DNA from: Utricularia gibba
Taxonomy: Eukaryota; Plantae; Magnoliophyta
Direction: 5' to 3'
Assembly (NCBI GenBank): GCA_002189035.1
Contig: CM007989.1
Location: forward strand, 5,208,001 to 5,272,000
Length of the DNA stretch: 64,000 nt
Numbering within the stretch: the first letter of the stretch is position 1; each line of letters begins with the position of its first letter. The translations under genes and the position numbers were made by a program. Of this stretch, positions 1 through 64,000 are shown in pieces. The notes below the pieces were generated by a model. That model did no database searches. It worked only from the letters and a program-made list of their open reading frames with translations, and was not told the DNA's origin.

Positions 1-324
1 TCTCTTAAGATGTAAGAATAATCATATGAACTGATTGAGCCTTTCCTTGACCAGCCGCCATGCAATGAACAGCTTTTATCATACTTATATCTCATTTGAT
101 ACCAAAACATGGGTGTGTGTCTTTTTGATTTATCAAACTTATCATTGCATTTAACCACTAAAACTCAATGACCTACTCAAACACTTTGAGTGTCATGACC
201 ATGTGCCAAGGACTTACTGTTATAGGAATTCATCAATGATATAAATTTGATCACAATTCAAAGTAAATATCAAAAGATAAGATTTTCCAATGAGTTGATT
301 GTCTCTTGAACACATACACCAAAA
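1..324 (-). mobile_element. Angela-like copia LTR fragment, internally deleted, including the LTR 5' terminus
   Basis: Reverse complement of the LTR at 57183-58616; ends in the degenerate terminus gaacacatacaccaaaa (cf. TGTTGGTATACGTGTTC at 30763). Confidence 0.85.
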
Positions 325-329
325 ATTGT

Positions 330-520
330 GTCTTCTGTTAAGTACTATCTTCTCCCATCAAGTGATCATGTAATCCGCAAACGCAACAATAGCAAGCTTG
401 AGCTTCTTGGCATCAGAATTGTTGTGGTATTCAAAGACATGCTCCATATTTGAAATAGGCAATTGGATCATTCTTCTCTTTAATGTTGTCAAATTCCATG
501 TAGTCATGTGTGTGCCATTC
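330..520 (-). pseudogene. gag: CRM-type gypsy gag fragment
   Basis: Minus-strand translation KNDPIAYF...EHVFEYHNNSDAKKLKLAIVAFADY, the same gag region as at 29267. Confidence 0.65.
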
Positions 521-1552
521 TACAAGAGTATTCTAGTTTTGAGATTTCTTCATGCTGTTGTAACAATATGCATCTCATTCTGCTACAAGACATCGTTGTA
601 GTGTTTAGCCCTTTGTTTGTGCATGTGTAAACTATGCTCTAATCACGTGCTTTCGTCACATCTCCACCACTCTGATTTTAAAATCCGTTTGAGGGCGTGC
701 AACCAACAAGGGCCGCTCCTTCAAGTTGCTATAGGACACATCCAAGCCGTACGATTTCCGAAACTGTTGTGTTCAATGCCACGGTGGCTACCAACCCATG
801 TTCCGTGCTTTGATAAATGCTGGCCATGGATGCACATTGTGATCATCCAGAGGTCGCATTCACTGAGCTAGTCATGAGCCTAGTTTACTCTGATGTCTTT
901 GTTTGCAATTGTATGGCACTCAGTTATCCACAAAATGCTAGAAAACTCTCTTTATGACATGCACAAACACACAAGGAAGTGACTAGCATCAATGATATCA
1001 ACAACTTGTTCATAAACACCAATTTCGGGGCCCTCCGTGGGGATGTGCTTGGCCTGATGCATCCAACGAGCCATACTAAACGACACATCCTCTTTAGTTC
1101 GATAAAACCTCAACGTGCATCACCAGGCTGCCAATTGGATGGTGGCTCAAGGTGCATTCCCTAAAAATATCCATGCTCATTCGAGAACGATGGTGCCATG
1201 AAAACTCGCTCGACGCCAACTACATGTTCGAAGCTCTAACAAATGTCATCAACGAGTCTCATAGCGTATCTGGTTGATTGGTTGCGAATGACCATGCCGT
1301 CGTCTCCAGAATTTCAGGCCTAGAATACTGATGTCTTTCAGCTAACAATGGAGTTTCCATATCCTTCTTCATCCTACTCACGGAATCAGCAACAAGGGTA
1401 GCCCTTGCGAAGGAAATGGAGTTTCCATTTTGATGGAAGGGGCACCTTCACGGCACCATGTTTGATTCTTTACCCTAAAGATGTCCCTCAGCTTGAGAGA
1501 TTCTATATACATCATGCACTTCGCAACGGAAGGATTGTGCCTCGTTGGATTC
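520..1552 (+). pseudogene. Unknown P/Q coding repeat: last codons of P (TAG 534-536), then unit Q with an internal deletion near 1165
   Basis: Nucleotide match to 19922-20395, 27966-28267 and 32266-34200 (reverse); frame ISETVVFNATVATNP starts at 754. Confidence 0.75.
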
Positions 1553-1554
1553 AG

Positions 1555-1950
1555 AAGAGGGGAGTAATGAAACTCATTTTAACAACGCTAGTTAGAAGTA
1601 GATCAAAGATCAGGGGGAAAAGAAGAGTTTGAATGGACCTAGACTTTTGGAGATAAGCATGCAAGCCCTAGGAATCCCACACCCATCTCAATTAGGTATA
1701 ATCGAGGACACAACTTTGTCACTTTTCTTTACAGTATTTTATCGCAACTGTGCCTGAGTCCAAGTTAAACCCAAATCTATCAACATGACACTGATTGCAT
1801 GCATTGACTTTTACATAGCAAGCACCTGCTCTTCGTGTTTGACCCTAATCACTATACTCATAATTATATTATGCTTGCATGTGCATTAGGTTATAAATTT
1901 ATTTAATAGGAGAAATTTTCATTTTAACGATGTACAATATTTTTCATTTA
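1555..1950 (+). mobile_element. Athila-like LTR, 3' portion (third LTR family)
   Basis: Reverse complement of 28268-28925; terminal region resembles the Athila LTR end at 14410. Confidence 0.6.
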
Positions 1951-1953
1951 TAA

Positions 1954-2503
1954 AGTTACTACCAATTTCATTCTAGTATGAATGAGTTTCTCCTTGGCTG
2001 CCATAAAGAGGAAGTAGCTAGATCATATCCATGCTCATTTCATTACGATGGAAGAATAACAACTTGATCGAGACCATGTGGATGTTCCAAGCTTCAAAGA
2101 ACTCTATCAAAGACCCCACTTAGTGTATGGCACTGGTTGCTTTAGTCTATTCGTTCAACAATCAGTCTCTATTTGATGGGCAGTGAAGAGACCGTGCCCC
2201 GTAATCCACTAGCTCGAATTTCAAATACTAATGCTTTCTGAGTTGCAATGTAGCTACTATGCGCATATTCATCCTACTTACGGCATCAGCAACAAGGGTT
2301 GACCGGAGAAAGGGATGGTGGATGTAAAAGAGATGCTCGTTTCTGTGGAAAAGTCGCCTCCGCTGCACCATGTTGGATGGTTTCTCCTAAGGTGTATGTA
2401 TTGAGGTTTGGGATATCCCGTATGCACTGTGCACTTCAAAACACAAGGATTGTGCCTTCAAGGCTTCAAGGCTGAGAAATCCGCGGGTAGCACCAGGTTG
2501 TGT
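1954..2503 (+). pseudogene. Unknown P/Q repeat: C-terminal part of unit P
   Basis: Matches 5390-5843 and 33670-34200 (reverse); YPCSF..DG and YGISNKG motifs. Confidence 0.75.
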
Positions 2504-2544
2504 GTTATGGTGTGAAGTCTCTAGTATCATAGTTAGGCATAATG

Positions 2545-3830
2545 CATGCCTACTGATCATAGTCACGTATGAAATCAATAAAGATGAGGTCCACATTAGT
2601 ATGGAGGTTGTTTTTACCAACCAATGGAAATGAAGCAGGTGCTATCTAAAGGAAGGGCCACATGGCAACCTCCAGATAGAGGGGAAGCTGACTCATGGTG
2701 TCTATTAGGCTCAGGTGGATGGAGTCATTTTGAAAGAAAGCTGGAGAATCATAGTTGAAGAGGAAGGAAGGTAGAGAATACAACTAGTGAAATGAGGGGA
2801 AAGTTCTTGATTTTAGTTGTAGAATGAGATTACTTCTATAGGGAATACGGTAGGTAGGATGAGTGCTACTGCTTTTTGGAAGCATGTTTTGATGCTTCTG
2901 TAGAACATATGTGATTGATTGCCTATGTGTTATTATATGTCGTTTTGGAATGGTCTTGATAGTCGTTTGATGGGACTTGGCAATCATGCCTCATGCCTCT
3001 TGGGCCCTGTGCAATGGTCTTGATAGTGTGGTATCAGAGCAAAGGTTTAAAGGGTCCCTTGGTTGATCACCTATAAGAAGTGTAGAGGAATTGGAGTACG
3101 GTTTTATGTGTGCTAATTATTGTAGGGTGTCATTCACATATGTGTGATCATAGGTTTGCAAGATGGTTAGGGGAAAGTCAATAAGTACTGAGATGTCTGA
3201 GGAACCAAGTCAAGAGTCTCGCGAACCAGACACAGTGCCAAGGGCATCGGTAGGGGCTGGAGGTGAAGAAACTATGCGACAGCTTGTTCAAAATTTGTCT
3301 GCAGCCATGACAAGCCTCACTAATGTGTGTGTGCTAATGTGATGAGGAATAATGTGGGAAATTCAGGTAAAGAAGTTGCAAGTGAAGGGGTGACTTGCAA
3401 AAATGTAAAGGAAGCAAAGGATTACCATGAGTCACTCAACAAGGTGGGCGTGCGAACCTTCAAGTCCGGAACACTTGAGGAGGCAGAAGCTTGGATTCTG
3501 GGGTTGGAAGAGAAGTTAGAGTTTATAAAGCACCTGAGGAGATGAAAAAGATAATGGCTGTACATTGGCTAGACGGGAATGCTGCAGCAGGGTGGAGTTT
3601 GGCAGACTTCGTCAAGATACCACTTGGACCGAATTCATGACTGTGTTTTATGAAAACTTCTTTCCAGATGCGCTGAGACATGTCAAAAGAATGGAGTTTG
3701 ACAGACTTCATCTAGGGTCTATGATTGTGATTGAGTACTTGAGTAAATTCCATCACAACAGACGGCATGCACCCAACCTGTTGGCTGAAGAAAAGGAGAA
3801 AACACACAAGCACATTGAATGGTGATGCAA
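2545..3830 (+). mobile_element. gag: Tekay/Del gypsy: LTR 3' part, PBS and degenerate gag
   Basis: LTR part matches the solo LTR at 52389-53796 (reverse); TGGTATCAGAGC at 3029-3040; gag from ATG 3163 with TTWTEFMTVFYENFFP, homologous to 56933-57180. Confidence 0.8.
3029..3040 (+). other. Primer binding site (tRNA-iMet)
   Basis: TGGTATCAGAGC directly after the LTR end. Confidence 0.9.
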
Positions 3831-4345
3831 TAGCCAACGTTGTAGTGTTTAGCTCTTCGTTTGTGCATGCCAAAACTGTCTAACAGACAGTGTGCCACGA
3901 AAACTAGCTCGACGTCAACTACATGTTCGAAGGTCTAGCAAATGCCATCAGAGAGTCTCATGGCGTATCCCGCACCACTTGCTTCCGTCCTTAGGCTCCA
4001 CCGTCAGTGTCTGGTTGATTGGCTGCGGATGACCATGCCGTCGTCTCCAGAATACCGATGCCCTTTGCCTAACAACGGAGTTTCCATTTCCTTCTTCGTC
4101 CTACTAACGGAATCAGCAACAAGGGTAGCCCCTACGAAGGCAATGGAGTTTCCGTTTCGATGGAAGGGTCACCTTCGCGGCACCATGTTTGATTCTTTAC
4201 CCTGAAGATGTCCCTCAGCTTGGGAGATTCTATATACATCGTGCACTTCTCAACGGAAGGATTGTGCCTCGTGGGATTCATGGCTGACGAATATTCAGGT
4301 TGCATCACCTTGAGTTTGGCATGGCTTCTTTCCAGAGGGTTCTAG
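3830..4345 (+). pseudogene. Unknown P/Q repeat: unit Q (short N-terminal piece, deletion, then C-terminal part ending at TAG 4343-4345)
   Basis: RPTNGISNKGSP...VSMEGSP...IVHFSTEGLCLVGF, paralogous to the P block at ~5700-5843 and 33613-33915. Confidence 0.75.
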
Positions 4346-4373
4346 TTTCGAGACTTGTTATTCTGTTGCGTCG

Positions 4374-5843
4374 ATGCGCATCCAAGGATGTCCCCTATTG
4401 CATCACTTGAAAGCGATCAAATGAAAGTCCGTAAATGGAAATGCATGCGCAGCGATTGCTGCTTTAAGGACTTTGTTTGTGCAACTGTAACCTCTCTTCT
4501 CGTTGTGCACTTTTGCTCAAGTTTCGAACACCCTCATCACCCAATCCAGGTCAGGGCTTCCTAGGATCGCCAACCACTACACGAAGTTGGTATAGCACCA
4601 TCGAAGCGGCGGAATTTCCGAAAGTCTTTTGTGCAATGCGGCCGTGGCCACAAACCCATCTTCCCGACCGCGTTACTTGCTGGCTATGCAAGCAGATAGC
4701 GGTCATCCACAAGTCACGGTTACCCCGCTAGACGCGAATCTGGATAACTCTCATGCCTTGTTGCGCCAATCGTATGGCACTAGGTTATCGTGTAAGTGGT
4801 AGAGAACTTGGTTTGTGCGATTCAACAAACCCAGCGGAGGCACGTGTTATGCTGAGAAGGTACTTTCTGGCCCTTGGAATGTGCATACGTTGTTCACAGA
4901 CCCTAAATCTCAGGGCTCTCCAAGGTGGCCTACTTGGCCCGATCAGCATTGCACGTTCCAAAACTAACGAAGCTTCTTCTATAGTTCGAGGACCTCTGAC
5001 GCCGCATTACGAGGCAGACAGTAGGATAGAAGCTCGGTGTGTGTTAGCTGAAGCCTACACATCGCTCCATCCAAGAAATCCAAATGACTCTTCAACGAGT
5101 CACGGCTGTATTCAAGGAACTTCCAAATGGCTACCGTGTGGACGAATGTCGAGCACGCTGTACTCCTAAACCGATTATCACCCCATGAATCTTGGTGCCA
5201 GCTTGATCAAGTTCATTATTCAATATACTAGCTTCATGGGTGTTGCCTTTGCATATATGATGGTCTCAGACATCGAAGTCGAATCCTCCTTTACGCCTGT
5301 CGGACACTCTACTCAAGCGCTCTGGTTCGTCTGTCACGTCGTTGTGCTTTATCTACATCTTCGCATTAGTCGATTCTGCTCCTGACACGTAGTTACTAGC
5401 AATTTTATTCTAGTATGAATGAGTTTCTCCAGGGCTGCCATGAAGAGGAAGTGGCAGGGTCGTATCCATGCTCATTTTGATTACGATGGAAGAAAGAAAA
5501 CTCGATCGAGACCATGTGAATGTTCCAAGCTCCGACGAACTCTATCCACGACCCTACTTAGTGTATGGCACCGGTTGCTTCAGTCTATTCGTTACACAAT
5601 CAGTCTGTATTTGATGGGCAGTGAAGAGACCATGCCCCGTAATCCACTAGCTCGAATTTCGAACACCAATGCTTTCCGAGTCGCAATGTAGCAACCATAT
5701 GCTTATTCCTCCTACTTACGGCATCAGCAACAAGGGTAGGCCTGAGAAAGGGATGGTGGATGTGAAGGAGATACTCGTTTCAGTGGAAAAGTCGCCTCCA
5801 CTGCCACATGTTGGATGGTTTCTCTTAATGTGTATGTATCTCA
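4374..5843 (+). pseudogene. Unknown P/Q repeat: unit P, most complete copy (ATG 4374, frameshifted, 3' truncated)
   Basis: ORFs 4753-5169 and 5185-5385 are in one frame separated by a single stop; blocks YTSLH, HPMNLGAS..FII, VSDIEVES and YPCSF are conserved with unit Q. Confidence 0.75.
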
Positions 5844-7013
5844 CATACAGTGGTAAACAAGTTCAGTAAATAAGGTAGTTAAGCAATATCAGGTTTCTAC
5901 GCTAAGGTAATAGGTACTGGTTTTGACTCAAACTAATACGACGACGCCTTAAGGGTTTACGAGTGGTGTTATGCTAAGCTTCTTAACTTAATTTATAATC
6001 TTCCTACACTTACAACTTCAAATAACCTAAGTCTACCCAGGTCATTCATAATATTTTTGGCTTAAGCTAGTCCCCAATATCATAACCAACATTCCACTTA
6101 GGTCTACCCACATACAAGACATATAGAACTAGGTATACCCGGTTCTACTTGTTCTACCCTAGACTAACACCAACTGATCCTGTCTTGGTTTGTTGGTCTA
6201 CCTCTAAACCAAGCATCTAAGTTGTGAAACTACTTGCTCCCCTCCTTAGATCTACTCATGGTTTGTTAGGAACAAGAGTTAAGGAAGACAACTAAATTTC
6301 ATCATCAATATAAGCACATACCACCCACTTCTCCTTAAGGCATCCCTAAGACTTTAACCACTCATGCTTTGGAAATAAAACACGATTTCATTCATATAAG
6401 TTGGCCAAAATGGCAGAAACATTGTAAACAAGTAAAATGCAGAAAGTCGAAATGTTCAGAAAACTAGAGAGTAAATAAAGAGTGCTCTTCCGCCCGTTAG
6501 CTACTGTTCACAGCCCAGAACAGTGGCGCTGGACTGGGCTTTGGTGCTATTCTTCGTGATGAAGGCCTCCCTTCCCCCTTCTGGTTGGTGTTTTTCCCGT
6601 TGGGGAAGAAGACCGCCTTGCGTCCCCCCTCTATTCTCTGTGTTCTCCCTCTATTCTCTTTTTCGAAAATAAATTTCCCCTTTTCTTCAATCCATTGCAC
6701 TGTTGCTGTCCGCTAGTACTGTTCCCGACCGCTAGCACTGTTCCCAGCCTGAATTTGCAATCTGTGGTAGCGGACGAACAATGCTCTTTGTCCTTCTCCG
6801 GATTTTGCGCCCTTTTTTGCTTGTTTTACACGTTTTCAAGTCTGATTTTCGCCTTATCTCCGTAGTTTACTGACAGGAAACAAAACAGATAAGCAAGTTC
6901 TCGACTATTCCTAGCATAGACTAACAGACACATACCCGAACATCATCCTAAGTAAAAATAAAACTAAGAAATAAAAATAAAATAAAACTACGCAAAATAA
7001 GTTCAACAGCAGG

Positions 7014-8760
7014 TTATTTGCTCAGGGAGGAGTCTTTCACTCCCTTTTTAAATTCTTGCACTTCACGAATTAAATCAGACATTTTCTCATTCAATTCTTT
7101 GATCATTTCCGGGCAGCAGCATTCTGTGCTGTTGTGCTTGGAGGTTGCAAGAGCAAGGGCATTTGTGTTGCCTTCTTCAGGGATAGGCTGTCCGCAAAGA
7201 CCTGCCAAAGATCTAAAAACAAACCCACTTCCTTGGGCTTTAATTAGTCCTGCCACTTTCAAGAAATATGCATCTAAAGGCACTGTCTTAGACTCAACAG
7301 TAAAATATTCCAATTCAAACAGTTTCTCTGGGCATAAAGTATGAGCAATATGCGTAATAATGTTTCCAAAACTCAAATGTTGAATTTTTGTACGCCTATA
7401 GTCTCTAATCATTTGCTCAGCAATCATGGCACCTAAGTTCAGGGATCGTTTGTTCATGATACACCACATAACAAATAATTCACACTTATAAAGGGAATTA
7501 AATCCTACTGTTCGTCCAAAGAGGGTGGTGATAACAAGGATATGAACATAACGCATAACTGGATCAACAAACAAATCTGCCTTAAACTATATAGCATGCT
7601 GGTCGGTCAGAATCGCATAGATTTCCTCAGCATCAAATTCATCGGGATAATCAAAAAGGGATGCAGCAAACTCATGAGAATCCACATCATTTTCTGAACA
7701 AAATCCTAGAGCTACGTTCCACTTAGCTAATGAAAAAGAAAATTGAATCCCCATTAACCTAAAAGAAATAGCAGCAGGGTGTTCAACATGTCTGAAAATT
7801 CAATTTCAGGAATTTCATACGCAAAAGTGGAAGCAAATTCATAAGAAAGTTCAATATATGCAGGGAATTTCATTTCAAATAATTTCATGAATGCTGTTCC
7901 TTCAAACAGGGAAGAAATTCTATCAGCAATTCCTAATTCTTCCAAAATATCATGATCAATATGACGACATGGTGTTACCTTTGCACCCTTGACCTCACCA
8001 TACCGTTCAGCTTGCATTTCTTCTGTGAAAGTTAGGTATTGGGTGTTCAACATGTCTACGTGATGCTTGAAGTATGGTATCCCCTTGCGCGTCATTTGCC
8101 TCTAAAATTTCTCCTTTTCATGCGCAAACTTCCCTGCTTTCAAATACAGAGGCACCAGTCTAGGTAAAAATTTATTTTTTTAACTTGCACCTTCATTTTC
8201 CTTTCCTGTTGTGCTTCTGAGTGGCTGCTCCTCTGCTTCCTCAATCTCCTCATTCTGATTTTCTTGATTTTTGCCCTCATTTCTATCCATTAGATTTTCT
8301 TCCTTGGCAGCTTGTTCTTCCTCTGGTCTATCCATTTCATCTCCTGATTTTTCAGTGTTTTTCTCTGGAGCAGGTGGTGCTGGTTCTTGGGCGTGACATC
8401 CTCTTCTTCAGGGCAGGTTCGTCCAGTGGTACTCTCTGCTTTTTCTTCCTGCCCTTCCCTTTCTTCTTCTTCGTCAAGACTTGTGGCTCTGTCGGCAGTT
8501 CCTCCACTGGTTTTTCTTTTGTAGCTCTTCTACATGTCTCTCAATCTTTGTTGGAGGCTGACATTGTCCATGTTGGTGTTGTCAGATGGTTCTCCCATCT
8601 CAGTGGCCTGAAGGATCACGTCCACTCCCTGGAAATTTTCTGCATCGGCAATAGTAGGCAAATTTCCTTCTTCGAGGGCTGGAGCAGCAGTGATTTCTGC
8701 TTCTGCGGTTCCATCACCTCTCCTTTGCGGTTTTTCTTCCACTTCTTGCTGCAGGCATGT
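7014..8760 (-). pseudogene. Athila env-like ORF (putative plant transposon protein type), broken
   Basis: ORFs 8530-8742, 7754-8095 (ELSYEFASTF) and 7014-7574 lie between integrase and the 3' LTR; homologous to 45106-45810. Confidence 0.75.
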
Positions 8761-9104
8761 TGTTTCTACCGCTGTAATTTTTCAGAAAAATTCACAAGAG
8801 AAACGGTTGAAGTGAGGAACAAATAAACTGCTCCTCCAATTCATTTCAAGCACCAGGGGTTTTCCTGTCATTTCCTTGGGTGCGACTTCCCACTTCTCTC
8901 AACGGTTGAATTTTTGCGTAACTCCTCATGCTCAATTACCCTTGAGTCAAGCATCCATCCTTACCCAACAGCACAAAACATGGAAAAAAAAATCCTAAAA
9001 GAAAACATTAAAACAGAAATACAATGCATAAATTAAAAGAGTTAACCATGGGTTGCCTCCCATAAGCGCCCTTGTTTAAAGTCTTGGACCCGACTTCTTG
9101 TGTG

Positions 9105-12100
9105 ACTACGTTTTTGGTGAATCCATCAGCTTGATCACCTCCAGATTTCCTGTGATCATGTTAGCATTTTCATAGAAAATTTTTAATCTATGGCCATTTA
9201 CCAAAAATCCCTTGTTTGAGTCTCCATCAAATATGTCTACAGCACCATTTGGAAAAATTTCCTTCACAATAAAAGGCCCTACCTATCTTGATTTCAGCTT
9301 CCCAGGATGCAATTTCAACTTGGATTGAAATAATAAGACTTTCTGGCCAATCTCAAAATTTCTCCTGGAAATGTGCGCGTCATGATATCTCTTAGTCCGA
9401 GCCTTGAATAGTTTTGAGCTCTCGTACGCATCATTTCTCAACTCTTCCAGTTCCGAAAGCTGGAGTTTCCTGTGGCTTGCACTAAGGTCTCTATCCAAAT
9501 TTAACTTCTTCACAGCCCACTAGGCCTTGTGCTGAAGAGCTGCTGGTAATCTACAAGGCTTCCCATAGACCAACCGAAATGGAGAGGTTCCAATGGAAGT
9601 CTTGTATGCTGTCCATATAGTCCAAAGTGCATCTTTCAACCTCATGCTCCAATCCTTTCTGTTTGGGTTCACAACTTTCTCCATAATTTGTTTGATTTCT
9701 CTGTTGGAGACTTCAGTTTGTCCATTGGTTTGTGGATGATATGCTGTAGAAGGCTTGTACCAAACATTAAAGTGCTTCAAAACACTCCTTAAGGGCTGAT
9801 TATAAAAATGTGTTCCCCTATCACTGATCAGCGCCTTAGGAGTCCCATATCTCGTAAAGATGTTGTTGCGCAAGAAATTAATCACAGTTTTTGCATCATC
9901 AGTCCTCGTAGGGATTGCCTCAATCCATTTGGACACATAATCAACAGCAACCAAAATATAATTGTAACCTGCTGAAGTAGGAAATGGTCCAACAAAATCT
10001 ATACCCCATACATCAAATAATTCATATACCAGGATTCCTTGCTGGGGCATTTCGTTTCGGTTTGATAAATTTCCTACCCTTTGGCATGGTTCACAACCTT
10101 TGCAATGGGCATAGCAATCTCTGAAAATATGTGGCCAATAAAATCCGCAATCTAGAATTTTTCTTGTTGTTCTATTTGGTCCATGATGTCCACCAAAAGG
10201 TCCTGCATGACAAGAATCAATTATTTTTGAAATTTCATTTTCATGAACACACCTTCGCATGAAACCATCATTGCATCTCTTCCATAAATATGGGTCATCC
10301 CATCCCATATGTAGCATTTGGCATCACTCTTAAGCTTGTTCCTTGCATGATAGTCCATTCCAGGTGGCATCACCCCTGTGGAAACAAAGTTTGCAAGATC
10401 AGCAAACCACGGTTCACGTATACTAGTCTGAACTAAGAATAGCTGCTCATCCGGGAACGTTTCAGTTATGATTCCATCTCCTTCACTTCCTTCAATCCTG
10501 CTGAGATGATCAGCCACAAGGTTCTCCCTTCCAGGCCTGTCCTTTATCTCAACATCAAACTCTTGAATAAGAAGGACCCATCTAATGAGTCTTGGTTTGG
10601 AGTCCTTCTTCTCCATTAAGTGCTTCACTGCCGAATGATCAGTGTACACCACCACCTTGCTACCTAAAAGATAAGAACGAAATTTTTCCAAAGCAAAAAT
10701 AACAGCAAGAAATTCCCTTTCAGTGATGGTATAATTTTTCTGGGACTTATACAAAGTTTTCGAAGCATAAGAGATAACATGGTGGTTTACTTCGATTTTC
10801 TTTTCTAATACAGCACCCACGGCATGATTACTTGCATCACACATGATCTCAAAATCATATTTCCAATCAGGTGGTTGCATAACAGGTGCAGTAGTAACAG
10901 CCTTTTTTAAAAAAATAAAAGCTTGCTTACATGAATCATCAAAATCAAAGGCAATATCATTATGCAACAACCTACTAAGAGGCAAGGCAATTTTCGAAAA
11001 ATTCTTAATAAACCTCCTATAAAAACCAACATGTCCTAAAAATGATCTAATAACTTTCACATCAATAGGATAAGGAAGTTCAGACATATTTTCAATTTTT
11101 GCCTTATCTACCTCAATGCCTTTTTTAGAAATTACATGGCCTAAAACAATTCCATGATCCACCATAAAATGACATTTTTCAGAATTTAAAACCAAATTCT
11201 TTTCCACACATTTCTTTAAAACTTGATCTAAATGCTCTAAGCATGACTCAAAATTCTCTCCATATACAGTAAAATCATCCATAAATATTTCAATAAAATC
11301 ATCACCAAAATTAGATAAAATACTAGTCATACACCTCTGAAATGTAGCTAGGGCATTAAATAATCCGAAGGGCATCCTCCTATACGCATAAGTTCCACAT
11401 GGGCATGTGAAGGTTGTCTTATCTTGGTCCTATCCTAAAATAGGAACCTGATTATATCCAGAATATCCATCCAAAAAACAATAAAATGATTTTCCAGCCA
11501 ATTTTTCCAACATTTGATCAATAAAAGGCAAAGGATAATGGTTTTTCTTTGTCACTTTATTTAATTTTCGATAATCAATGCAAACGCGCCATCCATTTTG
11601 CACCCTTTGTGGAACAAGCTCGCTTTTCTCATTCTCCACCACAGTCATCCCTGTTTTCTTTGGCACCACGTGAATGGGACTCACCCATTCACTATCTGTG
11701 ATAGAGTAAATAATCTCTACATCATGGAGTTTAACAATTTCTTTTCTTACCACCTCCATCATGTTTGGGTTGAGGCGTCTTTGAGGTTGGCGAACTGGTT
11801 TTGCACCATCCTCCAGAAAAATTCTGTGCATGCATATGTATGGGCAGATCCCCTCAATGGCATCAAGCGTCCAACCTATTGGCTTCTTATTTCTGTTCAG
11901 ACCTCGAGCAGTTGTGACTCTTGGTCTGAGCTTAGACCAGTGGAGATGATAACCGGGTTCCTAAACTCTGCGTCAAGAAAAACGTATTTCAAATGATTAG
12001 GCAATGGTTTTAATTCAGCTAACCTCTCTTCCTGAGTCTTGGCTTGCACCACATTTAATTGCTCGAATTTTGCAAATAAAGATTCTTCATGAGCCTCTTT

Positions 12101-14270
12101 CTTTTCTTGAATTTCTTTCTTCAAGTGCTCCTCAATTAGTCCATCCATGACATCCACAGCACAAATGCTCTCAAAATCACTGGTATAATTCTTCACATCC
12201 TTCATGTCCAGTGTGATTTTGTCTTCATCAAAAGAAAGCTCGATGGTCCCCATCTTCATGTTGATAATAGCATTAGAAGTGCTCAAGAATGGTCTCCCCA
12301 AGATAATGGTCATGTCTTTTGATCCTCCAGTGGGCAGGTTCACCACATAAAAATCAGCTGGGAATTCAAGATGCTTAATTTTCACCAAAACATCCTCTAC
12401 TAGGCCCTTGGGAGAGATCACTCTCCTATCCGCTAACTCAATTTGCACACCCGACGCTTGCAAAGGTCCCAACCTAAGTGCCTCATAAACAGAATTCGGC
12501 ATGACATTTATAGAAGCTCCCAGGTCTGCCATAGCTCTCCTAATGCACAAATCTCCTATTTTGCATAGAATAAAAAATGTACCCGGATCCTTACGCTACT
12601 CGGGTAATTTCCATGTAAGAAGTACTGAGCAGCTTTCACTCAACTTCACCTTGCCCTTCTCCTTCAGCTTCGGTTTGGACATACACAATTGCTTCAAATA
12701 TTTAACACTCTTCGGCACAAGATCAATATACTCCAAAAGAGTCAAATTCAATTGAGTATTTCAAAATTTTCTCCTTCTCAGTTTGCTCTTCTTTCGCCTT
12801 CAGCCTTCATGGAAAAGGAGGCTGGGTCACCTTCACTACAACAGGTTCTGGGAGTACCTCAATTTCGTCTTCACTCTGAACAGCAACTTCGTTCTCCTCT
12901 GTCTCTTTCTTCTTAGTCTGGGGCTGGACTAATTCTCGTCCAGGCTTCTCTTTTCCACTCCTAAGTGTCATGGCGCTGATGTTCAGCCCTCCACTGGAAT
13001 TTGGATTTGGCTTGGGTTGAGATGGCACACTCCCTTTCTGTTTTAGGTCTCCAAGCTCTGCTGCTAGCTAAATCACTTGAACCTCCAAATTCCAGATTGC
13101 TTGTTGATTTTCAACTTGATTCTTAATTGATTGCGCCATGAATGTCTTCAACATATCTTCCAACGAATTTCCAGAATTCACTCCAGCATTTCCTTGATAT
13201 GAGGCGCCTGATAAGATCTTTGCTCCTGAAAATTTTGCTGCCCCATGGTTGAGCTTTCTCCTTTGTAAGAATTTTCATTGTTGCTTCAACGAAAATTTGG
13301 ATGATCCCTCCAGCCAGGGTTGTAAGTGTTAGAATAAGGGTCATATTTCTTCCTTTGCTGGGCTCCAAGTATCCCATAGGCTTTACATGCTCTTCTTCAA
13401 ATAAATCGGGCACTTGTCCGCAACATGCCCAGTTCTGTGACAGTTTTCCGCACGGCATGTTCTTAGCCTGGAATAAGAACAGCTCCTTCATCATTTCTGA
13501 CATAGCAGCAACATTTTTCGTGATCTCATTTTCTGAACCTCTGGGCTTGCTCTCCAGTTCATACACTCTCTTGTTTGAGACTTGCTTCCTGATGATATGC
13601 CTCGAATGCTCAGCCAACTCCTCAAGCAAGGAAAGTGCTTCGGTTGGTGTCTTCTTTTTTAGAAATCCTCCTACCGCTCAATCTTCCATTGCTCGGTCAG
13701 TGCATAATAATCCATCATAGAAGTATTTGACCAAAGCATTGGTCTGAAAACCATGGTGTGGGCAGGAACCTAAAAGATGATTAAATCTCTCCCAATATTC
13801 GTGCGATGATTCTCCACTCATTTGTTCAACATCACTGATTTCTTTTCTAATACCTTCAGCCTTGGAAGCTGGAAAATACTTGCTCAAAACCACTTTCTTC
13901 ATTCCAGCCTAATCGGTTATGCTTCCAGGCCATAGTGAGTTGAACCATGTTTTAGCTCCTCCTTCCAAAGTGAACTGGAAGTCTCTCAAACAAATGGAAT
14001 CTTCAGTCATTCCTGCTCCCTTGAATGAAGTGCATACCGATGTTACATTGTCTAGATGCTCATGGGGGTTCTCTCCAATTTTTCCATAAAACTTGGGCAA
14101 AAAATTGATCATCGCCGGTTTCAGCTCATTCGCTCCATCCTCTGGAAATCTGATGCACAGACCCCTGTAAGTGTGATCAGCAGCATCCAATTCGTTTAAG
14201 GTCTTCTCAAGTTCAGCCATTGTGAAATTTCTGATAGTCTCGGGTGAGAGTTGTCTCGATCTGCTCACTT
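9105..14270 (-). pseudogene. gag-pol: Athila gag-pol with stops and frameshifts
   Basis: DLGASINVMP (protease), QNGWRVCIDYRKLN and IFMDDF (RT), [12 protein letters not shown] (RNaseH), ELFDVWGIDFVGPFP (integrase). Confidence 0.95.
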
Positions 14271-14388
14271 TCTTGACTCTTACCTGTTTTTGCTGATACC
14301 TCTCTCAATTTCTGGAAGAAAAGTGAGATTATCTGCACCAGAAGAACATAAATGCATCAACTAAAAACACAAAAGAATTAAACACCAC

Positions 14389-14406
14389 TCCCCGGCAACG
14401 GCGCCA
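14389..14406 (-). other. Athila primer binding site
   Basis: TGGCGCCGTTGCCGGGGA on minus, 3 nt from the LTR end at 14410. Confidence 0.9.
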
Positions 14407-15465
14407 ATTTGATAAACGGAAATTTCCTAATATCGTTGAAAATAAAAATAGAAAATCCGTATCAAATAAATTTATAATCCCTAATATACACAAAATACAA
14501 ATTTGGAAAACTTGTATACTGGATATCAGTGTCGATCATGAAGAGCTTGTGCTTGCTAAGTATTTTAGTACATGCATAATTTCGGATAACAGTAGGTCTT
14601 AGTCTAACCTCGAACTAACAGTGGTAAACAAGTTCAGTAAACAAGGTAGGTAAGCAATATCAGGTTTCTACGCTAAGGTAACAGGTACTAGTTTTGACTC
14701 AGACTAATACGACGACGCCTTAAGCGTCTGCGGGTGGTGTTATGCTAAGCTTCTTAACTTAATTTATTATCTTCCTACACTCACAACTTCAAATAACCTA
14801 AGTCTACCCAGGTCATTCATCATATTTTTGGCTTAAGCTAGTCCCCAATGTCATAACCCACATTGCAATTAGGTCTACCCGCATGCAAGGCAAATAGTAC
14901 TAGGTTTACCCGATTCTACTGATTCTACCCTGGACTAACACCGACTGATCCTGTCTTGGTTTGTTGGTCTACCTCTAAACCAAGCATCTAAGTTGTAAAA
15001 CTAATTGGTCTCCTCCTTAGATCTACCCATGGTTTGTTAGGAACAAGAGTTAAGGAAGGCAACTAAATTTCATAATCAACCTAAGCAGATACCACCCACT
15101 TCTACTTAAGGCATCCCTAAGACTCTTGCCACTTATGCTTTGGAAATAAAACACGATTTCATTTATATACTCTTGGCAGAAACATTGTAAACAAGTAAAA
15201 TGCAAAAAGTCGAAATGCTCAGAAAACTAGAAAGTAAATAAAGAGTGCTCTTCCGCCCGTTAGCTACTGTTCACAGCTCAGAACAGTAGCGTTGGACTGG
15301 GCTCCGGTGCTATTCTTAGTGATGAAGCCCATGAAGCTTCTCACTAAAATAAGCAAGTGGACGTCCATTTTGCATTAATACAGCACCAATGCCTAAACCT
15401 GATGCATCACATTCAATTTTAAAAGTATCAGAAAAATTTGGAAGTGCTAAGAGATGTGTTGAGCA

Positions 15466-15652
15466 TGTTAGAATACACAATCCCACATCGGAAAAGGAAA
15501 GTGGAATAGTCTAGTATATAAGAAACTACATATCACAAGTAATTGGTTGAGCCTAATCTTTTCTATTGTGATCCATGTTTCTTGTGTACTTGGGCTTCAC
15601 GTGTGCGCTCGCCTGACCCATCGGATCCTGAATTTCAACATGGTATCGGAGC
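15466..15652 (+). mobile_element. Short copia-type LTR (TGTTAG...TTCAACA, ~175 bp) with iMet PBS
   Basis: TG..CA termini, TCCCACATCGG motif, TGGTATCGGAGC at 15641-15652. Confidence 0.75.
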
Positions 15653-15754
15653 AAGGTTCTCAAACCTGTGTTCGTTTCAATATTTTATTTACCGTTCAGC
15701 GTTTTTTACTTGGTGGATTACCAAGTATCAACCCAAAGCTTGTCAAGCGGTGGC

Positions 15755-18700
15755 TATGATGGCATCTGGTAGAGGACCTCCAATATTTGATGGTTCAGAG
15801 TATGGAAGCTGGGTCAAAAAGATGCGCAGCTACCTACGGGTAAGAAAGATTTGGGATGTTGTATAAGGGAGATTCCGGCGATTACAATAACAAGCAAATC
15901 CACATCAGAACACCAAGAGGAAGCTGAATATCTTCAACAGAGAAAAGATGAAGCAATGGATGCCTTGTATCAAGCCATCTCTGAACATCTATTTGATGAT
16001 ATTGCAGAGTGTCAATCAGCAAAAGAAATATGGGATACTCTCAAATCCCATTATGAAGGCGATGTCAAACTCAGAGAGATATTATGCAAAAACAAGCTGG
16101 AGGACTTTGAGAGGAATAAAATGTTAGACAATAAAACCATACAAGTCTATTATGAACGTACTGCGAAGCTTGTGAAGGAGATTCGAGGATTGGGGGAAAA
16201 CATGAGGATTAAAAGGTGATTAGCAAGGCAATCATGAGCCTACCTGCAAGATTCGAGCCAAAGTTATGTGCACTTGAGACAGAAAGAAAAATCCTTGACA
16301 TTATTGAAGGAAAGCTTCATCAGCTGTATCCTGATATTCTGTTACACTAGAGCCAATATTTAGAGAGTTCATGATTGAGTTGCAATCTACAGAAAAGAGA
16401 TTGGAGCTAAGAGATGGTTATGAAGTTGAGAAAACTTATGGTGAAGCTGCTCTCCTCACCAAATGCAGAATATGAATATAAATTCAGCTGCAATTAACAA
16501 TGTCACGGATGTCAAGTCAATAGCCATCAAACAATCACCAACGTGAATCCCAACATCAACGATGGGCAATCAGAAGTGCAGGCATTGTGACAAATTCAAC
16601 CATAAGAGTGGAGATTGTTGGACTCTAAGCACAAATGCTTGCAAGCATTGTAACAAACAGAATCACAGGAGTGAGTTTTGTTGGTGGAAGCCTGATGCTT
16701 TGTGCACGAAATGCAATCAAAGAGGCCATCTTGACATCAAGTTTGCTAATGCCATATGTGAAGTGTGCCATCAAGGTAAACAGTGTAGAAAGCCCTTTTA
16801 TTCCAGTGATTCAGTGGCAAAGGAGAAATTAGAGCTTGTGCATACACATGTTTGTGGACCATTTAAGGAATTCAAGTTCCTCATATCTTTCGAAAATTCA
16901 AAGTGATGATTGAGAATCAGAGTGGATGCTCTTTGAAGATAATTAGATCAGACAATGGAGGCGAATTCTACAATAATAGCATGAGAATGTTCTATGAAAA
17001 TGAGGGAATCATGCATCAATTCACCGTACCATATTCTGCACAACAGAATGGTATATGTGAAAGGAGAAACAGAACAATCCTTGATATCTCAAGATGCCTA
17101 TTGTTTGAGAAAGATCTTCCTGTAAATTTCTGGGCTGAAGCGGTATCTACATCTATATATCTATTGAATTTGCTTCCCTCAAGGGCGATTAGTGGAAAAA
17201 CCGCCCATGAAAAATGGCATGGTTATATTAAAAAGGTTGATCATCTCAAAATCTTTGGTAGTCTGTGTTTTACTCATATAGCAGACAAAAAACGAGGAAA
17301 ACTTGAAAAGAAATCTGTATCTGGTATATTTGTTGGTTATATCAACACTACCAAGGGATATAAAGTTTATCTACCTCAAAAGAAGAAATTTATCTTCAGC
17401 CATGATATCACATTTGATGAAGGTGCAAGTTATACTTTAATTGATGATTGCATTGCTCTGAATGATGCAGAAGCTCATAAAAGTCTTGGAAGGCATAGCA
17501 CCCTTGTGAAAGGAGACCTCTGGACACACATGCCTCAAAACATCTCTTCCAGGAATTCAACAAACCAAGAAACTTCAGAACTCGTTCATGAAGATTCAAA
17601 TCAAGTAAATGATCAGCATTCAAATGAGAATTTTCCAGCTCAAGAGGAGCAGAAGGTCACAAATCAAGATTGCTCGTCCATTGAGAATTCAGAATCAAAC
17701 TCTGAACCCCTATATGGAGAATCTCATCAGGCCAATGATCATCATTCAGATGGGAATTTCGAAATCCCAGAAGAGGAGCAAGGCACGAATGCAGAAGACT
17801 CATCAATAGATGAATCTGATGGAGAGGAACCTGATACTGATGATGAAGATTATTACCCATCTGATCGTGATTGGTAAAGGAGGAAACGTAAAAACATCAG
17901 AGATTCAATAGATAATGAAGATAGTCATGTTACTGACATTAGACGAAGCAAAAGAAACAAGGCTCCTACAATAAGTTTCTCCAAGTTGAATGATGATGTC
18001 CAAGATGCTGTAGCTGATATTTTGGCTGGATTATTGACAGGAGATCCAACATCATTTGAAGTGGCTGTACAAAATCCGAAATGGAGAGAGGCCATGAAGG
18101 AAATGAATTCTATACTTAAAATGAAACATGGGAGTTAGTTGATAAACCCAAGCATAGAGGTTTCAAACCTATTGGCCTCAAGTGGTTATTCAAAACCAAG
18201 ATGAATGCATATGGTTCTATCAACAAATATAAGGCTAGATTAGTAGCCAAGGGATATAGTCAGATCAAAGGAATAAATTTTCATGAGATTTTTGCACCAG
18301 TAGCAATATTTGACACGATTAAAGTACTTATTGCCATTTCAGGTGCTCATGGATGGAAAGTGTATCACATGGATGTCAAGATTGCGTTCTTGAATGGTGT
18401 GCTGGAGGAGGTTGTTTTTGTTTAACAACCAAAGGGCTTCGAAGTGTCAGGTCATGAAGACAAGGTATTGAAGCTAAAGAAATCTCTCTATGGGTTGAAG
18501 CAAGCTCCTAGAGCATGGAATGAACTCATGGGTATTGTCTCCAGGGTATTGGTTTCAGAGAAACATATAGTGATTCCTCACTATATGCTAAAGGAAAAGA
18601 AGATGATTGTTTATTTATTAGCTTATATATTGATGATCTTATGATTACCTCAGGTAATGAAAGGAACATTGAGGATTTCAAATCTCTACTCAAAAATGAA

Positions 18701-19617
18701 TTCAAGATGACTGACCTTGGAATGATGTCCTACTATCTAGGCATGGAAATTCATCAACTTAAAGGTGTTGGAACATTCATATCTCAGAAAAAGTAGTGTA
18801 ATGAACTTCTTGAAAGGTTTGGGTTCAAAGATGTCAATCCTTCAAAAACGCCTTTGGATTACAAACAGGTGATTGGAGAGAACAATCAGGGAAAGAATGT
18901 GGATGCCACTACTTATAAAAGTATGATTGGAAGCCTCATTTATCTCCAGCATACAAGGCCTGACTTGTGTTTTTGTGTAAATGTCTTATCTTGCTTCCTC
19001 AACAAACCAACAACAACTCACATGGCAGCTGTGAAAAGAGCTTTCAGGTATATAAAATCTACTATTGATTTCGAATTGTTCTATCCCTATGAAGGTAAAA
19101 AACCAGTCTTGAAACTTAGAGCCTACTTAGATAGTGATTATGGTATGGCTGAAGATAGTAAGAGTATATCTGGTGCACTCTTCTTCTTAAATAAGACCCC
19201 TATAGTCTGGTTTTTGAAGAAACAAAAAGTGGTAGCACAATCAACAGCTGAAGCAGAATACATCTCAGTAGTACATGCTTCGAACTATTGTGTTTGATTG
19301 AGGCAGATGCGAAACGAACTTGGATTCATACAAAAGGAAGCTACACATCTGCTTTTGGATAATCGAGCTGCAATCTCCATTGCCAAGGATCCGACGAACT
19401 TCAGCAAAGCCAAACACATAAGAATCAGGTATCATGTCATAGGGAATTATATCAAGGAGAAGAAGATTAAAGTACAATATGTTGAGAGTGGGAATCAGCT
19501 TGCTGATGGGGTCACCAAAGGTTTAAACAGAGTTCAGTTTGAGCTAGCAAAGAAGAACATGAATCTCATGACTATGGAAGACTTTGTGAAGTTGGGAGAT
19601 CTCGGTCTGGGGGGGAG
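15755..19617 (+). mobile_element. Ivana-like copia internal region (gag, zinc knuckles, integrase, RT, RNaseH, PPT); protease region deleted
   Basis: PPIFDGSEYGSW gag start, tandem CxxC..H..C knuckles, IIRSDNGGEF, YKARLVAKGY, SLYGLKQAPRAW, AKHIRIRYH, G-rich PPT at 19609-19617. The lineage call is less certain than the copia call. Confidence 0.88.
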
Positions 19618-19920
19618 TTTTGGAGATCAGCCTCAATCCAAAGCTTGAAAGTGATTGGAAGCACTAATCTTGTGTCATAATGTTATATTTAAGATAAAAA
19701 AGTGTTGAGTTCGAGTTGTTGGGCTTTTTTGTGTGTTTTCAATGATTGTGGCCCACTGTTGGGTAACTTAGGTATTGGGTATACATAAATCCTACTAGGA
19801 ATGCGTGTCAATTAGGTTTTCGGTCATTCTTATTGTTCATGAGTCGTTTTTCATCAAAGGTAATGTCATAAGCATTACCTTTTTGTTTCATCCCAAGATT
19901 CTATCTTTCATTCAACAACA
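19618..19920 (+). mobile_element. 3' LTR of the Ivana-like element (~300 bp)
   Basis: Follows the PPT; ends ...CTTTCATTCAACA(ACA). Confidence 0.65.
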
Positions 19921-19921
19921 A

Positions 19922-20395
19922 CGAGAAATCCGCGGGTAGCACCAGGTTGTGTTTCGCATGGGCTGCTACAAGAGTATTCTAGTCGCGAGATTTCCAGTGT
20001 GCATCCAAGGACGTCCTCATTTGCATCACCTTAAGCGACCGAATCGTCATCCATGAATGGTGATGTAATAGACAACCTTATAGTGTTTGGCTCTTCGGTT
20101 GTGCATATGAAAACTGTGTTCTTGTGGCGTATTTCCGTCACATCTCCACCACTCTGATCTTCAAATCTGTTGCAGGGCGTGCAACCATCAAGGACCGCTC
20201 CCTTAAGTTGCTATAGGACCCAGCCAAGCAGGAGGATTTCCTAAACTCTTGTGTACAATGCCACAGCGGCTGCCAACCCACTTTCGTTGCTTTGTTACTT
20301 GCGGGCCATGCATGCAAATGATGATCATCCAGAGGTCACACTCATTGAGCTATACGTGAGCATGGCTCACTCTCATGTGTTGGTTCGCGATTGGA
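19922..20395 (+). pseudogene. Unknown P/Q repeat: end of P (TAG 19980-19982) and start of Q
   Basis: Matches 33340-33675 (reverse) and 520-890. Confidence 0.75.
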
Positions 20396-23300
20396 AAATC
20401 TTATCTTTTGATATTTACTTTGAATTGTGATCAAATTTATATCATTTATAAAATCCTCTACTTGATCTATGTGCTATAGAAATTATGATGAGATCATAAT
20501 TTGAGATTCTTCAAGCACTCATGATCAAGTTAAATCTCCTTGGCTACAGTATTTGTGAAATGAGGATATCACAAATACGGATAAGCTGACACACATTGAG
20601 TTCCCAAAACAGTTTAGGCAATGGTTCTCACAATTGATCTAATGAGATTACTAGAACCTATGTGTGGATGTCGATTAGAGAATCGATTCACTGGATGACT
20701 CATCTTCGAGATGCTACTGTGGGAGGCTCACCAAGTGTCAGTAGCAATATCTCGAATATGACAGCCGTGCAAGTAAGCTTAGACTTGAGGTCAACAAAGT
20801 TATCTTTATCTTAAGCTCACATTTTTGCTCATTACTAATGGGAGCCTAACCACGGCTTGTTTAGTATGGATGAGTAGGGATGTGACTCCTCATGGTTGGA
20901 GATAGTTGATTATTCAATAAAGGTTTCATCACTCATGTAGCAATGAGATCATAACTCAAATAATCCATCAAAGCCTAACAGTAAGTCCTGGGCCCAGGGT
21001 AATGACTCCCGAATTGTTTGCGTAGGTCATTGAGTGTTAGTACTTGAATGCAATTATAAGTTCGATACATCAGAAAGACACACACCCATGTTCTGTTACC
21101 GAATGAGATATAAGTATGATGAAAGCTGTTCATTGCATGGTGGTTGATCATGGAAAGGCTCAATCAGTTCACCTGATTATTCTTTAATCTTGGGGATCAT
21201 GATATGTTGCTCGACATCACTCATGATCGATAATGATGGATTTGATTAACTACGAGTTAATTAATAAATCCATTATTACAGCCTTGATTTAGGGAGTCTA
21301 TAGGGTCATACACAATAGTAGAGTCACTCATCGATATAAAACAGAATGACACAATTACATGATATGTAATTTGAAAGTGGATAAATTAAATTGAGAGTTA
21401 TTTTGAGATTAATATTGATTAAACTCAAAATAAAAGATCATATATAGATAAGATATGGAACATATACATATATCCACAAAATAAGATTTTTATGGAAATA
21501 TGATTTGATATGTTACCATATATCTATAAAAAAGATTTAGATCTTGAGATTTGCTTCAAGGTCTTCATGCTCTCAGAGACTAATTCACAAGGAGGCGTTT
21601 TTCTCTACTAGTACATAAGAAATTCGACTAGCATTTAACATCCTTGAGAAGTTTATCAACGGAGTGCTCCATGTGTGGATACCATAGAGGCCGGCTGCTA
21701 TTGTCGGTTCGTGAACAACGGAGTCATCTGAAAGTTACTTTGAACATCTCTACGTCTAATGTATATCGTATTGCAAGATCGGCGTTGGGGGTTTCTCAAA
21801 ATTTTTAAAATTCCGCTGCTTTTGAGATATACGATGTTTACGAGAAACCTAACAGTGATATCAAAGTGAGGTTATGGAATACATGTATACGTTAAAATTT
21901 TGCTGATTTTACGAGATGTTCTCGTATGTTGCCTTGCCGGTGACACATTAGAATCTTTGCTGATTTTACGAGATGTTCTCATATGTTGCCTTGTCAGCGA
22001 TCATGATAATAGCATGTGATTCACGAAATCTGATTATGTTGAATTGTTTTGTTGCCCTAGGATGCACGAAATTTGATTAATGATTGATGCTTTCGAGAAT
22101 CATATCTTATGTGTATATGCGCAGCATGTTGATGGTTTATATGTGTGGAGTTGTGGGGCATGATGGCCCTTGCACGAATTTTGATTATGATGATCATTTT
22201 GGTGAATTACCGATGCATATGATGTTTGATAATTTATTTGTGACCTAGGCATCTAGGGTCAATTAGGATTTTATCTTGAATGGCAAGTTGGGACTTTACA
22301 CATCGCCCTATCTTCTGGATTATCTCTTGAATTAGATTCTGTTTACTGTGTTCCCTCATTGTCTAAGAATATCGTCTCTATTTCTTGTTTAGACAAGATT
22401 GGTTTCGAATTTTCTATAAAGAAAACCTGTTGTTCCATACGACGTGGGAACAAGCATTATGTATTGCTACAATAGTAAACAGAATATATGTTTTGTTTAA
22501 ACATGATTCAAAACGAATTCATATGTGTATAAAAAGCCAATGATTGACAATATCTTGAATTATTACCTCTAGCATTTTCGTTTAGGCCATATAAACAAGA
22601 AGCGTGTTGAGCACTTATATCGATTGGGATATTTGGACTCAGAAGATTATGAATCTTATGAAACATGCGAATCTTGTTTATTGGGCGAAATGACAAAGCA
22701 ACCTTTTCTAGGAAAAGGAGCAACAACTGAAAACTTATTGGATTTAATGCTAGAGTGGGATTATGACGACGCAATCAATAGTGTTGAGTCAAGTAAATGG
22801 CTTGTTGCCATGGGAGCAGAAATGGATTCCATGTATGAGAACAATGTATGGACATTGGTCAATGCTCAAGAGGAAGTAAATCCTATTGGATGCAAATGGG
22901 TATTCAAAAGGAAAACCGACATGAATGAAAATATATCTACCTATAAGGCACGACTTGTGGCAAAAGTGTATCGTCAAAAACAAGGTGCTGATTATGACGA
23001 AACCTTCTCGCCTGTTGTTATGCTGAAGTCCATTCGAATTTTTCTTGCCATTGCTACTCATTTTGATTATTAGATATGGCAGATGGATGTGAAAACAGCC
23101 ATCCTAAATGAAAACTTGGCTGAGGAAGTGTACATGACACAACCTGAAAGTTTCACACAAGATCCCAGTAAAGTGTGCAAACTGAACAAATTTATCTATG
23201 GGCTAAAGCAAGCTTCAAGAATTTGGAACATCAAATTTGATGAGACAATCAAAGAGTTTGGTTTCTCTCAATGAAGATGAACCTTGTGTATACAAGAAGG

Positions 23301-23830
23301 TAGATGGCTTGGCAATCGTATTTCTCATACTATGTGTGGATGACATATTAGTAATAGGAAACGATGTTGCAACAATGCAACCAATAAAAATCTGGTTATC
23401 CAAGAGCTTTTTGATGAAAGATCTTGGAGATGTAGCTTATATATAGAGCATAAAGATCTATAGGGATAGATCAAAGAAACTTATTGGATTATCACAATCG
23501 ACCTACATCGATAAAGTGTTAAAGAGGTTTAACATGACTGATTCCAAAAGAGGTTTATTGCCCATGACACATAGAGCACTATCAAAAGTGATGTGCCCCC
23601 AAATAGAAGAAGATAGGGATTAGATGGCTTGAATCCCACATGCTTCTCCTATTAGGTCAATAATGTATACCACGCTGTGTACTAGACCAGATGTGCCATA
23701 TGCTTTAAACGTTGCAAACAGATATCAGTCGAACCCTAGAATGGATCATTGGACTGCACTCAAGAGCATTCTTAAGTAATTGAGAAGGACTAAAGACATG
23801 CTCCTGATTTATGATGGTCAAGATCTCGAA
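20392..23830 (+). mobile_element. Angela-like copia: 5' LTR (to 21854), degenerate PBS, 5' UTR and pol remnants with gag and integrase deleted
   Basis: LTR ends GAGAAACCTAACA followed by GTGATATCAAAG; GHINKKRV, CESCLLGEMTKQPF, YKARLVAK, LCTRPDV. Confidence 0.88.
21895..21996 (+). repeat. Direct repeat (~40 bp, period ~58 bp) in the Angela 5' UTR
   Basis: TTTGCTGATTTTACGAGATGTTCTC(G/A)TATGTTGCCTTG occurs twice. Confidence 0.85.
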
Positions 23831-23844
23831 ATGGGAGAATATGC

Positions 23845-23975
23845 TTCCAATCTCAATCAGTTCACCTAATTATTCTTTAATCTTGAGGATCATGATATGT
23901 TGCTAGACATCACTCATGATCGATAATGATGGATTTGATTAATTAAGAGTTAATTAATAAATCCATTATTACAGC
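23845..23975 (+). mobile_element. Angela LTR internal fragment around the LTR palindrome
   Basis: Matches 57985-58110. Confidence 0.8.
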
Positions 23976-24515
23976 CTCTATTTGATTCTGTGAGTATGAT
24001 ACCATTTCATAGTTTGGGTTGTAAGGATCTTTCAATCCTTGAGGGCCAACTTCTTGATGGCCAATCACTTGTTGATTGGAGGTCGTATCACCCTTTTAGC
24101 CAATCTTGATGCAAGAATTCTTGGATTTGCTTGCATTATTGTCTTATATGCTCATGATCACGATTTTGGGGACACTTACAAGGCATGTGAACTTGCTTCA
24201 TCTGAATTATTCTTTAGGAAAGATGAATTTCTTTATTGGAAAAATAGAGTGTGCATTCCTTGTTATTCCATACGTGATTTGGTTGTTAGGGAAGCTCATG
24301 GTGGTGGATTAATGGGACATTTTGGTGTTAAGAAGGCTCTTGATACTCTCACCCAACATTTCTTTTGACCACACATAAGAAGGGATGTTGAAAGAATTTG
24401 TGCTACATGTATTTTTTATAGGAAGGCTAAATAAACCACTGCCGCGAATGGTTTGTATACTCCACTCCCTACTCCTTCCCAATCATGGGTGTACATTTTT
24501 ATGGACTTTTTTTTA
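23976..24515 (+). mobile_element. CRM LTR 3' end (to 24090) abutting a CRM RNaseH/integrase fragment
   Basis: 23976-24090 matches 54730-54877 and ends GTATCA; then VREAHGGGLMGHFG and GLYTPLP. Confidence 0.8.
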
Positions 24516-24544
24516 GAGATTCAATTTTTGTTTAGAGATTCAAT

Positions 24545-25350
24545 AACAAGGAGTGTTATTAATAATGGATTGTAATAATCAAATCCATGATCAATTAATT
24601 AACCATGGTTTGTAATAATAGATTTATTAATGAACTTTTAATAAATCAAATCCATCATTATCGATCAACGTATAATGATCCCCAAGATGTAAGAATAATC
24701 AGGTGAACTGATTGACCCTTTCCATGATCTTGGGTCTAGGACTTACTGTTAGACTTTGATGCAATTACTTGAGATAAGATCTCATAGCTAACATGAGTGA
24801 CGAATCCTTTATTGATCAATAAACTATCTCCAATCTTAAGAAGTCACATCTCTTCTCATCTATACTAGGTAAGCAGTGGCTAGGCTACCATTAGTAAAGA
24901 AGGAAAATGTGAACTTAAGATCAAAATAACTTTGTTAACCTCAAGTCTAAGCTTACCTGCACGGCTGTCATATACGAGATCTTGCTACTGACACTTGGTT
25001 AGGTGCACATAGTAGCATCTTGAAGACGAGTCATTCAGTGAATCGATTCTCTAATCAATACCCACACATTGGTTCCAGTAATCTCATTATATCAATTGTG
25101 AGAATTATTGCCTAAACAATTTAGGGAACTCAATGTGTGAAAACTTATTCGTAGTTGTGATATCTTCATTTCCCAAATACTCTAGCTAGCGAATCATTCG
25201 TGAAGAATCTCACATTATAATTTCTTCATAATTTCTATAGCACATAGATCAAGTATAGGATTTTATCAATGATATAAATTTGATTAGTATTCAAAGTCAA
25301 TATCAAAAGACAAGATTTGTCAATGAGTGGATTGTCTCTAGAATAAATAT
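24545..25350 (-). mobile_element. Angela LTR fragment with internal deletions and scrambled left end
   Basis: Reverse complement of 30780-31690. Confidence 0.8.
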
Positions 25351-25364
25351 GTATCTGGACTGAG

Positions 25365-27965
25365 ACTTCAAGTCATCATGATGAGATTGGAAACAAATTT
25401 TTCCACTTGGAGAGTTCGACCACCATAAATCAAGAACAAATCATTAGTCATTCTCAAGTACTTAAGAATGCTCTAGAGTGTAGTCTTTTCCCCCGTTCTA
25501 GTGAATGACTAGTATATGCTTGTAACACTTAAAGCATATGACACATCTGGTTTAGTAAACAGCGTGGTATACATATTGACCCAATAGAAAAAGCATATGG
25601 GATTCGAGCCATCTAATCCGTATCTTCTTCTATTTTGAGGCACATTGCTTTTGAAAGTTCCTTACGTGTCATGGGCGATGAACCTCTCTTGGAATCAACC
25701 ATGTTAAAATTCGTTAACACTATATCAATATAGGTCGATTGTGATAATCAAATAGGTTTCTTTGATCTATCCCTATAGATATTGATGCCCAATATATAAG
25801 CTGCATCTCAAAGATCTTTCATTGAAAAGCTCTTGGATAACCAGATTTTTACTAATTGGATTGTTGAAACATCATTTCCCATTACTAATATGCCATCCAC
25901 ATATAGTATGATAAATATGGTTTTCAAGCCATCTACCTTTTTGTATACACAAGGTTCATCCTCACTTTGAGAGAAACCAAACTCTTTGATTGTCTCATAA
26001 AATTTGATGCTCCAACTTCTTGAAGCTTGCTTTAGCCCATAGATGGGTTTGTTCAATTTACACATTTTACTAGGATCTTTTGTGAAACCTTCAGGTTGTG
26101 TCATGTACACTTCCTCAGCCAAATTTCCATTTAGGAAAGCTGTTTTCACATCCATTTGCCATATCTCATACTCAAAATGAGCAGCAATGACAAGTAAAAT
26201 TCGAATGGACTTCAACATAGCAGCAGACGAGAAGGCTTCGTCATAATCAACACCTTGTTTTTGACGATACCCTTTTGCCACAAGTCATGCCTTATAGGTA
26301 GATATATTTCCATCCATGTCAGTTTTCCTTTTGAATAACATTTGCATCCAATAGGATTTACTCCATTGAAGCATTGATCAATGTCCATACATGGAATCCA
26401 TTTCTGCCACCGTGGCAACAAGCCAATTACTTGACTCAATACTATTGATTGCTTTGTCATAAGTCTGAGGTTTCTCATCTAATATGAGATCTCCCATGCC
26501 TTTGGGATCAACAATGAAACCATATCTCACGATAGGGTTACATTGTTGGACTGATCTTCTGAAAGAAATCGTGCTTGGTGCATTTGGCAAGTCAGATTGC
26601 TCAGGTTGATTGATTACTAGTATATTACCAACTTCTGGGACACAATTTCGAGATGGTGAGCCTAGATTACCTTTTGAGTCACCCATCGGCATCTCTATAG
26701 GTGCCATTAGCTCATTCTGAATCATATCTTCAAGTTCAAAACGACTCCCACTTGCTTCTATGAGGAGAAACTCTTTCTCTACAAAGACAGCATTCCTCGA
26801 GATGAAAACCTTTCCCTCTTGAGGATGGTAGAAGTAGTGTCTCATATTTTATTGTGGATATCTCAAAAAGAAACTCTTGTTAGATTTGTTCTTCAACTTA
26901 TTTGACTTCAACCTTCTTACATAGGCAGGGCATCCCCAAGCTTTGAGGTAGGAGAAACTCGGTTTTCTACAAGTCCAAATCTCATAAGGAGTGGTTTCAA
27001 CTTATTTCAATGGGGTCTTGTTCAAAACATGAGCCACTGCCTCTAAAGCATATCCCCACATGGACATTGGTAGTTCTGCAAAACTGATCATGGATCGAAC
27101 CATGTCAAGCAAAGTTCAATTTCTCCTTTCAGAAACACCATTGGGCTCAAGTGTATCAGAAGGAGTTCTTTCTTAGACAATACCATTGTATGTCAGATTG
27201 TTCTCGAATTCATTACTCAAGTATTCCTACCATGGTCCGATCAAGTCTCTTGATGGAACACTCAAGTTGGTTGTCGACCTTTATCCGAAATTCTTTAAAC
27301 TATTCAAAGGCTTCAAACTTGCATTCATCAAATAGATGCGTCCATATCTCAAATGGTCATCTGTAAAAGTGATGAAATATGAAAAACCTCCTGTAGCAGT
27401 GATTTTCATTGGACCACATACATCAGAATGTATTAAATTTAATAAATTTTCAGCTCTTTCTCCTAATTCAAAACATATATTCCGTTTATTATTGTAGCAG
27501 TACCATTATTTACGTTCCCACGTCGTATGACACAACAATTTTTCCTTATAGAAAACTCGAAACCAATTTTGTCCAAAAAAGAAATACAGATGATATTCTT
27601 AGATAATGGGGGATCATAATAAACAAAATGTAATTCAAGAGATAATCTAGAAGGTAGGGCGATGTGGCAAGTCCCAACTGCCATGGAAGCAACTCGTGCA
27701 CCATTCCCAACTCTAAGATCAACATCGCCTTTCTTTAAGATTCTACTAGTCATTAGGTCCTACATATTAGTGCAAAATGTGAGCACCACAACCAGAATCT
27801 AACAGCAAAGAACTATTCTTGGTTGTAGTGTTAATCTCAATCATGTGAATACTTGAAGCTGAATTCTCATTCTGCTTCTTGCCCTTGATTGACTTTAGGT
27901 AAGCTTTGTAGTTTCTCTTATAATGACCAGATTTCCCACAGTAAAAACATTCACCCTCAGCCGAT
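25365..27965 (-). pseudogene. pol: Angela-like copia pol (gag knuckle, protease, integrase, RT, start of RNaseH)
   Basis: CFYCGKSGHYKR at ~27940, [31 protein letters not shown]. Confidence 0.9.
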
Positions 27966-28267
27966 TTTCAAGATTTGTTCCTGCTGTTGCATCAATGTGC
28001 ATCCAAGGACATCCTCAGTTGCATCACCATAAGCGACCGAATCATCATCCATGAATGGTGGTGCAATAGACAGCGTTGTCGTGTTTAGCTCTGTGTTTGT
28101 GCATGTGTAAATTGTGGTCTAATCGCATAGTTCCATCACATCTCGATGACTCTGATCCTTAAATCGGTTTGAGGGCTTGCACCCATCAAGGACCACTCCC
28201 TGAAGTTGCTATAGGACCCAGCCAAGCAGGACGATTTCTGAAACTCTTGTGTACAATGCCACGGCGG
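27966..28267 (+). pseudogene. Unknown P/Q repeat: start of unit Q with ATG at 27995
   Basis: ATG TGC ATC CAA GGA aligns with ATG CGC ATC CAA GGA at 4374. Confidence 0.75.
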
Positions 28268-28925
28268 TGGTAAACGAAAATTTTGCAATGTCATGAAATG
28301 CAAATTTTTCCTATCAAATAAATTTATAACCTAACATATATTCAAGCGTAAAACAATTATGAGCATAGTGATTAGGGTCGAACACGAAAAGCAGGTGCTT
28401 GCTATGTGAAAGTCAATACATGAAATCAGTGTCACGTTGATAAAATTGGTTTTAACTAGGACTAATGTAGAACTACAACAGAATATAGTAAAGAAAAGTA
28501 ATAAGTTTTGGAGTTCAGTTGTTTTGGAATGAAATGGGTGATGCTTGGAATTTCTAGGGATGTATGCTTATCACTAAACATGCTCACACAAACCATAAAT
28601 CATACAACTAACTCACAAGGTCTAGGTCTACCCGCACTCTTGTTTTCCCCCTAATCTTTGGTCTACTTGTAATTATGGTTGTTAAGCTAGGTTTCATTCG
28701 AATAAAACTATTAGAAGGTAATTTAATCCCAACTAAGAAAAATAACGCAATCACGGTACTTATGCACAAAAATATAAAATTAGGTAGTAACATTAAATTT
28801 TTGTAGCACAATATGAATCTTTTCCATGTACTTAATCACTCAAAAATATGTGTTATCATTCAGCTGTCAACCAACTTTCGTTGCTCAATGCAATGTAAAC
28901 TTGGTCAATGCCAAGTACATGTTTT
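28268..28925 (-). mobile_element. Athila-like LTR, 3' portion, terminus at 28268
   Basis: TGGTAAACGAAAATTT resembles TGATAAACGGAAATTT at 14410; matches 1555-1950. Confidence 0.65.
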
Positions 28926-28934
28926 AAGCTCTAA

Positions 28935-29225
28935 AAAATGCCATCAAAGAGTCTTCTCATAGTGTATACGGTACCCCTTGATTTCGTCGCTTTGCTCCAG
29001 CACCAGTCTTTGGTTGATTGACTGCGAATGACCGTGCCGTCGTGTCTAGAAGTTTGGGTTTAGAATACCAATGCCTTTTATTCGAGATCATATGGATGTT
29101 TCAAGCTCAAACAAACTCCATCCATGACCCTAGTTAGTATATGGCATCAATTGCTTCCGTCTATTCGTTTAGTAATCAGTCTCTAGTTAATCGGTAGTGA
29201 AAAGACCGTGCACCATACTCCAATA
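28935..29225 (+). pseudogene. Two short, more degraded P/Q fragments (Q-type 28935-29060, P-type 29085-29225)
   Basis: Similarity to 3940-4070 and 5510-5650. Confidence 0.6.
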
Positions 29226-29839
29226 GAAAGAATGATCTAGATGCATATCTGCAATGAGAAACTCAAGTGGAAAACATAATCGGTTGTAATAACTACTCTA
29301 TAGACAAGAAGATAAGATGGGCTTCCATGGTATTCAGTGACTATGTAGTCATTTGGTGGGATCAATGGGTGAGTAAAAGAAGGAGTGACTATGAAGAACC
29401 AATTGGCATTTGGTCTGAGATGAAGATAATCATGAGGAAACATTTTTTCCAAGCCATTACCAAAGAGATATGTATCAAGAAATCAAAAATCTGAAACAAG
29501 GTTATCTATCAGTTGAGGAATATTGGAAACAAATGGAGATCTTGATGATTCAAGCCAATGTTCGTGAAGATAGAAAACGAACTATGACTAGGTTCCTTCA
29601 TGAAATGAATAAAGAGATTTCAAATTCTATGGAGCTCTAATATTACATTCAGATGGAGGACATGATTTATAGGATAATCAAAGTTGAGAAACAACTCTCA
29701 AACAAGAAATTTGCTCGAAATTTCAACAAGAAGGCTCCTAGTTCAAAATTTGGAGGCACAAATGAGATGCATGAGAGAACTAAATGGAAGTCATCGATGG
29801 AACACTCCAAATTCGACACCCATTAAGTTCCAAGCAAGG

Positions 29840-30443
29840 TGATGTGACCCTCTAATCTATAGAGATTAGCAACCCACAAACAAGAGTTGATTTTGAAGCT
29901 TACAAGAGAACCCACCCAAGTCTAGCCTCAAGAGAATAAATCTCTTGCAACCAGACTTCGAAACACAGAAAATTAGGAGCCACACTTCAGAAAAAGAGAG
30001 ATTGATTGGAAGTGATAATCCTAGAACGCCACAAGCTCAAAGCATGATAAGTTAAGAGTGTTCAAGCACTCAAAGGAGAGGAGAATCCTCACAAGATACA
30101 TAAAATGACCAAAGATCCTGAAATAGTACATCTCTAGAGTATTTATACTCTAGAATTGGGCTCTAATATTACATAGCCCAAAAAAATGAAATAGAAAAGT
30201 CTAACAAGCCCAATGCTCTAAGTTAAGTCCATCTTCAAGTAGTTGAGCTCTTTTGATGGGATGTTTTCAAGCCCATGTTTGATTCCAATGGTATTGAGTA
30301 GACCCTTAAGTGTATCTTCAACCATCTTTGTCTTGCTCCTAGTCATTGGTCCTGGTGGAATCATCTTTCTTTCTAATTTGTTCACTTGAACAAACTCCTC
30401 ATCACTCTTCAAATACACTTCATTATCTTCCTGGGGCTCATCA
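29840..30443 (-). mobile_element. CRM solo LTR (604 bp) with 5-bp TSD CAAGG
   Basis: TGATG...CATCA termini; CAAGG at 29835-29839 and 30444-30448; encodes PPGPMTRSK (CR motif) on minus. Confidence 0.92.
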
Positions 30444-32265
30444 CAAGGGGAGCGAAAAACACCTCCAAAGCGCACTACAAGGAATATAAAATGTTTCAAA
30501 TAGTTCGGAAATGGACATATTGCTTTTGAATGTCCAAACGAAAGAGCAATGATGTTGCGAGACAATGCAGAAGTGATTAGTGAAGATGATGATGATCTTG
30601 TGGAGGCAAAATTGAGTGATAAGGATGAAATGCCTGTTTCAGAAGAAGTGTTAGTCAATTGAAGGACATTTAATATTGGAGTTAGGGATAATGATGAGCA
30701 AAGAGAAAACTTGTTCAAAACACATTTCTTTGTGAATTTCAAGGTTTGTAACTTGATCATTGTGTTGGTATACGTGTTCTAAAGACAATCAACTCATTGG
30801 AAAATCTTATCTTATGATATTTACTTTGAATTGTGATCAAATTTATATCATTGATAAAATCCTCTACTTGATCTATATGCTATAGAAATTATGATGAGAT
30901 CATAATATGAGATTATTCAAGTACTCATGATGAAGTTAAAACTCTCTGCCTAGAGTATTTGTGAAATGAGAATATCACAAATACGGATATCACAAAGACG
31001 GATAACCTGACACACATTGAGTTCCCTAAACAATTTAGCCAATAGTTCTCACAATTGATGTAATGAGATTACTAGAACCTATGTGTCGGTGTCGATTAGA
31101 GAATCGATTCACTGGATGACTCATATTCGAGATACTACTATGGGAAGCTAAGCAAGTGTCAGTAGCAAGATCTCGAATATTGCAGCCGTGCAAGTAAGCT
31201 TAGACTTAGGTCAACAAAGTTATCTTGATCTTAACCTCACATTTTTTATCATTACTAATGGGAGCCTACTCATGGCTTGTCTAGTATGGATGAGTAGGGA
31301 TGTGACTCTTTAAGGTTGGAGATAGTTGATTGATCAATAAATGATTCATCACTCATGTTAGCAATGAGATCATATCTCAAGTAATTGCATCAAAGCCTAA
31401 CAGTAAGTCCTGAACCCAGGGTAATGACACTCGAATTGTTTGAGTAGGTCATTGAATGTTAGTGCTTGAATACAATTCTAAGTTCGATACATCAGAAAGA
31501 AACACACCCATGTTCTAGTATCGAATGAGATATAAGTATGATGAAAGCTATTCACTGCATGGTGGCTGGTCATGGAAAGGCTCAATAAGTTCACCTGATT
31601 ATTCTTACATCTTGGGGATCATGATATGTTGCTAGATATCACTCATGATCGATAATAATGGATTTGATTAATTAAGAGTTAATTAATAAATCCATTATTA
31701 CGCTCTTGATTGAAGAAGGCTATAGGGTCACACACAATAGTGGAGTCACTCAACGATATAAAATAGAATGATACAATTACATGAGATGTAATTGGTAAAG
31801 TGGATAAATTAAATTGAGAGTTATTTTGAGATTAATATTGATTAAACTCAAAATAAAAGATCATATATAGATAAGATTTGGAACATATACATATCTCCAC
31901 AAGATAAGATCTTTACGAAGATATAATTGATATGTTAGCATATATCTATTAAAAGATTTAGATCTTGAGATCTACTCCAAAAGGTCTTCGTGGTCTCTTA
32001 GACTGATCTACAAGGGGCATTTTTCTTTACTAGCACTTGAGTAATTCGACCAGCATTCAAACGCCTTGAGAAGGTTATCGACGAAGTGCTCCACGTGTGG
32101 ATACCAAAGAGGCCGTCTCTTATTGGCGGTTGGTGAACAACGGAGTCATCTGAAAGTTATTTCAGCATCCCTTAGTTTGATGTATACCGTATTCCAAGAT
32201 CTCTTCACTGCCCATCAAATTCCGCTACTTTTGAGACATACGATGTTTACGAGAAACCCAGCAGT

Positions 32266-34200
32266 CTCTTCACTGCCCAACAAATAGAGACTGATTGTGT
32301 AACGAATAGACTGAAGCAACCCAACAGTCTCTTCTGTTGAGAAGTGCACGATGTATATAGAATCTCCCAAGCTGAGGGACATATTCAGGGTAAAGAATCA
32401 AACATGGTGCCGCGAAGGTGACCCTTCCATCGAAAAGGAAACTCCATTGCCTTCGTAGGGGCTACCCTTGTTGCTGATTCCGTTAGTAGGACGAAGAAGG
32501 AAATGGAAACTCCTTTGTTAGGGAAAGGGCATCAGTATTCTAGACCCGAAATTCTGCAGACGACGGCATGGTCATCCGTAGCCAATCAACCAGACACTGA
32601 CGGTGGAGCCTAACGACGGAAGGAAGTGGTGCGGGATACGCCATGAGACTCTTTGATGGCATTTGTTAGACCTTCGAACATGTAGTTGACGTCGAGCGAG
32701 TTTTCATGGCACGCACCATCGTTCTCGAATGAGCATTTATTTGTCCCAACAGAACCTCCGTCTTGTAGTCAGCATAGAACTCGTTGACACTAAAACGTAA
32801 TTGGCGGTATCTACTCGGCAGCAGCGGATTCCACAAGGTGAACATGTGGATGATGCACAATAACGCACGCAACACATGAAGAAGAACCCGTGAGTAGTTT
32901 GTCCGGCATGCAGATACGAGCATTCGATTTCGACGTGCGAGACCACAAACCAGCTCAAGGACAGACTTACGAAGGGCTTTTCATGAATGATAAACGCATC
33001 CACGCTGGCACCCTGATGCATGGGATGATTACAGATGAAGGTGTAAATAAAAAGTTGTCAGGCATGAAAGCGAAACACTATCCAATGAGTGTCGTCCGAC
33101 ACAATCCATGTCGTGGTCTGTATCCGACAGTTTCTAGAAAACAACTAGTGGGGAACGAGTCCACCACAGTTTCCTTGATGAGAGATTTGGAGATGTGGAA
33201 TGGAGGGACGTGTAGTTTTTAGCAAATGCACCTCGAGCCACCATCCAATTGGCTGCCTCGTGATGCACATTGAGGTTTTATCGAACTGAAGAGGATGTGC
33301 GTTCAGTATGGCTCGTTGCATGCATGCAGCCGCCGTGGCATTACACAAGAGTTTCGCAAATCGTCCTGCTTGGCTGGGTCCTAGAGCAACTTCAGGGAGC
33401 GGTCCTTGATGGTTGCATGCCCTCCAACGGATTTGAAGATCAGAGTGGTGGAGATGTGACGGAAATACGCCACTAGAACACAGTTTGCATATGCACAAAC
33501 GGAGCCAAACACTATAAGGTTGTCTATTACATCACCATTCATGGATGACGATTCGGTCGCTTAAGATGATGCAAATGAGGACGTCCTTGGATGCACACTG
33601 GAAATCCCGTGACTATAATACTCTTGTAGCAGTGCATGCGAAACACAACCTGGTGCTACCCGCGGATTTCTCGGCCTTGAAACCTTGGAGGTACAATTCT
33701 TGTGTTTCGAAGTGCACAGTGCATTCGGGATATCGCAAACTGAGATACATACACGTTAAGAGAAAAAATCCAACATGGCGCAGCGGAGGCAACTTTTCCA
33801 CTGAAACGAGAATCTCCTTCACATCCACCATCCCTTTCTCTGGCCTACCCTTGTTGCTGATGCCGTAAGTAGGACGAATAAGCATATGGTAACTACATTG
33901 CAACTTGGAAAGCATTGGTGTTCGAAATTCAAGCTAGTGGATTACGGGGCACGGTCTCCACTGCCCATCAAATAGAAACTGATTGTGTAACGAATAGACC
34001 GAAGCAACCGGTGCCATACACTAAGTAGGGTCGTAGATAGAGTTTGTCGGAGCTTGGAACATTCACATGGTCTCGATCGAGTTTTCTCTCTTCCATCGTA
34101 ATCAAATGAGCATGGATACGACCCTGCCACTTCCTCTTTATGGCAGCCCTGGAGAAACTCATTCATACTAGAATAAAATTGCTAGTAACTACTTTACGGC
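32266..34200 (-). pseudogene. Unknown P/Q repeat: C-terminal part of P followed by most of Q
   Basis: ORFs 33613-33915, 32737-33021 and 32666-32923 align with 5669-5869, 5185-5385 and 3900-3945. Confidence 0.78.
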
Positions 34201-34204
34201 AGCC

Positions 34205-37200
34205 CGAAATCAGTAGGCTTTAAGTTTCAAGACTGGTTTTTCACTTTCATAGGGATAGAACAATCTGAAATCAGTAGATGATTTTATGTACATGAAAGCT
34301 CTTTTCACAGCTTCCTTGAGTTGTTGTTGGTTTGTTGAGGAAGCGAGATATGACATTTACACAAACACACAAGTGAGGCCTTGTATGTTAGAGATAAATG
34401 AGGCTTCCAATTATACTTCTATAAGTAGTGGCATCCACATTATTTCGCTGATTGTTCTCTCCAATCACCTGTTTGTAATCCAAAGGCGTTTTTGAAGGAT
34501 TGACATCTTAGAACCTAAACCTTTCAAGAAGTTCATTACAGTAATTTTTCTGAGATATGAATGTTCCAATACCTTTAAGTTGATGAATTTCCATGCCTAG
34601 ATAGTAGAACATCATTCCAAGGTCAGTCATCTTGAATTCATTTTTTAGCACAGCTTTGAAATACTCAATCTTCCTTTCATTACCTGAGGTAATCATAAGA
34701 TCATCCATATATAAGCTAATAAATAAACAATCATCTTCTTTTCCTTTAACATATAGTGAGTAATCACTATATGTTTTTCTGAAACCAATACCTTGGAGAA
34801 AGTTACCCATGCGTTCATTCCATGCGCTAGGAGCGTGCTTCAACCCATAGAGAGATTTCTTTAGCTTCAATACCTTGTCTTCATGACCTGACACTTCGAA
34901 GCCTTTTGGTTGTTAAACAAAAACAACCTCCTTCAGCACACCATTCAAGAACGCAGTCTTGACATCCATGGATGCACATTCCATCCATGAGCACCTGAAA
35001 TGTCAAGAAGTACTTTAATCGTGTCAAATCTTGCTACTGGTGCAAAAATCTCATAAAAATTTATTCCTTTGATCTGACTATATCCCTTGGTTACTAATCT
35101 AGCCTTATATTTGTTGATAGAGCCATCTGCATTCATCTTGGTTTTGAATAACCACTATCCTTGGATTTATCAACTAACTCCCATGTTTCATTTTCAAGTA
35201 TAGAATTTATTTCTTCCTTCATGGCCTCCCTCCATTTCGGATTTTGTACAGCCATTTTAAATGATGTTGGATCTCCTGTCAATAATCCATCCAAAATATC
35301 AGCTACAGCATCTTCGACATTATCATTCAACTTGGAGAAACTTATTGTACGGCCTTGTTTCTGTTGCTTCTTCTAATGTCAGTAACATGTATATCTTCAT
35401 TATCTATTGAATCTCTGATGTTTTTGCGTTTCCTCCTTTGCCAATCACGATCAGATGGATAATAATCTTTATCATCAGTATCAGGTTCCTCTCCATCAGA
35501 TTCATCTGTTGATGACTCTTCTGCATTCGTGACTTGCTCCTCTTCTGGGATTTCGATATTCCCATCTGAATGTTTATCATTAGCATGATGAGATTGTACA
35601 TATAGGGGTTCAGAGTTTGATTCTGAATTCTAATTGGATGAGCCATCTTAAATTGTGACCTTCTCCTCCTCTGGAGCTGGAAAATTCTCATTTGAATGCT
35701 GATCATTTACTTGATTTGAATCTTCATAAACGAGTTCTGAAGTTTCTTGGTGTGTTGAATTCCTGGAAGAAAAGTTTTGAGGCATGTGTGTCCAGAGGTA
35801 TCCTTTCACATGGCTATGCCTTCCACGACTTTTATGAGCTTCTGCATCATTCAAAGAAATGCAATCATCAATTAAAGTATACCTTGCACCTTCATCCAAA
35901 GTGACATCATGGGTGAAGATAAATTTTTTCTGTTGAGGTAAATAAACTTTATATCCCTTGATAGTGTTGGTATAACCAACAAATACATCAGATACAGATT
36001 TCTTATCATGTTTTTCTCGTTTTTGGTCTGGTACATGAGTAAAACACAAACTACCAAAGATTCTGAGATGATCAACCTTTTTAATATAATCATGCCATTT
36101 TTCATGGGCGGTTTTTCCACTAATCGCCCTTGAGGGAAGCAAGTTCAATATAGATGTAGATATCGCTTCAATCCAAAAATTCACAGGAAGATCTTTCTCA
36201 AACAATAGCCATCTTGACATATCAAAGATTGTTCTGTTTCTCCTTTCACATATACTATTCTGTTGTGCAGAATATGGTACGGTGAATTGATACATGATTC
36301 CCTCATTTCCACATAACATTCTCATGCTATTATTGTAGAATTCGCCTCCATTGTCTGATCTAATTATCTTCAAAGAGCATCCACTCTAATTCTCAATCAT
36401 CACTTTGAATTTTCGAAAGATATGAGGAACTTCTCACTTGCTTTTAAGAAAGTAAACCCAACAATAACGTGAATAATCATCAATGAATGTAACAAAATAT
36501 CTACTCCACCCTAATGAACATTCCTTAAATGGTCCACAAACATCTGTATGCACAAGCTCTAATTTCTCCTTTGCCACTGAATCACTGGAATAAAAGGGTT
36601 TTTTACACTGTTTACCTTGATGGCACACTTCACATATGGCATTAGCAAACTTGATGTCTTTCAATTCCAGTACTTCCTTATTCTTTTTCAATATTTTCAG
36701 ATTGTTGAAGCTAAAGTGCCCGAAACGTTTGTGCCAAAAGCTACTTTGATCCTGAAGTGAGAAAATACAACTTTTATGATCACTGACCATGGTAAAGGTT
36801 GTAGGTGGTCAACACAGCATGAAATTCAATCTTCGTTTTTTGATCAGCAACCTTAACTTTAGTGGTTATACCACCAGCATCCTTTATCAGCTCATTATCA
36901 AAACCTTGCCTGCTCAATTGGCCAAAGCTCAGCAAGTTCTGTTTGAGGTTTGATGAATAATAAACATCATCAATTTGAACAATTCCTTCTTTTAGCAAGA
37001 GTAAAATGCTTCCTTTGCCCACAATGCCAATATTTTCACCAGTGCACGTGCTTACCTCGTTCCCAATCTTTTCAAGCTTGAGAAATGACCTTGTATCACA
37101 ACATACATGATAGGAGGCACCAGAGTCCAAGTAACAGCCTTCTTCTTATACAAGTAACATACTTGTATCACAAGTATGTATCACAACATACTCAAAAGGA

Positions 37201-37425
37201 TCTTCAAAAGATATTTCTGGCTCATCTTCAAAGTAGGTAAAGGATGTATGTGATTTCTCTTCCCTCGAAGTAGCCTTCTTGTTATGCTCAACTTTTATTG
37301 GATTTGACATTCCACATACCTTGTCAAGATGGCCTCTTTGATTGCATTTCGTGCACAAAGCATCAGGCTTCCACCAACAAAACTCACTCCTATGATTTTG
37401 TTTGTTACAACGCTTGCAAGCATTT
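34205..37425 (-). mobile_element. Second copy of the Ivana-like copia, without LTRs (gag knuckle to RT), retaining protease and GAG-pre-integrase
   Basis: High nucleotide similarity to 16620-19140; DSGASYHVC, WHKRFGH, LELVHTDVCGP. Confidence 0.9.
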
Positions 37426-39172
37426 GTTGATTATTCACATTATTGTTGGGTTTACATCTTGGGGATCATGATATGTTGCTAGACATCACTTATGATCGAT
37501 AATTATGGATTTGATTAATTAAGAGTTAATTAATAAATTCATTATTACGCCCTTGATTGAAGAAGCTTATAGGGTCACATACAATAGTGGAGTCACTCAA
37601 CGATATAAAATAGAATGACACAATTACATGAGATGTAATTGGTAAAGTGGATAAATTAAATTGAAAGTTATTTTGAGATTAATATTGATTAAACTCAAAA
37701 TAAAAGATCATATATAGATAAGATTTAGAATATATACATATCTCCATAAGATAAGATCTTTACGGAGATATAATTTGATATGTTACCATATATCTATCAA
37801 AAGATTTAGATCTTGAGGAATTCGATCTAAAATACTGATCTACAAGGGGGCGTTTTTCTCTACTAGCACCTGAGGAATTCGACCAGCATTCAAGAGACTT
37901 GAGAAGGTTATCGACGAAGTGCTCCACGTGTGGATACCATAGAGGACGTCTACTATTGGCGGTTCGTTTACGGTTTAGGGTTTCTCAAAATTTTTAAAAT
38001 TCCGCTGCTTTTGAGACATATGATGTTTACGAGAAACCCAACACATTGATGTAAGTAGTTGTACTAATGTTGTTAACAACATGTTGGTAGAGAATTTGCG
38101 ACTATCAATTGTGAGGTATCCAAAGTCTTACAATTTACAGTGGTTCAATAAAGAAAGTGAGGTAATGGTGACCAAACAAGTGTTTGTGGTATTTTCCAAA
38201 GGAAGGTATGAAGATAAAGTCCTGTGTGATGTTGTACCTGTGCATGCTTGTCACATCCTTTTAAGGAGTTCATAGGAATATAATAGAAGAGCATTGCATG
38301 ATAGATTTAAGAATAAGAATTCCTTCAATTATAATGGACGCTCAATCACAATTGCTCCATTATCTCTAAAGGAGGCACATGAAGATGAGTGGAGAATAGA
38401 GTGAAAAAAAGAGAATAGAGTGAAAAAAGACCCAAGGAAGTGACCGAGGACGCCATATTGCTCTGTCTTATTAACACCATTTTTGTTATGTTTTTATATA
38501 TGTTTGAAAACATGTTTTGTAGGGATAAATGCTATTTAGTATGCTAAATTATCTTCTTTTACGTACTTAGTCTGCTAGAATGTGTTTATTGTGAAAACAG
38601 GCTCAATTGGCAACAATTGAGCCGAAAACTCTGTGAACTGGAAACTCGTTGTAGACCTTTCCTTAGTTTATAAACATGTTTCTGTTTAAGCTTTCCATGT
38701 TTGCCTTTAAGTTTAACGCGCTTTTACTATTCATGCAAACCATGCTCTGTTTCTGCAAACTATTACTCTGTTTTCAAACATTCAAAGCTAGGTTTAAGCC
38801 TAGGGGATCTCTTGAGTGACACAAGAGCTAGACCCTTGTGTAAAATATAGCCAAATTACTTTTATTTTATGTTTTATGCACCTACACGTTAATTTGAATC
38901 CCTCTTCATCCCTGCAACTCGTTTATTCCAGTAACTGTTATTTTACGTCTTACCTGCATTAGACTTAAATCCCAGAAAACCCCCCTTGTTTCAAGTAATT
39001 GTGATGAACTTCAGAAAATTGCAACCATTTCCTGCGGATTCGACCATTGCTTGCCACACTACATTAATTCTTGTGATTTGTGAAGTAGAATAGCTCGGTT
39101 TATAAATTTCTTTTGATGCGTTGAATGTGCTAAACCCCGACATTTAGCAACTCATTCCAACGTTCATCAAAA

Positions 39173-39188
39173 TGGCGCCGTTGCCGGG
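39173..39188 (+). other. Athila primer binding site
   Basis: TGGCGCCGTTGCCGGG 3 nt after the LTR end. Confidence 0.9.
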
Positions 39189-39269
39189 GAAACGGAGTCT
39201 GTTAATTTTTCTATTGTTAATGCATTTACATTCCTTTGGAGGTCCACTTGAACCCCTTGATTTGGAGAT

Positions 39270-42200
39270 CGAGAGGACCAAAAAATTACTGAGAAAGAAG
39301 CACAAACAAAGTCAGCAAGAGCCTAAGTTGAGAGCCGAAGAGATGGCTGACAACCCACCAAATAACCAACAGCTTGTGAATATTTTGGAGAAGACTATTG
39401 GAGAATATGAGTCACCAAATCATACATACCGAGGGCACTGCATTACCTTTCCTATAACAGCAAATAATTTGGAGTTGAGGCCAGGAACCCTTGCTCTGTT
39501 TCCTAAGTATTATGGGAACAAGAAAGAGGATCCTCATATGCATATTGATGATTGTATTGCTGTTGGAGTTGTGCTGTGACTCAAGGATGTGACTGAGGAT
39601 GATTTACTACTCAGAGTCTTCCAATTTACTCTTGAAGGATATGCTAAGACGTGGTTCAATACACTTGAACCTGGAAGTATTAGAAGCTGGATGGAAATGA
39701 ATAAAGCATTTTTAAATCATTTTTTTCCTACCTCGAGAGCAGATGAAATTCGAAGCAAAATTGAGAATATTTTTCAGGATTATGATGAGCCTCTACATGA
39801 GTATTGGGACAGGTTCACAACCCTTCTTTCGAGCTGTCCACACCATGGATTCGATAGATTAAAGCAAGTGAAATGTTTTTCAAAGGGATTAACTGCTGCC
39901 CAAAGAGATAAATTGGATTCTGGTGCACATGGGAATATGAGCACTCTTACCCCATATGAAGGCTGGGAGAAAATTAAAGAAATGGTTGGACATTCAAGGC
40001 GTTCTCAATTTCGATCCAGAGCCCAGCGACAAGTGAATGAGATGGGAGTACTAAGAGAAGATAAAGCAGCATGAAATGACAAGGATATTGCGGAATTGAA
40101 GGATATGATGAAAGGATTATTTCTTGTTCATGCTAAATCCGTGCCTTGTGAAGTCTATGGAATTTTGGGACATACTCTTGATCATTGCTTCATGAAAGGA
40201 AATCAGGAAGAACCACTTGAAGGAGTGAATGCAGTAGGGTACATGAATAATAGAGTTGATTATTTCAGGCCCAAGAATGACCAGCGATTTGAGCCTACGA
40301 GGAATCATCCCAATTTCAGCTGGAGAAGCACCAATGTTGAAAATCCACAACATCTGGGATTTAATCAACAGCACCAACCAGCTCAAACAAATCGTTTCAG
40401 CAAGGACATAGTGTTCAGCAGGGGAATAGGTATCAAAGCAAGCCTTATCAACCCCCACATCAAAGAGCCGACCAGCCAAGCACTTCAAGTGTTAAACCAA
40501 CTCCTTCCACTGAAGAAATGATGAAGATGATGCTAGAAAACATGGCCAGACGTGATGCTGAAGAAGCAAAACGGGATGCTGAACAGGCCAAAAGGAATGT
40601 TGAATCTGAGAAGATGATGAAGAGTCTTGAGAGGCAAATTGGCCAACTTGCTACAGAGCTTGCTGAACTGAAAGGAAACTCAGGGAAATAACCATCTCAG
40701 CCCAATGCTAATCCGAAGGCCAACATTTCTGCTATAGAACTTCGTGGGGGAAAGCAGCTCCCTGACCGAAAAGCCCCTACAAGCCACAGCAAAGCAGCAG
40801 AAGGGATTCAAATTAATTCTGAGGATAAGGTGCAGCATGAAAAGGCAGTTGGGGAACCTGTTGCTGAGATCAAGAAGACGCCTCCTTTTCCTGGAAGATT
40901 GCAAGCTCGAGCAAGGAAAGAAGAAAAGGACTCTATCATTTCAGCCTTGGACTCTGCAATGACAGGAATTACAGTTGTCGAAGATGCTGATGGAAAGAAG
41001 GTGGCGACACGAGTTCAAAATGGTTGGAGGGTATGTATTGACTACAGAAAGCTGAACGGAGTAACAAGGATCACTACCCTCTACCCTTTGTGGACCAAAT
41101 GTTGGACAGGTTAAGTGGTAAAAGTTTTATTGCTTTCTTGATGGGTACTCAGGGTATAATCAGGTTGCTGTGGCACCGGATGATCAAGAAAAGACGACTT
41201 TTACCTGCCCCTTTGGCACCTATGCGTACAAGAAGATGCCATTTGGTCTCTGCAATGCCCCAGCGACGTTTCAAAGGTGTGTTACCAGCATTTTTTCGGA
41301 TTATATTGATGATTTCATTGAAGTATTCATGGATGACTTTACTGTGCATGTGACTAGCTTTGATGATTGTTTGAATCATTTAGAACTTGTTTTGAAACGT
41401 TGTGTTGAGAAAGATTTAGTTTTGAACTCTGAAAAATGCCATTTCATGGTACGCCAAGGAATTGTACTTAGCCATGTTGTTACTGAAGCAGGTCTTACGG
41501 TAGATCCTGCTAAGGTAAGTACTATTTCTGGTTTACCATATCCACATGATGAAAGAGGATTTCGTACATTTTTAGGCCATGTTAGATTTTACAGGAGGTT
41601 TATTAAGGGATTTTCTCAAATTGCTCGACCATTGACTAACCTCTTGCAAAAAGATGTTGAGTTTATTTTTTCAGATGAATGTAAGCATGCTTTTGAAACT
41701 ATCAAGGCAGCCGTGACATCAGCTCCTATCATCCAAGCACCCAACTGGAGTGAACCATTCCATGTGATGGCTGATGCATCTAATTATGCAGTAGGAGCTG
41801 TGTTAGGCCAGAAACTTAATGGAAAAAACACTGTTATCAGCTATGCCTCTAAAACTTTGGATAATGCTCAAGCAAATTACACTACAACCGAGAAGGAGAT
41901 GCTATCTGTTGTATTTGCCTTAGAGAAGTTCAGAAGCTATTTGTTGGGTAACAAAGTGATTGTGGATACAGACCAGGCCGCCATCAAACACCTCATGTCC
42001 AAAAAGGAGACCAAACCAAGGCTTATGAGGTGGGTCTTATTGCTGCAAGAGTTCAATGTGGAAATCAGGGATAAGCCTGGGAAGCTCAATGAAGTTGCAG
42101 ATCATCTTAGTTGAATCGAGCAACCCATGAATGGTGTTCCAATTGTTGAAGAATTTCCAGATGAACAACTCTGTGCAATTAAGGGTGATGCAGGTAAGAC

Positions 42201-43509
42201 TAGTGAACCATGGTATGCTGACATAGCCAATTACCTGTGCACTGGAGAGATGGCTTTGGACTTAAAGAGTTATGAGAAGCTGAAGTTGAAGAGTGAGAGT
42301 AAGCACTATTTCTGGGATGACCCCTATCTGTGGAAAAATTGTGCTGATGGTGTTGTGCGACGCTGCTTGAATGAAGATGATATTCAGCAAGTGTTGGCAT
42401 TCTGTCATACATCTCCTTGTGGAGGGCACCATGGTCTTAACCGTACTAACAAGAAGGTGCTGGATTGTGGTTATTATTCGCCAACAGTTTTCAAAGATGC
42501 CAAGTCTTACTGTAAGAGCTGCGAGAACTGCCAGAGAACAGGGAATATCTCAAACCGGCATGAAATGCCAATGCAGCCAATTGTAGTTCCAGAAGTGTTC
42601 GATGTGTGGGGAATAGACTTCATGGGCCCCTTTCCAAACTCTGCTGGCTATGAGTACATTCTGGTGGCAGTGGACTATGTTTCGAAGTGGATAGAGGCAA
42701 TTCCCACCAAGTCACAAGATACTCATTCAGTCATACGTTTTCTGAAAAATAACATCTTTGTGAGGTTTGGAACACCCAAAGCCTTGATCAGTGATCGTGG
42801 AAGCCATTTCTTTAACAAGGCTATGGAGAGATTGCTTAAAAGCTATGGAGTCTGGTACAAGCCATCTAATTCTTACCACCCTCAGACCAATAGGCAGGCA
42901 GAAGTTTCTAATCGGGAGATCAAGCAAATTCTGGAAAAGATTGTGACTTCTTCTCGCAAGGACTAGAGCTCCAAGTTGAATGACACCTTGTGGGCAATTC
43001 GCACAGCCTTCAAAACCCCCATCGGTATGTCTCCTTTTCGTCTTGTATATGGTAAACATTGCCATTTGCCCATTGAATTAGAGCAGAAGGCAAGATGGGC
43101 GATCCAGCGAGTGAACTTGGAGATTCAAGGTTGTGGTGACTTGAGAAAGCTCCAACTTTCAGAGCTTGATGAGCTAAGACATGAGACCTATATGAATTCT
43201 AAAATCTTCAAGGAACGCACGAAGAAGTTCCATGACCGTCAGATCTTGCGAAAGCACTTTGAACCTAGACAAAAGGTATTATTATTTCAGTCTAAACTCA
43301 AACTTCACCCAGATAAACTGAAATCTCGTTGGGAAGGACCTTTTGTGATTAAACATGTTAATCCTAACGTTTCCATTGAGTTGTTTGATAGAGACATGCT
43401 TAGCTCATTTAATGTGAATGGTCACAGATTGAAAGGGTTTCATGAGCTCATGATTGATGAAGTGGGAAACCCTGTGGATGCTGTGGCATTCACTGAAATT
43501 CCCCTCTAA
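39270..43509 (+). pseudogene. gag-pol: Athila gag-pol, protease deleted
   Basis: ORFs 39589, 41170, 42127 and 42976; [34 protein letters not shown]. Confidence 0.93.
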
Positions 43510-44499
43510 GTGATTCTATACTTAAGTCTTACCCTAATACTTATTCTAGGGTCCTCGCTGGGAGGTAACCAGTATTTTCTACTTTTATTTTCTTTATTTA
43601 TTATTATTTTTGGACTTTTAGTTATGCATTCTTTTTTTTGTGCAGTTGCAATCTGTTATCTTTTTGGTTTTCTGCCCCACTGTTAGTTTCTGATGCCAGG
43701 GCCCATCTTCTGTGTATTTGCAATTCTTTTCTTTATTTTTTTTTAGTCACACAGGCCCAATGGGTTCAATTTAAAAAGAGTGGGAACCCTTCTTCCCAAC
43801 AGCTACTTTCCCTTTTTCGCACCCCTTGCTTCTTTCACAGAACTGTTGCATCCCTTCCATGGCGAACTTCCCATCCTCTGATTCCACCGCCGTGGCGGCG
43901 GCCACCCTTGACCACCCATCTATTCCACCAGCCTCCTTAACCACCAACCCATCCTCTGTCTTACCGCGCACTATTCAGTTTTTCCCTCACTCTGTTACCG
44001 TACCCTCTGCCGTGCGCCCTAGGCCCTCTCCCGACGAAATGCTGCTCACTGCGCAGGTGGAAGCCGACATTTTGCAGTTGCTGCTAGGCTTACGCGTCGC
44101 CCATCTTCACACACTCGCCTCCAGCACCTCTCTGCCCACACCAGTGGTGCAACCCAAACCTATTACCATTACGCCCTCACCGCAGCTTGCGTCTCCGCCC
44201 AAAAATCTGGTGGGTTCCGTTGATTTTTCTCTTACACTGGGTATGCCTTGTCCTTCTACTGCAGCACTGCCCGCCAACAAACCGCACCCCTTCCCCAGCT
44301 CCGGTGGTTACTATTTCTGCTACTCCTCCACCACCGGCGCGCTTCACCCCTGGACCCCCACTTACACCTGACCTTATCCATGCGGATTTCCTTAAGGACC
44401 AGGAACTTTCAGACCCCCGGAGAGGGGTATCCCCAAATCTGCCCTTGCCGCTGCACCAAAAGACATTGCTTCAGTAGGGAATACCACGGCGAGACCTGT

Positions 44500-46090
44500 T
44501 GAAGGCAAGCGTAGCAGAGTCAAGCAATGTGTGACTCATCGGACCTACAGAACGCGCAAGCAGAGAGCAGATGAAGATAATTTGGCAGCCAAACAGTGGG
44601 AGGAGGAAAATGCTGCCAGCAAGAAGAAGGGCGCAGCAGCAACACACAAGGCCCCTGCGCCTTCGTCAACACTTTCTGAGCCAACAAGAGAGGCAGCAAC
44701 TGCCAATAAAAAGGACACGGCCACAAGCAAGAAGCCTCCAGCAAGGAAATGTTCTGAACAAACACCAACAACCATCGAGACAGCCAGAGAGGAGGGTGCC
44801 ACTGTCCGCAAGGAATAACCAAAGAAACGGCCACGAGAGGAGAAGAAGACCGGAAAAACGCAGAAGGGAGGAAAAGCGAAACAACGCAAGGAGGGAAAAG
44901 GTAAAGAGAAAATGACTGAACCCCCTATTGGCTCCACTATTTTTGCAGATAGGGAGATCACCATGGCGGAGTTGGAAGACTGTTCAAGAAGAATGACTAG
45001 CGGAGGGTGCGCATTTTTCACTAAGGAGGTCACAGAAATTTTTAGAGAATACCTCCGGTTCAGCAGCAGGGCCCACAAAGAAAAGCTGGAGCAGGGCCAG
45101 AACCGGTGCGCTACCTTGACACTGAAACACTGCAACATCTTGGCATTGAGCAGGAGGTAAACAAACGGTTGGCAGGTACACCACTCCTTCATATTTTCCA
45201 GAACAAGCTGCCTGCCTGTGCTAAATTGTGTTATGAATTTTTCACAACATTTGTGTATGATGTACCCGAAACTGTCTTTGCCCCTGGTATTCTTCGGTTT
45301 AGATTGTTTGGAAAATGGTTTGCCTACTCTTTAGTTGATTGGAATCGAGCCTTAGGATTGGTTTCTGAGGATGATGTGAATTCCACTGCTTTCCAAACCT
45401 CTATGTTGGATTTTCCTGAAATAGACTACTTTGATGAGCATGAGGTGTATGAACAATTGACTGGGCAGTGTGAAGTTATTTTTAAGCAGAAAGGAACTAA
45501 GGCCAGCTTGATAGTAGACCCTGTGTGAAGGGTTATTCATGTTTTGCTTTCTGCTTCCTTTTTCCAGCATCAGCGTGCCTTCAATTCTCTGTTTAAAAAT
45601 GAAACTTTTATTTTGTGGAGCTTAATGATGAAAAGGCCCTTGAATGCTAGTGCTTTACTGGCTGATCTGATGAAGAAGGAAGTAGGGAATAGAAATTGCG
45701 TTTTAACTTTGCGGTTTGGCAATTGGATTTCTTATTTGGCTCTGAAGGAATTTGGTCCTGACATTTTAGAAAATGCAAATCTGCACATTGGACCCCACAT
45801 CTCCCCATAGACTTGTCTTTTCTCATGAACATTGGCATGACTCGACTTGCCAAAGGCAAGATCGTATTTTTTTTGAGCACAGGTGATGGAAATGTTGTGG
45901 AGCAGCCCCTACCCAATGCTCAGGAAGCTTCTACATCTGCTGCGGCAGGGGAAGCACCTGTGAAAAGTGGAGACTGTGTTGTTTGAAGGAAGTTCGTGAG
46001 CTGCGAGGTACGGTGGGAACTCTGAAGATGTACTTGGAAATTCTGCTTGATTTACAGACAAATGCAGGTCCTACCGCTCCTCCTATGCCT
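44500..46090 (+). pseudogene. Athila env-like ORF with low-complexity charged N-terminus, broken
   Basis: KLCYEFFTTF and FRLFGKW blocks; homologous in position and sequence to 7014-8760. Confidence 0.75.
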
Positions 46091-48296
46091 TAATTAGACT
46101 TTAATCCTGTTTGTTTTGTATATATGAGTTTTATGTTTTATGTGTTTTAGTTTTCCTTCTTGTCTTGCATGTGTTTTGTGCTTGTTTTTCTGTCTTTTGT
46201 TGCCTTGAGTACTGCTGAGCATGTTTAGGAATTTTGGTTCATGCTGGAAATGTAATATGCCTACCCCTTCGCTTCTGTGAGGACTCAATCTTTTTAGTTC
46301 TTACCTGCGTAAGACTTATATGAGGGTAGCCAGATTTTGTAGAAAATTGCATGCATGCGACCTGTGTTCTGCTCTATCTGCACTAAGACTTTATTGTGAA
46401 TAGCTTGCATGTGGCCTGCTAGTATGTGGATGTTAGAGGAATGCTGAGTTAGACACATAGATCGTGGCTGATGCACGTAAAAAAAAAAAAAAAGCCAAGC
46501 TATATGTAAAGAAAAAAAAAAGGGCAGAAAGGTACAAAAGGCGGGCACACCAGAAAAGCCGTGCTGTAAAAAATATATATCTTGTAGGAAATAAGGGCTT
46601 GAGGCTTAGACACTATGAACTAATCATTTTCCCTGAACATTTTTTGTGGTCTGGCCAACCACTCAAGGAGAAATAAGGATGAAAAGAGGGAGGGGAATGT
46701 GACTAAGTCATTGTGGAAGAGTTCTCAAGTTTCTATACTGTTGTTTAGTACCTCATGTGCATCATTTTTCATTCTCAGCCACCATTCTTATTATAAGTCA
46801 TATGTGTCTTACAAGGTACAACTCGTATATGTCACTGTTAGTATGCCACTGCCAGTTAGGATCGAGTTAGTAATAGTGCAAATGTGATTTTTGAACACTT
46901 GAAGCATGCGAGTAACCTCTACTATCTGTGCTTGAGTGAAACTATTCTTACCAGCACTTGTTACCTCTTCTCTTCACTCCTTGCATGGACAACATGAATC
47001 GAAACCTTTTCTTTGCCTCAACAAACTCAACCTTAGATTTTCTGATTTAGACTTGAGGACAAGTCTAGAGTCGTTGTAGGATAGTGTGATAACACCATTT
47101 TTTTTTATGTTTTTATATATGTTTTTAAGCATGTTTTGTAGGGATAAATGTTATTTCGTATGCTAAATTATCTTCTTTTGCGTATTTAGTCTGCTAGAAT
47201 GTGTTTATTGTGAAAACAAGCTCAATTGGTAACAATTGAGCCGAAAACTCTAATATTTTGTCCAGTCTATGTTTTAAGTCTTACTAGGGTAAGAGCTAGT
47301 ACTGTAGCGGCGCACTTTCCGCGTTGACAAGTCAGAAAGGAAAGAATGGCTGTGCAAAAGCTACTTTCCGCCGAAAGTAGCCGCTCTTCTGAAGAGATAA
47401 GATATGGAGCAGAGATTTTCCTTCTAGAAGCCTGAGGAAAAGACGAAGCTACCCTTACTTTTGAGCTGCAAAAGGGAAAAGGAAGGGAGAGAAGAGGCAG
47501 AGTACACTGTGCACGCAGAGTGCACAGGCAGCGAACAAGGAGCGAGCAGGAGCAAGGAGAACTCCATTTCTCCGGCGACCTCCAGATCTGCGTGTCTACA
47601 CCACCGTTCCGGCTAGAACTTCGATTTCTAACAGATCTCCAGCCCACATAAGCATCCTAAAACTTTTATTTATAGATTTATGCACTCCCTTTTCTACGTG
47701 AACTTGCTACTGTTATTGCCGTCGTTTTTATGCTTTCTAATGCTTTTCGGTACCTTGCTGTGAACTGGAAAGTCGTTGTATACCTTGCCTTAGTTTATAA
47801 ACATGTTTCTGTTTAAGCTTTCCATGTTTGTCTTTAAGTTTAACGCGCTTTTACTGTTCATGCGAACCATGCTCTGTTTATGCAAACCATTACTCTGTTT
47901 TCAAGCGTTCCAAGCTGGGTTTAAAACTAAGGGCTCTCTTGAGTGTCACAAGCGCTAGACCCTGGTGTAAAATCCAGCCAAATTAATTTTATTTTATGTT
48001 TTATGCACCTTCACGTTAATTTGAATCCCTCTTCATCCCTACAACTCGTTTATTCCAGTAACTGTTATTTTACGTCTTACCTGCATTAGATTTAAATCCC
48101 ATAAAACCCCCCTTGTTTCAAGTAATTGTGATGAACTTCAGAAAATTGCAACTATTCCCTGTGGATTCGACCCTTGCTTGCCATACTACATTAATTCCTG
48201 TGATTTGTGTAGTAAAATAGCTCGGTTTATAAATTTCTTTTGATGCGTTGAATGTGCTAAACCGCGACATTTAGCAACCCATTCGAACGTTCATCA

Positions 48297-51200
48297 GTGT
48301 CTTTAAATTTACTCTTGAAAAACATGCCAAAACTTGGTTCAACACACTTGAACTAGGGAGTATTAGAAGTTGGATGGAAATGAAGAAAACATTTTTGAAC
48401 TATTTTTGCCCTACCTCTAGAGCTGATGAGTCTTTACACGAGTACTGGGATAGATATACTACTCTTCTTTCGAGCAGTCCACACCATGGATGTGATAAAC
48501 TAAAGCACGTGAAGTGTTTTTTAAAGGGTTTGAGTGATGCACAAAGAGATATGTTAGATTATACTGGACATTATATAAGGACTCTTACCCCATCTAAAAG
48601 CTGGGAGAAAATCAAGGAAATGGTTGCACATTCCAGGCATTCTGAGCTTAGATCTCGAGCCTAGCGACAAGTGAACAAAATAGGAATATTGACACAAGAT
48701 GAAGCAGCAAGAAATGACAAGAAGATTGCTGAATTAAAAGATATGGTGAAGGGTTTATTTCTTGTTCATGCCAAATTAGTGCCTTGTGATGTATGTGGAA
48801 TTCTTGGACAAACTTTTGATCATTGCACCATGAAAAGAGCTGATTATTTCAAGCCCAAGAATGACCAGTGATTTGAGTCTATGAGGAGTCATCCCAATTT
48901 CAGCTGGACAAGGACCAACATTGAAAATCCAAAGCACTTGGGATTTACTCAACCGCAGCAGCAAGCAGCACCACCAATTTTATTTCACCAAGGACAGAAT
49001 GTTCAGTAGGGCAATAGATATCAAATTAAGCCTTATCAACCCCCACATAAAATAGTCGACCAGCCAAGCAATTCAGGTGCTAAACCACCCTCTTCAAGTG
49101 AAGAAATGATGAAGATGATGCTGGAAACCATAGCCAGACGTGATGCTGAACAAGTAAAAAGAGATGTTAAATCTGAGAAGATAATCAAAACTATTGAGAG
49201 GCAGATTGGCCAACTTGCTACAAAGCTTGTTGCACTAAAGGGAAATTCAGGGAAACCACCATCTTAGCTCAATTCTAATCCGAAAGCCAACATTTCCTGA
49301 TCGAAAGGCCCTTGCAAGTCACAGCAAAGTAGTAGAAGGTGCTGAAATTAATTCTAAGGACAAGGTGCAGCAAGGAAAAATAGCAGGGGAACCTATTGTT
49401 GAGATCAAGAAAACACCTCATTTTCATGGAAGGTTACAAGCTAGAACATTGCAAAATGAAAAGGACTCTAAAAAATTCCTAGATGATTTTGCACCTGTGA
49501 CTGGAGTTGATGTTATTGGTGAGCTGGTGGAGGAAGTTTTAGATGAAGAGCAGCACGACATTGTTGAAATGTTTAGATAAGAAAATGAGCTCGAAGAGGA
49601 AGAAGTTGAGCACTTAATTCTGGAATGCTTCATTGAAGATAAAGACTTGGTGAAGCTTGGAGAGGTGACTAGTGTTACATCACTAGAGTTGAAACCTTTG
49701 CCTTAACATTTGAAATATGTATTTATTGGTGAAAACTCAAAGCCGGTGATTATCAATGCTGATCTTTCTTGGAAGAAGAGATGAAGCTGATGGATGTTTT
49801 GAAAGCTAATTGCAATGCCATTGACTGGACATTGGATGATATAACCGAAATAAGTTCTTTTCTCACAATGCATAGGATTTATCTTAAAGACGGAGAAAAA
49901 CCGGTTAGACAACCCCAAAGAAGGCTGAATCCTACCCTCATGCAGGTAGTGAAGGATACATAAGCTATTGAAAGGTGGAGTGATTTACTCGATTTTTGAT
50001 AGCATGTGGGTAAGTCTTATCGATGTAGTCTCTAAAAAAACATGAATTATAATAGTTGAAGATGCCGATAGGAAGAAGGCAGTGACGCGAGCTCAAAATA
50101 GCTGGAGGGTAAGTATTGATTACCATAAGCTGAACGAAGTAACAAAGAATGATCACTACCCTATACGCTTCATCGATCAAATGTTGGACAGGTTAAGTGG
50201 TAAGAGTTTTTATTACTTTCTTGATGGGTACTCAAGGTATAACCAGGTTGTTGTGGCACGGGATGATAAAGACAAGATGACGTTTACCTGCCCTTTCGGA
50301 ACTTAGGCATACAAAATGCCTTTCGGTCTCTACAACACCCCAACGACATTTCAAAGGAGTGTCACCAGCATTTTTTTTTCGAATTATATTGATGATTTTA
50401 TAGAAGTATTTATGGATGACTTTATTATGCACGAGACTAGTTTTGATGATTCTTTGAACTATTTGAAGCTTGTGTTAAAATGTTGTGTTGAGAAGGATTT
50501 ACTTTTGAACTGTAAAAAGTGTCATTTCATAGTACGCCAAGGAATTATACTTGGGCATGTTGTGCAGCAAGCCTTACGGTAGATTCTGCGAAGGTAAGTA
50601 CTATTTGTGGTTTACCATATCCACGTGATGAAAGAGGTGTTTGTGCATTTTCGGGTCATGTTTGATTTACAGAAGGTTTATTAAAGGATTTTCTGAAATT
50701 GCTCAACTACTAACGAACCTCTTGCAAAAAGATGTTGAGTTTATTTTCGCAGATGAATGTAAGCATGCTTTTGACACTCTCAAAAAGACCGTCACTTCAA
50801 CTTCTATCATACAAGCGCCCAATTCGAATGAGTCATTCCATGTGATGATTGATGCTTCCAACTATGAAGTAGGAGCTGGGCAAGGCTAGAAGCTTGATGG
50901 AAAGGATACAGCTATCAGCAATGCCTCCAAAACCTTGGATAGTGCTCCAGCGAATCACACTACAACTGAAAAAGAGATACTAGCTATTGTGTTCACCTTG
51001 GAAAAGTTCAGAAGCTATTTGCCTGGAAATAAAATGATTGTGCACACGATCCATGCCATCATCAAACACCTCATGTCTAAGAAGGGAACCAAATCGAAGC
51101 CTATGATGTGGGTCTTGTTGCTGCAAGAGTTCAATGAAGTCGCAGATCATCCGAGTAGAATTGAACAGCCCATTTATGTTGTACCAATTGTTGAAGATTT

Positions 51201-54200
51201 TCCAGATGAGCAACTCTATGCAATCAAGGCTGATGCTAGGAATACTAGTGAACCATGGTATGCTGACATTGCCAACTATCTATGCACTCACGAGATGACA
51301 TTGAACTTAAAAAGCTATGAGAAGCTAATGCTGAAAAGTGACAGCAGTCAGTATTTTTGGGAAGACCCCTATCTATGGAAAAATTGTGTTGATGGTGTGG
51401 TGCGACGATGCTTGGCTGAAGAAGGTATTCATCAAGTGTTGGCATTCTATCATGCATCTCCTTGTGAAGGGCACCATGGTCCTAATCATATTGTCAAGAA
51501 GGTGTTCGATTGTGGTTATTACTGGCCAATAGTTTTCAAGGATGCTGAGTGTTAGTGAAATGCCAATGCAGCCAATTGTTGTACCAGAAGCGTTGGATGT
51601 GTGGGGGCATAGACTTCATGGGCCTCTTTCCAAACTCTGATGGCTATGAGTACATCTTGTGGTAGTGGACTATGTTTCAAAGTGAATAGAGATGATCCCC
51701 ACCAGGTTACAAGACACTCCATCAGTCATACAATTTTTGAATAATAACATCTTTGTGATGTTTGGAATACCCAAAGCCTTGATCAGTGATCGTGGAAGCC
51801 ATTTCTTCAACAAGGCTAAGGAGAGACTGCTAAAAAGCTATGGAGTGTGGTTTAAGCCACTAACTCTTACCACCCTCAGACCAATGGGTAGGTAGAATTT
51901 TCATATCAGGAGATCAAGCAAATTCTAGAGAAGATTGTGACTTCCTCTCGTAAGGACTGGAGCTCAAAGCTGAATACACCTTGTGGCCAATTCACACAAC
52001 CTTCAAAACCCCAATTAGTATGTCTCTTTTTCTACTTGTATATGGTAAGCATTGCCATTCGCTCGTTGAATTAGAGTAGAAGGCCAAATGGGCAATCTAG
52101 CGAGTGAACTTGGAGATTCAAGGCAGTGGTGATTTGAGAAAGCTCCAACTTTCAGAGCTTTTTAAGGAACGCACAAAGAAATTTCATGATCGCCAAATTT
52201 TGCGAAAGCACTTTGAGCCTGGTCAAATGGTATTGTTGTTTCAATCAAAACTCAAACTTCACCCAGGAAAACTGAAATCTCATTGGGAGAGACCCTTTGT
52301 GATTAAAAGTGTAAATCTCATTTACTATGAATAGTCACTGGTTGAAAGTTTTTCATCAGTTGGTGACCAATGAAGTTAGATGCCGTATTGTCAGGACCCA
52401 TGCCTAGGGCCCAAGAGGTATGAGACATGACTGCCAAACCCCATCAAACGTTAGGACTCAAGGCTACTTAACCCGTTTTGTAGCATGGAGAAATAACATT
52501 AAGTTGGCTATATATATATTAACTCACAACCGTTCAAACATGCAAAAGGAACTACGTCCAGCCTACTTAGCACATTCCTCACAACATAGCTAAGGTTTCA
52601 ATAGCTATTCACGACATGCCACAACTTCTATGGGAAAACCTCTAATTTGGTTGACCACCAGACCTTCAGCCATTCCCCTCTACACCTCGAATAAGTTAAA
52701 ACATGAAGTGGTCATGCTACTGAAGTTTGGTAAAAGATAAACGTGCATGAAGTGAAGAAAGAGTGTTTGATCATAAAATCTCAAAGCCAAGCACATATCC
52801 AAGTAGTGAGTCCCATTCTCTATCTTTGCCCAATCCCCTTGACCCTTCAGCTTAGGCATCACCTCCAGATCTTAGGAAATGAGTCATGTATTGCCTAAGT
52901 CCTTTAGTAGTGTTCAGAAGAGCCACCAACCAAATACCACCTCTAAACTAAGACCATAGCATGCATATAACGTACTCCCTGGCCTTTCTTATCTGGCTTA
53001 CCCCATAGGGATGCCTCAGACATGTCTGACATATTTAGCCATGAATCCCATGGTTAAAACCATGTTGCTAGGAGCATGGGTCCACACTCCTCTCCATTTC
53101 CTATCATAAGTTCACATAGCACGTAGGGAAAAACATTGAGCACTCTATACACTTCAAAAGGGAATACCTGTTTGGAAACTGACCAACAAGGGCACCCAAT
53201 CCTTGGAAAATAACAAATTAGGTTCTGAAAGAAGGATTTTACGGACTCTAAATAGATTTGAAACATTAAGATCAGAAGGACGTGCCCTACTGGACTTTTC
53301 ACACAAAGAAGAACAGGGAAGAAAAACGGGTTAACGAAAACATGAAAGAAATCTTTCTAAGACAACATATAACAACACATAGACAATTAATCACATATGT
53401 TCCAGAGAAGCATCAAGACATGCTTCTAAAAACAGTAGCACTCATCCCACTTACCTTCCTACAGAAGTAATCAATTTCTTATGGCTAATTCCACGAAATT
53501 CCTTCCTCTTTAGCTCTAACACCCCCTTCCTTCCACAACTCTACTTCCTAAGGTATCTCCTCAACAACTCAAAGCAACTCTATCCTCCAGAACTTAAGAG
53601 ACTCCATGAGTCAGCATACCCTCTATCCTGAGGTTGCCATGTGGTCCTTCCTTTAGATAGCACTTGATTCATCTTCATTGGTTAATAAAAACAACCCCCA
53701 TACCGGTGTGGGCCCCATCCCTTATTGATTTCATAACCATGATCATTAGAGAGGTACTATGCTAAACCCCAGCATTGGTTGTCACAGGTCATAACACGTA
53801 TGGACGTTGTGGCATTCACAGAAAATTCTCTGTAAGTGACTTTGCACTCAAGTCTTACCCTAAGACATTCTACGATCCTCACTCACAGATAACTAGTATT
53901 TTACTACTTTTATTTTCTTCATGCACTTTAATTACCTTTCTACAATTTATCTTTATGCATTTTGCCTTATGTGATGTTGTGGCATCCTTGCTACCAATGC
54001 TCCTCTGCCCTCTCTTGAAACCCAACAACCCTCTGCTACCGTGGTAGATCTAGAGGACCCTCTTGATTTTCCCCTTTCTTTGGCCACACCTGGCTATTTT
54101 GTAGCCTTACTATCTCTGACCCAACGCACTCCTTCACCTCCACCTATGGTTACCCTTTCTGCTAACCCTGCGCCACCAGAATGGTTCACGTCTGGACCCC

Positions 54201-54225
54201 CAAACCCCTACTTGCACAGAGTTGT
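48297..54225 (+). mobile_element. Older Athila copy of the same family (host of 38468-48296), interrupted by a Tekay solo LTR and truncated after integrase
   Basis: Colinear with 39615-44370; sequence resumes at 53797 with the integrase end (GACGTTGTGGCATTCAC, cf. 43480). Confidence 0.88.
52389..53796 (-). mobile_element. Tekay solo LTR (1408 bp) with 5-bp TSD CGTAT
   Basis: Termini TGTCAGGACC / GGTCATAACA; CGTAT at 52384-52388 and 53797-53801; same family as the LTR before the PBS at 3029. Confidence 0.9.
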
Positions 54226-54244
54226 GCTATGAATTTTTCGCAAC

Positions 54245-57182
54245 TTTTATAGGATGCATCAAGACACACCCCAGGCCTTCCTAAGATGCATCTCTGAAAT
54301 CCTCATCCATCTTAGGTGATGAGATTATAGATGCTACAGATGATCACAATGAAGATAAAGGACAGAAGATCAATTATCTTCTATTGATTTTAGTTCGGCC
54401 AATCACTAGATCAAGAGCAAGAAAGAATCAAGAGGTGCTAAAGGGCTATGGGTCAATCAACAAAGCTATGAGGTTTTTGGCATAGAATTCAAACTTCTCA
54501 AAGTGGACCAAATTGATTAGAGGAAGCCCATTACTCCCAAATACATTATTACTACTTTTCTTTTGAAAAGGCCAAATCCTTCATCTATATAAGAAGGGTC
54601 TTAATCTTGTTTTGAACAACTTTGATGGTAATTACTTTTGAGAGCAACGCTCCTTTTTTGAGTTCTTGTAGAACTTTAGACTTATCAAGCCTTACTTGTG
54701 GTGTCTAGTGTGTGGTTTATCACTCCTAATTTCTTCCTTGATTCTATGAGTGTGGTACCATTTCATAGTTTGGGTTGCAAGGATTTTCAATCCTTGAGGG
54801 TTGTTTTTCTTGAAGGATTGTTTTTTTTTAACCAAGATCTAGTTTGCCAATCACTTGTTGATTGGAGGATTGTATCATTAGGTAACACAATAACAGCTGC
54901 TGAGCCTTTTGTTCATTAATAGGAAGCTCCTCTCACATTGTCCACACCATTTGTATTTCACTCTCTTCTTTTTCAATTTTCTAAGAGGGCTAGCTATCCT
55001 CAAAAACCCCTCTGTAAACATATAAAGTTTCTATAATACCTAGAAAAACCCAGCAAACAACGAATTTCCTTGAGGCTTCCTAGTCGAGGCCACTCCTTTA
55101 CTGCAGCAACCTTATCAAGATCAACCCTAATGCCATTATCCGATACTATGTGGTCAAGGAAAGCAACACTTGCATGTCAAAAGTCACACTTGGTGAGCTG
55201 CGCATAGAGATGGTTCTCTCTCCTATTTCACATTACACTTCTAAGGTGCTCACCAAGCTATTGTTGATCCCTTGAGTAAATAAGAATATCATCAATTACT
55301 AGAATAACAAAATTGTCTAGGTGTGGCTTGAGAACTCTATTCATGAGATCGATAAACATGGCAGGTGCATTTGTCAATCCAAAAGAGGCCATTGTGCATC
55401 CATCGTGTTCATACCTGATTCTAAAAGTTGTTTTAGAAATTTCCTCTTCATTTACATGTAGCTGATGGTTGCCAGAGCATAAATCCCATTCGGAGAAAAT
55501 CGTAGCTCCATGCAATTGATCAAACAAAGCATCTATTCTTGTTAATGGATTCTTATTCCTCATAGTCACCTTGTTGGGCTCTCTATAGTCATTACACAAT
55601 CTCAAACTCCCATCTTTCTTCTTAACAAATAAAACCAAGGCTCCCCATGGTGATAAATTTGACCTTATACGTCCCATATCAAGTAGATCACACAATTGCT
55701 TCTTTAGGTCAATCAGCTCTTGAGGTGTCATCCTATATGGAGCATTGGATATTGATTGAGTGTTTGGTAACAATTCAATGGACAGCTCTAGTTCCCTTCT
55801 TGTTGGATGACCTAGTAGCTCATTTAGGAAGACATCACTAAACTCATTCACAACCGGAATGTCTTCAATCCTCTTCATCTTAGGCTCTATGGTAATAAAA
55901 GTTAAGTACCTGATAAACTGATAAGGGGGTATGCTATTAAGATAATCTTGAGGCCTTTCCTTCTCAAACTATAAGCTTCCCATCCTTCAGTCTTCGTTCC
56001 CACTTCCCACAATCTACCACTAGCTCATATTTTCCTAGCCAATCCGATTCCAAGATTACATCAAAGTCAATGAGGCCTAGCTCCCCTAAGTTCACTAGAT
56101 GCCACTTATCATCAATATCAACCAAGTCTATATCTTCCTACACCTAAGTCTATGCTGCCTTGATGGGGTTGCTAACTTTGTGGACGTATCCTCAACTACC
56201 TTATTTAATGAATGATCAAATATCTTGGACACAAACGAATGTGTAGCACCACAATCAATTAACACACATATTGGAATAAATTTGACAAAGAGTGTACTTG
56301 TGATCACATTTAGGCCATTGCAAATACTCGAGCCTCTACGGTCCCTCTATCCTTGGTCATACCTCCCTGCACATTTCTAGGGTTCCTAGCTAGGCATTCA
56401 GTAATTAAATGACCTTCCTTCCCACAAGCAAAACATGCCCGAGTTCCAAGCTGACATTCTCTTGGATGTCACTTATGCCACCTGGTGCATTTTGGGTAAG
56501 AAGTTAAATCCTTCCTCTTAACTTAAATGATCACATTTGAGTGGTGGATTCCCTCCTCTATCTCCAATGGTCTTTTTTCTTTTCATTGCTAAATCCTTCC
56601 TCTTAAGTTAAGTCTCCACCATGATGGCTATGCCCACTACATCAACAAAATTTGGTCTCTTATGTCCTGCTAATGCCATCTTAACCTTCCATTGAGGCCT
56701 TCATTGAACTTATGTGTTTTCTCTTTTTCTTCAGCCATCAACTAGGGTGCATGCCGTTCATTTTCATGGAATTTACTTGTACTCAGTCATAGTCATGGGC
56801 CTTGTCGAATTCCATCAAATTCCATTCTTTTTGGCATGTCTCAACTAATTAGAAAGAAGTTACCATAAAAGAAGTTACCATGCTGTAGCATTTCCGTCCA
56901 GCCAGTGCACCACTAGCTCCACACTCCTCTCTTCACGCTTGAAAATCATCGGATGTTCCTACCTTGGAAGTTTGTACACCAACGTTCTTGAGGGACTCAT
57001 TATAATCCTTTGCTTCATTAACATGTTGGCAAGCCACCCCATCACCAGCAACACCTTTGCCTGTATTCCCTGAATTGTTCCTCATGACATTGGCACCCAC
57101 ATTTGTAAGGCGTGTTACTGCTGCAGGCAAGTTTTGAACAAGCTCTCGCATGATTTCTTCACCTCCATAACCTGGTGATCCA
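54245..57182 (-). pseudogene. gag-pol: Tekay gag-protease-RT-start of RNaseH
   Basis: [31 protein letters not shown]...[23 protein letters not shown] beyond the solo LTR. Confidence 0.9.
54317..54877 (+). mobile_element. CRM solo LTR (561 bp) with 5-bp TSD TTAGG
   Basis: TGATGAG...GTATCA; TTAGG at 54312-54316 and 54878-54882; encodes PITRSRARK (CR motif). Confidence 0.92.
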
Positions 57183-58616
57183 TGTTTGAGTATGTGTTCT
57201 AGAGACAATCAACTCATTGGCAAATCTTATCTTTTAATATTTATATTGAATTGTGATCAAATTTATATCATTGATAAAATCCTCTACTTGATCTATGTGC
57301 TATAGAAATTATGATGAGATTATAATGTGAGATTCTTTAAGCACTCATGATCAAGTTAAAACTCCCTGGCTAGAGTATTTGTGGATGAGGATATCATAAA
57401 TACGGATAAGCTGGCACACATTAAGTTCCCTAAACTGTTTAAGGAATGGTTCTCACAATTGATGTAATGAGATTACTAGAACCTATGTGTGGGTGTCGAT
57501 TAGATAATCGATTCACTGGATTACTCATCTTCAAGATGCTAATATGGGAAGCTAACCAAGTGTCAGTATCAAGATCTCGAATATGACACCCATGCAACTA
57601 AGCTTTTACTTGAGATCAACAAAGTTATCTTGATATTAAGCTCACATTTTCGCTCATTACTAATAGGAGCCTAACCATGGCTTGCCTACTATGGATGAGT
57701 AGGGCTGTGACTCCTTAAGGTTGGAGATAGTTGATTGATCAATAAAGGATTCATCACTCATGTTAGCAATGAGATCATATCTCAAGTAATTACATCAAAG
57801 TCTAACAGTAAGTCCTGGGCCCAAGGTAATGACACTCGAATTGTTTGAGTAGGTCATTGAGTGTTAGTGCTGAATGCAATTATAAGTTCGATACATCAGA
57901 AAGACACACACCCATGTTCTGGTATCGAATGAGATATAAGTATGATGAAAGCTGTTCATTGCATGGTGGCTGGTCATGGAAAGGCTCAATCAGTTCACCT
58001 GATTATTCTTTAATCTTGAGGATCATGATATGTTGCTAGACATCACTCATGATCGATAATGATGGATTTGATTAATTAAGAGTTAATTAATAAATCCATT
58101 ATTACGGCCTTGATTGAAGAAGCCTATAGGGTCACACACAATAGTGGAGTCACTCATTGATATAAAATAGAATGACACAATTACATGAGATGTAATTGGT
58201 AAGGTGGATAAATTAAATAGCGAGTTATTTTGAGATTAAACTCAAAATAAAAGATCTCATATAGATATGATTTGATATGTCAAAAAATATCTGTCAAAAA
58301 GATTTAGATCTTGAGATCTGCTCCAAGGTCTTCGTGCTCTCTGAGATTAATCCACAAGAAGGCGTTTTTCTCTACTAGCACTTGAGAAATTCGACCAGCA
58401 TTCAAGAGCCTTGAGAAGGTTATCGACGGAGTGCTCCACGTGTGGATACCATAGAGGCCGTCTGTTATTGGCGGTTGGTGAACAACGGAGTCATCTGAAA
58501 GGTACTTTGAACATCCCTATGTCTGATGTATACCATATTCCAAGATCTGCGTTGGGGGTTTCTCAAAATTTTTAAAATTCCTTTTGAGACATACGATGTC
58601 TACGAGAAACCTAACA
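57183..58616 (+). mobile_element. Complete Angela LTR without TSD (flanks come from unrelated elements)
   Basis: TGTTTGAGTATGTGTTCT...CCTAACA; flanks ATCCA and GAGAT do not match. Confidence 0.88.
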
Positions 58617-58639
58617 GAGATCTCGTGAATGCATATAAA

Positions 58640-59020
58640 GATATTTCATCAAAATCATTGCTTCCTTAGTCGCATAATCATACTTGCTATCCAATGAGCA
58701 TAGGAATTTCTCAACAAAGAAGACATTGGGTAGCATCTCTTCAAACTTTTCATTTGATTAGAAATACCTTGGACACAAATTACATAATCACCAATACTTT
58801 GATGAAGTGACCCAAACTCTCCTCGAAGAGTTTGCAATCGAGCTATATTCACTTTGTCAACCCCTTGACAAGGGTTTGATAAGGCATTTCATACCTATTT
58901 TGCAGTCGTTGCAACTACAAAAAGCCTACATATGACACATCTCATAACATAGCTCTCTACAGCCATTAAAAGACCTCTGATATTTTGGACATCCATACTC
59001 CTACTTTGGTTGAGTTCTTC
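58640..59020 (-). pseudogene. gag: Copia gag fragment
   Basis: RLQTLRGEFGSL..IGDYV..VQGISNQMK. Confidence 0.7.
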
Positions 59021-59059
59021 AATTCCTAGATCTCGAGTATAATATAGAATATGTTCGTG

Positions 59060-59377
59060 CACTCTTTTTCCTAACTACTAGGTGTAGTGACCAACTGATT
59101 TACTTCCCTTTTGCATTTTATGAGCTTTCACAATATTTTCTAAATGCTTTTAACCTTGAAACATGTTCAAGCTATTTACATTTATTTTATGTCTTATGCT
59201 CATCAGATCTAAATCCCTAGAGACTCCCCAGCTATTAGTAAATGTAAAGGACTCCATCAAATTACAATCATTCTCTCTGAATACGACTATTATTTACCAT
59301 GTTACATTAATTCTCATGATTTATATAGAAGAATAGTTAGGTTTATAAGTTTCTTTTGAAGGCTTTAAACTTCATCA
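59060..59377 (+). mobile_element. Diverged Athila-like LTR 3' fragment
   Basis: GGTTTATAAGTTTCTTTTGA...TTCATCA resembles the LTR end at 39100-39169. Confidence 0.45.
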
Positions 59378-59639
59378 TAGGAAAAGCCTATGCTTAGCAA
59401 AGACATTAACGAGTTCGAATGGATGTTTCATCTTCTGGGTGTAAATGAGCATGGCTAAGCATTCCCAAAAGTTGAGTGAATTTATGCTCAAGGTCTACAC
59501 TAGAAGAAAAAGTGCCAAATGAAAGGAACAATAGGGGGTATATATAGAGACTCAGCTTATGAATGATGCAATGCTCATTACGGATCTAAGATATAATATT
59601 CTAAGTTTAAGAAAATCTTAGAGAAGGGATTTTATATGC

Positions 59640-60005
59640 ATTTAGAAAACAACAAGTTGGAAATATAATATTAAAACAAGAGAATTATTGCAATTGGATG
59701 CTTTTCGAAGACATGTTATGGAACTGAAGCATGGAAGTGAGAGTTTTAATGATTTACCAATGCTTAGTAAGAAGGTAATGATTAAAGGAATAGCAACCAT
59801 CCCACATCTAAATCAAGTATGTAACGAAGGATGTTCTTGGAAAACACACAAGAAATATTATAACATTCTACTTTCAAGTGAAACACCACCTAGAATTGAT
59901 CCATGGAGAGATTTGTTGACTAATCAAGCTAAGCACTATGAGAGGAAACAACTATTTTTTGTTATCTATTGATGATTATATGAGAAAGTTATTGATTTAT
60001 CTCAT
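59640..60005 (+). pseudogene. Copia GAG-pre-integrase/integrase fragment
   Basis: HLNQVCNEG...FFVIY*DDY pattern. Confidence 0.55.
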
Positions 60006-60011
60006 AAAGTA

Positions 60012-60270
60012 GTGATAAACGGAAATTTTAGCATATCGTTGTAATAAAAGCAAACTTCTGTATCAAATACATTTATAATCCCTAATCCTCACAAAATACA
60101 AATTAAACACAAAGTGTACAGTGGAATTCGAGGTCAAGCACAAGGAGCTTGTGTTTGTCATGTATTTCAGCAAATGCAGAATTCAAAGTAATGGTAAGTC
60201 TTAGTCTAAGCTCGGACCAACAGTGGTAAACAGGTTCGGTAAACGAGATCAATAAACAATATCAGGTCTT
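60012..60270 (-). mobile_element. Athila LTR 3' end, related to 14410-14660
   Basis: TGATAAACGGAAATTT...AACAGTGGTAAACA shared. Confidence 0.75.
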
Positions 60271-60499
60271 AAGACTATCCACTACACGTGTCAATCGGCC
60301 GTTTCATGTGTTGAACGAGCTTCTGCTAAGCTAGAAGATACTCTTGGAATATTGAAATAAGACCAGGTAATAAAGGCTACACAGCCGTTGGAAGTGGGCA
60401 ACTCAATCAGCCCTGGTTTCGCGGGTTTGTTAGGCTGTTGAGATCTGAAACTTGGTCATTACATGATCTCATTCGATATTATTAGATATTGGTAATAAA

Positions 60500-63400
60500 G
60501 TGCCCTACAAGCACTTGAATGCAAGGTCGCTGCACAAGAACAAGTCATGGAGAGAGCACTAGCTACACTCAACCTTGGAAAGCAGGATAGAAAATATCCA
60601 GAAGGACGAAAAAGAGGAAAAGGGAAGGAAAAAGGGATGTTTCCCCCTTGCAAACATTGTAAGAGAACATCACATACTAAAGACGTATGTTATTGGAGAC
60701 CAGATGCCCAATGCTCCAAATGCAACCAATTGAGCCATGTTGACAAGGTATGCTAGCAAAAAAAGGAAGCTCAAGCGAATGTCTCAGCTATTGAGACAGC
60801 TCAGAAAAAGCAAGTGGAGACACTATTTACTGCTTGTTTGCTTAACCCTATAAAGCTTTATAGTGCTACAAAACATGAGTCTCTATGTGTAGCAACAATG
60901 TCAGACACAAGTTCTACCTCAAATAAAGGATGGTTCGACGACTCAACTTGATCTGCTCACATGATTGGTGATGAAAGATACTTTGAGACTTTGGATTATT
61001 CAAGTACAGCAAGTGTGAGACTTGGAAATAATGAGCTCCTAGATGCCATTGGTAAAGGCACAGTAATGGTGCATACTCCTCTAGGGTTAAAGCGTCTGGA
61101 GAATGTTTACCTAGTCTTAAAAATGAGTATCAACCATCTAAGTGTGAAGAAGCTAGATGATAGAGGATACTTTTTCACATTTGGAAGGGGAACCTGTGTA
61201 ATCTTGGATCCAAACGGTGATGTCATCTCCAGAACACCGGCAACCAGAGGTACTTATTTCTTACCTTGGACCTTAGTTCCACAAGAATCGGCTAACCCTG
61301 CTAGGCTAAACAAACATGTGAGATGGCATAAAGCACTTGGACATGCCAACTTCCAAGTTCTTCAATCCATGAGTAAAGGCAGAGTCTGTAGAGAATTCCC
61401 AACACTAAGGTACCTTGCTGAAATGAAGTGTTCAATATGTCTTCAAGGCAAAATGAAACAACTACCATTCCCTCAACAAGCATGCTTCCGAGCGGAGAGA
61501 CTGATGGAGTTGGTAAATTCTGATGTTTGTGGCCCAATGAGTGTTGAATCACTTGAAGAGAGTAGGCACTTCATTAACTTCATTGGTGATAAGTCACGTT
61601 ATTGCTGGATGTTCTTTATGAAGTACAAGTCATAGGCCTTTGAGCACTTCATCACCTTCAAGGCCTCTACTGAAAGAGCCTCTGGAGAAAAGCTGAAATG
61701 ACTTCGTACAGATAATGGAGGCGAATTCAACTCCCTGACATTCAAGGAAGAATTAAGAAGAGAAGGCATCAAACATCACAAAATTGTGATTTACTCACCA
61801 GCACAAAATGGCGTAGTAGGACGAAGAAATGCTACAATTATGGCCATGGCTAGATGCCTACTTTTGGAGAAGAAGTTGCCTAAGTACTTTCGGAGTGAAG
61901 CAGTTGCAACCACAGTGTACATCCAACATAGGTTACTCACTCATAGCTTGAAAGGAGTGACACCGTATGAAGCATGGAATGGAAGATCACCAAACCTCGG
62001 GCATCTTAAGGTATTCGGATCTGTGGCTTATGTGCTTATTCGTGTTGAATGTAGAACCAAACTGGATAGTAGATCTGTGGCTGGGATATTCATTGGATAC
62101 TCTGAAGAAACAAAAGGTTAAAGAGTCTATAATCCAAAAAACAAGAAATTCAGTGTGGCAAGAAGTCTATGGATTGATAAAGATGATCAGTGGGATTGGG
62201 ATCATAGCATGCCTACGTCACACGTATCTAGTGCAACACCAAAAGTAAGATCTTATACTGCATTAGATTTTCTTCTAGATGACTTAGATGAAGATGCTTA
62301 TCCTAGTGAAACCACTGAGATTCCCGAAGACAGTGGTGATCTTGACCCTTGGAGTGATGATGGTACAGACAGTAATAGTCAAAACAACACTCCATCCAGA
62401 TCCACCACTGAAAGCAATCATGACAACAGATCATCATTTGAGACACCTCCCCTCATAACTAGATCTCTAGCAGATATGTACAAGTCAACACAACCAATAC
62501 AGATGTGAGATTTAAACCTTCCTGAGTTTGCCAATACAGTGGTGTCTACAACAGAGCCCTCAACACTTGCTGAAGCACTTCAACAACCTCAACGGAGAAA
62601 GACCATGGAAGAGGAAATTATGATGATCCAAAAGCACAAAACGTGGATACTGGTCGATCCACCAACCGGAGCCAATATCATAGAACTAAAATGGGTGTTC
62701 AAGGTCAAGACCAACCCAGATGAAACACTCCAAAGGTACAAAGCCAGATACTTGTAGAATCTCACATTATGATCTCATCATAATTTCTATAGCACATAGA
62801 TCAAGTAGAAGATTTTATCAATGATGTAAACTTGATCACAATTCAAGGTAAACATCAAAGGACAATATTTGCCAATGAATTGATTGTATATAGAACACAT
62901 ACACCACATTGACACTATAAGCCTACTAGATGAATGTTAAGTCAACCTTCTTGAATAGTGAGTTGCAAAAAAAAATATATTGTGTGCAGCCTACACGTTT
63001 CTAAGTAGCAGAAAACAAAGTTCTCCTGCTACTTAAGGCTCTATATGGCCTGAAACAGGTACCTCGTGCTTGGTATGAGAAATTGGAAAAGGTATTACTT
63101 GACTTTGGTTTTCATAAAAGCAAAAATGAGGCTGCCTTATTCACAATTCCACAAGATAAATCTGGAATTCTGATAGTTGTGATATATGTAGATGATATCA
63201 CGATTACAGGTAATGATTTGAATCATATTACCAAGTTTAAAGAATTCTTGAAGGAAAAATTCGACATGACAGACTTGGGAAAAATTCTTGGGAATGGAAG
63301 TGAAGCAACAACAAGAAGGGATCTTTCTATGGCAAGAAAAGTTCAACAAGAATTTGCTAAGTTTGGATTCTCTGAATGTTCATCGGTAAATATTCCTATG

Positions 63401-63519
63401 CTTCAAAACTACAAGTCATTAAGCACAGCAGCTGGAGAGCCAATAGATCATACACTTTATAGATCCATTGTTGGATCATTGATGTTTCTGACTAATATTC
63501 GTCCATATATTATGTTTGC
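60500..63519 (+). mobile_element. Degenerate copia (Ivana/Ale-like, distinct family): knuckles, protease, integrase, RT
   Basis: CKHCKRTSH..CYWRPDAQCSKCNQ, WHKALGH, LVNSDVCGP, RTDNGGEF, KWVFKVK, YVDDI. Confidence 0.88.
62755..62908 (-). mobile_element. Remnant 5' end of an Angela LTR inside the copia RT
   Basis: Reverse complement of 57183-57340. Confidence 0.75.
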
Positions 63520-64000
63520 TGTTAATGTATGTGTTTTAGAGACAATCAACTCCTTGGTAAATCTTATCTTTTGATATTTACTTTAAATTGTGATCAAATT
63601 TATATCATTGATAAAATCCTCTTCTTGATCTATAAGCCATAGAAATTATGATAAGATCATAATGTGAGATTCTTCAACCATTTATGTTCAACTTAAAAGC
63701 TCCCTAGTTAGAGTGTTTGTGAAATGAGGATATCATAAATACGGATAAGTTAGCACACATTGAGTTTCCTAAACTGTTTAGGCAATGGTTCTCACAATTT
63801 ATGTAATAAGATTACTAGAACCTATGTATGGGTGTCGATTAGAGAATCGATTCACTGGATGACTCATCTTCGAGATGCTATTATGGGAAGCTAACCAAGT
63901 GTCAGTAGTAAGATTTTGATTATGACAGCCGTGCAAGTAAGCTTAGACTTAAGGTCAACAAAGTCATCTTTATCTTAAGCTCACATTTTCGCTCATTACT
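63520..64000 (+). mobile_element. Angela LTR, runs off the window
   Basis: TGTTAATGTATGTGTTTTAGAGACAATC; colinear with 57183-57660. Confidence 0.88.

Follow-up and report, generated by a model that had tools for sequence, protein, structure and literature searches.

The question raised by this locus of Utricularia gibba (GCA_002189035.1, CM007989.1, positions 5,208,001-5,272,000 of the forward strand) is how two related sequence units, P and Q, came to alternate head to tail in plant-type DNA that is rich in Ty3/gypsy and Ty1/copia remains. An initial annotation of the same 64,000 nt, which are referred to here as the window and within which all coordinates are counted, had taken them for the concatemer of a 3.2-kb circular replicon with an old P+Q duplication and two genes 28-29 nt apart. 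The sense strand is the one on which P and Q were read in that annotation, i.e., the plus strand for copies A and C to G and the minus strand for copy B. Self-comparison of the window reveals a repeat far above chance, which extends from 520 to 34192 and is broken into seven pieces of P/Q sequence, namely C (520-1553), D (1954-2503), A (3816-5843), E (19922-20393), F (27966-28267), G (28889-29226) and B (34192-32264, minus strand). The features are as follows:

520..536, plus strand: end of P in copy C with the junction TAG
537..1553, plus strand: Q of copy C with internal deletions; 29-nt spacer, ATA in place of the ATG
1954..2503, plus strand: 3' part of P in copy D, 88-89% identical to P of copies A and B
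3816..3879, plus strand: short 5' piece of Q in copy A, joined by a deletion to the 3' part of Q
3892..4345, plus strand: 3' part of Q in copy A, with the junction TAG at its end
4346..4373, plus strand: 28-nt spacer of copy A, homologous in the P and Q junctions
4374..5843, plus strand: P of copy A, the most complete unit, its frame broken by stops and 1-nt indels
4468..5382, plus strand: core of the decayed ORF, a single frame of 305 codons containing 2 stops; homolog not found
5718..5737, plus strand: 20-nt block, nearly invariant wherever a P or Q copy extends over it (six copies, the others at 1380, 2280, 4107, 32464 and 33847)
5847..15330, no strand assigned: Ty3/gypsy element interrupting P between copies A and E
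19922..20393, plus strand: copy E, with the end of P, TAG (19980-19982), a 14-nt spacer, GTG and the 5' part of Q
27966..28267, plus strand: copy F, with spacer, ATG (27995) and the 5' part of Q
28889..29226, plus strand: copy G, a 3' piece of Q joined to a piece of P; the most diverged copy (22-23%)
32264..34192, minus strand: copy B, an inverted duplicate with the 3' part of P, the junction (33615-33596), Q and a 58-nt piece of P
20390-21862, 30763-32264, 57183-58624 and 63520-64000, and on the minus strand 24723-25349 and 4-322: AT-rich 1.47-kb repeat

The order of the pieces on the plus strand is that of the array, with P joined to Q, then P, Q joined to P, and P joined to Q again, followed by Q and by Q with P, the run being cut by LTR retroelements. 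The Ty3/gypsy element between A and E has terminal repeats (5847-6567 and 14618-15330) that are 92% identical, and it is followed by copia remains up to about 19920. When placed on copy B, the end of D and the start of A lie about 100 nt apart, with gypsy gag remains between them in the window, and the end of A and the start of E lie about 70 nt apart, with 14 kb intervening; since these gaps are so small, the pieces belong to one run that was split by retroelements. Copy B is 95-96% identical to copies A and E.

Several other repeats border the array. The AT-rich 1.47-kb dispersed repeat, whose copies are 82-90% alike and which directly adjoins copies E and B, is probably an LTR. A copia segment at 16631-19127 and its inverted duplicate at 37427-34212 (92-98%) also adjoin E and B, and this pair suggests a local inverted segmental duplication. 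The inserts between C and D (1646-1924) and between F and G (28578-28296) are 77% alike and have opposite orientation. Gag-like remains, again in opposite orientation, are found on both sides of the plus-strand array, at 322-519 (minus) and 29240-29500 (plus), the latter matching Pfam Retrotrans_gag with an E value of 0.0017 and the former without a match; they may resemble the centromeric CRM-type gag. The high density of gypsy and copia remains at most hints at a pericentromeric or centromeric position.

When their pieces are summed, P comes to about 1627 nt and Q to about 1653 nt, together about 3.28 kb, and the Q-to-P spacing measured directly is 1597-1611. Since P and Q, which are 65-70% identical, are collinear from end to end including the spacer, the array has a base period of about 1.64 kb, of which P+Q is a dimer. 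Of the period of about 3.2 kb that had been assigned to P+Q, the alternation of the two units and their joint length of about 3.28 kb hold, but the base unit is only about 1.64 kb long. It had been rightly seen that the units lie head to tail with no intergenic DNA between them, and that the array is unlike an ordinary gene cluster. An internal 350-nt subrepeat within the 1.6-kb monomer is not supported.

Copies of the same type differ by 3.8-23.1% (0.038 to 0.231) in a nested fashion, their identity being 77-96% as opposed to the 65-70% between P and Q, so that the copies of the dimer are more alike than the two monomers inside one dimer. The Q copies form nested groups with support values of 96/92 and 97/97, and the P copies an open fork. 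The strict alternation of P and Q with both types of junction, as well as the similar 15-23% by which the deepest dimers differ, would be in keeping with the 3.2-kb replicon, whereas the nesting of the divergence between 4 and 23% argues against it. About five dimers are found within the window, where neither a high copy number nor the long homogenised arrays of satellite DNA proper were found. Contig depth over P/Q is 10-22 in run X3 and 0-101 in run X5, with 954 and 5431, respectively, in the next LTR bin; as contig depth is not copy number, this thin coverage is no more than a rough hint that P/Q is low-copy. In P/Q, contigs of a run from another study have a few variants and different deletion joints.

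At the junctions, the letters reported by the initial annotation are exact: Q ends with TAG at 4343-4345 and P starts with ATG CGC ATC CAA GGA at 4374 after a spacer of 28 nt, and the TAG at the end of P is found with its last letter at 536 and at 19982. Both orders occur as described, Q to P once (copy A) and P to Q three times (copies C, E and B). For the start of Q at 27995, ATG TGC ATC CAA GGA is likewise exact and the 29-nt spacer is homologous, but no TAG stands upstream. A conserved succession of a stop, 28/29 nt and an ATG holds for the stop only, TAG being present in four of the four junctions that keep the site, including copy B on the minus strand (33615-33613), whereas ATG is found in two of five and the spacers measure 28, 29, 14 and 14 nt. 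The check for ATG in further copies, which the annotation had called for, gives ATG at 4374 and 27995, but ATA at 566 and GTG at 19997 and 33598. Along one monomer, P and Q have 12 stop triplets and 15 ATGs in common (in any frame), and at three further places in the unit a common stop is followed by a common ATG 10-40 nt on; unlike the repeat itself, the stop-spacer-ATG pattern is thus not beyond chance. When P is compared with Q, the likeness of the spacer (71-79%) does not fall below that of the 30-nt stretches on either side (63% and 80%). The junction is real, but it had been over-interpreted: the TAG at every junction that keeps the site speaks for two genes on a 3.2-kb replicon, the scarcity of the ATG and the recurrence of the pattern elsewhere in the unit against them.

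With respect to coding, the reading frame lies on the strand that had been proposed, where it is kept in decayed form, and P/Q is an intron-less ORF remnant whose composition is unlike that of the TE genes of the window. On the sense strand of P in copy A, 305 codons contain only 2 stops without any change of frame (1 of 500 shuffles) and 319 codons contain 3 (0 of 500), i.e., p is 0.002 or less by this assumption-free test, which is negative in three non-coding controls. In copy B, the test is borderline (p 0.046-0.52), and in copy C it is negative. A path picked after seeing the data has 3 stops in 316 codons, compared to a null minimum of 10.3; neutral decay at 0.22 per site predicts a mean of 5.1 stops, and the observed 3 fit this prediction (P 0.24). 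The homologous pieces of Q have 5 stops in 306 codons, and in copies A, B and C stop triplets are fewer on the sense than on the opposite strand. If the frame is allowed to change at every P/Q indel, the whole unit has 15 stops on the sense and 23 on the opposite strand, with a null of 21.4 (p 0.049). An ORF on the opposite strand was also considered, as several blocks are more coding-like on the minus strand, and it was set aside, these whole-unit stop counts favouring the sense strand. In P of copy B, an open frame of 106 codons ends with the junction TAG. The stops that are common to the copies lie on both strands.

The codon-composition model gives the sense strand a z of -1.3 to 1.9, compared to 8.4-11.9 in decayed retroelement ORFs, and an AlphaFold model, with a pLDDT of 34, is meaningless. 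The evidence for an ORF is accordingly limited by the low coding z, the weak result in copy B, the negative one in copy C and the p of 0.049 for the whole monomer, and the P/Q unit can be said to have been coding once in part. The G + C content of the P/Q copies is 41-51%, and the observed/expected ratio of CpG is 0.83-0.90 in copies A and B and 0.56-0.68 in C, D and F, compared to 0.26-0.47 in six retroelement coding stretches and 0.64 in the LTR-like repeat. Copy B also has codon-aligned frames that are open in both directions, over 106 codons (32737-33057, minus) and 122 codons (32854-33222, plus). A resemblance of the region 5230-5330 to a strand motif of jelly-roll capsids was rejected, as nothing in the analysis supports it.

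The divergence between P and Q took place without visible protein-level selection. Over 285 codons, they mismatch at rates of 0.35/0.31/0.35 in the three codon positions, compared to 0.28/0.19/0.57 in a gypsy pol pair taken as control; none of 21 P-Q blocks beats column shuffles in any of the six frames (lowest p 0.083), and several fixed 1-nt indels set every P copy apart from every Q copy. There is neither a codon-position signature of such selection nor an equal divergence of the copies, which is nested instead, and P+Q can therefore not be upheld as an ancient functional duplication. Paralogous genes kept on a replicating 3.2-kb circle should differ mostly at third positions, which P and Q do not, and the fixed 1-nt indels, too, count against such a circle; in its favour is a slight excess of third positions among the fixed P/Q differences (39/38/54, p 0.16). 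One block of 28 columns, whose 20-nt core is kept in six of the six covering copies, is conserved beyond column shuffles (0 of 2000), and together with the lean to third positions this implies that part of the P-Q split may be older than the loss of selection; both could be due to gene conversion or to selection that acted briefly at an early stage. Around the invariant 20-nt block, Q has a long hairpin with a direct repeat spaced by 68 nt (4073-4158, 1347-1428 and 32432-32517), which reaches a z of -2.6 in copy C and -0.9 in B; P folds differently.

No mark of a replicon was found. In Rfam, no family reaches its gathering score on P/Q, and with E values up to 10 allowed there are only four matches, which are at the level of chance, and no ribozyme; no rod-like fold was seen over 995 nt of P (z -0.36) or in sliding windows, none of seven junctions folds into a hairpin better than shuffles, and the seven pieces contain no exact nonanucleotide of the CRESS type. 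A hammerhead core common to the copies was not found, and a likeness to a hammerhead that the invariant block shows on its minus strand was rejected, as the core is missing. Pfam gave no match, and hence neither Rep nor RdRp, in 18 six-frame reads or 8 chosen frames of P/Q. As a decay of 10-20% could erase RNA structure, these negatives weigh against a known class more than against a circle as such.

The homolog searches, all of them made with broken and diverged queries, were negative as well. Word-seeded protein searches returned no homolog and no plant protein, protein scans of viral contigs (with queries that were also short) no homolog, and the same holds for prokaryote genomes and metagenomes, for the PDB and for PHROGs. 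Neither blastn nor tblastn found a relative amongst plasmids, a longer motif around the invariant block found nothing in metagenome contigs, and the TE ORFs of the window have no real translated similarity to P/Q. In a full HMMER scan, the sole match of the minus-strand profile, P0001, is a low-complexity repeat protein without a pairwise match and was discarded as spurious; two short matches from the protein scans of viral contigs, L004 (24 aa) and L005 (9 aa), were taken as chance, as was the 20-nt block in three near-identical phage contigs, where the match covers 21 nt only and lacks translated similarity. In the Atlas, the two natural ORFs of copy B scored 0.79 to unnamed clusters and 0.90, with low recognition, to MORN repeats, which are leads only. 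In runs guessed to be RNA, no contig lies on P/Q (X9 against copy A, X10 and X13 against copy B), which is no evidence either way on expression. No title or abstract opening in the literature covered, which leaves out most subscription papers, describes such an array.

The explanation preferred here, with chances slightly better than even, is a low-copy tandem array to which a single ORF-bearing and probably foreign fragment would have given rise as it was duplicated step by step within the plant chromosome; host-side amplification of an ORF fragment as such, with foreign and host or TE sources taken together, is likely. In a first step, a CpG-rich piece consisting almost entirely of ORF would have entered, or arisen at, the locus. 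A reverse-transcribed viral gene would be the preferred source, and since a homolog is missing, it is by composition alone that this piece is regarded as foreign; the lower CpG ratios of copies C, D and F, set beside that of the LTR-like repeat, count against it. The monomer would then have been duplicated head to tail, about when, or after, protein-level selection had ended, and P and Q would have drifted apart neutrally. Thereafter, unequal crossing-over would have multiplied the PQ dimer, one further copy being made in inverted orientation, and finally LTR elements, insertions and deletions shredded the run. Promoter, terminator and UTR would be absent because the duplicated piece was almost all ORF, and a circle is not needed to account for this. 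The array probably does nothing now. It would thus be a small, dead, long-monomer dimeric repeat that was made from a coding fragment and shredded by retroelements, and what makes it interesting is where it came from, namely from a CpG-rich ORF, 300 to 500 codons long, without a relative in the collections searched.

It is unlikely, though in agreement with the setting of the array amongst Ty3/gypsy and Ty1/copia remains, that the monomer amplified on the host side was itself host or transposon sequence, e.g., an orphan gene with a single exon, or else an ORF that a retroelement or DNA transposon, since lost, carried as an accessory. CpG-type transitions are few in the TE pairs of the window, so that CpG richness may persist in host DNA. 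Several of these pairs have transition:transversion ratios near 1 (e.g., 68:69 in the copia pair), which is low for methylated plant heterochromatin. Moreover, long-monomer satellites of plants are often derived from retrotransposons (PMC5895790, in the part available). Against such a source stand the TE ORFs of the window and the plant proteins, neither of which gave a relative, and the lack of any Pfam match.

Rather improbable is a circular source, in which the monomer would be a circle of about 1.64 kb, RNA or DNA and nearly all one ORF, that was inserted once as a rolling-circle multimer and diverged in the host. Any circle would more likely be this monomer than the 3.28-kb dimer, because retained genes should differ at third positions. 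The unit is CpG-rich, homology runs straight across the junction with no visible breakpoint, and the 106-codon open frame in P of copy B reaches the junction TAG. Over P+Q, a path that begins with the ATG at 4374 and finishes with the junction TAG meets 18 stops, the two terminal TAGs counted, which is close to the 15 of the best path; if the sense-strand path is fixed to the ATG frame, the three end phases need 18, 17 and 19 stops, counts too similar to single out the ends of the ORF. At three P-to-Q junctions, the spacers of 29, 14 and 14 nt keep another frame in register, as an endless ORF needs; the 28-nt Q-to-P spacer, however, does not keep the register that read-through requires. A linear piece duplicated in tandem would have an equally seamless period, so that the seamless period cannot tell a circle from a linear source, and no Rfam ribozyme, hammerhead core, nonanucleotide, junction hairpin, rod-like fold, Rep or RdRp was found in the unit. 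With the same small likelihood, the array would be the fossil of a circular coding replicon of about 1.64 kb, with a single ORF of about 530 codons that leaves only about 30 nt of the circle uncovered, and this replicon would have been caught as a rolling-circle multimer in the plant germ line millions of years ago, the dimer being re-duplicated later. If true, it would represent a class of which no living relative has been sequenced, and plants would have preserved in a genome the trace of a circular agent that coded for protein; a homolog in a circular contig, if found, would date a new class of replicon in plants.

That the unit never coded, being a decayed GC-rich long-monomer satellite with an open frame by chance, is very improbable: a composition z of 2 or less on the sense strand, the flat codon signal, the poor fold model and the missing homologs agree with it, while the frame test in P of copy A (p 0.002 or less, unlike the three non-coding controls), the few stops in the Q pieces and the sense strand poorer in stop triplets in A, B and C do not. 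The 3.2-kb replicon of the initial annotation is the least probable of all, given the nested divergence of the dimers and the failure to find in P/Q a replication gene or signal, be it Rep, RdRp, ribozyme, nonanucleotide hairpin or rod-like fold.

Endogenous geminivirus-like sequences reportedly show tandem arrangement. According to the part available of a study on these CRESS DNA-related elements in plants (PMC5014472), they are virus-derived DNA integrated in plant genomes, to which P/Q would be similar, a virus origin being only probable here; the HUH Rep, nonanucleotide and origin hairpin of such elements were not found in P/Q. Plant genomes also harbour endogenous sequences of non-retroviral RNA viruses, such as those like partitivirus CP and others (PMC3136472, in part). 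These resemble P/Q in being a decayed ORF, CpG-rich in the case of P/Q, of about the size of a single segment amongst retroelements (PMC3136472), and differ in that no viral homolog was found for P/Q with broken, short and diverged queries; in the main text of that source, as far as available, the terms "tandem" and "concatemer" do not occur.

A precedent for a concatemer is provided by the DNA multimers of the CarSV retroviroid and by retrozymes, i.e., head-to-tail multimers of circular RNA in plant DNA (PMC11722881, in part). However, CarSV, a carnation small viroid-like RNA, has 275 nt, hammerheads in both strands and pararetroviral flanks, whereas the P/Q unit has 1.6 kb and no ribozyme was found in it. 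The zeta viruses have rod-like genomes of 324-789 nt, their length being a multiple of three, in which ribozymes come in pairs and each strand has a frame free of stops (10.64898/2026.09.16.752053, in the part available). Their circle is wholly ORF, and the codon-aligned frames of copy B that are open over 106 and 122 codons are similar in this respect; the P/Q unit differs by its 1.6 kb, by stops on both strands and by the lack of a rod or ribozyme, the latter two of which decay could have erased.

The closest analogy is with the long-monomer tandem repeats of plants, amongst which are the pericentromeric satellites of Vicia faba, with monomers of 687-2033 bp and mostly 65-80% AT, as well as the Solanum Sobo and centromeric repeats (PMC5895790, in the part available). 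P and Q fall within the 0.7-2 kb that define head-to-tail monomers of this kind without spacers, and the array has in common with them (PMC5895790) a 1.6-kb monomer without subrepeat, a single locus, a retroelement-rich setting and no known likeness to other sequences. By analogy, it can be regarded as working like a long-monomer tandem repeat with a dimeric higher-order unit. It departs from them (PMC5895790) in having only about five dimers with 4-23% divergence, a dimeric higher-order unit and an ORF remnant, and its G + C content of 41-51% contrasts with the 65-80% AT of most V. faba satellites. Being low-copy, GC-rich and ORF-bearing, the P/Q array is not satellite DNA proper.

As regards the underlying assembly, run contigs disagree with the window at some of the 1-nt indels; near 4597, a 1-nt indel separates the window from the contigs of two runs, so that an assembly error is possible there, and run X6 differs at 145 G>A places in the manner of a bisulfite library.
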